From assembly GCA_036172245.1 (NCBI GenBank), contig JAYWIR010000046.1:124001-188000 (forward strand): a stretch of DNA of 64,000 nt. The letters are read 5' to 3'. The DNA comes from Raillietiella orientalis. Taxonomy: Eukaryota. The notes beneath the pieces were generated by a model, which searched no databases, had not been told where the DNA came from, and saw nothing but the letters and a program-made list of their open reading frames with translations. The position numbers were made by a program, and so were the translations under genes. This document shows, piece after piece, positions 1 to 64,000 of the stretch. Position 1 is the first letter of the stretch, and each line of letters begins with the position of its first letter.

Positions 1-1030
1 GAGTGAAGCATAAAACTGTTAAATCTAGAATTTTTTACATCAATCTACTTGAATAAATGAATATTCCTTGCACTTTCAAACTTCAATGACTTTTCCTACA
101 GTTAAATGATGTGCTCTGTAGATAAATGTGGATGTAAACAGGCTTCAACAGTGTCCGTACCATATGTAAAAAGAACTCATAATCATTTATCATTTATAGC
201 TTATTTTGTATCATATTTTAATTGTATTTTGAAAAATTCATTTTACAGAGAGGCTGAGGATTAAAAATTCAAAACATTTAAATATGGTTTTATGAGTTTC
301 CACTCTCTTTACAGTTTGTAAACAATAAAAACATCACATTTGCTGACATGGAATTCTAATTCTAGTCCACGTGAAGATTGACTAAACAAACATTAAGAAA
401 AACGAGATGAAACAAAATGCAAATCATATAAGAATATATCAAACAATTAATTGTTTCTAATGGATACAGCATTACAAATATATATTTGTAAAAATACTAA
501 AATAACGGAGTAATATCACTGAAAGATGACTAAAACATGACAAAAAATTATAAAATTCCTTTGATTTTATTTAGCTTGAAGCCCAGTACAAAAAACAACC
601 CTAATTTTACTAGTTTTGCTTCAAACTTCATTCTCATTCTCAATGGCCATCAAAGGTAAATATTGGAAGGATCACATTAGAAAATGATACATTGTTTGAT
701 TAAATGTTACACATGCTTGGCATGTTATCTGCAAAATCACAGTAAAAGTTTTTTCTGTGAAATGCTACATTTGTTATTGAAACAACTCAAAACAACAATT
801 TCAAGCAATTTTTTCTCAAAACATACTAAAAGACAGGTAGCATTCAAGTGCATTCATTCAAAACCCATAATTGCAAAAATTAGAAACTTGCATGACCTGT
901 GTTTTCTACATACTGAAGTACCATCATCAAAACAGCAGTTGTAATTTTGGATGCTCTCTTTACAGAGTTTAAACGTCCTAAATGTTTAAACATGACGTGC
1001 TGAATTTGTCAAAATTCTAAAATGACTCAC

Positions 1031-2840
1031 CTAAAGCAAAAGGCAAGATGCAACAAATGTTTTCTATAATTTGTGCTTGCAAAGAACTTGGAAAAGTAGC
1101 CACTAATGAAGCAAATAAACATGGATAGTTCTCAATATTTTCATCATTCAAAAATGGTAAGAGACATCTCAGAGTATGCAAAATTGATTGTCCTAAAACT
1201 ACAAAAGTCTTCATTTGACAATGCACTTACGTGAACATATTTACTTATATCAGTGCTTTAATAGACACACACACACACACTACAAAACCGATAACAAGAA
1301 AAAAAAATTGTTTAGCTTTAATAATTAAAGAAAGAATATCTAAGACTACAGGTTAACAAAAATGAACAAAAAAACACACATGAAAAATCTGGGAAGGGGG
1401 AATGGAGATGAGGGCAAATATTAATTAAACAGATGCATAAATGTGCTTTCAAGCTCGAGTAGCATTTAATTTTGATTCAAGAAAAGAGATATTTAGGGTA
1501 TTTTCAGCATTTTATTATAATTAGTATATCAACTTAAATGTTTCAAAATATCTTATCTCATTGAAAACACTGACATTAAAACTTCAATGGCTGCAAACTA
1601 GTTACTAAATACCCTTTTAAACATCTGAAGGAACATACTATAGCATCAAGATAAATCACCTTCCAAAAAATGAAAAAAATTCGAAACATTAGACATCATA
1701 AAAACACAATGACATAGTTCTAATTTTAAAGTTTCTGGTATAAAGTAACTGAACAGAATTAATGTATCTTCACTACAGTGGTATACAAAAAATCTGAAAA
1801 AAATAAACAACAAACAATCCCATTTTGAAATATCTCCAAGCATACATCTAATATGTTGACACACATTTCCTATATATCTTTCATTTCCCATTTCCTATAT
1901 TTGTAACATTTTCAACTGAATAATCAAAAACCAAAAAGCTTAAACCTCATCAAAATAAATAACTATATATATTCATCCTTATTAAATACAGTAATTACTT
2001 TGAAATTTTTAAACCATAGTTCCATGCCGAATCTATGGGAGCATACAATGCAATGCTACTGTTAAAATGGGAAAAACATTAACCAAAAACTCAAGTGATG
2101 GAAAAAATAATTACATTTATTTAAAGTTTATGGAGTGAGAGAATAGGATCACTTACTATGTGAACCAACAGGAATTTCAGGAACAATTTCAATCAATTTT
2201 ACTACATTCCTGAGCAGTCCCTGATAGTTTAAACTTGGATAAACACTCAAACGTAAGTTATCATAACTAATATTTTGAAGGATCTTAAAGGGAACATCAG
2301 GAACATCTTTCAATATTGCTGAAATTCATATGATTTCTATAAGGTCATCATGTTGTTACTTAATGTTTACACATTGTCCTTCATTACAATAGTAAGTCTG
2401 AGTTTTTCCACACCACACATGTGACAAGAATCACAATCCTTTGATGTTAAATACATATTGCTATTTGCTAAGTCACCTACCTAGCAAGCACTGAGAAAAG
2501 TATTTAAGTGTTGAGGAAATATCAACACCACTTAGCTGTGGTGGGCTTCCATGGGCAACTTGTAGATGGTAATCTTGAAGATTTCTTATTTTTGCATCAA
2601 CTATTTATATAAGAATAGGAGATAATATTACTAAACATATAATTATCCTTTTCAGTGATTTGATTGGGCCTCTTTTCAAAAAGGTATATTAAAAACTGAT
2701 GACTTTTAACGATATTTATAATTAAAAAAATAACTACTCATTTGAAATTTAAAAATGAAAATTAGAAAACAAAACACAGAATCAAAATACTTTCAGCTAT
2801 TTCAGTAAAATATCTTACATGCAGCTGCTCTTGTGCCCAT
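1031..2840 (-). CDS. unc79: UNC-79 (NALCN channel complex subunit), N-terminal exons only; gene continues beyond the left edge
   Basis: Hand-spliced GT-AG exons 2840-2819, 2600-2481, 2318-2157 and 1198-1031 read MGTRAAAFDAKIRNLQDYHLQVAHGSPPQLSGVDISSTLKYFSQCLLAILKDVP...YPSLNYQGL...LGQSILHTLRCLLPFL...ILPFAL. This matches the recalled arthropod UNC-79 N-terminus (MGTRAAAF..K.R.L.DYH...SGVDI...KYFSQ.LL..LKDVP). Confidence 0.9.
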
Positions 2841-4793
2841 AAGGATTATGTCATTTATCTGAATATAAAGGAAACCTAAAAAATAAGACAATAAGAGAAT
2901 AATTGTAAACAATACACAGACTGGTAAACGATATCTATTATAATTGTATTCAAGAGGAATATATAAGAGCTCTGCATTAAGCATAAGCAGTGCCTTAGAT
3001 TGAAAATTACAGATGCAATTTTAACATCTGCACACAATTACTACATGGCGAATATGCTTAAGAAATGTGCCCTACATCAAAACAAAACAATGTATAAATG
3101 TATAAACAAATGTATAATCAACACCTCGAAAAACAAACCACAAAAGGTGAGTTTTAATTGCAGATCACTTATTTTATTATTGCAATAAAATAACTGATGA
3201 TGCAATTATATGAATCCAAAGGAATATCACAATAATTCAGAACTTCTGGCTAATACATATGTTTCCAACAAAAAAGGGAACATTAGCGTGACAATGTCTA
3301 TAGCTGTAACCTACCGTTTCGTGCTTTGGTTGAATGAAATCTAAAGCAGCAAAAATGAATGACACGCTATGTACTAAAACATCTTCAAGTCATGTACTAA
3401 AAATGTGGAAACATCTAAATACCAAAGGAACATCCTCACCACTTCAACACAACGCTGCTTTCATCTTCAAACTATGTTGCACAAAGATTCAACAAGTTCG
3501 TTTAAACGAGAATTTCGTAACTTTCTTTATACGGTACTTTACATTAAATATTCAAAAGAGTTCCGATTTTTCTTATATCTTTCCGGTAGTCTAAACCTCG
3601 ACTAGAATTCAATCAGTTCCAATGTAAACAGAACGATTCAGGAATACGCCGTCATGAATCGTGTTTAAAGATTTGCACTCTATATAATTTTAGATCATGC
3701 ATCGGCAATACATTGTGTAGTGTTTGTTCTAGTAGTTCCATTACAAACATCAATATTCAGTTTTAATCTATATACCAAGGAATCTTTTTGTTCCGCTCGT
3801 AATTTGTTTCAACAAATCCTGGAGTACTTTTGAAACGTTACTTCAAAAATGAACCAGGTTTAAGCGGACTACAAATAATTTTCTACAAATAGAAGATAAC
3901 GCAAAATTTATGAGACCCATTAAACTCTGCAATTTTGAAGTTGAGAAGTCATTAAAATGAAATGAAAGTCATTAAAATCTCGAAACATCAAGCAACTTGC
4001 TTTAAGCATGAAATAAGAATTAACTCTATACAGAAGTTCATAAGCAGCCATCCAATTGACAGTCGTGATGTTCAAGAGGATCACCTCGATCCCACAGTCG
4101 AGATGTCAACCTCAAGCTCAGAGCCCAACACAAGAGCTTTTCACGAATGCTGCTATTCATGAAGCCACTAATGCAAGCACAAATCATCTTCACATTTGTA
4201 ACAATGATAGTAATCATCGGTTTAAGCATTTGCAACAGACTGAGCTAGTACTTAAATTTCGTGTTCTGAGATGCAAATTCTATCCAATCATCCGATCATA
4301 CAGAAAGGAAAAGACAACTGGAACTAACCATGGATATAGGAAATTTCTAACTTGCAATCTATTGCGTTGATATATTTCTCATTCAACTACCGAGTCGTCA
4401 GACCTCTTGTGTAGTTCATCACCTCATATTTCAATGTTTATTCCCTCTTTCTGCATAAACAGCTCTAATGCGCTCAAGTTCCTCATTGGTCCTAAACTTT
4501 TTTCAGATTTTTACAGCAAACTAATAGGAGTTCTAAAAAAATTTCGAAAAATGAATCTGTTGTTATACCAGAACTTAGCCACAAATACATAAAATTGGAA
4601 TTTTACTTATAATGAAGAGCAAGTAGTCCCTTCCATCAAAATTTCCAATACTTAGTAGGAATTTTGAGTAATATGCAATTTTAGGAACAGTAATTATTCG
4701 AATATCACATAACCTCGAACGAAACATTTACGTCAACACACTTAGGAAGATGAAAAAACAAATATTTAACCTAGCGCTGGAAGTTAATAAGCC

Positions 4794-4866
4794 ACCGTTA
4801 GGACATGATAGGTATTTTATTCATAAGGCACTCTTATGAGTTAAATACCTATCATGTCCCAACGGT
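4794..4866. repeat. Near-perfect inverted repeat (hairpin), 73 nt
   Basis: ACCGTT-a-GGACATGATAGGTATTT-tattcataag / cttatgagtt-AAATACCTATCATGTCC-c-AACGGT with a 5-nt loop. Confidence 0.9.
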
Positions 4867-5863
4867 TTTCAAAGATAAATTCCGAATCAGTATTTCTTTA
4901 AATGAAATCCTTCTATCTTGAAAAATTTCAAAAGCAACAGTTTGAAAACAGAGTAGAGTTTTCGTTATAGCAAATGAAATGAGATTATGTACTTCTACCA
5001 ATCATAAGATATTTGAGTAAAAAAATATCCAATAATGTTTTTGTTCCATGATTTCTCAATAGACTATTTTGTACGTGCGAAATACGAGATACAAGTTTGG
5101 AGAGCATAGAAATGAACTTATCAAGATCCCTTCAGATCCATGCATATTAGTTTGCAGAACAAACCAAAAATTATTTTAAAAAACAAGATTTCAGAGCTCC
5201 CTTTTTTTTCATATATATATATATATCGATTTTTTGTACTGAACCGATGAACTGATGAAATACTCAAAAAAGACCTAAAATCATGAAAAATACACTTTTC
5301 AGACTTTGAATTTTCACATTTAACTTGACTTTAATGAAATCTAAGCAGAAGTAGCGTTTTAATATTGTTATGGGAGTCAGTAATTCAGAACAGCAAATAT
5401 GATTTTAAGCACCTTTCTGTTTAAAACTGGTGATCAATTTCAAACAGAAAGGTGAGAGCTTAAATATTTAGAGTGGGGGCAAGAGTGACCATTGAGGCTG
5501 AATATTAATCGTACATAACACGGTGATTAAGATCCTTTTAATAATAGAATTCCTACAAGTATGTATCCATCTCTTCGTTTAATCCTCTCATAAAAGAAGG
5601 TTTTTTGTTATTCTTATCATCTGGAAACTTAGAAGAACCTGGAATCATCTGTTTCACTTTAATATAGAACTTAATTTGATTTATAGTTCTCAAATAAGAA
5701 ACGATTCTATCGTTTTAATTCTAAAGCTTTGATACCTTCTTAATATGTTGGATCACATAAATTCTGTAAAGCAAATTGCAGAAACTGTTACTGCTTAAAC
5801 ACGTAAGCTGCAACCATTAAAAGCATTTATTATTTTTTAGAAAAGCATAAGTTGACATCTCGA

Positions 5864-7379
5864 TTTTCACCCGGGCGTTTATTAAAAAATAAACTTTAAC
5901 AAAGACGTGCTGTGGCTGGACCAGTGCTCCAGACATGCACGAAGAAACACAGAGCCTGCAGGGTTACCGATTCGCAGACCGTTACGGTCTACCACGGCAG
6001 CAGGGGAAGGGGGATAAACAAAAAACCTAAACAAAAAGAAAAGAAAAAGTGGGAGGGTGTGGGAAGGGATCACAGTTGCTGCTGGGCCGCTGCATCCTTT
6101 GCAGGATGCCGGCAAGCTCTTTCTGCATTCCAGGATGCAGGTGGGACCATCGCGACGCCTTCCTCAAAAATTCGGAGGCGTGCTGGATGGCACCCTTATC
6201 GTGAGGTCCTCCCCTAGCCTTGCTCCAAGCGGCGACGATCCCACGAAGGCAGCACAGGGCTGCTAACGACGCCGCAGGCCGAAGGGAGTCGCAACGAAGA
6301 GGACTTTTAAAGCGTCCCTGGGGTTGCCGCAGGGGATTCCGATGGCCGCGGCAAAGCGTAGCCAAAGGGCCCGGAGGGCAACACAATCCACAATTAGGTG
6401 GGGGAGAAACTCCCGTTCCCCACACCTAGCACAATTTGGATTCACCGCTCCCCAGATCCAATGGTGTCGGCGGGCGTTGCAGGGGAGTCCCCAGTGCTGC
6501 AACAGTAGAGCCCACTCCTGCCATTTTAAGGGGAGGGTGGAGGTGTTCATGAGCACCGGGGGCCACTTCAGATGTTCAATGGGAACATCGAACAGCGCGC
6601 CCCAGCGCAGAAGTCCATGGGAGGCGTACTCGGGGTCGCAGCGTCTGTCAGCTGACCCGTCTTCCACTTTTCTTGCTTTTTCTCCTTTCCGGAGATGGTT
6701 ACTCTAACCTCTCACTTCGCCGCAACCTCGCTGTGCAGATCTTCCATTAGGGAGGCCAGCGCAGCAGCGAGGAGGGTTCTTCGTGACCACGCTCTCTTTT
6801 TCGGATCCTCGGAGCGTTCAACTTCTGTAGCTCCCAAACAGAAACCGTCTTTCCCGTTGGGCGCGTTGCATGCCGCACTGTCCCCACGTGCGAACGGTTT
6901 CCTGCAACCAGGCACTACCGTTCGCGGGGCGACAGGTGATCCATCCTTGATTTTTCCGAATCAAGGCAGCCACCCTCCGCGGCTGGAGACCACATCGGTT
7001 GACACGGCGGCGGAGCGCAAGAAAGGACGTGAGTCCCGTATTGCCGGTGGCTTGCTGGAGGAGGAGACGTGCAGGGACGCACCAGCAGGTGCACCACAAC
7101 TGCGGCACAACGGTCATCAAACGGAACTGGAGCTGAAGCTCCAGCCGCTCCAATGTCAGGAGACTGAGACCGCTGTCCCGACGCGGAGCGAGCAAGTCCT
7201 TTAAGCGGAGTGGGGCCCTCCCGTTGCCCCAAAGGCCGATATGGAGGAGGTCCTTCGTCCGCTTTTTGATCCTCTCTGTAGGGGCAAACAAAAAGCAGGG
7301 GACGGAGGAGAGGAGCCGCGAACGTATTCCAAACCGCGGCCCGTTCCGGCAGGAAAAACCTGCCGCCTTGGAACGGGCC
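5864..7379 (-). mobile_element. 5'-truncated L1/Tx1-clade non-LTR retrotransposon (C-terminal part of ORF2, frameshifted) with a 15-bp target-site duplication
   Basis: GC-rich insert. Minus-strand peptides ERAAVWNTFAAPLL and GLWGNGRAPLRLKDLLAPRRDSGLSLLTL resemble the post-RT FLWxG...LxxPxxxGGLGL motif. NPNCARCGEREFLPHLIVDCVALRALW resembles the zf-RVT CxxC..ExxxHLxxxC finger. AATAAA and a short A tail lie at the 3' end. TSD AAGTTGACATCTCGA (5849-5863) / AAGTTGATATCTCGA (7380-7394). Confidence 0.8.
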
Positions 7380-7739
7380 AAGTTGATATCTCGACTGCAG
7401 GATTGAGGCGACTCCTTTGAGATTCACGACTGCGGATTGAATGACTGCATATGAAGTTCTGTATAGAGTTAATTCTTATTACATGCTTAGAGTAAGTTGC
7501 TTAATGTTTCAAGATTCCAATGGCTTTCATTAAAGCTTCTCGACTTTAGAAATGTTTTCAATCCAAATCTACAATGTCAAAAGAAATCATTTTACAAAAT
7601 GCAAATACCTTTCTATTGACCATTAGGAGCATTTTTTTTTTCAATATATGTTTCTATTTCGAGAATGTGTTTTTAAGATGAGCATCTGAGGAAGCAACAA
7701 AATTCCTAAAGGATTTGAATGAAATTATTAGAATACACA

Positions 7740-8700
7740 ATATGTGAGCATTTTTTCCCAAAGTCGTCGCCGATGTCAGACTGCAAATCAGTTAACTATA
7801 AGATATGCAGGCTCTACCCGACTTGCTCTATCCAAAGTCGAAGACTTGGGAATAGATGCTAGATAAAAAGACGATGTGCCCCCAAGAAAAGACTTTTTGC
7901 CTTTCACTGCGATGCTAGAACACAAATTAGTGCTCTAGTCGCTCCTCGATAACACCAAAAGACATTCGAAGTTATACGCATTGCTTTTAGGCCCGACTAA
8001 TGTCTTCGTAACGGTGCTCCAGCATCCACTGCAAAAAATATTGGACGAAGTTAAGATAAAGTAATTATCTTCTCACATAGAAAATCAACATAATGATTTA
8101 TACGCTGATGCAGACAGAATCATACCTGAGGAATGGTCATGTCGTGGTAGGCTGCAAGAATCTCCAGCAACTTTCTGTACATCGGCAAAAGCGTTGAAGT
8201 GTTTCGACTTCTGGTTGATGAATTCTGCTCACCTCAATCTCTTCCCAATTCGATTTTTCTTTATTCGTTCTATAAATAACGAAAAATCGTGAAGGATTAC
8301 CGAGACTACAATGAAACTTGCTTCATATTCTCCTCCATTGCCATGTGGACATTCTTGCCAACACACGAAAGGTACTATGTTTTGGTGCAAAGAATGCAGG
8401 CAACAGCTGGTCATTGGGAGTAGTGACTGATAACCAGGGAAATCCTGGACTGCATCTGTTGCTACCACCAGACTTCATGCTCCGACGAGAAAGCAGAATT
8501 ATTACATTCGATGTTGACTACTCGCTTGAAAACACGTATTCTGCATTGACCAAAGCATTCGAGGAGAAGAAGGCAAAATATCACGAAGTGTTCTCTTCTA
8601 TTCCGGAGTGCCGACTTTCGTTCGGACTCTGGTAATTTACTCTTTTTTCGCAATATCATGCCTGAGTAGCATACTGAGATGAAATAGAAGTCAGTTCGCT
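7740..8700 (+). mobile_element. Highly degraded Ty3/gypsy pol (RT/RNase H) relic; probably extends further right
   Basis: Broken motif remnants PKVEDL (cf. LPRIDDL), FEVIR..LGPTN (cf. YEF.RMPFGLTN) and ENTYSALTKA (cf. ERNYS..EKE); many stops and frameshifts. Confidence 0.4.
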
Positions 8701-11700
8701 GTCAAGACAATCATGCAAGAGTTTTTCAGAGGAAACTTGATGCCTCATCAATAAGCAGTTACATTCTTTCCAAATTGAAATATCATTTATGCAGCTCCAG
8801 TTCCACAAAAGAAACTCATATTTCTTCAACAGTTACAGGCGACTAGTTGGATTTTATGGAATGTGCTCCCTCAATTGAGAATTGCTTGGTGAACTGATTA
8901 GAAATATGAGAAAAGTGCTATTGGCATAGTCATTAATGATATCAAAATCTTGAAAATATATGATGTACATTGATCTTCAAAAATTAAAATCACTCATATT
9001 TTAATTTATTCAATGTATAATTCACAAAATGTGGCCATTTTCTGAAGTTTGGTTAATGGAGAAAAAGTATCGTGTTAAGTACATTGTGTGATCCTTAAAT
9101 GGAAATGAACAGTTTGTTAGAGTTTAAAGGCCATAGAAAAAATGTACAATATTAATAAACTTTGCCTAGTAAATAGTTTCTTTTTAGTGTTGCAAGGTTT
9201 AAAACATACTCGGAAACGTAACAACGAGAAGAAAACAAAGAAACTCCAAAACTTGGTGATCTGCCTCGTTGAAATCCATAACTGAGAAAAGAGCAAATTC
9301 TAACATGTTCCATGTCTGTGATCACATCTTTATAATTGGAAACGTTATCTGTGTCTTCTGCTAAGTTAAAGCAAAAAACATTTCTGGTGTAATTCTATGA
9401 ACAGTGTTTTGGATTCTGGTTCTTATTATTTTGGCACCCGATTTGTAATGATTCAATCTTTAGGAATTTTTTGTGACTTCATGAACACATCGTAGAGTTC
9501 TAGGAGACTAATAACTACACAAGTCTTATTCCGGTTATGAATAAAATCACACTATTGAAGCATCCACAGTAGAAACTTTTGTTGCTGATATGAGTTTGAA
9601 GAGGGGTTCTTGATTCCCAATTGCATTCTTTGAGGTTATTATTATGATATCGAACTTGTTGTTTCTGCAAAAACTAACTGCTTCTAGGATACTTTCTTTT
9701 TTCTTAAAAACAGAAATTCGAGTACTTTAGATCCAGGGCTTTGATTGAACATTTGCATCTACATTTTAGACATCAACAAAGTCAACATTTCATCAATACT
9801 TAGCTTCTAACTGTTGGATACTATGCTGACGCCGGATATTTCCTGTAAAAGATTCTCAGGAAATCATTTCGAATCAGTTGACAGCAGTAGCAAATAAAAT
9901 CACTTCGCATTAGGATAAGCAAAAGAAACTATTCTATTCGATGTGGAGTATCCTACTGATATTCAGGATGTTATCTTCAACTTAAGATTTAAGCAACTGT
10001 GAATGAAATTAAAATAGAATTAAAGTAGTTACATATTCGCGCAAAATGCTTAGTCAACATAGCACCAGCATATTCTAGTAATGTTCTAAAGAAGTTACGT
10101 GTCTTCTGTGAAATCCATTCGGGGAGTTGGAAAAAAGCTGAAAATGTTATTTCAAGAGTGCAGGAACTTTTATGATATGATAGGACAATGTTTTGAAAAG
10201 CAGAAGTTTTTAGCCCAAAACACAATTCTTTATGAGCCTCCGATATTGTTAAGGAAAAAGGAAAGAATCAGAACAGAATGTATCAAAACTAGTTGATACA
10301 TTCTGAGGAATGTCGATCTTAGTGAAAATACAAGGAAGAAATGAATGGCATACGAAATTCTTTCTACATAAACATATGAAAGCCAAGATCTTCAAAATGT
10401 TGATGAGACGAAAATAAAAATGATGTGACCAAAAATTAACAAAAGTGCAGAGAACAAACTGTATAGTGGTAAGGGAAATTAGATATGTCATGATCAAGTC
10501 ATGCTGCACATTAAGAAAGTTCCTGGAAAATATAAATATGTGTAGGGAGAATACATGCAAAAATCAATTTGACTGAAACGAACCTATCACACAAACTAGA
10601 ATATTTCTCCTTATACTTTTGTTTGAAAACGTAGCGAAAAATATGGAATTCGAGAGAGAGGGAAACGAGCTAAAGAAAATGTGATAGACACACCTTTTAG
10701 GTCTTCATTTAGGTTATCTTCTTGGTTCCTATGTTTATATGTTTATTTACCTAGATATTTCATATTACGCATAATTCGGCATGTATATTTAATCAAACTT
10801 TATATGTAAATGGAAGTAAAAAAATTTTATAATACGAATTTGTGAAACAATTTCCTTAAAAGCATACCCAGAGAGACGTTTGGTAGTCGATGTAAGTGTG
10901 ATGCACATGAATATATTCTTATTATACATAACTTACGACGGATCTCAAGTATCCCTGTGTGAACAACTGTTACAAAAATTCAGGACATACAGTGCAAATC
11001 AATAATAAATGTTTCAATTTCTAATAGTTAATGACATGCTATTGAGATGCACTCCAACAGTAATATGGACATTCTCCTATTTGATATCTGAATATGAAAA
11101 TATTGTTTTCTGAGGAAGTGATTGTTATTCTTTTATTGTCAGATGCATGTTTAGTCGGTCTAAACACTGAAACTTTACGAATGAAACTTCACGAACGACT
11201 AAAACTTTATGAATCCGATCCAGATGAGTTTTTATAGCATCATGACAAGCATGCAGAATATCTTATTTGAAGATAAATAATCTTAAGCAGGTTTAAAACA
11301 GTTTGCGGTCTGAGAAAAATAAGTCTTGAAAAAAGTCAGAAATGAGCTTTTCACGCTCAAACGGAGATTTTCATTGAAATGACTCAATTTTAGTTTCAAA
11401 TGACAGTATTTTAGCTTTAAGTGAATGAGATTGAAAATATACGTTTAGATTGAGGGTGTCGGCATGCTGTAAGAAGTGATGCATTTCAGCAAAAGAGATC
11501 ACATTTAAACGAAGACTCCAGTCTTATTTGCTTTTGATTAGTAAAGAGAGTTTTTTGATTTAGTAGACTAATCATTTTGAAATTTATTTCATAAGCATTA
11601 TTTACTTCGTTTCTTCAATCTGAAAGAATCACCAGGACACCATAATCTACTTTTCAATCGATAATCATGAAATCGTATTTATCTAATTTATTTCAATTAT

Positions 11701-11874
11701 ATGCGTCTGCCTCCCTGATTAAGCGTAGACTCCGCATGTCTAAATTTGTGTATGAAATGCTTAACTTAAAATTCCTATTTGCAGGAAATTGAACTAAGTA
11801 TATTTAAAGCTCTACATCCTTTGAGAGTCATGACAGTATACCTTAGTTTCTATTGAGAATATTAATTGTATTAA

Positions 11875-14800
11875 ATGGAGGATAATTTACCATTTACTGG
11901 GATGGCGACTACTTTGAACTATCAAAAGGAAAAAATTTCTCGAGATACCGTAAGTATATACATTCAAATGATTTACATACATGATTCATTTAAGTCTGGT
12001 TTTCTAATATCTGTGATTAACACACTTTGCCAAGCCCCGAAAGATAATGACCAACGAGATTTCATAAGGGAAAAACTTGAGAGAGAGTTTCAGAAGACTA
12101 ATCTTCGTTTAGAAGAATTAATTACGTCGAAGGAGAAAGACTTTACGACGATGCTGGAAGTAAGAGAGGAAATCATATTAATAGACAAAAAAAACTAACT
12201 GATGATACACTTTTGTATTTGAAGTATTGTAAATAAATGCTTTGAAATTATAAAATACATGAATTTCACAAGCATTTTAGTATTCTAATGACTATTGATG
12301 GCCATTATTCCAGAGAATTAATGGCCTTTTCATGAGTAGACAAAGATTCTAATTGTATTTAGATGTTTAGGAATGTCTCCACATATATAACATCAACTTT
12401 GGAGAAAACTAGATCCATTAAAAATGCTCTAAAACAATGTAAATCACTCCTTCGATGCCGTAAGAGTGAATTAGAGAGAATTTATATTGAAGGCGTCGAA
12501 CAGAAATATATTTTAGAATTGCTGGATAAAATGTAAATAATGTTTCTTGTTCTTATCTGTGATAGTTTCAGTACTCCATTTCTGATGACCTTTCAGTCAA
12601 TTTAATAATTCCTCACTATTTCTAGCGAAGATTTCAAAAGCGTCTCCCTTAAAATAACAGATTTCATGGATAAAAAGGAATATCTACATGCATCAGATCT
12701 CTTAATGAGTTCTATTGATGAATTAGATGGAAAACTAAGTGAAATTGAAGGGTTGCAAGAAATTAAATTGGATCTTAAAACTAAAAAGAAGGTAGCGAAA
12801 TACAATGAAATCTTGACCCATGATCGAATAATATGGACACCTTTATCATTATTGTCATGTAAAAAATATTTTGCACCTGTGTTATAAGAGTGTCAATTTT
12901 TTCACATCAGCTTTACATCACTTTGTCTTGGTTTGCTCTTAATTAATTTTTAGACAAGAGTGAAATCATAAAATGACTTTTTAATCATGACTTTATTACA
13001 GACAAAGTGCTCATACTTGATCTGGTCAACTGAATGCTTATGTTGTAATTACAAACATACATTTTGGTTTTAGCAATTACAAATTGAGATTACTGACAAC
13101 CTTATAAAAGAACTTTTCATACATGATGTCAATTTTTCGGGTCTGAAAAATCAGAATATTTTTACAGAAATCAACAAACTCAAGAAGCATCAAAATAGTG
13201 CACAAATTTTTCAAGAAATTGTGTTAATTTTGCAAAAAAATATTCATATCAATCCCTGGTATTTTCTTGAGCTTTGTTTAAATTTTTGTTGCATTTCTGG
13301 TTTTCCCAATTCAGGAAAACTTCAACACAGCATAGCAACTTTACAACTACAAAAGCTGATTGTTTAGATGATACTCATCAGTTTGGACATTCAGTTTGTT
13401 CTGAACCATCTGGTTCTTGCAGTCGAATTCCCTTACTGATTGAATCTCTGAAATTACTTAAAAAAACATCAGAAGGTTTAGAGGTCAGTTTGCTTTGCAA
13501 GACATCTCAATCAACAGTTTGTAGAAAATCCGGGCCTCCATTCATACAGAATTGATGATTATTGTAGCTAGGACTACAGATCAAATTTTGGAAATAGCTC
13601 CCAGAAAAGATTGGGAACAGCAAACATCTAAGGGTATTTCAAAAACCACATCAGAGTGTCCAAATGGGATCAAGATAGATGACAAACAAATTCTGCTGTT
13701 ACTTCTAGCAGCTCTTTTTGAACAATTTCGGGCAATTGTTCAAAATCATGAGCTTTTGTTATCCTGTGTGCTTGCCCAGTTCCCTCAGGAAAATTTAGAC
13801 TTCTCATTATATACAATAGATGAGGTGTGGGACAAGATTCAGGCTGTGGTCAGTAAGACCTTGCTGGCGACATGAGAAGAATTGGCCAAACTTCCAGCTG
13901 GAGAATCTTCTGTTGGATTACCTTGGAGCTGATGGGGATGGTTCTAAGCAATCAGTCCTGCTGTCAGATGCTGCTACTGTAGATTTATCACAGTTTTTTG
14001 AGAAAAAAAAGCTCTGCAAGTAAGCAATTATGCATCAACAATGGTTTCTCAATGTATCCTAAATACTGTCTAGACTAGAGCAAGTAAACTTATTTAAGTT
14101 TCATAATTCTGTTCAAGCTGTCAGCATGCATGAATACATGCAGCATAATAATCATCTCCTGAACTCGAAAATTACATTTCAATCACATCTCTCTATGGGT
14201 CGTACATTTGTGGTAACACCATCTCCTGCTAATCTAACAGTGATGTATGGTCCTCTGTTAGAATTTGCAATTATGATAGAAACATTACTTGCTCACAGGT
14301 AATTCCAAGATTTTGGGGCTTAAATTGATTTTTGCAGTGCTAAATGCTCTTTACATCTCAAATTGGATCAATATGTGGAACAAACATTCCTTGGTCAACT
14401 CCATTTTGATGTAGCCCGTTGTTTAGATGGTGCTACTAAGAGTTTGGATTTGTGGCTTCCATGTCATGATGTCCAAGTGCTCCAAATTCTTGAAAGACCA
14501 AGGTCATTGCTACAAAGTGTTGTTGACATGTATGAGTGTTTCAATTACTTGCATCAGCTTGTGGTCACTCTTCCTGCTTATGCTGAACATTTTGTGCATG
14601 TGGCCAAAGGACTGCTTAATAATTATAAAGATTTGTGTTGGGCAGCTTACCGGGGTCTAGTGCAACCTGAATCAGAAGACAAGAGAATAATCAGTGCTGG
14701 CTGGCTTTTGGATGAAGAGTTAATCTCATTGCTGAAAGCTTTGCCAGGTTATAATGTGAGCACACAAGGAGCAGTTATGCAAACAGAAGAAATCTGGGGA

Positions 14801-15690
14801 AAGTATTCCAAAGAAGCCCAATTGTTGCATTCTCGATTAACTCAAGAAAGTATATCTGCTCATGAAATTCTTGCAGAGGCACAACCATTGCAAAATCTAG
14901 CCATTTTGCAGGAAAGTATGGTATGGTGACAAAGGGTTTGGAACATTACTGTAGGAATTTTGATAGGAATGGTTCAGTTCTTACATAAAAAGCATGCTAG
15001 CTGAACTGTCCATAAATGCTACTAAAGTGCCCAGCTATTTGCTGGATGCCCTGAGTGACCTAACCCTACAGTTTAAAGATTTGGCACAGTGTTGTCTCTT
15101 AGTGCTACACTTAGAGGCCCGTATCCATTGTTTTTATTTTCTGCTTCCTGTTATCCAATCTGGATCATTTACTGCTGTTGCTGAAAGTGAAGAAGCTGAT
15201 TGGGAAATCTTCCAATTGCAAAATGATCTAGTAATGATGGAGGAAGTTTTATCCAGTAATCTGGCACCAAACAAGTGTCAGGTAATTCTTAACACACTTA
15301 GTTTTGTGTTACTCTGGTTAATAGTTTGTGTTTGAGGGATTGGGTCATTTATTGTCCACTTTGTTGATCCAGTGCATCTGTAGTTTGTCACGAATCAATC
15401 TTTTGGGAGTCAAAAGAATGGAAGGCAATGTATACACTTTGCAGCAATGTTTAAACAGTCTAGGTTATTCTCGGGAAATGGCATTAGAAAACACAAGACA
15501 CTACTGTGATTTGTTTAGCCTTAAGCCTGATCAAATCTTTGACAAAATTGTGGAAGAACGGCCATATTTCAGTACTGAGGAATACTATCATTTGTTAAGA
15601 CTCATTCACACTTTTCAACTTGAATTGACTTCATCCCTTGAACAAGATCAAGCCAAGCTGATGAAAATACTGAATGATAGTATTGGATAA
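11875..15690 (+). CDS. EXOC4: Exocyst complex component 4 (Sec8)
   Basis: Exons 11875-11949, 11995-12159, 12363-12532, 12626-12791, 13074-~13258, 13315-13483, 13525-13848, 13898-14019, 14074-14298, 14338-14920, 14967-15281, 15325-15690, all GT-AG. Sec8 signatures SGFLISVI, CKSLLRCRKSEL..IYIEGVEQK, AYRGLVQPESEDKRIISAGW, QESMEW, CLLVLHLEARIHCFYFL, FEGLGHL. Confidence 0.95.
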
Positions 15691-15866
15691 GAGCATAATT
15701 TTTATTACAGTGTCAATAGAATTTCCAAACAGTCTTTATTTTTAATTAAATCAGGTGGTAAAGTTGCTTTGTAACTTGCTTTTGTCACCACCTTAGTGAT
15801 TGCCTGTATTCATAATTATATTAATTACTTTGAATAATCCATAGACATTTCTGGGACTGCCTCCAA

Positions 15867-17024
15867 ATGTTGCAAGATGATGTAAGTATCTGTGTATGCT
15901 TTTACACAAATGCATAAGTTACTCTTCAGATCACTTGGGGTGTTGTCAATAAAAATTTTTGTTCCTTCAAAGTCAAGTAAGGCAGTTTTTTTGTATATAT
16001 AATTTATTGTCCATTAAGCACCAAAACCCAAAAATTTTGTCGGAATGAGTATAATCTAACAGGGCTGTGCTCCCGTTCATCGTGCCCTTTGGCAAATAGT
16101 CAGTATGCTACCATTAGAGAAGAGAATGGTATCATATACTTACTCATGAAAACAGCTGAAAGGTTTGTATGTTGCCCCCGAGTGCCTTTATATTTTCCTG
16201 GTAAACAGAGCAGCCTTTCCAAGTAGAATGTGGGAGAAAATAAAACTCAGTCGGAATTTTGATAAGGCAATGTTGCAAATAAAAGAAAATCTGTTGTTTT
16301 GGCCTGGTTTTATAATTCAGAAATGTAAGCAACGATTTCTAAGGATAACCCAGTGCCTGATCCGTATGAGAAAACTGAAACTATCTCAACAGTAAGGAAT
16401 TTCAGATTGAAATTCATCTAAGTGTGCTGTTTAGAAAACTTCTAGTTCCAAAGCAGCGAAAGATTGAGAGGCGGGAAAAAAGACGTGAGGAAAAAGCACT
16501 TATTGCAGCCAAAATTGATAATGTCATCGAGAAGCAACTTTTAGAACGTTTGAGGAATGGAACCGTGAGCAAGCTGAACACTGCATAACATGCTGATTTG
16601 CTGATGTTCCTTTTCATCATTAGTATGAAGATATTTATAACTTTCCTCAAGTGGCATTTGAAAAAGCACTTGAGGAAGAGACGGAAAATGACAGAGAATG
16701 TGAGGGCAGTCCGATAAATTGTAGCCCAACAGTTGCAGAAAGTGATGAAGATTCAGATTTAGAGAGAGAGTTTGTGGCAGAAATTGGAGAAACTGATGAA
16801 GAAATTGAGGTACTTATTACATGTCCTTTAAAAACCAATTTCAGACATAAACTCAGACTCACACTTTTATAATTTTGAATTTTTTATAGGATATTGAGTA
16901 CAATTTTGATGAAAATGCAGAGATGCAACTCCACAGTTCAAAAATTAAGAATGCTGCATTTGCCAGAAGGCCATATGTAGAAATAGAGTATGATGAGAAC
17001 GTTGCAGAGCGTCTGAAAACATAG
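15867..17024 (+). CDS. MAK16: MAK16 homolog (60S ribosome biogenesis factor)
   Basis: Exons 15867-15881, 15930-15976, 16019-16162, 16209-16391, 16435-16564, 16624-16809, 16890-17024 give [51 protein letters not shown]...ERAAFP...KCKQRF...[15 protein letters not shown], an acidic tail and RRPYVEIEY. Confidence 0.96.
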
Positions 17025-17899
17025 TCAAATATGGTGTGATTACTGCTGTTGCTGATGGTTTGGGACATTATTTATTTCAAACAAAGAGAAATCACATTGA
17101 TAACAATGAACCAATATGCCATGCTATATGATTATATATCATAAACCTATGGAACTGAAAATACAAATGGATATCAAGAGCTTTTACAGAAATTCATAGT
17201 GTCATTAAAGTTTCATTATATTACTGTATGTTGAAGGGCACTTTGCAAGTCAGCTTATTTTTGAGGTCAGAATTTATGAGAGCCTGTATAAATGTTACAG
17301 AAAGAGTAATAGTTCACAGCATTGATTGTCATGCAGTTTGCATGAGTAACTGGATGTTGATTTAAACTGCCTCATCCAGTAAAGACATCCATTTCTAAAC
17401 TACATTGAATCTGTACTTGTTTTATATATTCATATTCACAGTACTTTAGATTTTGGCAATCCATCAGATAAGGTGAAGGGTATGTGAAGAGCAGTATTAT
17501 GTATTTTGATTGACACATCTGTGTCTGTTACCATACCTGGGCATTGAATTTTTCATTGACAGACTTACCCAAGTGTAGTATTTGGTAGATTTGACAACTT
17601 CATGTTGAAGAATTGCCTTCTGTCTTGGGACCATCTTTTCAATATAGGTCTAAGAAAGGGAGGTATTACGAACCAAGTCTGAGAGAGTGGTTGCAATTGC
17701 TCACAAAAACCTAATTCACATTGTAACCACAACATCGACTCCAATAGTAGATGAAATGTTTATATTATGTTGATTCCAGTAAAACTGCTCGTTATTTTTG
17801 TTCTTGAGTGTTGAGTACGAAAAATTGGATGCGAAGAACCCCTATCGTTAATACATAATAACGGAGGTTTTCAATCATGGATGTATACCGAAAGGTGTC

Positions 17900-19250
17900 A
17901 TACAGGTCTTCCCCAAGATAAGTTCTAGTATAAGATTTCGCTTCTTACAGGTGCAAATCTTATCTGGAATGCTTCATCATCTTGTCAGCTTAAATGTTTC
18001 ATGAAAAGAAATTCACTAATCCTATCATTCGTCACTGGTGTGGAATGGGTTAAAAATGCTCAAGTACGGGACTGCTTTTGTCGCTATATTCGTTTTCGTA
18101 TTCCTCATTTGTACATCTGAATTTTGAATTTCACGCAACTGTTTTCATCTATGCTTTATTTTTCATATTCAGATTGTTGCCATGGATTGGATTTCTTTCC
18201 CTAACTACGCATGCTGTTGAAAAGCATTTAATGTTTAACAGTTGTGACCTATTTACACGCATGTAGCCGTACTTTGGGACGCTACACTGTAAAATGATGA
18301 ACTCCCCAATACGACTTTTATTTATAATCTTTCGTATAACATTGGCTAACCTCGATGTCCCAACCGTTTTCATCAGATCCGTAAGGAAAACAATTCTTCG
18401 AGGTGTCTTGTGAACGAAGCTCTCTCACATCCATCGTTTCACCAACCACCGTTTAATTTATTGGGAATTTCTAGCGAGTGCGGGGACTCGCCGTAATTTT
18501 TTCGATTCGGTACTTGCAAACAAAATAGATGCAACACTACTCAGTTTCATGATCCATGGGTTGTCCCGTTCATAGCGGCCTTTACGGCGTAGGGAGATAA
18601 TAAAGTAATCAAAAATGCGGGACTTCCAGAAGGAAATGTGTTATTGTATACCTCAGAATTGTAAGCAAAACTAGCATCAAAGAAATTCCATGATCGTAAA
18701 GACCACTTTTTGCCACTCAGTAACGCAACTCTATTTCAGCGCTCGACTGCAAAACTTCGAGACGCGCGTTAGTCACATTACAATTTCAACTGGGCACCAA
18801 GAATCCAGCTTACAGCTCTCCAGACTGCTGGAGGATTACTTGACTGCTTGCTGAAGTTTGAGGTTGGTTACATACTGCAGACGCATATGCAGAACTTTGA
18901 TCGCAAACAATTCTCAGTGAATTTATTAACTATTCGATATCGTACCACAGATATCCAAGAATAGCCACTTTCCTTAACCTTCATACAAAAACCGATGATT
19001 GTTGCTTTATTACTAGACATATACAAAAACAAATGTGTGCACCCAATAACGTGGTTTGTCTTATAATTTTCCACGCTAATTCTTTTAACTTTATTTGCAT
19101 CCATCCTAATGGATGGGTGCAAATAAAATGCTGGAGTGCTTACTTTATCCCTGCTCCTGATATTAGTAGCATTAACATCTTTGATTCTGTGCAAACTACC
19201 GTAAATCCGATTTTAAACTTGCTCTTTTATTTAAATCCTAGATTCAAATA
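17900..19250 (-). mobile_element. Possible very degraded Penelope-like element (RT C-terminus plus GIY-YIG remnant)
   Basis: Weak remnants LHPSIR (cf. LNSLHPSIKFT) and IGEFIILQCSVPKYGYMRVNRSQL (cf. GVVYxIxCxxCxxxYIGxTxRxL) in the expected order; no intact ORF. Confidence 0.25.
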
Positions 19251-19852
19251 TGCTTGAACCAATTTACTCTACCATGCAATCTTGTGATTTCACAATACTC
19301 AAACTTTTACATGCTGTACATGAGTAATAGATGAAGCATACTTGTTTGAGGAATATTTTTGCTCCCATCATTCCAGTCATCCAGATGTATTTTGCTTTTT
19401 AACTTGTTGAAGCCAAACTACTTACAAAGAAAAAAAAAAATGAGATTAAATACAAATCACTTAACAGCATAATTGAAATAAATTTCTTTATAAATGCATG
19501 ACAACCAAGGTAAAATAAATGCTAATTGCTCTGTATGTTCTCAATATCAAATAATATAACATCCGATTTGAACAAAAAAAAAACTTTTAATTTCATATAT
19601 GCAACATTACTCTCATTCACTTTTGCTTATTTCTTCTTTGATGGAAATTCAATGTCTAAAATTGTTGCTTGAGACTTTCAGCAAAATTCAAGTAGGTGCA
19701 GTTATTTACTTGTTTTATGCAATTCTTTGAAACAATGCACTGATTTTGTTACAAAAGTCACATTGCATAACAATTTCAAATATTGTTAAGCTTGATGACA
19801 ATGCAATCTCCAATTGCAACTGGCTTGTACAAACATACATGTTTGCTGCACT

Positions 19853-22262
19853 TTATGTAGCCTGCTCCTCATTTTGGGTTTGAAGCTGAGCACAGATGTC
19901 ATTGATATCCTTCCCTTTGTCCAATTTGAGAAACTCTTCGCTATTGATAATATGAAATGTTATCCAGTCTGGAAGCTTTTTCGCCAACAGTCTCAAATGA
20001 TCTTGCATTTCATCTAAAGACGTAATATCATCATGTAGTTAAACCAATTAACTCTTACAAGTTGATAGCATTCCTCGATAACTTTCTGAAGCTTTGCTGC
20101 AAGCAAAATGAAAGGGTAAAGTAGCTTTCTTCTCTTGTATAAAGATGCCTCTTAAAATATGCACTAATTCAGGAAGTCGTGAACACATAGCCAGTTGATG
20201 ACAGTGCACTGGATCCCTCAACATTTCTTGAGATACACGCAATGCTTCTCTGGCTCTAACCTAAAAAGAAACTTCTTATTTATCCTAACACTAAAAAACA
20301 CACTTTTTCCAAAAGTGACGCTGAAATGCCTCGGAGGTGATCTACAATTTTCTCAGGAGCACTTTTGATCCTTTCTATGTTCTTGCAACTAAGCTGCTTA
20401 TCAGCATTCTCAAGGGCAAGCTGCATCCGAGTATTAGAAACCAGTATTTCTCGTGCTCTTTCTACAAAGATAGTGAATGGATTGACTCCTATATACCTAC
20501 CTAGTACATCATGAGCAGAGGATAACTGGGAGACAGGAGGCTGTGGTAAAGAAGCTGGTTCTACATCTACTATGTCATCAGGATTGAAACAGGGATGCCA
20601 GCGTTTAATCTTACTACTGTCCACAATAATGGGTGGATCTAAACTAGCAAGAAAAGTCTGCAAGCATTACACACAAATATTCAAACTGAGTTCACCTCAT
20701 GATGTTGTTTCACTTTGGATATCAGTGAACAGTGGAAATGATTTCTTCTTTTAAGAACACATGTGGCATCCATTGACTGATATGCTTCAACTTTCCTTCC
20801 TTGGTTCAGTGTGCTAGCTTGCACATGCTCATCTGATTGCGTTCTGACGTTTCCTTTAAAATTAGGTGTGATGACCAATTGGTAATTTCCTCGTTTAGTT
20901 GGTGTCACACAAGGAACTCCTTTCTCTTGGGAAAGGAGATAGGCTTCTGGGTAAATAGTGCATATTTGACCCAGACAAGTTTCTGTAAATGCTCTACACC
21001 ACTTGCTATACGTATTCTATTTTCATTTCCTATACCTTCCTATCATACGCTGTACTCCAGAACGAAGCTTAGTAAATGTCACAGTTTCTTGTCGATTGTA
21101 CAAAATGGACACAACAGTATCAGCACACCGAAATGCCTCCAACAAGTACTGGAATTTGTAAGGTAAATTTAATCCAGGTGGAACAGAGCTAGCCAAGCTA
21201 TGATAACGTTGGTATGCTGGCATCTCTGTCTTTGAAGGACTGCAAACAGGTGAGCTTTTAATAGGGCTAGGATTGGGAGAATGTATATTTTTGATGGGAC
21301 TAAAACAGAAATGTCATGTGCAAACAGTGAACATTAAACAGTGAACTACCTTGAAGGAACTGCAAAATCCAGGTTAGTGAAAGTGATAAACTGATTACTT
21401 TCTGGTGTAGTTATGCCACTAGCCTTTTTTTTATCACTGAAAGAAGCTGTTATTTGTGAAAGTCGAGTCTTTAATTCTGAAAGTCTGCCACAGTTTGAAA
21501 GACGAGCTTTCATTTCTTCTGCAGTAATTTTCTGCAAACATTACTTCAAAACTAATAAGAACACCAACACAACTACCTTCTGAGGTGTAGTGGAAACATG
21601 ATTTCTCTCTTGGCTAAAGTCTGCTTGATCACTGGTATTTGATCCTTTTGAAGATTCTGCAAGGCTATTATTGTGATAATCCTAGTGAGTCAAGTATAAT
21701 TATTTTCTTAATTTATAAATTTGTTTGTCACCTTACAAAGTGAGGTAATTTCTTTCTTATCTGGCATACTTAAAATTTTACTTTCATGCACTTCTTGGTT
21801 CACAGAATAAGTGCATGCCTTCTGTGAAGCTTCATTCAAAGACACATGAGATTGGCATTTTGATAAAAATTCTGCTGATATAATAGACTCATCTCCAGAT
21901 TTTTTAATATGATTTAATACATCCGCTCCAAATCCATTCAAATATACCTTCCTGTCTGCTTGCTCATATGCATTGTTTTCATCTGTGGTTTCTTTTTGAT
22001 CAAAAAATAATTTTTTTTTTACAACCAGAGTGCTTTTAATATTCCCTTCCGGTGCACTTTCAAGTTTACATTCATTACTGTTACTTGCAATTCCAGATGG
22101 ATCCACACATAATCGGACAAACTCTTCTATGGATTCGATTTTTCCTGATTCTGGAACACAGTTGCTCCTTGATGCAAACTTATTTTTTTTACACTTATCA
22201 CTTCCCACACAATGTTTTCGTTTTCGTGAAACAAAGTATTTGTCAATCTTTTCTTGTGGCAT
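19853..22262 (-). CDS. CDT1: DNA replication licensing factor Cdt1 (double parked ortholog)
   Basis: Exons 22262-21732, 21681-21577, 21531-21350, 21299-21036, 20993-20696, 20657-20304, 20260-20059, 20013-19853. N-terminal PIP degron QEKIDKYF..RKR, then PAYQRYHSL, LPYKF, LGQICTIYPEAY, RWHPCF, LRGISASLLEKVRARE, LPDWI. Confidence 0.95.
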
Positions 22263-22390
22263 TATGAATTTAAAGTGGTGCACACAATCAAACTGCTTAT
22301 TTTGCAGCCATTTAAACAACCTGATATGCACGTGCGGTGTCCAAAAACATTTCACTAACACTTTTCTGCCTTAGATAATAAACCTCTTGT

Positions 22391-22398
22391 TTTCCCGC
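22391..22398 (+). promoter_or_regulatory. E2F binding site upstream of CDT1
   Basis: TTTCCCGC (consensus TTTSSCGC) about 130 bp upstream of the CDT1 ATG; CDT1/dup is an established E2F target. Confidence 0.6.
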
Positions 22399-24704
22399 TT
22401 GATTACGGGAAACCCAGAACCACACAGTACATGCCAAAATTTTGCAGATTACACATAAATTTTCGATTTATTAAATTTTCTCATTTCAGATTCAACATTC
22501 TTATTAAGTATTCATCATATATTAATGTTCAATCAAAAAGAAGTCCTTAGTTTGTGCAAAAATAAATACGTTAAGTACGTGTACAGACAAAATAGTTTCA
22601 TCCTTTATTATGAAAATATTTTTGAATAACTTAAATAAGTCTTGTACTCATCTTAATATGTTTCATGAAATATTATATTTCCATTTAATCGCGTAGAAAG
22701 TGTACATTTTGAAATATTTTTTTCAAAAGTAAATCGTAGATAATCGTATTGTATTCAGTTTATTGACTTTGGTAACAGCTACCGCATTATGAGACTTTAG
22801 ATCTACTGGAACGAAACATATGCTCAATTTTCTAAAGAGAACGCTACATTTAAGTGTTCTTGAGTCCTCAATTTTCGATTTATTGCAACTGTCAACAAAA
22901 AATCATTTCAAGATTCAAATATTCAATGTTTCCCTATTTTGAACGCCCTTGATTTTCTATTTACAATTTTTCAGGATAGAATTCTCATTTAAAAGAAACA
23001 ACCAGAATAAGAAATGATACAACACTGTAGTATTTCCTTGTAATAAATGAAGCAATCAACGCAAAAATTATGTTTTCTGATTAGAAAGTAATCTAAGTGC
23101 AATGAAAACGATTTCAAGCCACATCGACTGGGTATGATGGACATTTCAAAGGGCTGCACTAGAGCAACCTCACTACAATCATAATGTCGGATAAAAATTT
23201 AAAAATTTCAAAGCGTGCAACTTCAACTCGAAATCCTGCAATCCTCTCCCTTGGGAGGGAGTAAAGGAAGCGCGACATGCTTTGGGAATTGAAATGCCAT
23301 CGGAGTTCTCCCTAGTTACCAAGAGAATGAGAACACCCTAAGTAATGCAAAAGCGAAGAAGCCTTTAGGATTTATTCGTAACATATTCTGATGGATGCAA
23401 AAGATTTGCGATAGTAACGGCTTGGTAGTGATGTGCCAGCAATACTAGTACTTTGAGGACATTTTTTTCCATTCCTCTATGAGGAACTCCTGAGAAAAAA
23501 TCATATAAAAACGAACGCATTTATATACAATTCTAGATGGCAACTCTTGGATCCCGTGAATGTAAGTAGCAGATTTTATAGCGGTGAAGGGGACTCCTGT
23601 ACTTTCTGAACAGATGTAAGAGGAGAATCTAAAAAAGACTGATGCACAATTGGATCTTTTGCTCTTCTATTCCTGTTCGTAAGCATGTGGATCCACGTGC
23701 ATATATGTATATACGATTACTCAATAAAGTGTTTTTTCTCCCTATATTCGGTTTTTTTTTTTCGGCCAAAATTTGCAAAGAGCTAGAATCCATTGCAAAG
23801 AGTTGTGGTCATAGATTTTATTTATCATGAACTTCTCCTCCATGTAGGGTCCATTTTTTACTGAGATTTGCTGCCATTCTTTGCTAGAAAAGTTTGTCGG
23901 AGCCACATCTAGATCTCCTTTGAAACCTTAGCATCTTTGCGCTTTCTCTTTTAAATACATTCTTCATTTGACCAAGAAGAAAATCTTCTAGATACTATCT
24001 GTACTCTAGATTAGACAACAATGTGCAAGCCCTTGTATGATAGCTCTTTTAAGACGTGATTTTTTGTTATAGTGCAAGGAAAGTATATCTTGTGTTTTCT
24101 TCCTTACTTCACATTTCATGGGCTTGTGGAGTCTTTTCAGCAACTTTGTAGTGTATATTACTGTTGTTCCTTCCTTTTTTATGTTTACCAAAATCACATC
24201 AAGGTTGAGCGACCTCTACGTTGCTAGTCATTCAGGTTGAAGTTCCCTCTTTCTGACAATGTCTCAAGTTTTGATCAGAGTCCCATCATGTTTCTATCGA
24301 TCCTGCAGTTTCCATAGATGTTTTTGGACCTTTACGAATACTCATCACTGTTTCTTCAGAAGTTTTGAGCTCAATTATAGCTAATTTTTGGCCTCTTGAT
24401 CCTTGACCGTATTTATCAAGCTCGGCGAACGTTCGGCCCTTGTTATAGAAGCTCAGAATATGCAAACATGATGCTCTTCAAAGTTTCAGCAGTTTCTATA
24501 ACTTTGCCGTAGAGGAAGAGAATGGGACATAGCAAGATAGAATGATCCTAGCTCCATATACTAAAAGCTGTAATTTTATGAGCTACTGTTAGCATCTATG
24601 AGGTAGATTTTATTGAATAATATTGAGCTTTAAAGCAAGATGAGTGTGAAATTTCGGACTATCCGTCTTTAAGCAACACCTTTGCATCATCATGACAAAG
24701 GTAA

Positions 24705-25200
24705 CTAGAGCTGATCAATATAATAAAAGAACATCCTTTCAATGTTGAGTTAATGAATAATACGCTAGATTATGAAAAGTTCAAATTCTACCTTGAGCAG
24801 GATTTTGTGTATATAGTAGACAGCACTCATGCTTTATTGATTATTTCAGCTAAAGTTAATGACATTGAAATAATGAATAAACTGACTTGTGTAGCTGTTG
24901 GCACTTTTGCTACGCGAGATTACTATAGCGAACATTTTGCAGATTGTGATTTGTCTGATAGCCACAAAAAGTCGAGGTCTTGCTCAGCTTTGACTGACTT
25001 CTTCGTGCGTATTGCATATCATAATTCTGTTGCTGAAGGTTTAACAGCATTTTGCCCTTGCTTCAACATGTACCCAATCACTGTGCATCATATGGTGAAC
25101 AAGATAACACCTAGGGAGGTTAAAAATAACAAATACTAAGGATGGATCGATATTTACAGTAGCAAAGCAATGAATGCTGCAGTTGATGAGGTTACTAAGT
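24705..25200 (+). pseudogene. tenA: Wolbachia/Anaplasmataceae-like TenA (TENA/THI-4 family) fragment in a nuclear insertion
   Basis: Intronless LELINIIKEHPFNVELMNNTLDYEKFKFYLEQDFVY...PCFNMY...NNKY*GWIDIYSSK. TenA hallmarks HPF, FxxYLxQD, PC and Y..WI..Y are present. In-frame stop at 25137-25139; truncated near 25200. Confidence 0.85.
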
Positions 25201-25204
25201 TGAT

Positions 25205-25411
25205 CATTCTACCAAATATTGCAAGAAAAGCTGCGCCTATTGTTACTAAAGTCATGAGGGGTCCACCTATCCCCAAAACGTATTTAATGATATTGCATAT
25301 TACTTTAGTAATTGCATCACGATTAGTATTGGTAGCACTGCTCATATGCGAAAAGGAAGTAAATAATATTATAAGAAAAACACTAAAAACTTTCCTAGTT
25401 GTTGGGTTCAT
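25205..25411 (-). pseudogene. virB2: Wolbachia/Anaplasmataceae-like VirB2/TrbC type IV secretion pilin, 3'-truncated
   Basis: Signal-peptide-like N-terminus then KVICNIIKYVLGIGGPLMTLVTIGAAFLAIFGRM, matching the recalled rickettsial VirB2 core (VICNII.YV.GIGGPLMT.VIIGAALLAIFGRMPW). Homology stops at FGRM. Purine-rich AGGG immediately precedes the ATG. Confidence 0.88.
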
Positions 25412-28400
25412 CCCTATATCTTAAATTTAGACATTTGGTTATATCTAAAATAGTATAACCTTTGGTAAAACTAGCATATAAAGCGAGACTAAAAAGTACT
25501 CGACAAACTCCGCCAGCGGGTGACTCATTCATTACTGCCATTAATATCAAGTTTACAAATGTCACCAGGGATTGGTTATGCAGCACACATGATCGTTAAA
25601 AAAACGTATTGGGATGCACGCACTGTTTCATCGCATATGAAGTGAAAGGGTTTAGTAAAGAGAGAGTCGATTAATAGAAGGAATACTGATCAAACAATAA
25701 AAAAGGCTCATGGTTGCTTGTTCCAGATCATGTTATCCTTGTTTCCCCCAAAATCCGATTCTCTCCATGCAGATTAATGTGGCAATCGTAGAGATTCCTC
25801 TAGCAATCAAAAGGCAAATTGGAATTTCACGACTATAATTTCAAGATGTTTTGCTGATGAAAATGCAGCAGCCATAAGTATTACCTTCTTTCAGTCAATC
25901 GCTTTTTGTTGATAGGTACTTCATGAGAACTTTGTCAATGGAATAATAATTACTAAATGTCATCAATATTATTCTGGTTCTAATGATTATGTGTTTGCTA
26001 ATCCGTTTCGCCTTTTTGCTGTGCTCGTTTCTGCATTAATTTAGGATTTTTTGATGCGCGATTCATTCAGCATTATTTCATTAAATGATTCTCTTAGTCT
26101 ATACATATATATGATCTTCAGTGTTCATAAGAATTCAGTATTTTTCTAAAAGTGGTAGAGCAATCCAAATTACTCTTTCAAAGTCATACAAAAGAAAAAT
26201 CTTCCATGACTTTTTAGTTTGAAATTACAGCAAGATCGGACTCAGTTTCACGCTACTCGACTCTTTCTTTGCCTTCTAGCTTCCTCAAGATCATTCAGTA
26301 TTCCTTTTTCAATATTAATTTAATAGTTATTCATCAAATGGATGAGTTTTCTCAATTTATGCTGTAAATTTTTTTCATGTCGAAAATCCTTCAGATAACA
26401 GTCCCGGTACAAGCCTCCAATCGGAATGTTGGATAAAAGATGGTCCACCTTATGAATCTTCTGAAATTGTAACCGATCACGCGTTATCGGAAAGTCTATT
26501 CTGTGATTATGTTCGTTCTTCATACTTTTGTAGGAGTCACCTGTGAGTTGTAGAGTCAGTCAGTACTTTGGGTCAACAAATGACAGATCGTTAGCAATCG
26601 GAGATGTTGAGGTTGATCGTTAAGGAAATTAAAGTCGAAACAAAGGAACCGATTTATCTGGGCTTTCAAAAACAACTTTTGCATTATAAACACTTACACA
26701 CATCCTTGATACTGAATCCTGTTCCTCCTTAAAGTTTGAGGAATAAAGACCTAGCTGATCTTATATGAAACCATGCTTCCATTGTGATCTTTTTAGCAAA
26801 ATGAAGGGATATTCGAATGAAGCACGTGATTTCATAATCTCTGGCGCCATGCAGCGTCCGATCCTTTTGCTAGCTAAAGCGGACAGGAATCCAGTTTGAG
26901 GAATCAGATTCGTGTGCCGTATATTTACAGCCTTGATATGTGTTCCGTCTTGCTTGTCTAATTCTCAGGTCATTAATTAGAAGTGCATTCTGTCATCACA
27001 GGAGATAGAACTCACATCCGTCCTCTAGAGACTCCCTCTGCTTTTATCCTGGATCATTCCAATATCTATCCATCGATTACCTTGTTTTGCAGTTTACTCT
27101 TGTTAGGGTGTGAAAAAAGTATCGATGGATCTTGCAGTATTTCTTAGAACACGTTACAGAATTATTGCCAGTCTTAGACCTTTTCTATCCTATTCCGCTT
27201 TTTTGTTTGACCCCTGACAAATTGATTATCTTGTAAATGATGATCAGCTTACGATTTTCGCAGTTAATTGCCATTCTCTTTGTGAAACCTCTGATTTCAC
27301 TTCGAAAAGTTAGCAGCGAGTCCTTTCCTCTTTATCCATTAGCTTTGGAGCAATTGGATGCGATTTCTATTAGAAACTGTCCTCCACATGTACTAGGAAA
27401 AATCTCATCTCTGCTCTCATTTCGAGCCTACATTCACTTCACTTCCTTGGGCTGAGATCACTTGACCGGACTGCCTTCATCAAATATAAGACATAACTAA
27501 AACAAATGAAACCATTGAAACACGACCAAGTTTGCGAATGGAGTTGTTAAGCTGTAATGACGTGTGAGTGCTGAGATCGCCGATTATATTCCAGTAGCAT
27601 CGATGATTGTATGAACTGCTTTGGAAGGTGTGGGAGTATTAAGTGAGATTCGTTAGGATGAAGCATGTTCAACTGCACCATTCACACTTTCCAAACGAAC
27701 ATGAATATCTTGTCATCATCCAAGTTATGGCACCCTCCGATTACCAAAGGATATCTTCCGTATGGTAAGGTGGAATAAAAAAACTCATCAGATCTGTCTT
27801 CCTTATAGAAAGAGTATTCAAGCTGGAGATTACTTTGGATAGAATACAGTGCAAGGGCTACAGAAGGAAAATGGAGCCATGAGACTGCTCCTAGAGGAAA
27901 AGTAGCCTTGGAAGATAAAGTGTTGGTGAGCAGAGTCCATTAGTTTAAAGAAGCTCAAGATGAATCACATGTTCCCTTGGTAGAGTGCCGGCACGCGCAG
28001 TAGAATTTCTCGTTCCTTTGTGCGACAAGCTATCAAAAAAGAAATTCGTGACAATGGCAAAACGTGGCTCTTAGAGACAGAAACTGAGCATAGTCCATCA
28101 GGGGACATTTGAGAACGTTCAAAACGTCGGTGTATTCTCCAAAGAATTCGAGTGGTCTTTAGAAGATGATTTGTGAAGTCTCTCCTGACCTAATTACAGA
28201 GATGCAATATGGTGCTGCTACTCGCTTGCTTTAATGGAAAGGAGGTAAATAACGAAGAGTAGAGGTCGTTCAGAGGAGAGGACAAAAGAAGATTCATGGT
28301 AATCATTCCAACATTAAGCAGCTTGTCGAGTTCGGGTGATGACATGACATTGCTTGAGACTGCCACCGAGGATAGGGAAGAAATCGCGGGAAATACCCCA

Positions 28401-29399
28401 TCTTTATGGAATAAATATCATTTCATGATTCATCATGAGAAAGGGAAACACCAATAAACAGTGCAACTGACTAAGCTTCAACGAATTGAGCTTAGCATGA
28501 GAAGAGTCTCCTGAAAACTCAGACAAAAGGCCATTCCACATCCACTATTGCTATTGGTATTTCCTTTTGCTCGAGCGATGTCTAAGAAAGTTTATGATGA
28601 AACAGACAATAACTTAGAAATCGGTTGCAGAGTTTCCATGAAGAACAAAAAAGAGGAATTGTCTTCTGTGCGTCACATCCTTCTCTCAATAAAAAAAGGA
28701 AAGCAGAACAGCTTTTTTCAATGTAACATCAACAAAGGAGCTCTGGAGCTCTGTAAACTGAATGCAGGCTTATCCTAAGATGGGATACATGGTCGAGTAT
28801 TCCGAATCCATGGAATTTTTTAAAAAATATGCTTTAATTCCATTATTAATGCTGGTTAATATACAAGTACTTCTGTCTAAGCAACTGGATCTGCGAACAA
28901 ACTCCATTGCATCTGTCTTATTTTAACCTTACGTAAACTAACATATCACAGAGAAAGATCACCTCCGTTCGGTTTCGAATGAAGCTTTCGGTCTCACTCT
29001 ATCAGCTAGATAAAAATAAAAACTTCTGTGATTAAAGCAGTATCTTTTCAGCCTTTTCTTTTCTGCCTATAGGTTTTATGAAAGCACATGCCAGGATCAA
29101 TCAAAATACATTAAGCACTCTTCTTCACCACCCAGGATAATTCCATAAGGACCTATTAAATTATGGTCGAATATGTTGTCCAGAAATATGTATGCATAAG
29201 AAAATGTGGTAGGAATGCCATGTTACCCTCGCGAAATTAGCAATAGAAATGGTATCCATCAAACAGTTCTTGGCTCGTTGCTGACCTTATGTACACAAAT
29301 ATAGTATCTGCAATAAAATCATGACGTCACGTAAAACGACTGGCTCTGTGAGTTTGCACGGCGAGTGGCACTCGCGAATTACAGTTACAGTGCGGCGTG

Positions 29400-32300
29400 G
29401 ACTTTAGTAGGGAAGCCCGCTGAAGAGATGGAATTCGGATTTTTCTTCTCGAAAAATGTTTAGCTGAGATGACTTTGGATGCTGTGCGACGAGCAGCTCT
29501 CTAGCCGTGAGTTCTTTTCCTGACCAGAAGGAACCTTTTATCCTATGCAAACAGAATTTACTCTTTCATCCACCAACTGGGAATTCCGCCGTGATGCGTA
29601 ATAAGAATGGATGTGTTGGTTTCTTTCCTGATGAAATGGCTGTTAAGACTTTTTAATGAAATTTTAGTTAGGCCTACTTCATGACACCCAGATTCACTCT
29701 TGAAGCTGTGCAGGTTTCCTAGGACGTGCTACATAGAACTCCTCAGACGACGATTTGAATTATGGAACAGTGAAGAAAGGGATGCTAGTGTGAAGCTCTC
29801 TTCTAGAAGATTGTGTGATGAGTGAGGACACGCAGCTCTCACTGATCAATCAAACATGCACGCAGATGCTCATCTATGCCGCCAAGCATAATACAAAAAG
29901 AAAATTTGTCCGGAAATAAGTTTGCAAACTTCTTGCCTTGTGAAATCAGTGAGATTAAGAAACAGATTCCTCTGCAAAGTTCACTGTGTCCATCATTAAA
30001 GAACCTTCCGTTAACCATGTGCTGTATTTCTCTTGATCGAAGCAGATAAAACAAATCCTACTGATTTTAATGGTTTTGTTGTAGAGTAATGAATAGAAAG
30101 GAAGGAAACACACTCAAATCACCTCACACCTTTCTCTTATTCTTCTTCCCGATTAATAGTTTTGGTCTTTTTGAGTTTCTCTAGCTTTCCTACTATCCCT
30201 ATTATCAAATACTGTGCGAATAGAATTGGGTGAATAGAAAACAGCTCCCAATTTATGCAAGAGAGAAATTCGTCTTCTGAGCGCCGAGAACGGAAGAGAG
30301 GAAGTGATCAGACCTCGAGGGACCTCGGATTCTGGTCTCTTAAGTATCTTAAACAAGCGTAAAAGTATCCTCGAGAATTATTCGAGACAGGCACTTTAGG
30401 GAGCGCGTGATTTCATTTAAAATCCGACCTTCAAGGTTCGACAGACAAAAAAAATTAGCGATCATCGAGTTGACAAGAGCCTCAAGTTGTGAATATTACA
30501 GGTGTCAGAGTTACGAAATGATTTTTTGCTGCTCGATAGTGGGATAATCCGGTGGAGAAAAACAGCTTTTTTTGATAGCGGAGTTGCGGCAATGTTAGGT
30601 TTCGTTGCCATCTCAGGAGGAAAAAGAATTCGAAATTCTCACATGTTTTACACGCAACTGTAAAATCTGTTGAAAGGAACAGTCTGAATCTTCACGTTGT
30701 CTACATCAGATGACATTCATTCACTATGAAAAATGCATAGCAGTAACACAAAACAAAACGCCATTGTTATCTATTATCTGATCACTGTTGATTAGTATTA
30801 CAAAATTAACGTATAAAATAATCCTAATAAAAATATAGATTGATTCATCATATATATACAGATATATATATATATATATATATATAAGCGCTTTATTCTT
30901 TTCATCTAAGTTTGAGACGAACGTGAGCCATTCCTGAATGATGGATTCTCCTGTCCATCTAACAATTTTATTCTGGTTCCCCTAAACTCTGGCCACGACT
31001 CTAGATAATAAACGTCTCTAAACGCTATGCACTTGGTAAGGTAGAGGTTTCTTTAGTGCCCCCACTTCTCAAGAGACAATTGCCTTGCAAGAGTTAAATT
31101 ATCGCCAAAGTTCGGACGTCTGTCATAAAAGCATACATGTTATCCTCCTGATGCTGAATGTATACATTTTCTAGCCACTGACTTCTTTCCAATCATGCCA
31201 GAGAATTCCTGCATCAGCATCTATCTCAGATAACATGTAGAAATATACTCTACACAAGAATATCTCACTACTTCCTTGAACGACAACTGATATGGAGTTC
31301 GAGTACTTCCAAGGTTCTTCCCTGAGCATACCTATCCGCAGCTGCTACAAATATTTAAGAATAGGCCTTTCAAACATATTTCTGTTCTCTGTTCTAATCC
31401 TTTGAAAGCTTTACTGAAGTCCTGAAACTGCACCTGTTCTTCTCAAAGGATCTCTGAGATGATTGCTATCCATATTCGGATAAGGGCAGTCTGCTAACGC
31501 CTAGAAGATGTTAGCAGATGTAATTTGCGTGAATTAATGTAAGTGTGCGAAATAAAGAAGATCGTTAAAAACCCAATAATCACGTTAGTTATGAGAACGA
31601 ATGCGCTTGGGATGAGCTGGAAACGGACTTTTGGCCAGTCATCGATTCTTTGACCACATTTCAGATGCACCACCACTTACTTCCCTTGCTCACTTGACTG
31701 TTCCTTTTATTATCCCAATGGATGTTGTAGGAAAATCTATTTTAGGGCATCTTGGTTGTTGAAGTTCCCATTTCCACCATTCGTGCACCTCTTTCTTTAC
31801 GTGGACTGTTTGGAAATGGAGTATTCACGCTTTCTGCCCTTGAATCCCATACGTCCAGCAACAATCTCGCGCCGCCTGCATGAAGATTGCGCACGACTTT
31901 TATCACAATCCCAGTGTGCACTGAGACCTATATCCTGGTGAGGGACAATTCAGTATTGCGATAGCATTTCCAGGGTTCCGTGGTCAGTTCCTTTTTGGAT
32001 GCTGAAACACGAGTACCTGTTTCATGTACCTTCAAAACTACGAGTTTTGGAATTCTCCTGCTGAATCCAAGATTACTGCTTGGAGCAAATTGCCTGACAC
32101 CCCAAAGAATCAGGAATCAAGGGTGTCCTCCAGGAACCGCAAGTTTCCATAATCCATAATCACTCCTCAAACTCTTAAGTGAAAAGGTGAATACAAAAGT
32201 CGCAATGACAACAGATCTTTTGCTCTGAAAGATGTTCTGATGGTGCAGGCCCCGTGCAGTGGACATACCAAGCAGGAAGGCGAGATGAAAGCAAATTGCA

Positions 32301-34400
32301 GAGAAAACTCCAGCAACCAGACAGCAGCAGAAAATTTATTGATCAAGGTTTTGGTTGCATGAACCCACTTTTTTTCTATTTCTTATACAATTCTCTCTTC
32401 TCTCAGGAGCACGAACTCCCAATTAGATATCTGTTGTATTTGATGCAACGTGATACCTTCTAGATGAAGTCACTCAATTTCGAGTTGTGGTTCGGGATAA
32501 GTCGTTACGAAAACTTTGTTTGAAAAACAACACAAAATCAATGCTTCCAAGTTTTTGAAAAAACAAATCGATGCAACATCCGGAAATGTTCGCTGCAAAC
32601 ATATGATTGCTATGTGTGGATCGCTTATGGAGATAGTGACTTCACGAAGGTAGGCACATTCGAACAGAGTTGATTTACAGAACTTTTTTTCTGATTTGAA
32701 TGCAGAAAAAACTCTAGTTGTCAACTGGTAGATACGTTTCGGACAGTGCCTTTAGCGTATGATTCTGACTGTATCGTACGCTATTCTTCCCGTTTCTTGG
32801 AAGCGTGATCGGCATCCGAGCTGTCACTGAACTTTGAATGCGATCAGGTGTTCCTCTCTTTCTCTGAATTGGAGAATGCAGGTCCAGTTGCCTTCTGTAA
32901 ATCTTGAAAACCAATCTATGGTAATGATGAGTGTTGATGGTGCTGGTTTCTGCCTGTGCGAGGCGTGGAAACCTCTTCAAGATAACTAAAGGATCATTCC
33001 CACCTGATGGTTTGACCACTTCATAACTGGCTTTGTGGAAATTTTCCTCAGAATCAAAGCCACTGTAAAGTCAGAAGCTGGGGTGGAGGTCAACCCAAGC
33101 CTCTTTTTACTAAGTGCTTCAGTTTGGATGTTGATAGGGAATCGTTCACATGCGTCGCTTTCCGTTCTTTGGGTTTTGGATACTCGAAACGCTCCTCTTA
33201 ATTTGAGTGCTGCTGTTCGAAAGGCAGATGCGATCACATAACACCATCAATGAATGGCGTTCATGATCTGCAATAGGGATCATTCTTCCGGCCTTGGGTG
33301 GTCTCCTGGGATATTTCAACTGGAATGGTTCGCAGCTCACCCTCCGTTTGCTTTTGATCCAGCTTTCAAGGTCAAAAAACGAGTCGAGCAAAACTGGTAC
33401 GTGACGGCTTACTGACGGTATGTTGGCACTTGAGATCGAAACTACTGCTTCTGATTCTATACAGGATTCGCTTGCGTCAAAGAAAGCGGAGAAGCAGTTC
33501 TGCTGTTGGAATTGTCGGCTCCTTCGATTTCCTCTAAAAGACACCGAGTTCCTCGAGGTATATCCTCGATCTTTTTCGGCTCCCTTGGAAGGGTGAAGGA
33601 TTGATGGCAAATGTTGCCCAAGACTACAGCAGAGTCGCCAGTAAGAGCCACACCATTGAAATCTGTCAAACAAACGAAAATGATGGTTGACTCTGCGAGA
33701 AAAACAAAATTCTTAGACTCTTCCCAAAATGCCTCCATGACTTCCATTGCATTCTTTTGAAGAGACAAAACAAAACAAAACAAACGGGACCCATTTTCCT
33801 TTTGTGGGTTTCCTTCTAAGATAATTTCCAGGAAAGGCAGGGTTATGCTTGCTGGTGTTGCTGATTTCTCTCCATGCTGACTAACAGCGATCGTTTGCAA
33901 CAAGGGGAGGAGGAGTCTTCGTTTCCAGGCTCCTCTAGTTGCCATCGCAATGTTCACTCTTGGAGCTCTTTCTTGTTAAACTTTAACAAACGCTGCTTGA
34001 AAAGATTTCCACATAACAGTCTGAACTGGTCGATGTTAACTCTAAACAAAAAACAACAAACCACACATACACGACAAAATGAGTAAAAAGCCTTTTCACA
34101 TTTTTGACCGGGGCACCTCGAAAATGGATATTTCTCGATCAGAACGGACAACAGGTGATTTTTTCTGATCTTTTCCTTCAACTGTTCCACGAACCACCAG
34201 ATATATACCCAGCTCGTGGCTTACAATAGGCGGGCGCATTTACGCGTGTCTCTTCTTCTTCCCGATTAATAGTTTTGGTCTTTTTGAGTTTCTCTGGCTT
34301 TCCTACTATCCCTATCATCAAATACTATGGGTGAATAGCAAACAGCTCCCAATTTATCCAAGAGAGAAATTCGTCTTTTGAGTGTCCCTATTGCGGTATC
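29400..34400 (-). mobile_element. Degraded BEL/Pao LTR retrotransposon (gag, protease, partial RT, integrase remnants)
   Basis: Remnants in BEL order: SITLPFLEIILEGNP (cf. IKLPKLE..FDGNP), ALTGDSAVV, Cys/His knuckle traces, NFGDNLTLAR.LSLEK, IIQEWL, and integrase-like KFS..MLGGIDEHL. PBS-like TGG near 34198. A ~140-bp direct repeat occurs at 30140-30282 and 34253-34383. Confidence 0.55.
30851..30885. repeat. (TA)n microsatellite, interrupted
   Basis: tatatatacagatatatatatatatatatatatata. Confidence 0.9.
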
Positions 34401-36455
34401 CTTAAGTCCTGCAAATCATATCGCGAGCCATGTCCTCGCTGTTTGCTTCCGTTATCTCTGATGCTCTATTCACGTGCCATCCTGCAGTCTGAATTGCCAC
34501 GTTGGCGATTCGGGTGCCATCTCTTAACTTCTCATGGAACTATGGGAAAGACGAACCGTCCCGACAGGTTTCAGCGGACTTGCATTGCGCCCGTATGTAT
34601 GTTTCCACAGGGGAAAAAGAAAACCTGTGTGAAAAGAAGGGAGGCGAAAGCTGTGCATGTATAGTTATCTAAGTTTCTTTCTACGTACTGGTGCACCTGG
34701 CCGACGACAGATGGGGACGTTGTTGGTCAGTATTGCGTAACTCGAAAGCAATGCAACGGAAGAGATCACTGTCACCACTCGATGCTATGTGAATCCCTTC
34801 CTGAAGATACAAACGCGGGGAACGATTGGGGAAAGCGAAGACCGGTCGGAACCTGGCTGGAGCCTGTGTTCCTCTTCCTGCCACCGAGACTGGGATATAC
34901 GGCTGCGTATGCCAAGATCGATGGAAGGAGGTAATTTTCCCCCTCTCCCCCGTGTTTTGTCGCTCTTACTGCGTCCACAGTCGTGTGGGCGTTCGCGGAA
35001 GCAGCTTTTCTTGCAAACCTGGAGCCCCCTTTAGCGCGGGCACGCAGACTTTTCAGCAGAAGGGTAGCTTCGCCTCACTGGCGATGGTAACGATCAGTGG
35101 AGTGGAGTGCGTGGGAGGAGCTCCCGGCGCCAGCATAGGCAGTCGCCCTCGCATTCTTGCACAGAGGTCGCTGCGGCGAGAAGAAGGGAGAGGAAGGGGA
35201 AGTGCAGTGAAGCCTCAGGACGCGGTTCGCAGCTGGGCCCCCAAGTCAACCCTGGATGCTCGGGGGCACTCTGCTTTTTGCGGCGCCATGCGTGCTGCTG
35301 GATCACTCGTGGGAATGGCGGCGCGCCTGCTCGTGCGAAAGACGCCCATCCCATCATTACCGCCCTGCTGCTGTGGCTCGCTCTCGCTCGCACTGGGCTG
35401 ATATGCCAGTGCGCTTGTGGGGCCTGCGGCACCCGCCCAGTGACCTGGCTCAGCTGAGGCCGGTTCTCTCTTCCTCCTCCCCTCAGGGAGCTCACCCCTC
35501 GAAGGGACTCCAGCCAGCCTTCTTCACCCAGGAGGACCTCTTCGTGGTCCAGGGACGGACGGTTTGTGAGCACCGCATTCCCTGCGGCTTTTGCTACCTG
35601 CCCGAGGGGCCAAGACGGGAGTGGAGGAGCTTCCTCATCCTCTTTCTTGTTAGCAGGTGTGGGGGACAGGACTTACAGAAGAGCCCTTTCCGTGCTGTGA
35701 CGCTTCTGTCCTTCCGGATCGCATCGAGCGCAACGGCTGGGAGAGGAATGGACGCCATACCGTGCGGGTGTTCCTCTCCGCTCTTCTGTCTTACGTACCC
35801 GAAGAGTCTGGAGGAGAAGGGAGGGGGGGGGAGGAGTGTCGTTCCGAGCGCTTCCTTGCGGCGATTTTACGCATCCCCTTTTACGGGTTTCCGAAACGCG
35901 CACGGTTCGCAGCTGTCCTGTGGCGCAGGCGCACCCCCTCGGACGCTTGTCGGTGCTTCGTCGTCTCCTCGAAGGAGCGGTCCCTCCCCTGAGGAGAGAG
36001 GGATCTTCTCTCCTAACGCCTGAGCTCCCTCACGTAGAGGGACACCCGTTTTCCCTGTTTGGTGATGCAGGCGCAAGCAGTGCTGCCCTCGCCGGGCTGC
36101 TTCCACCCGCTCTCGGCCCCATCCGTGGTGCGTGGTGTGCGCATGCGCAGGCATGCGAGCGCGACTGCCGGCCGGTCGGGTATGGTTGCGCTCGGTGGGG
36201 ACTGATACGTGCAAGTCGCAGCACGAAGAGCCGCGCTATGCTCACCACGACTGGTCGACCGACCGGGCTGTGCAGCTTCCGAGTTCGAACAAGACCCTCG
36301 GGGGAGGGAGGGGTGACACCAGGAAAAAGTCAGCGTGTCGTCCTTCAGCGTCAGCCCTCCTTTCTCTTGATGTGCCTCCGCGCGTATGTGTGCGAGAGAG
36401 GGAGGAAAGGAGTTTGCAGACGTGGCTACATTTTTAGTCCCCGCAGAAAAAAAAA

Positions 36456-36467
36456 TCAGTGACGTCA
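36456..36467 (+). promoter_or_regulatory. Inr-like TCAGT overlapping a full palindromic CRE (TGACGTCA) upstream of the SLC13 gene
   Basis: TCAGTGACGTCA about 0.9 kb upstream of the SLC13 ATG, inside the CpG-rich domain. The ATG is directly preceded by an acceptor (ttttctag), implying an upstream non-coding exon. Confidence 0.4.
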
Positions 36468-36734
36468 GCGGTTTGACAAGCCAAGTCCCCAGCGCAGTAT
36501 CCGCTGCTGCCGACCGACCGCTCCCGCTTCTCCGGGAGAGGTCGGTCGGAGGCAACAACTTTCCTCCTCCTCCTCCTCACTCTGCTGAGTGCTGGACAAG
36601 GCTCAGAAGGAACCTGTTTCCCGCATGCCGTCCGTCCCTCAAGAGACAGGTCCGCGGACCTTGCTAGCGCACCTCTCCGTGACGCCCTGGGACCACGTTA
36701 ATACCGAGTAATGTCGGTCTTCTTCGGACGCATC

Positions 36735-36769
36735 CTCTCTCTCTCTCTCTCTCTCCCTCTCTCTCTCTC
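36735..36769. repeat. (CT)n microsatellite / GAGA-like tract
   Basis: ctctctctctctctctctctccctctctctctctc. Confidence 0.9.
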
Positions 36770-37373
36770 CGTGGCCTCCCTTGTCCCGAAAAATCTCCAT
36801 CTGCAGTCAGGGCTGCCAGCGTTTCCGCAGCGTGGGAGCATGCTCGTATCGCCTTGAACTTTTCCGGAGAAAGACGTCGAGAGAAACGGAGGGGATCTGG
36901 AAACGAACGAAAGCAGGTCCTGGATTTTCGCATGAAGTTAAGACGAGGAGGGAGGTGAACTCGTGTCTCGGCACCAGGTGTGCATCCTCGGGTACCTGAT
37001 CGGCAAAGTACCGATTCCGCACACCGCCAACGGTGGTCCCGTAGCCAGCGAAGAACTTGTGCGGTTCTCGGGGGCAGGTATGCGAAAGACGGGTTCCCGA
37101 AATGCGCAAGTGGGCCAGCTGACGAGTCCAGGAAAGCACGCCTTCGTTCTTTTCCATCCCGTCCGCAACCACTCGAGGTCTTTCGGTTTCCTTAATCACG
37201 GAAAGCGAATAAATGCCTTCTCAACGATGAATGTTCCTCAGTGTCTCCTTTGACCCGCGGAGTGTGTGCGAGTGTGTGAAGTGCTCCATGCCACCAGCAA
37301 CGTAGCGGGAGCGTGGCACGCTTTCGCAGTGGGATCCGGCAACCCGTCGAGCTTCCTGATTTCGTTTTTCTAG

Positions 37374-40300
37374 ATGGAGCTGAAAAATAACGAAAAGTGC
37401 ATCCGCTCCGGGAAGATCCTTGGAGCCCTTCTGCTGCATTACTGGAAGACGATGGTTCTCATATTGGCTCCTGTGTTGGCTTCTCCGCTTCTTTTCTATG
37501 TGAACACTCAGGTAACAGCCGCCATGTACTTCTTCCTGACGAACCCCCCCCTCCGCCCCCGCCTATCCCGCGAACTTTTGCGGAAGGCAAGCCAAAGGAG
37601 GAAAAAAAAAAGAGGAAGAGGGGTGGGAGAAGGAAAGAAGAGATGCATCTTTAACGAAATCACTGCAAGTCTTTGCCCGAGTCGGAATGGGAGGCAACAC
37701 ATGGCGCGAATGACATACGTAAGGCGGGCGCACGAAATCACGGTTTGCGAAATGCCGACGGAGACGCCGAGTAAGGGGCGCGATCACCCATCAAGGGAGC
37801 TTTCCTTGCCCAGTTGGTACCGCTCCATCCCAGATTGATCCCTTTCTGGCTTACCCAACTTGGTTTCCATAAGTGCAAGAGGTCGATGAACTCTTGTTGT
37901 TACTGTTGTTTAATCAAAAAGCTTAAGAATAAGTAAAGTGGATTACTCCCCTTCGAGCGAGAGGGAACGCCATTGTGCCCTGATCTCTTGCCACATTCCT
38001 TTGTTGCGTTTCTCTGGTCGGTTTGCGTGTTCTGCTGTGGTGGAAAGTAAAACCACTTGAAGTTTGCGTTGGTGACACCTAGTCCTCTGGAGAGCAGCTG
38101 ATGTGAGTGTGGGGAACCTCGATAGCACACGCAGAGACATTCAGCGATGAGCCGCGCATTGCTGCCTTTCGGAATGAGTCGGTCTGCTGCTGCAAGGGTA
38201 GCACATATTGAACCGGAAGTCGTCCCTGCAGGCATTCACGGAAACGCAGGCAGAGATTCAAGTGTGGGGGGATCACACAGAGATGGCACTGCTTGCTATC
38301 GTTATTCAGCTAGCTTCTTTGACGGTATAAAGTGCGTTTGGTCCATTGGTGAGAAATGGACTTCCTAAACACTTTCTCGATTTCTAATTGTGCCGTGGGC
38401 TACTTATGATCACCGCTTTCAGATGGAAGGGGAAAGCACAGGTGAAGAAGCAATAACAAGCAACGAACAATGCCTTGTTCCAAGAACTGCATCCGAGAAT
38501 CCAAAGGATTCAGAGACTTAATTCAACGGGGATGCCATCGTTTTTCTGTTTTATCATTTCCAAGATGTCGTTGTCGATGTTCGTGCGTAAATCCACGACG
38601 ACATGGCACATCCATTCGAACGTGTGTGTGGGTAAACGTCACCCGGCTGCCGAGGTTTCTGGCGTGCAATGTCACCCAAATGAGAGACTCCATCGAACCT
38701 GGGATGCGATTCAACTGCGTCTGAGTAGATGCTAGAATTGCCTTTTCCTTTTCTGTTCTTTATAGCTAAAAAGAGCTTTTCCCTTAGGGGAAGAAAATGC
38801 TTCACACTGCACTCGGTCCACCACACGTGTATTCCACATGCTGCGTGTACCTTGTAGCTCCAAAATGGCAGCGAACAGCACCGCCATTCGCCGTCATTTT
38901 TCCTCTGCTAGCGTTGAAGGGTTGTCTTCCAGGACATGGTTGTGATGCTGTATAAGTTACCCCTTGAAGGTTTCCGTTTGCAACCAGAATCAACTGGACA
39001 TTGACGTTCGTTTGCATCCAGGCTTTTTCGCTTTGAGCTCCAACTCCCGCGCTTTCGTCCAGGACTCCTCACTTCTGTGAAGCACCCCATTCATCTGTTG
39101 AGTCTAATGTGTTCCCTGCTTGTTGTGTGACCTCCCTCTGGAGTGATGGATCTCGGCGTCCCGCGCGAAGCATCCTCCAAGCGCAACCCGGACTGCGGCT
39201 GATGCGAGCGAATCCCGTTGTTGGGGAGAAGCAGATTCCCTGCGCCCTGAACAGGATGGGGGGTTTCATGAGTGCGAGAGCAGGGGAAGGGAACCCCGTT
39301 TTGCCGTCGTAGCATCGATTGTACATTGCAAAAGGCGGGGGCGGGATGGGGTCGGAGGAGGAAAGGAAGGACTGGACATGGGGAAGGGGAAGGGGGGAGG
39401 GGACGGTTGTTGTTCACTCTCCTCCTTTCCGCCTCTTTCCCCCTCCCTCCCCATTCCTGCGCGGGAGGCATCTCAGGGAACGCGGGAGGTGGAAACCGAA
39501 CCGTCGCGGTTTCTCCGGCTCCGCTGGTCGCCAGGGATCCCGGCGGAGACGGAACGACTGGGATCAGGGTGATGGCGTCGTCGCCTCTGGCGGCGGAGGT
39601 AGAGGAGGGTCCTCCCTTGGGATCCTCCCCTGGCGCGTGCGCGCGTGTGGTGAGCCCCCCCATCCGGGCTCGCTTCCCCGTTCCGGGCACGGTCCCCCGC
39701 TTCCCTTCGTTTTCTCCTCCCGCAGGAGGCGAAGTGCGGCTGGGTGGGCGTCATCATGGCATCCTACTGGGCGTTCGAGGTGGTTCCCTTGCCGGTGACA
39801 GCGCTGATGCCCGTCTTCCTGTTCCCGCTGACGGGCATCATGGCGACCAAGGAGGTCACGAAGGTATACATGAAGGAGACGGTGATGATGTTTCTGGGCA
39901 GCCTGATGATGGCCCTGGCCATCGAACACAGCAACCTGCACAAGAGGCTCGGACTGAGGATGCTCAGCCTGATGGGCGTCCGCAAAAAGTGGTAGGTACG
40001 CAGGCCCTCCATGCGCACTGACTCCTCTCCCCTCTCTCCTCCGCTCCTTCCCGACCTCACTTGCCCTCTCAGGCTGCTCCTGGGCTCCATGCTGAACACC
40101 ATGTTCGTCTCCATGTGGATCTCGAACACTGCGGCCGTGGCCCTGATGCTGCCCCTGATGGAGGCCATCCTGGAGAATTTCGAGACGGTAGGGGAACGGT
40201 CGGAGGAAGAGGTGGGAGGGCGGCTCTGCGCCAGAGGCTCCATCCTTTCCTCCCGCTCCCTCTTTCAGGAGCGCGCCGTCTGGGAGCTTGCCGGGCGAGG

Positions 40301-43300
40301 GAGTTTCCCGGAGGACTCCGTCGTGGGAGTGCCGCTCCCGCCCTCTGGCGGCTCCGAGAGGTACCTCCAGTCGGAACCGGACCCTCCCCTCAGGAAAGGA
40401 GGCTCCAAGGATTTCCGGAAGGTTCTGATGCTGGGCACGGTCTTCGCAGCGAACATCGGAGGCACCAGCACTCTGGCGGGAACCAGCGTCAACCTGGTGC
40501 TCAAGGGGGTCATCGACACGTAAGCCGCCGGCACAGGCGCCCTTGCGCTCCAGGCTTGGGCGCCCGCGGGGAGGTCCCCCCACTCCTGGGGATGGGGGAG
40601 AGGCGGAGGCCATTCACCGTCTTCCGGAGAACCTTCATCTCCCTCCCTCCTCCGCACGGGTGCCGGAACGCCCGGTATGAGCCTGGGCCCGGGTACCAGG
40701 CAGCGAGCCTCTCGCAAGTGAGGGAGTGGAGGAGGAGAAGAAGGTAGGAGGGCGCTGCTTTTGCCCTGGAAAACAGGAAGGCTGGCCGCCCACTGGGGCA
40801 GCCCGCTCTTCCCCTCGCCCCTCTCCTTCGAGGCGCTTTCCGCTCGATATTGGGCAGAGTCGACGAAAGGAGCGGGTGAGGGTGAGGTCCCCAGCTCCTC
40901 CCTTGCCACCGGGGATGCTCCCCCTTCTATTCCCAGCGCCAATATCCTCCTCCCTTTTCTCCCCCGCAGGTACTACAAGGACTGCAGGGATCTCAACTTT
41001 GCCAGCTGGATGATGGTCACCGTCCCTGGGATGCTGATCTGCGTCTTCCTGACCTGGGTGGTCCTGCTGCTGCTCTTCCAGGACTGCACGTGAGTACCGC
41101 CGCTCTTTCTCCCCCCCCCCCAATCCTCCACGAGTGCGCTCGCGCTCGTCACTTGATCCCAGACTCGCGCCGGTGCGCCGCCGCCTCTTCGCCAAAGACT
41201 CGGCAGGCAGCACCGGACGTTCCCGGAGCAGTCGCCAGACGTTGCCCAAGAGTTTCCCCTTCCACCTCGACGTGGCGCCTTCCTCTCGTCGTGGGCTGCA
41301 TCCTCGCAGATAGGGCGATTCCTTGGGGGAAGAAGAGGGTCGCTCTTGCTGTTCCCTCTTGCGACGCTGCCTCGAGGCACCTTCCAGTTCGGAAAGCGAC
41401 ACAGCTCTCCCCCTCCTCTAGACTCCGGAGCTGTGGGAGCGACCATGAGAACGAAAAGATCGAGGAAAGGATCCGGCTGTCCCTGCAGAACATGGGAAGC
41501 ATGAGCCGCCACGAGATCTCCGTGTCCGTTCTGTTCTTCCTGCTGGTGACCTTGTGGTTCTTCCGGGATCCGGGCTTCGTGAAAGGCTGGGCCCCTCTCT
41601 TCAAAGCGTAAGTAGCCTTGTCTGACCGACCTTATTCTGACCTCTTCACCGTCCTGCTGTTCCTTCCTTCGACGCAACCAGCTGCGTCCTTCGCCCCCCT
41701 GATCCACCGCTCCCTCTCCCCTGGCAGCGCGGACGCGCGCACCTCGGGGCATTTCCTCCTTCTCCCTTCTTTTCCCCTCTCCAGCTCGTCTGCCTCTCAG
41801 ACTTCGTCAGTCACTTTCCAGCGCCCTCAGAAAGACTCGAGTGAACGGCGGGATCCCGATGACGGTGGGGGAAGGGGGAAGGAAGATGCAGCTTCCGCAC
41901 CCCTTCCCTTCCGATCCTCCCACCCAATCTTCTCTGGGACTCCTCCTGTCCTCTCGCTAGACCACCTTGTATGGCACTGCTGCCCCTGTCGTCTGTTTTC
42001 ATTTTAGTGGCGTAGATGACGCCACGCCTGCCATTTTCATCATCTTTCTTATGTTCATCCTCCCTGTCGATCCTCAGGCGCCCTGGAGGAACTGGAAAGG
42101 TACGTTGCATGATCTTTTCCGGCTTTGCCGCCTCAGGGTCCTCCAGCGTGGTCCTTCGCTCTTGTTCGCGGCTGGAACTCCGGCCGCCTCGCTCCGAGCG
42201 ATCGGAACCTCCCGAGGCTCTTCTTTCCGACTTCGGGACGGGGTAGTCGAGATCTACTGTGCGCCCTGCTCGCCCCCGGAGCAGGAACCTTTGAAGATCG
42301 CGAAAACGGCTTGCGGCTGGAAACGGGGGAGAGCAGCTGTTCTCCTTAGAGAAACGGAGGGAACAACGCCATCTCTTCAGTTCAGTGATGATCGGAAGAA
42401 GTTGGGCAGGCCAAAAAACGTGCTCTCTGGGAGGTCCGCGGGAGCTTCATTCCGATCCGTCTGCGCAGAATTTCACGTGAACGGAAGCGGGTCATTTCCT
42501 TCCGTGTCGTCCCCGTGGCACTTCCGAACGGGTGTCCAGGCACGCAAGACCTCGAGGTGATGCTAGTCGCAACTCCAAGCTTGATCGCTCCTCTGGATGC
42601 GCGCGCACGACCAAGGCGAATCCCGAGCTGCCTCTTCGCGCCGCCTTCGTTCGTCGCATCGCGGAGGTGCGTCCGGCCAACGTTCGCGTGAGCGGTCAGG
42701 TGGCGCTCGCGTCGTTTGACTTCCCTGGCAGTTGATCCGGGAAACTGCTTTGCGTCCGAGTACGCCGCGAGATTTCGACCCGACCACGGACGCACGACGA
42801 GGAGCCGTGAATGCAAACGGGGCTCGCGGACGTGCAGGCAGCATCTCGCCCGAGCGAGATACTGTCCGCCACCTCGCACAGGACGTCGGCGACGGCAGCT
42901 TCCTTTTACCCGTCCGAGACGCGAAACATCGACTTGTCACGTGACTTTTTCTTTAGGCGAACGATCGATTCAACGCATCACGGTACCACTGTTAGGGTCT
43001 GGTTTCGACTTTATGAGGGTGCCACCAGCATGGCACGAATCTGGACCCTGACAAACATTTTGCGGTACTGGAAACGGGAAAAGAGCACAGTTGGGCTGAT
43101 AGGAAAAGCGATCTCGAAGACAAAGGAAGGATGCATGCTCCCCATCTTGGAAAACCATCACTGGTCGGAATCGAGACAAGATTGGGAAGGGGGAGAAGAA
43201 GAGGCTGAGTGGAAATTTCCCGAAGTATTCCTCCGGGCGATCGATCTCTCCTTGACATGGTCGAATGGCCTGTTTTCCCGGATGCAAAAGTTCCAGATTT

Positions 43301-46300
43301 CAGGACGTCTATCCGTCGAGTTAGTGATTGTCCGAATACCCCTTCGAGGAGGACTTCCTAGCCGAAGAGGCGAACGCCCTTGTTCTTTCAGGAGGAAGGA
43401 ACGGAAAGGGAGGGTGTTCATGACGAACGTCCGAAATCTGATCTTCTGGCTGGAACCTGGCACGGTCAAGGATTCATGCATGCTTGTGTTTCGCAAATGA
43501 CTTGCAGGAAGGTGCAAGTGGATGAACAGAGGAGTTTCCACCATGTTCTTCTCTTGTTTCTTCGCCTCGTCAACTCCTCCACAGATTTTCCGAGGTTCTT
43601 CCGTCGCAAGCCGCGACCCATTCGATGTTTCCGATAAGCATCCCGGAAGCATGGTTTGTTCGCGTCTATTTCTGATGCACACTACCTGCTTCTTGGGGAT
43701 TTTGCATTCCCTTAACCTTTCGTTGTTTCTTGGGTCCCACAACACTTGCCCTCGCAACGCGAGGATCAAGAAATCCCGCCAGTCCTCGATACTTGCTCCC
43801 GCTCTTCGCCTTGTCTCTTCCGACATCGCTGACGAGTACTGGTGGTGAGGTCGAGCGCCGTCGCGTACGACTGCTTCCCCTTGTGCCTCGATCCGGCTTC
43901 AGCTTCGGATCTGCTCCTGGAATCACCTAGCCGTAGGCTACCGAATCTAAGCGTTTCTATGAGGGATTTCTATCCCGGATTTGGGTCTCGACAGCTTGTC
44001 GTGCCTCTCCGTAAGCAGCGTTTAGTCGTCGACGCTCCTGTTCGATTCTGCCCCTCTTTCGCACCAGCTGCACACGCAGACCGAGGCATCCCTAGTGGCA
44101 CTCAACCTCCTGCCCGCGCGGGCAGGGGGTGGATTGGCTCTCCCCCTGGACGAAACAGGCGACCTGCGGCCCGAAAGTTGCAGAGTAGAAAACGTTTCCA
44201 CGTCCGATGCGGCCCACCTGGAAGGTGATCCTCTCGGTAGGGATGTTGTTTTCCGACGAGGGATGTCCACTCTGCCTTGCGTTGAACTGTGCGTACTCTT
44301 GAGGGGATTTCTTTGCAGAGCCAGTGTATGATTAGAGGTGTAAGAATAGTTGTGATTCCCGTACGATTTAGCTTAAGAAATATCACTGATACCTAATGAT
44401 TTGTCGTTGGAAATGCCATGATTAAATTTGAAAACCGCTAAGACGAGACCTAGAATTTGTGATTATGTCGTTCAAAAAGATGACTCATTGAAATTTTGGC
44501 ATATTTTAAGGGCTTCTTCGCAAGCTTACTTAATCAATCATACTTATTAATGGAAGTTTTGCGGGACGCTAATCCTGGTGGTACTTCCATCCAGGAGCAC
44601 AAGGTAGCTTACTGCCTTGGCGCAATCAAGCCCAAAGGGAGTAACCTGAAACTGTGTCTGAAATTTGTGTATATGTTAAATGAGGAACGTGTCGATATGA
44701 GCTGACGTGCCTCCCGCACTAAAATCGACGATCACAGATAACTGACTCAGTCAGTGTATCTAGGTGTTATCTCAAGCCTCATGAAACATTACTGATCCGT
44801 GTTCTAAATAATATTGGAATGGTACAGTCTTGAAGGCACAGCTGCAGACATCTCAAAAGAAAAATTTTTTTTTTCCTTCTTTCGCTGATCGCTGATGCAA
44901 AAGAAAACTCCAAACCAATTCACCTGAAACTGGAACCGCTGACTGTTGCAAGAATAAGGAATTGCTGATCGGAGCAGTTCGGAGGTCCTCGCTATGGAAA
45001 CGCGTTCATTGCAATTCACAGTTTTTCGCTGTCAGTGTTGAGAATGTCACAGCTTATGTTAAGGCTAATCAAAAGTCAATTGAAGAGTTTGAGCATGATG
45101 AAGATAGTAATAGTGACAAGTGAGTTCCGAGATGTTTGCACTCGCAAATTTTTTCTCCAATGGCACAACTTGGATAAATCAGAAAACACACACACACAAA
45201 AAGCTTGGATCCTATGGATTCTGCGAGTTTGCAACAACTTCATTGAGTCAAGCCCAGAGTTTTTTTTTTTTTTAGTCCGTTATAAAAGTCGAAAATCCTA
45301 CATAGAACACTATAAATTTTAAACAATCTGAAGAACGAAAGCTTGATGTTGTTTTCAAAGAAATGAAAAGCAGCTACGGAAAACTCCATGCATTCTATGG
45401 TTGTCGCAGTTGGACGGAGAGATTCACCAAGTGCAGCAACGAACGCATCATTACTCTGCATAATTGAATCAAATTAGTGCAGCCTTGAGACAATACAATA
45501 AATGCAATTCGTTGATTTACCTGGAATGAAGCATTGATTTCCACTTGCATAAACGCCCGAGTGCACTCCAGTCATTTGACGGAATTTGCGTTTTCGGACA
45601 ATCGCTCCTCAGGATGTCCGTAAAGGTTACGTAGGTTTTTTTTTTTTGAAGTATCGAGACCGAGACGTCCTCGGTCTCTTGTCCAAGTCATCTTTTACTA
45701 TTCCAGTTTTCTTTCTTTGTTTACTTTTCTTAAAAAAACCGGAACAGCTTCGTATCGGTGTCAGGAATGTTCAAGGTTCATGGATTTCCAATGTTTTTTT
45801 TTTTTATAAAAGTATTTTTTCTTCTAAGAAAGAATACTTTTATAAATCGAAGGAAGAGGAGTTCATTGCTTTTATAAAGTGAGTTTTAGAAGAGGAGTTT
45901 TATAAAGTGAACTATAAGTATGAGAATGTGTTTTTCTGATTTGCTGCTTGCTTTTGATGCTAATCATACAAAGCACGTAACAAATGGAGCGAGCTGGCTC
46001 AACACAGATAATTCGTGTTGATTAACAAAAAGCAAACTTTCTCATAGGGCATGAAATTCCATGCTTGCATATCAGGTAATCTACTCAACTTACTTATGAC
46101 TCATGTGAATCGTGCATTCTGCGACAATTTTTTTTAACCGATCATCCTTGATCACTTTTTAAAAACAAAACAGACGATTCCACATTTCTGAGTTTCCAGA
46201 TTGTGTGATCTGCAGTCCATCGTTATATAGTTTTTCTGGGGCTTTAAACTGGTGCATGCGTATTCATGCGTATATATTTATGTATGGTTTTCCTCCTGTA

Positions 46301-49300
46301 TACATTTACAATCAAACACATCCACTGATGCACGTACAAGTGCTCATATGCGTACTCGTGTGATTTCGAAAGCATGCAAAATATGTTCACATTCGTATTT
46401 TAATGTTTTTTTATTGATGCAGCAATTATCTTTTCCAGTGGTTTATCATGGTGGAAGAAAGGCAATTACGTCGAGTCCAGTATTGCATAACTGGAACATA
46501 ATTCATGAAAAGTTGCCTTGGGGCACCTGCATCCTGATAGGTAAAGGAGTCTAATAAAAAGAAGAAATTTATCTCATTGACGATTATCTAATTCGTAAAA
46601 TTTCTTATTAATTCTAGGGGGTGGTTTCGCTTTGTCTGAAGGAACCGTTCGTTCCGGTCTGTCAGAATGGATTGGAAGACAAACTGCTTTCTTGCAGATA
46701 GGTTCACCTAGTGCTCTAATTCTCATTGTAACGGTGGTGATTTCCTTTTTGACCGAAGTTACTTCCAACGCAACCACGGCTACTATTTTGCTTCCTATAT
46801 TAGCGAAAATGGTACACCTCGTCTCTGTTTGCTTTGTATGCAGATGAGTAAAGAAATGCTCCCACAGGCGTCAGAGTTGCATGTGAATCCTCTGTTGGTA
46901 CTGGTACCAGCAACTTTGAGTTGTTCCTACTCCTTCATACTGCCCACAGGGAATCCTTCTAATTCTCTGGCCTTTGAAGCTGGAAATATGGAAGTTTCAG
47001 ATATGGTAAGTCCTGTACCTCCTTGAACCTATCAAACGTACACATTGTAGCTTTTGAGCATGAAACAGTATTTCCAAAATAAGTAGGAATTTCATTGATT
47101 TAGCTTATAGTTGTCCTCAGAGTCTCCGTTTTTCCATGGTTATTATATTTTTTTTCTTACTACAGCGCTTCTGTTCCCCTAAATCAGAATGCCGATAATA
47201 TTTTAAGAATATTCCGCGGAAACCGAAGAGCATTTTGCTCGGATTGCCGGGAAGTTCGAAAAATCCAGAACACAGAAAACAGTATTTCGGAAATTGATTG
47301 ATGGGCAGAGCATTATTATATTTCCAAGGACAGTTAAAGATGGATTTCCGTTTCCCAGAAAGTAAACAGTGGAATACAATCATAACTTGGTACTGCCGAT
47401 GAATTGCAAAGCCGCAACTCCAAGCACCTCCAGCCAAAAAACGGCAGAAAGCTACAAAGCAAACTTACAGAGCAATAAACAAAAAGGAAATATCCATAAT
47501 TCTGTTACTTATAGTTTCTACTAGGCTGATGTAGTGATAAATCGCAAATACATCGTAACGTGTAATTCTATTCATCCTTTCGTTTAATTCTGAAGCCTCA
47601 TATTTCTAGATTTGCTAAACAAATTAGCGAGGATAAAACAAGCTAATAATACTATGGCTACCGTACTGAATCTAATTGATTGAAAGATTAGCAATCAGCT
47701 CAGATTGCATGCAATATATATATATATACACTGCATATTCATGATGTATCTTGTTTGCACATTGATTTTATATTGTTTATTAATGGTGAATGAGAAAAGT
47801 AAGGTTACGTCATGTTTTTTTTTAATGGTTAGTATTGAAAAAAGTCTGGTTCTTCAAACAGAATCCAAACAATATTCAGATTCTTAAAAGTGGATTCTTA
47901 TTTTGGGACAAGGAACTGTTGTTAAGTGATAAGTATGTAGTATTCTAAGTACAATAAGATTCGTTGGCAAAATTAGTCTAAATGAGTTTAGCTTTTCCGT
48001 CATTAATCGTAAGTGTTGCATGTCACTGCACAAATCAAACGAAATGTAAAATGCTTTTTCATATGCACTTCAGACAAATAAACCATTCATATTAGACATG
48101 GTATGCATTAGTTTGGTAAGAGAATTGCTTTAGCAATTTTAGAAGTTTTAAAATCGTTTACCTAAGGTTTACATGAGAAAACGAAATCGAAAAATCGGCC
48201 CAGGCAAATATGATTTAGGAGTTTATTGCAAAATTTGGGTACGTCATAAATTAAAAATTTGATTTTAACTTGATAATTGTTTTTGTTTCGTAAAAAAAAA
48301 TACATCTGAAATGCGTTGAAATAAAGTGTCGGAGGCCTTGTGGTTAAAGCTTCCGCGTGTGCACCATGCGTCGCGGGTTCGAATACTTCGGCAGAAACTC
48401 TGACGCCACTGCGTCGTCGGATTCCGAGTTTCTCCTGCAACGGCGCTGGTTGGCTGAGACATTCGGGCGTGGCACCGGAGGTGGATTAAGCCGGAGGCCC
48501 CCGATGAAGGTCGGAACAATGGCAGTCGACCTTTGGGTCCTCCCAGGAATCAAGGAGTGGGGAGTTTCCCCCTCCTGTCCTGCAACGGAGAGCGGACCCC
48601 CCCCACCGGGGGACCCTCCGAGTCGTCGCCTCTTCACAGAGTGCACAAGGAAGCGAGAGCGATTTCCTGCGGGAAGCTGCAGCGCCCCTTCTGAGTTTCG
48701 GAAGCGTCCCTTCGGGGTTCTCTTCAGAGGAGTGAATAAAGGAGCGGTTCCCTTGAGGGTTCCCTCCGGAGAAGAAATTCCTACAAGCGGGTCCTTTCCG
48801 GGTTACCTTCGGAGAAGTTAAAATGGAGAGGACAGCCCCTCCCCATTGGTGGGGGGGTGTCCCTCCGGAGAGAATGAGGAAGGAGGATTCCCTTCGGGGT
48901 TCCCCTTCGGAGACAACCAGGGTGGGAGGTGCGATCCCCCCCGTCCGGGGGGATCCCTCCCCAAGCGTGAGAGGAACGGACTCCGAGCCCTTCCTGGATT
49001 CATAGGACGGACCCCCATCCCGGGGTGCCCCCTATCCTGAAGAATTACACGTCCCCCTGCGGGTTGCCGCGGGCGGAGGGGCGTGGAAACAAAATAGTGT
49101 GTTTAATGTTTAAAAAGAGCCACGCGCGCCGCGAGGCACGCGACCGGCTCTGAGGTACTTAGCGAACCAAAAAAAAAAAAAAGAAAACTCTTGAAATAAA
49201 GTGTAGTGCAGTTAGGCATGCATTTGTCTATGCATGCCTAACTGCATTTAGGTGCCAAGGGGGAGCAGGGAATTGCATGAACAAGAAAAGCGAGATGGAC

Positions 49301-50493
49301 GGATGAACAGAAAACAACGGCGCTAATTGCAATGATCTAAAGATCAGAGAGAAGCTATATATGAGATACATATGAATAAAAGTATATGCCATATGCGTGA
49401 GTAGATGCTGGCAGTAATTATGGCAAACAAACATGAAAGGATGAGAAATGAAGGTTCGAATCTGCAAGGCGAAATTTTAGGGCTTGGGATTTGTTTGTAA
49501 ACAAATATAGCAAATTTTATCAAAAAGTCAGTATCTACACGGCTATGCAAATATTTGTGGGCAGTGTGGAAGACAGCAGCAAACTAGTTGTGGAGTGAAA
49601 TAAACTCTCAAATCACTGAATTCGCAAGGTGCGAATACTTGGGCAATACGCCACGATAAGAAAGCGATGTTAATCACTCAAAAGTTTTTTGAAGTATGAG
49701 AACGAGAGTGGATTTGCAATTTGCACGTAATGTTTGATGGCGCGGGTTTGAATATAGTGGCTGCAGGAAAACCAAGAGCTCACTACGCAAACCATTGAGT
49801 GCTTTGATGAATTAAGTCACGTCTTTAATGGTTGTAGAATTACCACATTGCTAAATGCTAATGCAGTTACGGTAAATAAAGATCTGCACAGCCAGTCTGT
49901 TGAATTTCAAAACACAATGTTTTGTAAGCCATTTCAGAATGTATAGTTCTAAAGAATAGTCGGTGCAAGTAGGATAAAGTGATCATGAAGCAAAAGGTTT
50001 TGCATGGGGAGATCATTACTCGGAAGATTCGATATTCGAACTGAGATTACTCAAGTATTACCATCTTGATTAAACAAAGAAATGCCAAGTTGAAGAGCGG
50101 TTATAAAAAACATATGAATAAGCTATAAATAATTTAACATATGAATAATGCGATAAAACAGAAAGGATAAGTAAGGAAAATTGCGTTTAGGAATGTGCTA
50201 ATTCTTAACTTTCAGTAGCATAATTTCAAGCCTCCAACATATATATATTCTACTCTTTACAAATCTGTGCACGATACACATGCATTGTCAGTCACTTAAA
50301 TACCAGCTTGCCTTGCAAAAGCACAAAAACTAATAGATGTGTTTCATTTTAGGCTAAATCAGGATTCATAGTGAAAATCATATGCCTTGTTGTTGCAAAC
50401 ATTTGTATGCAAACACTTGGAGTGTATGTGCTGCATGCAAATACTTTTCCTACTTGGGCAATGGATAATTCAACTGCAACTCCTCCCAGCTAA
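37374..50493 (+). CDS. SLC13/DASS family Na-coupled (di/tri)carboxylate or sulfate transporter (INDY-like)
   Basis: Exons 37374-37511, 39726-39991, 40073-40187, 40269-40519, 40970-41089, 41422-41607, 42008-42099, 46439-46540, 46618-46811, 46868-47005, 50353-50493, all in phase. Motifs EVVPLPVTALMP, AIEHSNLHKR, SMWISNTAA, ANIGGT, LWFFRDPGF..GW, KLPWG..LIGGGFAL, TEVTSNATTA..LPI, FPTWA. Confidence 0.93.
38450..38750 (-). mobile_element. Ty3/gypsy integrase zinc-finger remnant in SLC13 intron 1
   Basis: FTHEHRQRHLGNDKTEKRWHP resembles the AHEGHLGxxKT...WP H2C2 region; degraded. Confidence 0.3.
43200..43560 (+). mobile_element. Ty3/gypsy RT N-terminal remnant in SLC13 intron 7
   Basis: KFPEVF, RKERKGRVFMTNVRNL (cf. 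KKDGKLRLCVDYRKL) and FHHVL (cf. GFHQI) in order; frameshifted. Confidence 0.3.
48330..49190 (+). mobile_element. tRNA-derived SINE-like retroelement, ~860 bp, with a 14-bp TSD, in SLC13 intron 10
   Basis: Exact TSD TTGAAATAAAGTGT at 48316-48329 and 49191-49204. Box A-like AGGCCTTGTGG (48333-48343) and box B GGTTCGAATAC (48376-48386). 3' stem-loop 49117-49150 and A-rich tail 49169-49187. No TTTT run seen on the sense strand. Confidence 0.88.
49207..49246. repeat. Perfect 17-bp inverted repeat with 6-nt loop
   Basis: TGCAGTTAGGCATGCAT-ttgtct-ATGCATGCCTAACTGCA. Confidence 0.92.
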
Positions 50494-53019
50494 TATGGCA
50501 ATTCAGCAGTTTACTCAGAGCAATCTCAGCTCTTTGAAAAGATTATCATCCTTGGTTTCAGGGTATAAGTATTGATGAAGGGTATTTTTAAACAATAAAT
50601 ATGTTTACTATTTAGATAATGCTATTGGCAAAATAATGTACTGTCTTTGTAATCATACATTTCCGTATTCTTTTTCTCACTGTTTAGCAGTCTTCAGCAT
50701 GCTTTTCAGTGATACTTTTTTCCAGTTTATTGTTCACATGCAAAAGCATAATTATATTTAATGTACTAACCCATATTTATTCTTTAATATGGTTTTCTCG
50801 ATCCGCATCCTGGTTTCCTGTTAACTGCTTATCATTTATAAAGTCTGCAGGTGAATACAGCACATTACACACATGAGATCTTTTAAAAGCAATTAAAGTT
50901 TTTGAGTCTTGAATAACTAGAAGCCCTTGAAATATTTTACTCGCATTTCTGTAACTGTTATAATGCTTCATACTGAAATCCTTTGTTAAAAGATGAACCT
51001 TTGTTACCCTGTAGCTAGAGAATATAATTTCTCTCAAATTTTACATGCATTTCTCTGCTAATGTCTGTTATTCTTCTAATTATTACATTTTCATTCTTTG
51101 CTTAAACAAGGAAAATTATTTCAATTTCCTCAAGCATTCATTAGAGATATCCTAAAGACTGTCATACAACAATGTCAATTATATCATAAATATATAGCAG
51201 CCAAATCAAAACTACAAGGAAACTACTTAAATATCATTTAAATAAATAGTGCCCTTTTGACTTCTTTCTAAACTATTGATATACTACAAACTGTCAGCAC
51301 TGCGTGAATTACATGCTTTTTCTGGATGGTTCAATTGACTGGCTAAGTTTCCCACTGCAAGCACATAGCTACAACTGATTTATTGACATCATGCGGAAAT
51401 AAATTTGTTCTTTGCTCAATGTTGCACATTCAGTTTTCTGATTGATTAAAATATATTTCCGCACAAATATCGCACATACCTATCACTATTACAGCCTGCA
51501 AATGCAGCAATCATGTACTTTGTACTTGGAATGATGAATCTGCAATAACTGTACTCAACCACTTCCTGTTAACACCTGCACATGGCAGTGCAAAATAATA
51601 TAGAACATTTCAGAATTTCTCTCTCAAATACTGTAAATAATGTATAAGATGCAACTAAAATAACAATCTCTAACATTTAATCATTTGAAAAAACCATCTC
51701 AATAACCACTGATGCATTTCTAATGCTTCTTTGTAAATGATGTTTTCTGGTTTATCATTTACATAGATGTTCAACTCTGTTAGAAATTATAAGGATTATG
51801 ACTGCAGGTTATCATACAAAATTAAAACAAAATAAAGGTAAAACAGTGTTACAACTTTCTAGGGAAACCCAATTTTTTTTTGCATACCCTGTATCATCCA
51901 TTTGTTTATCAGCAATAATCATTTCATCATATTCCTCAGACAATCAAATCCAGTGTTTCTCCATTAGCATTTGGAACTTTCTAACATAGTTAAATATGCT
52001 ATAATGCTCATTTTTTTTATTGGTTTCATTCTTGCATTGAGATCTACAATACATGAGTATTATCCATGTATGCCATAAATCTGATTGACTGTTATGTAAA
52101 CCATAGCAAACAAATATTAAAAATTAGAAATTTTTAATATTTATTACTTGCTTGCAGGCTTGCTTACCATACTTCAATTTCTCCTTATTAAAGAATATTA
52201 TATATTTATAAATGTTCTAAACATTCATGATATTCACAAAGCAAAGCATACCTTCATTTCTCTCTCAAAAATACAAATATTACGTAGCCAAGTATAATAT
52301 AAATATAGCCAATTAAATAATTATTTTTCATACTATATAATATTTATTAAAAGTTATTCTCGAAGAAATTAAATGAAATATTTGTACAATCCAAAGTTAT
52401 AAACTACAATAAAATAATAAGTTTTCAATCAATTTTACAGTATCGATTTCACTCTTCTATCCTCTGTGAGAAGTTTTCTTTTTTTAATGCATTATTTATG
52501 TCAGTAACCACAAATAATTACCAATGTACATAATTGCTACTCATTTCAATGGCTGTAATTTTCCATGTTCTTATATCTCCAGCTGCATGCATTAACTGCA
52601 TTAAATACATGGATAAGCAACATAGTCTGAATAAAAGACTTTTCACATTCATAAACTCCTTACTTGTATGAAAAATGCTGCCTCGCATTTACGCCTATCA
52701 AAATTCTTGAAACCATGCTAGGCACTTGCTCAAATAGGAAATGATCCACAATGGTTTGAAGACTATCTTCTGCTTCCAGAGCATGCTACATGTGTAATCA
52801 AAAATATAAAAAAAGAACCCATAAAAGTATAATGGAATAAAAATTAAAATCAAATGCCATTAAAAAAGATTGCATTTCTTGAGCTTATAACAGAATCTTA
52901 AACTTCTGAGAGACATGTAAATTAAAGTTGAAATAACTGACACACAGTGATGAGTACTTGCATACAAAAATACATATAAAATACAGAATTACCATACAGA
53001 AACTAGATAATTCATGAAT

Positions 53020-53286
53020 TTAAGACTTTGACATAACAGTTGTGATGTTATCTTTAGAAGTTAGGTATATAGTTTCTTCACTCTGTAAAACTATAACTGG
53101 TTTTTCAACATTATAAGGTTCTAATTGGGAAGTAAGGGTCATAAGTGAAACGGCTGCACTGGAGTTTTCTAAATTAATGTCTCCTTTTTGCATAATCAGA
53201 AGACCTTGTTCATCCAAACACAAAATTCCTTTGGTGCGGGGAAGTAGTACACCATCTTCAAGAACTTTTTCTAGTTCACTTTCCAT
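53020..53286 (-). CDS. LAMTOR5: Ragulator complex protein LAMTOR5 (HBXIP), intronless CDS
   Basis: MESELEKVLED...GILCLDEQGLL...KGDI...LEP...PVIVLQSE...KDNITTV aligns over its full 88 aa with recalled LAMTOR5 (MEATLEQHLED..GVLCTDSQGLN..RGTL..PVVCLESD..HDGITVAV). Confidence 0.88.
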   Translation of the reverse strand: MESELEKVLEDGVLLPRTKGILCLDEQGLLIMQKGDINLENSSAAVSLMTLTSQLEPYNVEKPVIVLQSEETIYLTSKDNITTVMSKS

Positions 53287-53631
53287 TTTGATCACAAAAA
53301 TAAGAGCATTACCTTAAATGGAAGTATATCGGAATTAAAACAATTTAAGATCTATTACGATTTTATTTTTCGATGACGCCCATCAATTATAAAAATACGT
53401 GTATATATATGGGCCCTTTCCGTAAAAACGTAAATAAAAAACATTCATGTTACACATTAACTATATTATACATGAAAAATGTATCATGAATGTTTTACTG
53501 CGATCTTTTGCGGATCCCAAATCAACAATCCTATAATCCATAGCAGAATTCGACTGCAGAAACATAAGAAATGAATTTTTTTTTTTTTTAGTCCCCTAAA
53601 TTAGCAACGATCCACTTAATTCACTTTGGTA

Positions 53632-53639
53632 TATCGATA
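53632..53639. promoter_or_regulatory. DRE (TATCGATA) upstream of LAMTOR5
   Basis: Perfect palindromic DRE about 350 bp upstream of a housekeeping gene ATG. DRE/DREF function is established in Drosophila and only inferred here. Confidence 0.4.
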
Positions 53640-55843
53640 TCTGCACAATTTGCAATGCAGAAGGCCAAACCAATCACTTCACATAAATACACATCATATT
53701 CTGTGGGTTCCCTTGAAGCAGTTTCCCATTAATCTGCACTCAATCACAACATTCCAACGAACCAACTTGAAGTATTCCCACTTCCTAAGCAAATGCTCCC
53801 ACGTTGCTCCACAACCACAACGCCAGCAAGCGGTAACATCAAGCTTCCATAGGAAATCTGTCTGTTTTCAAACCACAAGTTTCCTTCGAGGTTTACGATT
53901 CACGTTGCTGAATTCAGTTTCTACTTTTTTTGCCAACATCTCCTTTGTTTACCCAAATCACTCAAAGCTGAAGACATGCGTGTTCGGAGATCTTTGCAGT
54001 TACACCCTTGTGTGCAGCAGATAAAGCCAATAGCGTTATTGTAGTGTCTTAACCGTAACTTACACAGAAATATAAGTAATAGGCGACTGAATGACTTCCT
54101 AAACTTAAGCATATAAGTACATAATATCTTCTTACTTTAATACTGTGTTTGACTTTAGATGGCGATAAGAATATCTACAGTTAGAATCCGAATCCAAGGT
54201 GATCGTGACCGAAGTGAGCGATTCATCTGTCCCCGCCACTCTAGGTATGATCAGAGGATGAGCTTCAGAAGAGCATGGTTTTGCAACATAATCCCATAGA
54301 ACTCCACCTTTGCAAACCAGTAGCAAGTCTTCTCTACATTATTAAAAAATCAAGGAGAAAACAATCTGCGATGTATTTAAAAACAAGGAGAAATAAATTA
54401 CAAAAGAAATGTTCCGCTCGTACAACTATGCTGGGTAAAATTCTATCAAACGATGCCATTTGTAGATCAGTCACTAACCAAAGAATTTGTATCCAAAAGA
54501 GCCATTCTTAAAGACTAATTGTTCGAAATTTGAATCTCGCTGCCCATGACCTTCTGGAATTCTGTGCTAGTATTCCTGAATCCAGAGACTGATCATTTTT
54601 TGATCAAGTTAAAAGAATTCAGAGTCCGAAAAAGGGACAAATCTATCAGTCTTTCCCTTGTCTCTTTTTTTAAATGGCAGGAAGGAAACGAAAGATGCTT
54701 GGCATTCTGCCTACTCGTTTCAAAATTTTTCATGAAAATATGCTGGTTACAGAAAAAAAAGTTACGTATCTTCTGAAACGAGGAGCTAACGAGAAGTGGG
54801 AAAAATTTTGCGATTATGAGCATGATCTTTTGTTTCTTATTTTTTCTCTGAAAACTTACACTCTGGTACCAAACACTAAAAATTACATTTCAACTGAGTT
54901 AATCATTATCTCCTCACTTATGTCATTCGCGTCTCTTTTCTGAGTATTTCAAGTCAAAAAAAGTATGCTGCCATCAATTTCGTGAGGTCTGACGTATTTA
55001 CTCCTCAAGTCTAGATAAAAAGCATTGGATTTTCCCTATTCTGATTATTGTATTTCTTTACTTTTAAATCAAGATTTTTTTTTCCATGTTGCGCACTCAT
55101 GCCGAGTGGAACTAATCCAGAAGAATTCCTCTTACTGTTGTCTTCAAACAATCAACAGACTTGTTTGCAATGTCTTTGACAATAATTTGGCTCTATAGCT
55201 TTCTGAAAAGAAGAGCAGAAAAAGGACCGTTGCATGCACATAAGATGTGGATGCAACAGTCCTAGACGCAGGCGACAGCTTACAGTCCTTGACACAAGCA
55301 GAATCAATGTGCATACCCTAGGATGAGATTTCGACACAAGAGGTTGCTTAGGAATGCTCTATTTTCCGTATTTGTGAATAGACTCATTTGTGGAGAGTAC
55401 TAGTATTGTCTAGGAGCTGTCTAAACTTCGTGGACTGTTTGCAAGCAGGAGAATGAGGATCTGTACCCACAAGACAAACATTGTGAATCATTGCTTCTAT
55501 ACCGCTCAGATGACATCAAAAGCCATGCATGATACCCATGTTAGACGACTCAGAGATAAAAAGCGTCTTCTTTCAGACTTCCTTTATTCCCTCCACTTCA
55601 AGAAGTGCTCGGCAAGGTGCAACTTTTCAAATGCTGTTAATCCAAAGATCTTAAAAGTGAATTCCTCTGCAAACAAAGGAGTTCGAAGCTTCCCAGTTTT
55701 CAGCCTGCAAAATTACATATAAAGAAGGGAATCTGGAAAGCAGAAGAATTTTATTTATTTGATGTTTCACAAGAAATCCTGCTCGAAGACAGGATGGTTC
55801 CCTTGATTATAGAGTTATCAGCAGATAAAAGCAGAGGATTGCT

Positions 55844-56777
<934 letters not shown>

Positions 56778-57189
56778 ACGCTGGCTCTCAGACACAGAAA
56801 CAATCACATACCGCGAGGACAATCATACTAAGAGCAAGAAGGGACATGCGATGGGACTGCGGATATGTCAAAGCGGGTTCCAGAAGACGTGAAATTTCGA
56901 TTCTTGTTCTTCTCCAGATCTCTTGGAACCAGTCTGTCTTTCTGAAAAGAAAGAGGAAAGGAAGGTTCTCTAAAAGAGTTCCAGCGAGCAACCGACTGCG
57001 AGAAATGAAAGGTGATTGTGCTCAAAACATCTGAGAGGAAAAACATCCAATGACAAGACTGAATCTGTCCTCATCTTGGGATCTCGACAACGTGCTCGCA
57101 GATTCAGTCAGACTCATCTATGAGCTGAACTTCGTAAAGAAGATCCAGACGGAACAGGAAATGAAGAAGATCCGATTCTTTTAGAAGTG

Positions 57190-57220
57190 TTCTAGAAGAT
57201 TCTGATCTTCTAGAAGATTC
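57190..57220. promoter_or_regulatory. Two tandem canonical heat-shock elements
   Basis: TTCtaGAAgaTTC at 57190-57202 and 57208-57220 (nTTCnnGAAnnTTCn). Confidence 0.4.
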
Positions 57221-60099
57221 TTTCCAGAAGATGAAACTGCAGATTAAGTGTCCTTCTGTCAAAGCACAGAGGAGTACGCACTCCAGTCGTACGGACGGTC
57301 TTCAGGAAGAAAACACACAGCTGAAAGTAAGTTTTTACCTCTACTGCCCTCTCCAAGAAGAGAGATGAAAATGCCGTCAATTCTAAGTCTAGTTTCGTGT
57401 CCAAGAGAGATCCCTCCCAGAATCAGATTTCTGAAGATTTTTTTGGAACGAGACAACGCTGTTGTGCCCTCGTATGGCAAACGGAAGTAGACACAGACTT
57501 CTTGCAAAGATCTGACTCTCTTATTTCGAGAGAAAGAGGAAAAGAGAGCTGCAAAGTAGACAATCCGTTTCGAAAAAGCCGATAAAATCAAGAGAAACGC
57601 TCTGGACCGGTTGGCATGATGCGTTGAGCTGCCGCTCCGGAGACCGACTCGTTTGGCAACGAAGAGTTGGCGTTTGCATAGCAACACAACGAGATCTTTC
57701 TCCACAAAAAGGAAAGAAGAAGAAAGGATAAATGGAAGAAGGATGGATTGGGTACATGTTCCAGTTCTTCATCGAGTGCCTGGTCAGGATGGAATTCGGC
57801 GAATTTTTTTTTTTTTACATTTGGAAACGATGACCAAAAATAATTGCTTGTTGAATGCTGCTCTCCGCCGAAACTATCCACGTACTCCTCTTCTGGAATC
57901 TTTACTTATCTCACTACTCATCACTATTACCACCAGCCTTAGAATCTGTAATACTTCTGAAAACAAACTGGTCATTTTCCGAAGTGTTCAAGAATGAATC
58001 CTACTCCCAGTTTTCTACTCGCATCTTCCCTGCTATAGCATAGATCTTGCTATCGGAACCTATGAATTTGATTCTGAACACTTTTCCCATGTCTTGAAAT
58101 ATATTCACTTCATCTTCTTTTTCAGAAGAAAAAGATTCTGGATTCTTTGCTTTCAGAATCATGAAGTCAAGATTAATAAAATAAAACAAAAAAAATTGTT
58201 TTTCCGACTCTTCGCCTTCACTTTCTTCCGTCTCGCAACAGATGGCAGCCTCCAGATCGGGTCATCTCGAAGCTGGTTTGACCGTGCGTAGGATACATCA
58301 AAACAGTGGCTCTCCCAAATTTCCTAAATCAGTTAATCATGATCCTCAAGTTCGAGTCAGGCCTTTCACGTGATCGCCGACTGTTCGATCTCGCGGGCAT
58401 TTAAGTGAGAACTGTCCAAGACGTCAAAAAGCAACCTGAGGAAACAGCTTGCCTCCATTCTGATGCAAAGGGACTCTGCCATCTTTGAAGTATCTACCGA
58501 TAATCCACGTCCTCTCGTCGGAAGAGGCAAGTGAGAACTCTGCGTAGGCAGCTTGATCCACTCTTATTTTCGTATTCTGCGTCTCAAACCCCGCTGTCCG
58601 ATGTCTCAAAGACCTTTGGAGGCAAGATGGGTAAATCCCAATCATCATGGTTCCGAACGTCTGGACATCTACTTCCTGCCACCATTAAGAATGAGCACCA
58701 CCAATGGTAAGACGAGTTTCTTGACGCATCCTTCTTAGGTTTACGCTAACGGAAAGAGCCAACTTTGGTAAGAAAACAGTCAACGTTCTGAAAGAACTGA
58801 TTTTCTTTTCAGAACAGATCTTTCTGGACTGATTAAAGAATCAACGATCCTCTTATTTCTCTGGCAATTTCCTTAACACCAAGAATGCCAGTGGATTATC
58901 CATTAGCTATCGTCAACTTTCTCTTTTACTGTAGAACTGAACCTCTTACACTGCATCCTCATCCTGCGTGTCGCCTTCCCATTTTATTCTGCTTGCGTGG
59001 GGTCTTGAAAATTTCGCGTTGTGAGGCCAACCAACATGCAAAGAAGAGCAAATGGCTTCCTCTCGTTCTGCTCTCTAATCTTGCTTTTCCCAAGACAGCT
59101 TTTCACTCGCTGCACACCAAAACGTACAAGCACCGGACGCTACGCAATGTTTATTCATCATTGATCATCCTATTCTCAAACTCGCTCGTGACTTCCAAAT
59201 GCGAGTAAGCATTGGTCATACCGCTGATTGGTCTTTAGAGACGGAAACTATTCCCACTCTCTATCTCAATCCTCTTCATCTAAGAAATCTTTATACTTCT
59301 ATTTAAACAGTTGGTATTGCTACTATTGGCTCGAGGAAAGATAGTTGCATGAACAATATTCAGGAAAATGCCAAGGAATCAGCCTTGGATGTTGCTGTGC
59401 TTTCAGGGATTTATTTTCCGGTCAGGAACTGAGATTCAAGTCTGGGATTTTTTTCAGGAATATAAGATGGATGTTAGAAATGCTCAATGCCTATTAGATT
59501 GGCAGTCAGTTTTTTGAAGATTTTTCAGTGACTACTGGGACAAGCTGATAGAATGAGATTTGACGAGTATGCCGTGTTCAAAGACAGAGAAGAATGGAGA
59601 TTAATGTCTGAGTTATTAATTATCTTTTCATAGTATACCGGTTCATTTTGCCGCAGTTTACATACATAAGCTTATCCACAGGTAAATATCAAACCTAAAG
59701 AATATCACAAGAGAGGGAATGAATCAGGCCTTGGCTTTGGTGCAGGTCTAAACAAATTCTTCGCAATTCTTTTCGAAGTGAAAGAAAGAAGAGAATCTCA
59801 GAAAGTTGCTGTTATGATAAAGAGGTGCATTGATTGTGAAGCTTATGATGAGATTTATCGAAGAAATAGCTCATTAAGTAAAAAGAGAGAAACAAAGCAA
59901 CTTTTTGTTTGGAAAGCCGAAAATCTGAAGAGAAGCGTTTTGCGAGCTTTTTTGAGAATACGGATGTGAGGGATCCTCTCGAAAACATGGAAAGAATCGA
60001 GAAAAGAGACGAAATAGAACCAAAAAAAACTCTTGAATTCTTTTTTTATTATTATTTTGCTGACTGTCATAGATTCTTCGAAGCACATGTATGAAGAAG

Positions 60100-60450
60100 A
60101 ACATTGGTTAGCTATTGAGACAGTGTCTATAATGACAGTCATTGAGACAACAAGTCCAATAAGCGAAAGAATGTTCACAGAAACGCTAGAGTCAAGCAAG
60201 ACCCAATAGCTGAGATCCTGTTTTCACAACCATCTTTGCCTAGTAAAACTGGACTAAGGGCTGGCATTGACAAGGTGTAACATACCATCCACCTCTCTGT
60301 GTTCATCAAACTCGTACGTGAGATCGAGTACAGCCTCAGAACAGAGCAGAATCGATTGGTCACTGTCTTCCACGTTTACTTTCGGTTGTGTTGATCACTT
60401 CACAATCTCACCCGCTGATGAAATGCTTTTAATACCGTGCTACGACTTTG
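60100..60450 (+). mobile_element. Degraded non-LTR retrotransposon RT remnant
   Basis: TGLRAG (cf. Q.GFR.G) followed by LVREIEYSLRTEQNRLVTVFHVY (cf. L..DI...L......AVFLD.SKAFD); interrupted by stops. Confidence 0.35.
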
Positions 60451-63399
60451 ACAGTCAAGAGCAGTGCTGTGCTCATTATTATGAGATAATCTTTAGTGCA
60501 TTGTGTCCATGAGCAGAAATAGGAAATCAATCTTTGGGATCGAGGTGCTTATGAGGCAGTTGCATATTGACAGCTGCATTTTGAACAAATTTTTGATAAA
60601 TAAAGCATTTCAATAGTTGTAGGGTTTTATGGAAGGAAAAATAGGTCGTGACAATGAAAACAAGAGAATGCTATTATAAGAGAGAGCAGATTGTGATTCA
60701 GTAAAATATAATCGGTAATCACATTGAAATTTTAATGCTCTATGAAGAAGTTCGAAGACTATGTTCCTTTGTCGGTTGTATGGGCACTTCGACATCATTT
60801 CTCCTGAGAAGGGAAAAGTGCAGACTCATGTCTTTTAAAGTGAAGTGGCATCCCTCAACATAAACATGGAAGATGCCAAAAAAAAAGCATTTTCGAAAGC
60901 CAAGTCACAGGATCTGCTTGACGAATACGATCAGAAATGGTCGAGACGGAAGACAAAGTGTTTTCCACAATTTGACTCGCATAATTTCTAGTGAAGATGG
61001 AAATTTCGAGTTAAAAATCAAATGGCATTGAATTAAATACCTAAATTTTTGAAAAGCCCTCTGTTTGGTAGGATAGTCATTACGATGATTCCATGTCTCA
61101 GTGAGTGCTGACAGATAGCGTTTTATCCCAATAATATCATTAGATTCAATAAAAGATGTTGGAAGGTAGGGGGGAGACAGATCTTTCTAGGGTCATAAAA
61201 AAGACTGAAGTTATTCAGTCCTCGGTTCAAGTAAGACTGGAGCATCCTTGTGAAGTTTATTCGGGCTGTAGGCAAAAGGAGAAATCCTCGGGTGAGTACA
61301 ACATTTCTTGCCTGACTTCTGAGAGTCTTCTGTCTGATACGTCTTGACTGAGAACTGCTTCCGAAATGCAATCGTAGTGAATTCACCTCCAATCGAGTCA
61401 CTGAGAAGCTCATCTTCCCTTGAAATCAAGTGCTGGGATTGATATTTCCAACACCATGGTCTGAAGGAATGAAGTTCACAGCTCCTTCAACAGATTCTGG
61501 CCCAGTTGAACACGTTCCTGGTTTTTCTTCCATTTCATGGTTTTTTGATTCGTTAGCTCTTGATTTCGGAATATTGATGGCTCAATCTATAAATTGATGG
61601 CTCATCTCAAAACCGATGCTGTTACGATGTCATCAAGGTTATGGGTCATTTCAAGTTTCTGCGATGTGTCCATCTACTGGTACTAGTTCTTTCTCTAAAG
61701 TAACTACAGCAGAGTTCAATCACTGGAGACTCTCGTCTACCAATTCTATTCTTCCTTCGTGAGATTTCCTGATTTGCTTAGAACTTTGTTTATGTCGGGG
61801 GGGTTTCGATCAAAAAGACTCCTCCCGCTAGAGATCTCCTTTTAGAGTAGCAGTCACATCGATGGTTTTTGATGCTTTGCACAAAGTGCATGCAGATGGA
61901 TCAGAGCAAAGTCGTTGTTTCGAAACTGCCACTAAGAGATTCCTGCATGTGTATTTGATTGAGTTTGGCGGACTCGAACTAAGAGGCAGCTTGAAATCAT
62001 AATTATGGGATAAAGTCGAGCATCCCTTGTGGTCACTGATTAGATTAGGCTGCTGACAGGAGAATCGTGTAAACGGCATTTTTTTGCCTTTTGAGAGCCT
62101 TTTTGAACTTAATTAGATGGAATGTGTTTGGCATTACGTCTAATGACCGGATGTTCTTGCTCTCAAAAAGAACGTGATACAGAGCTATTCCAAGCAATCC
62201 AGTTCTAAGCTCATTTTGCAGTTGTGATTTTATTAGAAGACCTATTCTTCTTATCCAAATAGATCTTGGGTTTGTGACTCCTTCATCTAATCATTTAGAC
62301 GGACAACTGGAAGAAATGGGAGTTTTGAGGATGACGAAGGAATCAATTTTCATGTGTGCTTATCCAAAGAACAGAGTAACTAGGTGGAAACCGCGAAAGT
62401 GGATAGCCTTCCTCACTTTCCTGAAGTGGATGTCATGAAGTCTTTTAAAGGCACACAAAAAAGGGAAAATTCCCGAATAAGTGAACTAAAAAACTAGAAA
62501 TTTGATACAGGAGGACTCAGAAACTCTCCATTCAAAGGAATAAACCGATAACTTCTCCATGTGCTTCCCAATTCTGAACGGAAGAGATGATGAGACCATA
62601 GTTCATGAGCGCTGAAGTTGAGCGGCTGAGAAACTCAATGACGGAGTAATCAAAAACCGTGTTAATGATTTCTTTTCAATCAGGACAGATAAATCGAGTG
62701 GTTTTTTTTTTTTAAAAAAAAAAGTTATGAAAACAGTCTGAATTTACAACAGCCTCTCGTAGTAGAGGGAAATATCTTACTCGGAGGGATCAGATCTCTT
62801 GGTTTTGTCGTCAAAAGACAGGTTATTCCGCGTCCTTTCGACCGCTGTCTCTAGTTTCGCAAACCAGAAAGCTGTACGCCTACGTCTTGCATTTTCTATT
62901 CCTCTCTCCAGAAGTGTGATTCAATGACTGTCTCCCCTTGTTTTGGCTTCCCAATTCGAGGTGAGAAAATACTCATCCTCTCAGGATTTCGACTATCTCA
63001 TAGTTCGAAACGACCCTCGAAAGTTTATTCTTCCCTGAAGATTTCATTATTTTTTTTTCGCTGTGCTTTAACGTGGCGTTTTCCATTTACAATGAGGGAA
63101 CTTGCGAATAGGAAACAGAGAAACTGAGGTCAAGTTACCGTCGTTTGCAGTTCATCCTTGATGAGGTAAAACGAATTAGGGAGATTCCTGGTAATCATTT
63201 CAACTGAGACTATGGAAGCTCCTTCAAAATGATCTTGCACTTTACAAAACCCTGACGTGTCCAAACATATCGAGTACAGAGACCAAGAATTAGGGGAAAG
63301 GGAGCCCAAGGTAGTACAAATTGTCAAGGGGCGATGCCTTTTGAAATCTTGCTCACAGAAGATGCTGAAGAATTCATCGCTTCGTCAGATACCAAGCTA

Positions 63400-64000
63400 A
63401 CAGATTACTTCTCAAGTCAATTGTATAGGTTGTGTAACCAATGGAAGACGCATCGGATCCTTTTTTAAAAGGTGCAGCTGGCATACTGTCCACGTAAACG
63501 GAATTACAAGAAACAGCTATCACTAGCTCTATCGTTTTTCCCCCCTTGGTTAGGATTCAGTGCAAATCTACGGATGTTGTGATGAGCGAACAAACACAAG
63601 CTCCTAAACATTCCAAGATAAAAGTTTTATCTTGGAATTATCTTCTATTAAAACAGCTGCTCCAAAAACCCAAAATCACGTATTCTTCAGTGGTTTTGTT
63701 TTTTGAAAGAGCAACGGGCCTCGCTGAGGAAATGCCCCTTCCGAGTGCTGGGGCGCTCACCGCAGAGCTCGTCGTACACGCAGCATGCGTTCCCACATTT
63801 GCATTCATTCCGTCCAGCCACGTGCAAAAGCGGAAGGGAAATTGCTGGGAGGAGTAAGATCGCAGTCCACAAGGATGGGGGAAAAAACGCAGATCAGGTT
63901 GAGTCATTTTTAAAACTGCCGCAGAGAAATGGAACTTACGGCCAATGGGAGGGAAAACAGAGATACAAAAAGTGGTTGAAAGTTTGCCAATGAAATAATT
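63400..64000 (+). mobile_element. Possible LINE relic (ORF1 knuckle trace and start of APE endonuclease)
   Basis: Cys-rich trace near 63420-63500, then KIKVLSWN (cf. LKILSWN) and SKIAVHK; degraded. Confidence 0.25.

Follow-up and report, generated by a model that had tools for sequence, protein, structure and literature searches.

A probable LINE-mobilised, SINE-like retroposon of 861 nt with a variable core of palindromic minisatellite units

The locus and the inserted element

The window, that is, the whole 64-kb stretch of DNA that was analysed, represents an animal genome of invertebrate type with a Wolbachia-like insert. The genes named in it by PDB searches are Mak16 and a paired-type homeobox gene. 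A LAMTOR5 search had 0 matches, and a protein atlas returned nothing better than integrases, at scores up to 0.82. It also holds an insertion bounded by a 14-bp TSD, TTGAAATAAAGTGT, which has two exact matches in the window where 0 are expected. As these copies lie only at 48316-48329 and 49191-49204, the insert runs from 48330 to 49190, and its length between the TSDs is 861 nt. Both the exact duplication and these limits are as the initial annotation had given them. The insertion is likely to be a recent one. The parts of the locus are as follows.

48316..48329, unstranded: 5' TSD copy TTGAAATAAAGTGT, exact, one of the two matches in the window
48330..48392, + strand: 5' head, with the B-box-like GGTTCGAATAC (48376-48386) and the D-loop-like GTGGTTAAAG
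48393..48697, + strand: 5' body, GC-rich, with stem-loops at 48393-48433, 48493-48543, 48553-48576 and 48586-48620 (folds of -14.2 to -22.9 kcal/mol)
48698..48915, + strand: core array of homologous hairpin units, seen by covariance model R1, repeat families D1 and D3, motif enrichment, covariation and unit-number variation
48924..49086, + strand: 3' body, with C-run/G-run stems at 48924-48961, 49002-49035 and 49048-49085 (-29.0, -14.7 and -26.2 kcal/mol)
49117..49150, + strand: terminal stem-loop (-20.9 kcal/mol) capped by a GCGA loop; 18 nt separate it from the A tail downstream
49169..49190, + strand: A-rich tail made of A14, G, A4 and CTC; the A-rich run is 49169-49187, and the match of one X1 contig extends to 49187
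49191..49204, unstranded: 3' TSD copy, the exact second match of TTGAAATAAAGTGT

The A tail and the terminal GCGA stem-loop had been described beforehand, and both are indeed present. The stem-loop is a candidate recognition site for the reverse transcriptase of a partner LINE. Within the 64-kb window, the element occurs in one copy only. Neither a partner LINE nor a LINE sharing the tail of the element was found in the window, and the Pfam searches gave no reverse transcriptase. The nine stop-to-stop ORFs of at least 70 aa in the element all lacked a Pfam family at E<=1; thus, the element is non-coding, and a protein-coding retrogene was ruled out.

It had been claimed that the element begins with a tRNA head carrying Pol III A and B boxes, and this was not confirmed. 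ARAGORN finds 0 tRNAs, and Rfam gives 0 matches on the head (48322-48420), even at E<=10. The A-box consensus, with up to one mismatch, has no match in the head. The motif GGTTCGAATAC, which lies about 47 nt into the element, is a B box with one mismatch, and such matches occur at chance frequency (6 found in the window as compared to 7.9 expected). A relaxed cloverleaf at 48325-48396 appears only with the ARAGORN setting -ps80, which is also at the level of chance, shuffled windows giving 35 matches as compared to 33 in the real one. The absence of TTTT from the + strand of the element, on which the initial annotation had remarked, was confirmed; as evidence, however, it is uninformative, because 39% of 2000 mononucleotide shuffles are likewise without it. 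The head may plausibly derive from a tRNA. As a Pol III head is not demonstrable, the RNA may also have come from Pol II transcription or read-through. On direct reading, AATAAA was not found in the last 50 nt of the element, which speaks neither for nor against a Pol II origin.

Hairpin units, pairing and fold stability

The element had been pictured as an array of about 12 related hairpins. All of the 13 listed stem-loops do fold alone, at -4.3 to -30.2 kcal/mol, with bulged stems of 7-17 pairs, but homology is confined to a few of them. The covariance model R1, built from four core units, gives strong scores of 34.1-46.2 bits only to the units at 48698-48733, 48740-48775, 48783-48818 and 48880-48915. 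It gives a weak score to 48827-48873 (12.6 bits) and a marginal one to 49047-49078 (9.0 bits), and none of the remaining listed hairpins stands above the background matches elsewhere in the window. Only four to six units (four strong and one or two weak) are demonstrably related.

The core units are about 36 nt long, with a start-to-start spacing of 42-56 nt and a GC content of 56-68%. Their outer stems pair GGAG with CTCC or GAAG with CTTC, and a purine linker, GGAGA, comes next. The repeated unit itself is real: GGGTTCCCTCCGGAGA, with up to three mismatches, has five matches in the window, four of them inside the element, against 0.23 expected, and a repeat search gave one family of five copies of 32 nt. 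In repeat family D2, 48593-48616 has 71-75% identity to 48932-48955 and 49008-49031, and the 3' body hairpins 48924-48961 and 49002-49035 are members of this family. The arm motif that most units were said to share is less widespread, its 3' arm, GGGWYCCYTYC (up to one mismatch), being found on the + strand of 5/12 body units and its 5' arm, GRAGNGGWYCC, on that of 2/12. Two C(UUCG)G loops were also reported, and units 48701 and 48879 do carry them. No tandem array was called by TRF, as the units are too diverged and unrelated hairpins are interspersed among them. The GC-rich block at 34-44 kb of the window shows no BLASTN similarity to the element and only background matches to R1; a relation between the two was ruled out.

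In an alignment of the six related units, which was fitted to the structure and whose members are paralogues within one element, 82.7% of the cells are paired, as compared to 74.2±3.1 in shuffles and 32.7-70.2% in slid alignment controls. The doubly changed cells number 7, a level reached by 0/500 shuffles; double changes fall in 4/9 pairs, and the score for covariation, 0.378, compares with 0.192±0.057. When MAFFT and RNAalifold were applied to 8 units, only a 4-pair apical stem was recovered, since that sequence alignment is not structure-aware. Among the six units there are compensatory changes, but between the window copy and the copy in sequencing run X2 there are 0 compensatory double changes among the 15 affected pairs listed (4 wobble-kept and 11 broken), a count that is biased, as it uses the window's own fold and a partial list of the differences. 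The template pairs are 35/37 in both of these copies alike. In unit 48783, two pairs are regained in other copies through the changes 48784 C>G and 48805 A>C. The covariation among the six units hints that the pairing itself is maintained; DNA-level palindrome maintenance or shared descent would explain it equally well.

Local structures at or below -12 kcal/mol are as many as in dinucleotide shuffles (12 in the element; 10.3±1.2, maximum 13, in 100 shuffles), but the energy is better than theirs. The summed local-structure energy has z = -2.84 (+) and -2.86 (-), and the whole-element MFE has z = -4.31 (+) and -2.54 (-) with 20 shuffles per strand. The 13 hairpins together amount to -231.4 kcal/mol (+) and -222.4 kcal/mol (-). 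The shuffle-like count and the near-equal strand energies indicate that the richness in hairpins comes largely from the GC composition. As the local z values are alike on both strands, the excess stability is not specific to the RNA strand. The extra stability of the element is moderate and locally equal on both strands, in line with palindromes at the DNA level. Bulged stems of 7-17 pairs are short for known dsRNA sensors, and a decoy for such sensors was rejected on this ground.

Relatives of the element and comparable systems

Of the public sequencing runs, only two, X1 and X2, contain parts of the stretch, at small shares (0.16 and 0.10 of words), and no RNA run is listed. From X1, 97 contig pieces lie on it, of which 1, 17, 33 and 46 have a likeness of 99%+, 95-99%, 90-95% and <90%, respectively. 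From X2, one 955-nt contig covers 48361-49176, and 25 loose letters extend its head to about 48337 (by eye); thus, this contig starts and stops at the element's own ends. The depth of X1 is 0 in 48311-48347. When the X2 copy is compared with the window copy, the segment with the terminal stem-loop is the best conserved, differing at 4 of 140 nt as compared to 27 of 438 and 18 of 211 elsewhere. At the 12 joints listed (11 in X1 and 1 in X2), 36-227 nt between unit boundaries are missing or exchanged, and ten X1 contigs have another unit in the place upstream of 48700. On the sequence of these contigs, the element is a member of a multi-copy, diverged family with a variable unit number.

Known families were searched as well. 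At the gathering threshold, Rfam gives no family in the whole window; a 7SL/Alu-type match was not found either. Near the element there are three sub-threshold matches at chance level, one of them to mir-185 with 23.1 bits, where the gathering score is 60. A known structured RNA, ribozyme or viral element was ruled out by Rfam. The other two of these Rfam matches, to MIR9481 and IBV_D-RNA, fall on an inverted repeat that flanks the element. Scans with the tail and with the head gave 0 matches in a viral contig collection, as did the two-unit pattern and the tail in a metagenome contig collection and the two-unit pattern in a genome contig collection. The single-unit pattern had 36 matches in viral contigs, which were dismissed as chance, BLASTN showing only a 17-22 nt seed in common. 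The open-access literature searched yielded no account of a SINE that carries a hairpin array, and sequence strings from the element had no match in open-access papers.

Among known systems, the element has in common with tRNA-derived SINEs its non-coding nature, its division into head, body and tail, an A tail and TSD of the sort that LINE-mediated insertion leaves, and its multi-copy occurrence. Like them, it bears a B-box-like motif, the GGTTCGAATAC of the head. Unlike them, it has a head that ARAGORN and Rfam do not recognise as tRNA, and its body is a hairpin minisatellite rather than a conserved core or a LINE-derived segment. A SINE is, in the defining passage of SINEBase (PMC3531059), relatively short (<700 bp), and the element, at 861 nt, is above this limit. 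Its 3' stem-loop resembles those of stringent LINE/SINE pairs, as far as a passage of PMC5135761 describes them.

Another kind of likeness is to SVA, LAVA, PVA and FVA, which a passage of PMC4432496 presents as hominoid-specific VNTR composite retrotransposons with central GC-rich units of 30-50 bp; in the same passage, the VNTR domain of gibbon LAVA determines the mobilisation efficiency. The element shares with SVA/LAVA a non-autonomous and, in its own case putatively, LINE-dependent way of life, a poly(A) end, and remodelling at the DNA level with varying unit number and order. It does contain a VNTR array, short and degenerate, of 4 strong, 1 weak and 1 marginal unit with 56-68% GC. However, the 5' hexamer/Alu and primate-derived 3' modules of SVA/LAVA are lacking, and there is no sequence relationship to these elements, which are built of primate Alu, SINE-R or L1 pieces. 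The element is also much shorter, has about 4-6 related units and possibly a Pol III-type head, and belongs to a genome of invertebrate type. What is alike is the design alone, and the element is not a member of the group. According to passages of the review PMC9659126, tandem repeats borne by TEs are common, an example being the insect DINE-1 Helitrons with their central tandem repeats. In a similar manner, the element is putatively dispersed and is non-autonomous, with an internal variable tandem-repeat block; unlike DINE-1 Helitrons and DNA transposons, which are without an A tail or LINE-type TSD, it bears the hallmarks of retroposition.

Origin of the element

With a probability of roughly 0.7, the element is a non-autonomous, LINE-mobilised, SINE-like retroposon of 861 nt with a variable palindromic minisatellite core. 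A tRNA-like head, now decayed, would plausibly hold an internal Pol III promoter from which the element is transcribed. The RNA, with the head (48330) at one end and the A tail at the other, would then be reverse-transcribed at a nicked target by the enzyme of a partner LINE, for which the terminal stem-loop and the A tail are the likely handle. To judge by the hallmarks, insertion by this enzyme would have produced the 14-bp duplication. The GC-rich middle may be regarded as a degenerate VNTR-type minisatellite of palindromic units of about 36 nt, together with other GC-rich stem-loops. The core array would gain, lose and swap units at the DNA level, so that copies differ in unit number, as the joints in other copies show. 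The hairpins would stem primarily from the palindromic repeat units and the GC composition, and they may also help RNA stability or mobilisation. What speaks against this explanation is the hint given by the covariation among the six units, which a purely neutral minisatellite would not predict. The SINE-like reading, in particular, is opposed by the length of 861 nt, above the <700 bp limit, and by the Pol III head that is not demonstrable. The negative TRF result and a window in which no partner LINE was found count against the explanation as well.

The length and the head are the very points that would suit a 5'-truncated autonomous LINE, of which only a long, repeat-bearing 3' UTR is left and which relied on its own machinery without a Pol III head; the TSD, A tail and terminal stem-loop are, moreover, equally typical of LINE 3' ends. 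Such an origin is rather unlikely, as no match to a reverse transcriptase or any other protein family lies in or beside the element. Further, the X2 contig begins about 7 nt from the 5' end of the window copy (by eye) and ends in an A run. This start and the zero X1 depth at 48311-48347 suggest, among the contig ends listed, a shared discrete 5' boundary, for which contig ends in repeats are weak evidence. The same contigs bear on the proposal that a cellular non-coding transcript or 3' UTR gave rise to a processed retrocopy or template-switch chimera, which would not propagate itself. The poly(A)-type tail, the TSD and the unproven head agree with it, but the 97 diverged X1 pieces and the near-full-length X2 copy, with other flanks and unit composition, speak for a repeated and evolving family, which leaves the retrocopy extremely unlikely.

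The initial annotation had favoured a structured Pol III RNA whose bulged hairpins were selected as multiple sites for one protein, the RNA serving as scaffold, sponge or decoy for proteins of the LINE or the host. Such an RNA might even raise its own mobilisation. It would account for the six units staying paired through compensatory differences (4/9 pairs with double changes), for the restored pairs of unit 48783 (48784 C>G and 48805 A>C in other copies) and for the whole-element fold, with z = -4.31 (+) against -2.54 (-). A precedent for a functional central array is the VNTR of gibbon LAVA, which sets the mobilisation efficiency according to the passage cited (PMC4432496). Nevertheless, the related units number just 4 to 6, shuffles have as many local structures and both strands show the same excess stability. 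The comparison of the window with X2 gives 0 compensatory double changes among the 15 affected pairs listed, and the covariation alignment is structure-fitted, its units being paralogues of one element. Selection of this kind is very improbable, and a scaffold, sponge or decoy role for the hairpin array finds no support. By analogy with LAVA, one may also conceive of a Pol III-headed, LINE-dependent VNTR-composite of invertebrates whose paired array would recruit copies of a LINE or host protein and set mobilisation; this, too, is decidedly doubtful.

If the LINE-mobilised, SINE-like reading is true, one more family of LINE-dependent non-autonomous retroposons is added, which is useful for repeat annotation. 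The element would be slightly unusual and basically an ordinary selfish element, its mild interest lying in the length beyond the formal SINE limit and in the variable hairpin minisatellite core. To our knowledge, such a variable hairpin/VNTR-core design is well studied only in the primate SVA/LAVA elements. The array of SVA/LAVA affects both expression and mobilisation, and an invertebrate example that is amenable to experiment could be used to probe what such arrays do. The exact TSD makes the insertion useful as a likely recent or polymorphic marker.

The insertion and its relatives

The element at 48330-49190 is probably (about 70%) a recent insertion of a retroposon that is non-autonomous and depends on a LINE. 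In the window, the 14-mer TTGAAATAAAGTGT occurs exactly twice, at 48316-48329 and 49191-49204, against an expectation of 0, and the insert bracketed by the two copies measures 861 nt. The bounds and the exact 14-bp target-site duplication (TSD) proposed in the initial annotation thus hold. The insert is closed by an A run (49169-49187), upstream of which lies a 34-nt stem-loop (49117-49150) with a GCGA loop and an energy of -20.9 kcal/mol. Pfam searches at E<=1 gave no match for any of the 9 ORFs of at least 70 aa inside the insert. Across the window no Rfam family attains its gathering score, and just three sub-threshold matches were seen near the element. The exact TSD, the A tail, the 3' stem-loop and the lack of coding capacity characterise non-autonomous RNAs that have undergone LINE-mediated retroposition.

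BLASTN finds one copy within the window, and no relatives were found in the viral, metagenome and prokaryote-genome collections. A small share of the element's 31-mers (0.16 and 0.10) is present in two coded public sequencing runs, X1 and X2, whose contigs were aligned to the stretch at a likeness of at least 80%. X1 gave 97 contig pieces, 81 of them only partly on the stretch; the likeness is 99% or more in 1 piece, 95-99% in 17, 90-95% in 33 and under 90% in 46. From X2 came a single 955-nt contig lying over 48361-48571, 48608-49045 and 49037-49176. Its 25 unaligned letters, judged by eye, prolong the head to about 48337, and therefore the contig begins and ends at the element's own ends. 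The match of one X1 contig stops at 49187, and X1 depth is 0 across 48311-48347. These data point to a repeated element of discrete extent, of which related organisms carry many diverged copies.

The X2 copy differs from that of the window at 4 of 140 nt in the tail, 27 of 438 in the body and 18 of 211 in the 5' part, the tail being the best conserved. At the 12 listed joints (11 in X1, 1 in X2), 36-227 nt are skipped or replaced between unit boundaries, and ten X1 contigs carry a different unit upstream of 48700. The array thus varies in unit number and content, in a VNTR-like manner.

The hairpin array

About 12 related hairpins had been described in the body. All 13 listed stem-loops fold alone (-4.3 to -30.2 kcal/mol), and the repeated unit is real: repeat finding gives families of 32 nt (5 copies), 24 nt (3) and 12 nt (4), and GGGTTCCCTCCGGAGA, at up to 3 mismatches, matches the element 4 times, when 0.23 matches were expected across the entire window. 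The relatedness, however, is narrower than claimed. A covariance model built from four core units and run unfiltered across the whole window scores high (34-46 bits) only at those units, which start at 48698, 48740, 48783 and 48880. It gives 12.6 bits at 48827-48873 and 9.0 bits at 49047-49078, and the remaining listed hairpins do not rise above matches elsewhere in the window. Of the 12 body units, 5 carry the proposed 3'-arm motif (up to 1 mismatch) on the + strand and 2 carry the 5'-arm motif there, and TRF called no array. A second, looser family (D2) comprises the hairpins at 48586, 48924 and 49002.

With a span limit of 60 nt, the element holds 12 non-overlapping local structures of -12 kcal/mol or lower, much like its 100 dinucleotide shuffles (10.3±1.2, maximum 13). 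The energies are moderately better than those of shuffles, with z = -2.84 (+ strand) and -2.86 (reverse complement) for the summed local structures, and z = -4.31 (+) and -2.54 (-) for the full-length MFE (20 shuffles each). Summed over the 13 hairpins, the energy is -231.4 kcal/mol for the + strand and -222.4 for the - strand. By these measures, most of the hairpin richness comes from the GC content of about 60%. The moderate excess of stability beyond shuffles is real; at the local level it is strand-symmetric, which is expected of DNA palindromes and not of an RNA-specific fold.

Compensatory changes were observed among the units of the element but not between the window copy and that of X2. 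In the model-based alignment of six related units, 82.7% of cells are paired; shuffles give 74.2±3.1, with 2 of 500 as high as the real alignment, and sliding the partners drops pairing to 32.7-70.2%. Double changes occur in 4 of 9 pairs and in 7 cells, and 0 of 500 shuffles have as many doubly changed cells; the outer stems read GGAG/CTCC or GAAG/CTTC depending on the unit. Retained pairing potential among these paralogous units is a genuine signal, within the bounds of six sequences, a structure-fitted alignment and shared descent in one element. When 39 listed X2 substitutions (of about 45; indels ignored) were mapped onto the hairpin folds of the window copy, 10 fell outside hairpins and 13 at unpaired positions. 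Of the 15 pairs affected, 4 were kept as wobbles, 11 were broken and 0 compensated, a tally skewed against X2 by reference folds that had been optimised for the window copy. With the unit template on the four core units, 35 of 37 pairs form in either copy, and 48784 C>G and 48805 A>C, common to X1 and X2, restore pairs broken in the window copy. The picture between copies is thus neutral.

Head, known kinds and competing explanations

The Pol III A and B boxes reported for the head were not confirmed. ARAGORN detects no tRNA in the window, Rfam gives no match on 48322-48420 even at E<=10, and, with up to 1 mismatch allowed, no match to the A-box consensus falls in the head. The one-mismatch B box GGTTCGAATAC (48376-48386) is at chance frequency, with 6 such matches in the window against 7.9 expected. 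A Cys-like cloverleaf (48325-48396) appears only when the ARAGORN threshold is lowered to 80%, and takes 5 flank bases; this setting yields 33 matches in the window against 35 in shuffled windows. By eye, the head has the look of a decayed tRNA, with a D-loop-like GTGGTTAAAG, a 5-bp anticodon-type stem and a T loop, a resemblance only. TTTT is indeed absent from the element, as had been remarked, but it is equally absent in 39% of shuffles.

The proposed build would comprise a possibly Pol III-type head and, at the centre, a variable GC-rich minisatellite made of palindromic units. The conserved terminal stem-loop and A tail would be the probable handle for a partner reverse transcriptase; recognition of a 3' UTR stem-loop has been shown for stringent-type LINEs (PMC5135761). 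The element works as SINEs do. At 861 nt it exceeds the SINEBase length limit of <700 bp (PMC3531059), and it is filed as SINE-like because of this length and an unproven Pol III head. Its architecture parallels that of SVA/LAVA, the hominoid VNTR composite retrotransposons. These carry (PMC4432496) an array of GC-rich 30-50-bp repeats remodelled at the DNA level, which in LAVA determines mobilisation efficiency. The element lies outside that family, since no sequence is shared and the family is described there as hominoid-specific. Internal tandem repeats are common in transposable elements (PMC9659126). No printed description of the element was found in the open-access literature searched, where 0 papers matched its sequence strings. 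Overall, the element is a real, tidy retroposon insertion, whose hairpin-minisatellite core is unusual, not unprecedented.

Of the other explanations, a 5'-truncated LINE 3' UTR is the least improbable, though unlikely; the discrete, repeated element in X1 and X2 is weak evidence against random 5' truncation. The initial annotation proposed a selected, multivalent RNA scaffold. Its observation is partly confirmed, while this functional interpretation is unsupported and we consider it improbable. A one-off retrocopy is more improbable still, as the many diverged copies in X1 and X2 argue against it.

Genomic neighbourhood

The window is animal nuclear DNA, with stop-to-stop ORFs matching Sec8, Mak16/L28e, Cdt1, LAMTOR5, a paired-type homeodomain and an SLC13-type transporter. 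GC content is 46% in 48001-50000 against 36% and 32% in the adjoining bins. A 10-kb block at 34000-44000 reaches 55-63% GC, the genome elsewhere being at 28-46%. The SLC13-type exons show a sharp GC contrast within one gene:

39654-39992, 39996-40520 and 40886-41608, + strand: SLC13-type sodium:sulfate/citrate transporter exons, within the 10-kb GC-rich block
46599-46844, + strand (same as the retroposon): further exon of the SLC13-type transporter family, in AT-rich DNA

About 1.5 kb separate the last detectable exon from the retroposon downstream of it, which shares its strand and may sit in intergenic DNA, a last intron or a 3' UTR. Within the animal DNA are also two bacterial-type ORFs, one of the TENA/THI-4/PQQC family (24705-25136, +), with 69-74% protein identity to Wolbachia and Rickettsiales genomes, and one of TrbC/VirB2 pilin type (25157-25420, -). 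The pair (24705-25420) probably stems from an old transfer of Wolbachia DNA into the host nucleus, and suggests an arthropod or filarial nematode as the host.

Both flanks of the insertion carry features of their own. A perfect 17-bp inverted repeat, TGCAGTTAGGCATGCAT, with a 6-nt loop (49207-49246) begins 3 nt past the 3' TSD. No further copy exists in the window, where a search at up to 3 mismatches matches only its own two arms, and it drew two sub-threshold Rfam matches; it may represent a small foldback remnant or a feature of the target site. Upstream, 48222-48288 (67 nt) is the sole match of one X1 contig (depth 18.8), which has two small insertions there and unrelated sequence on either side, and may be another short dispersed repeat adjoining the insertion site.
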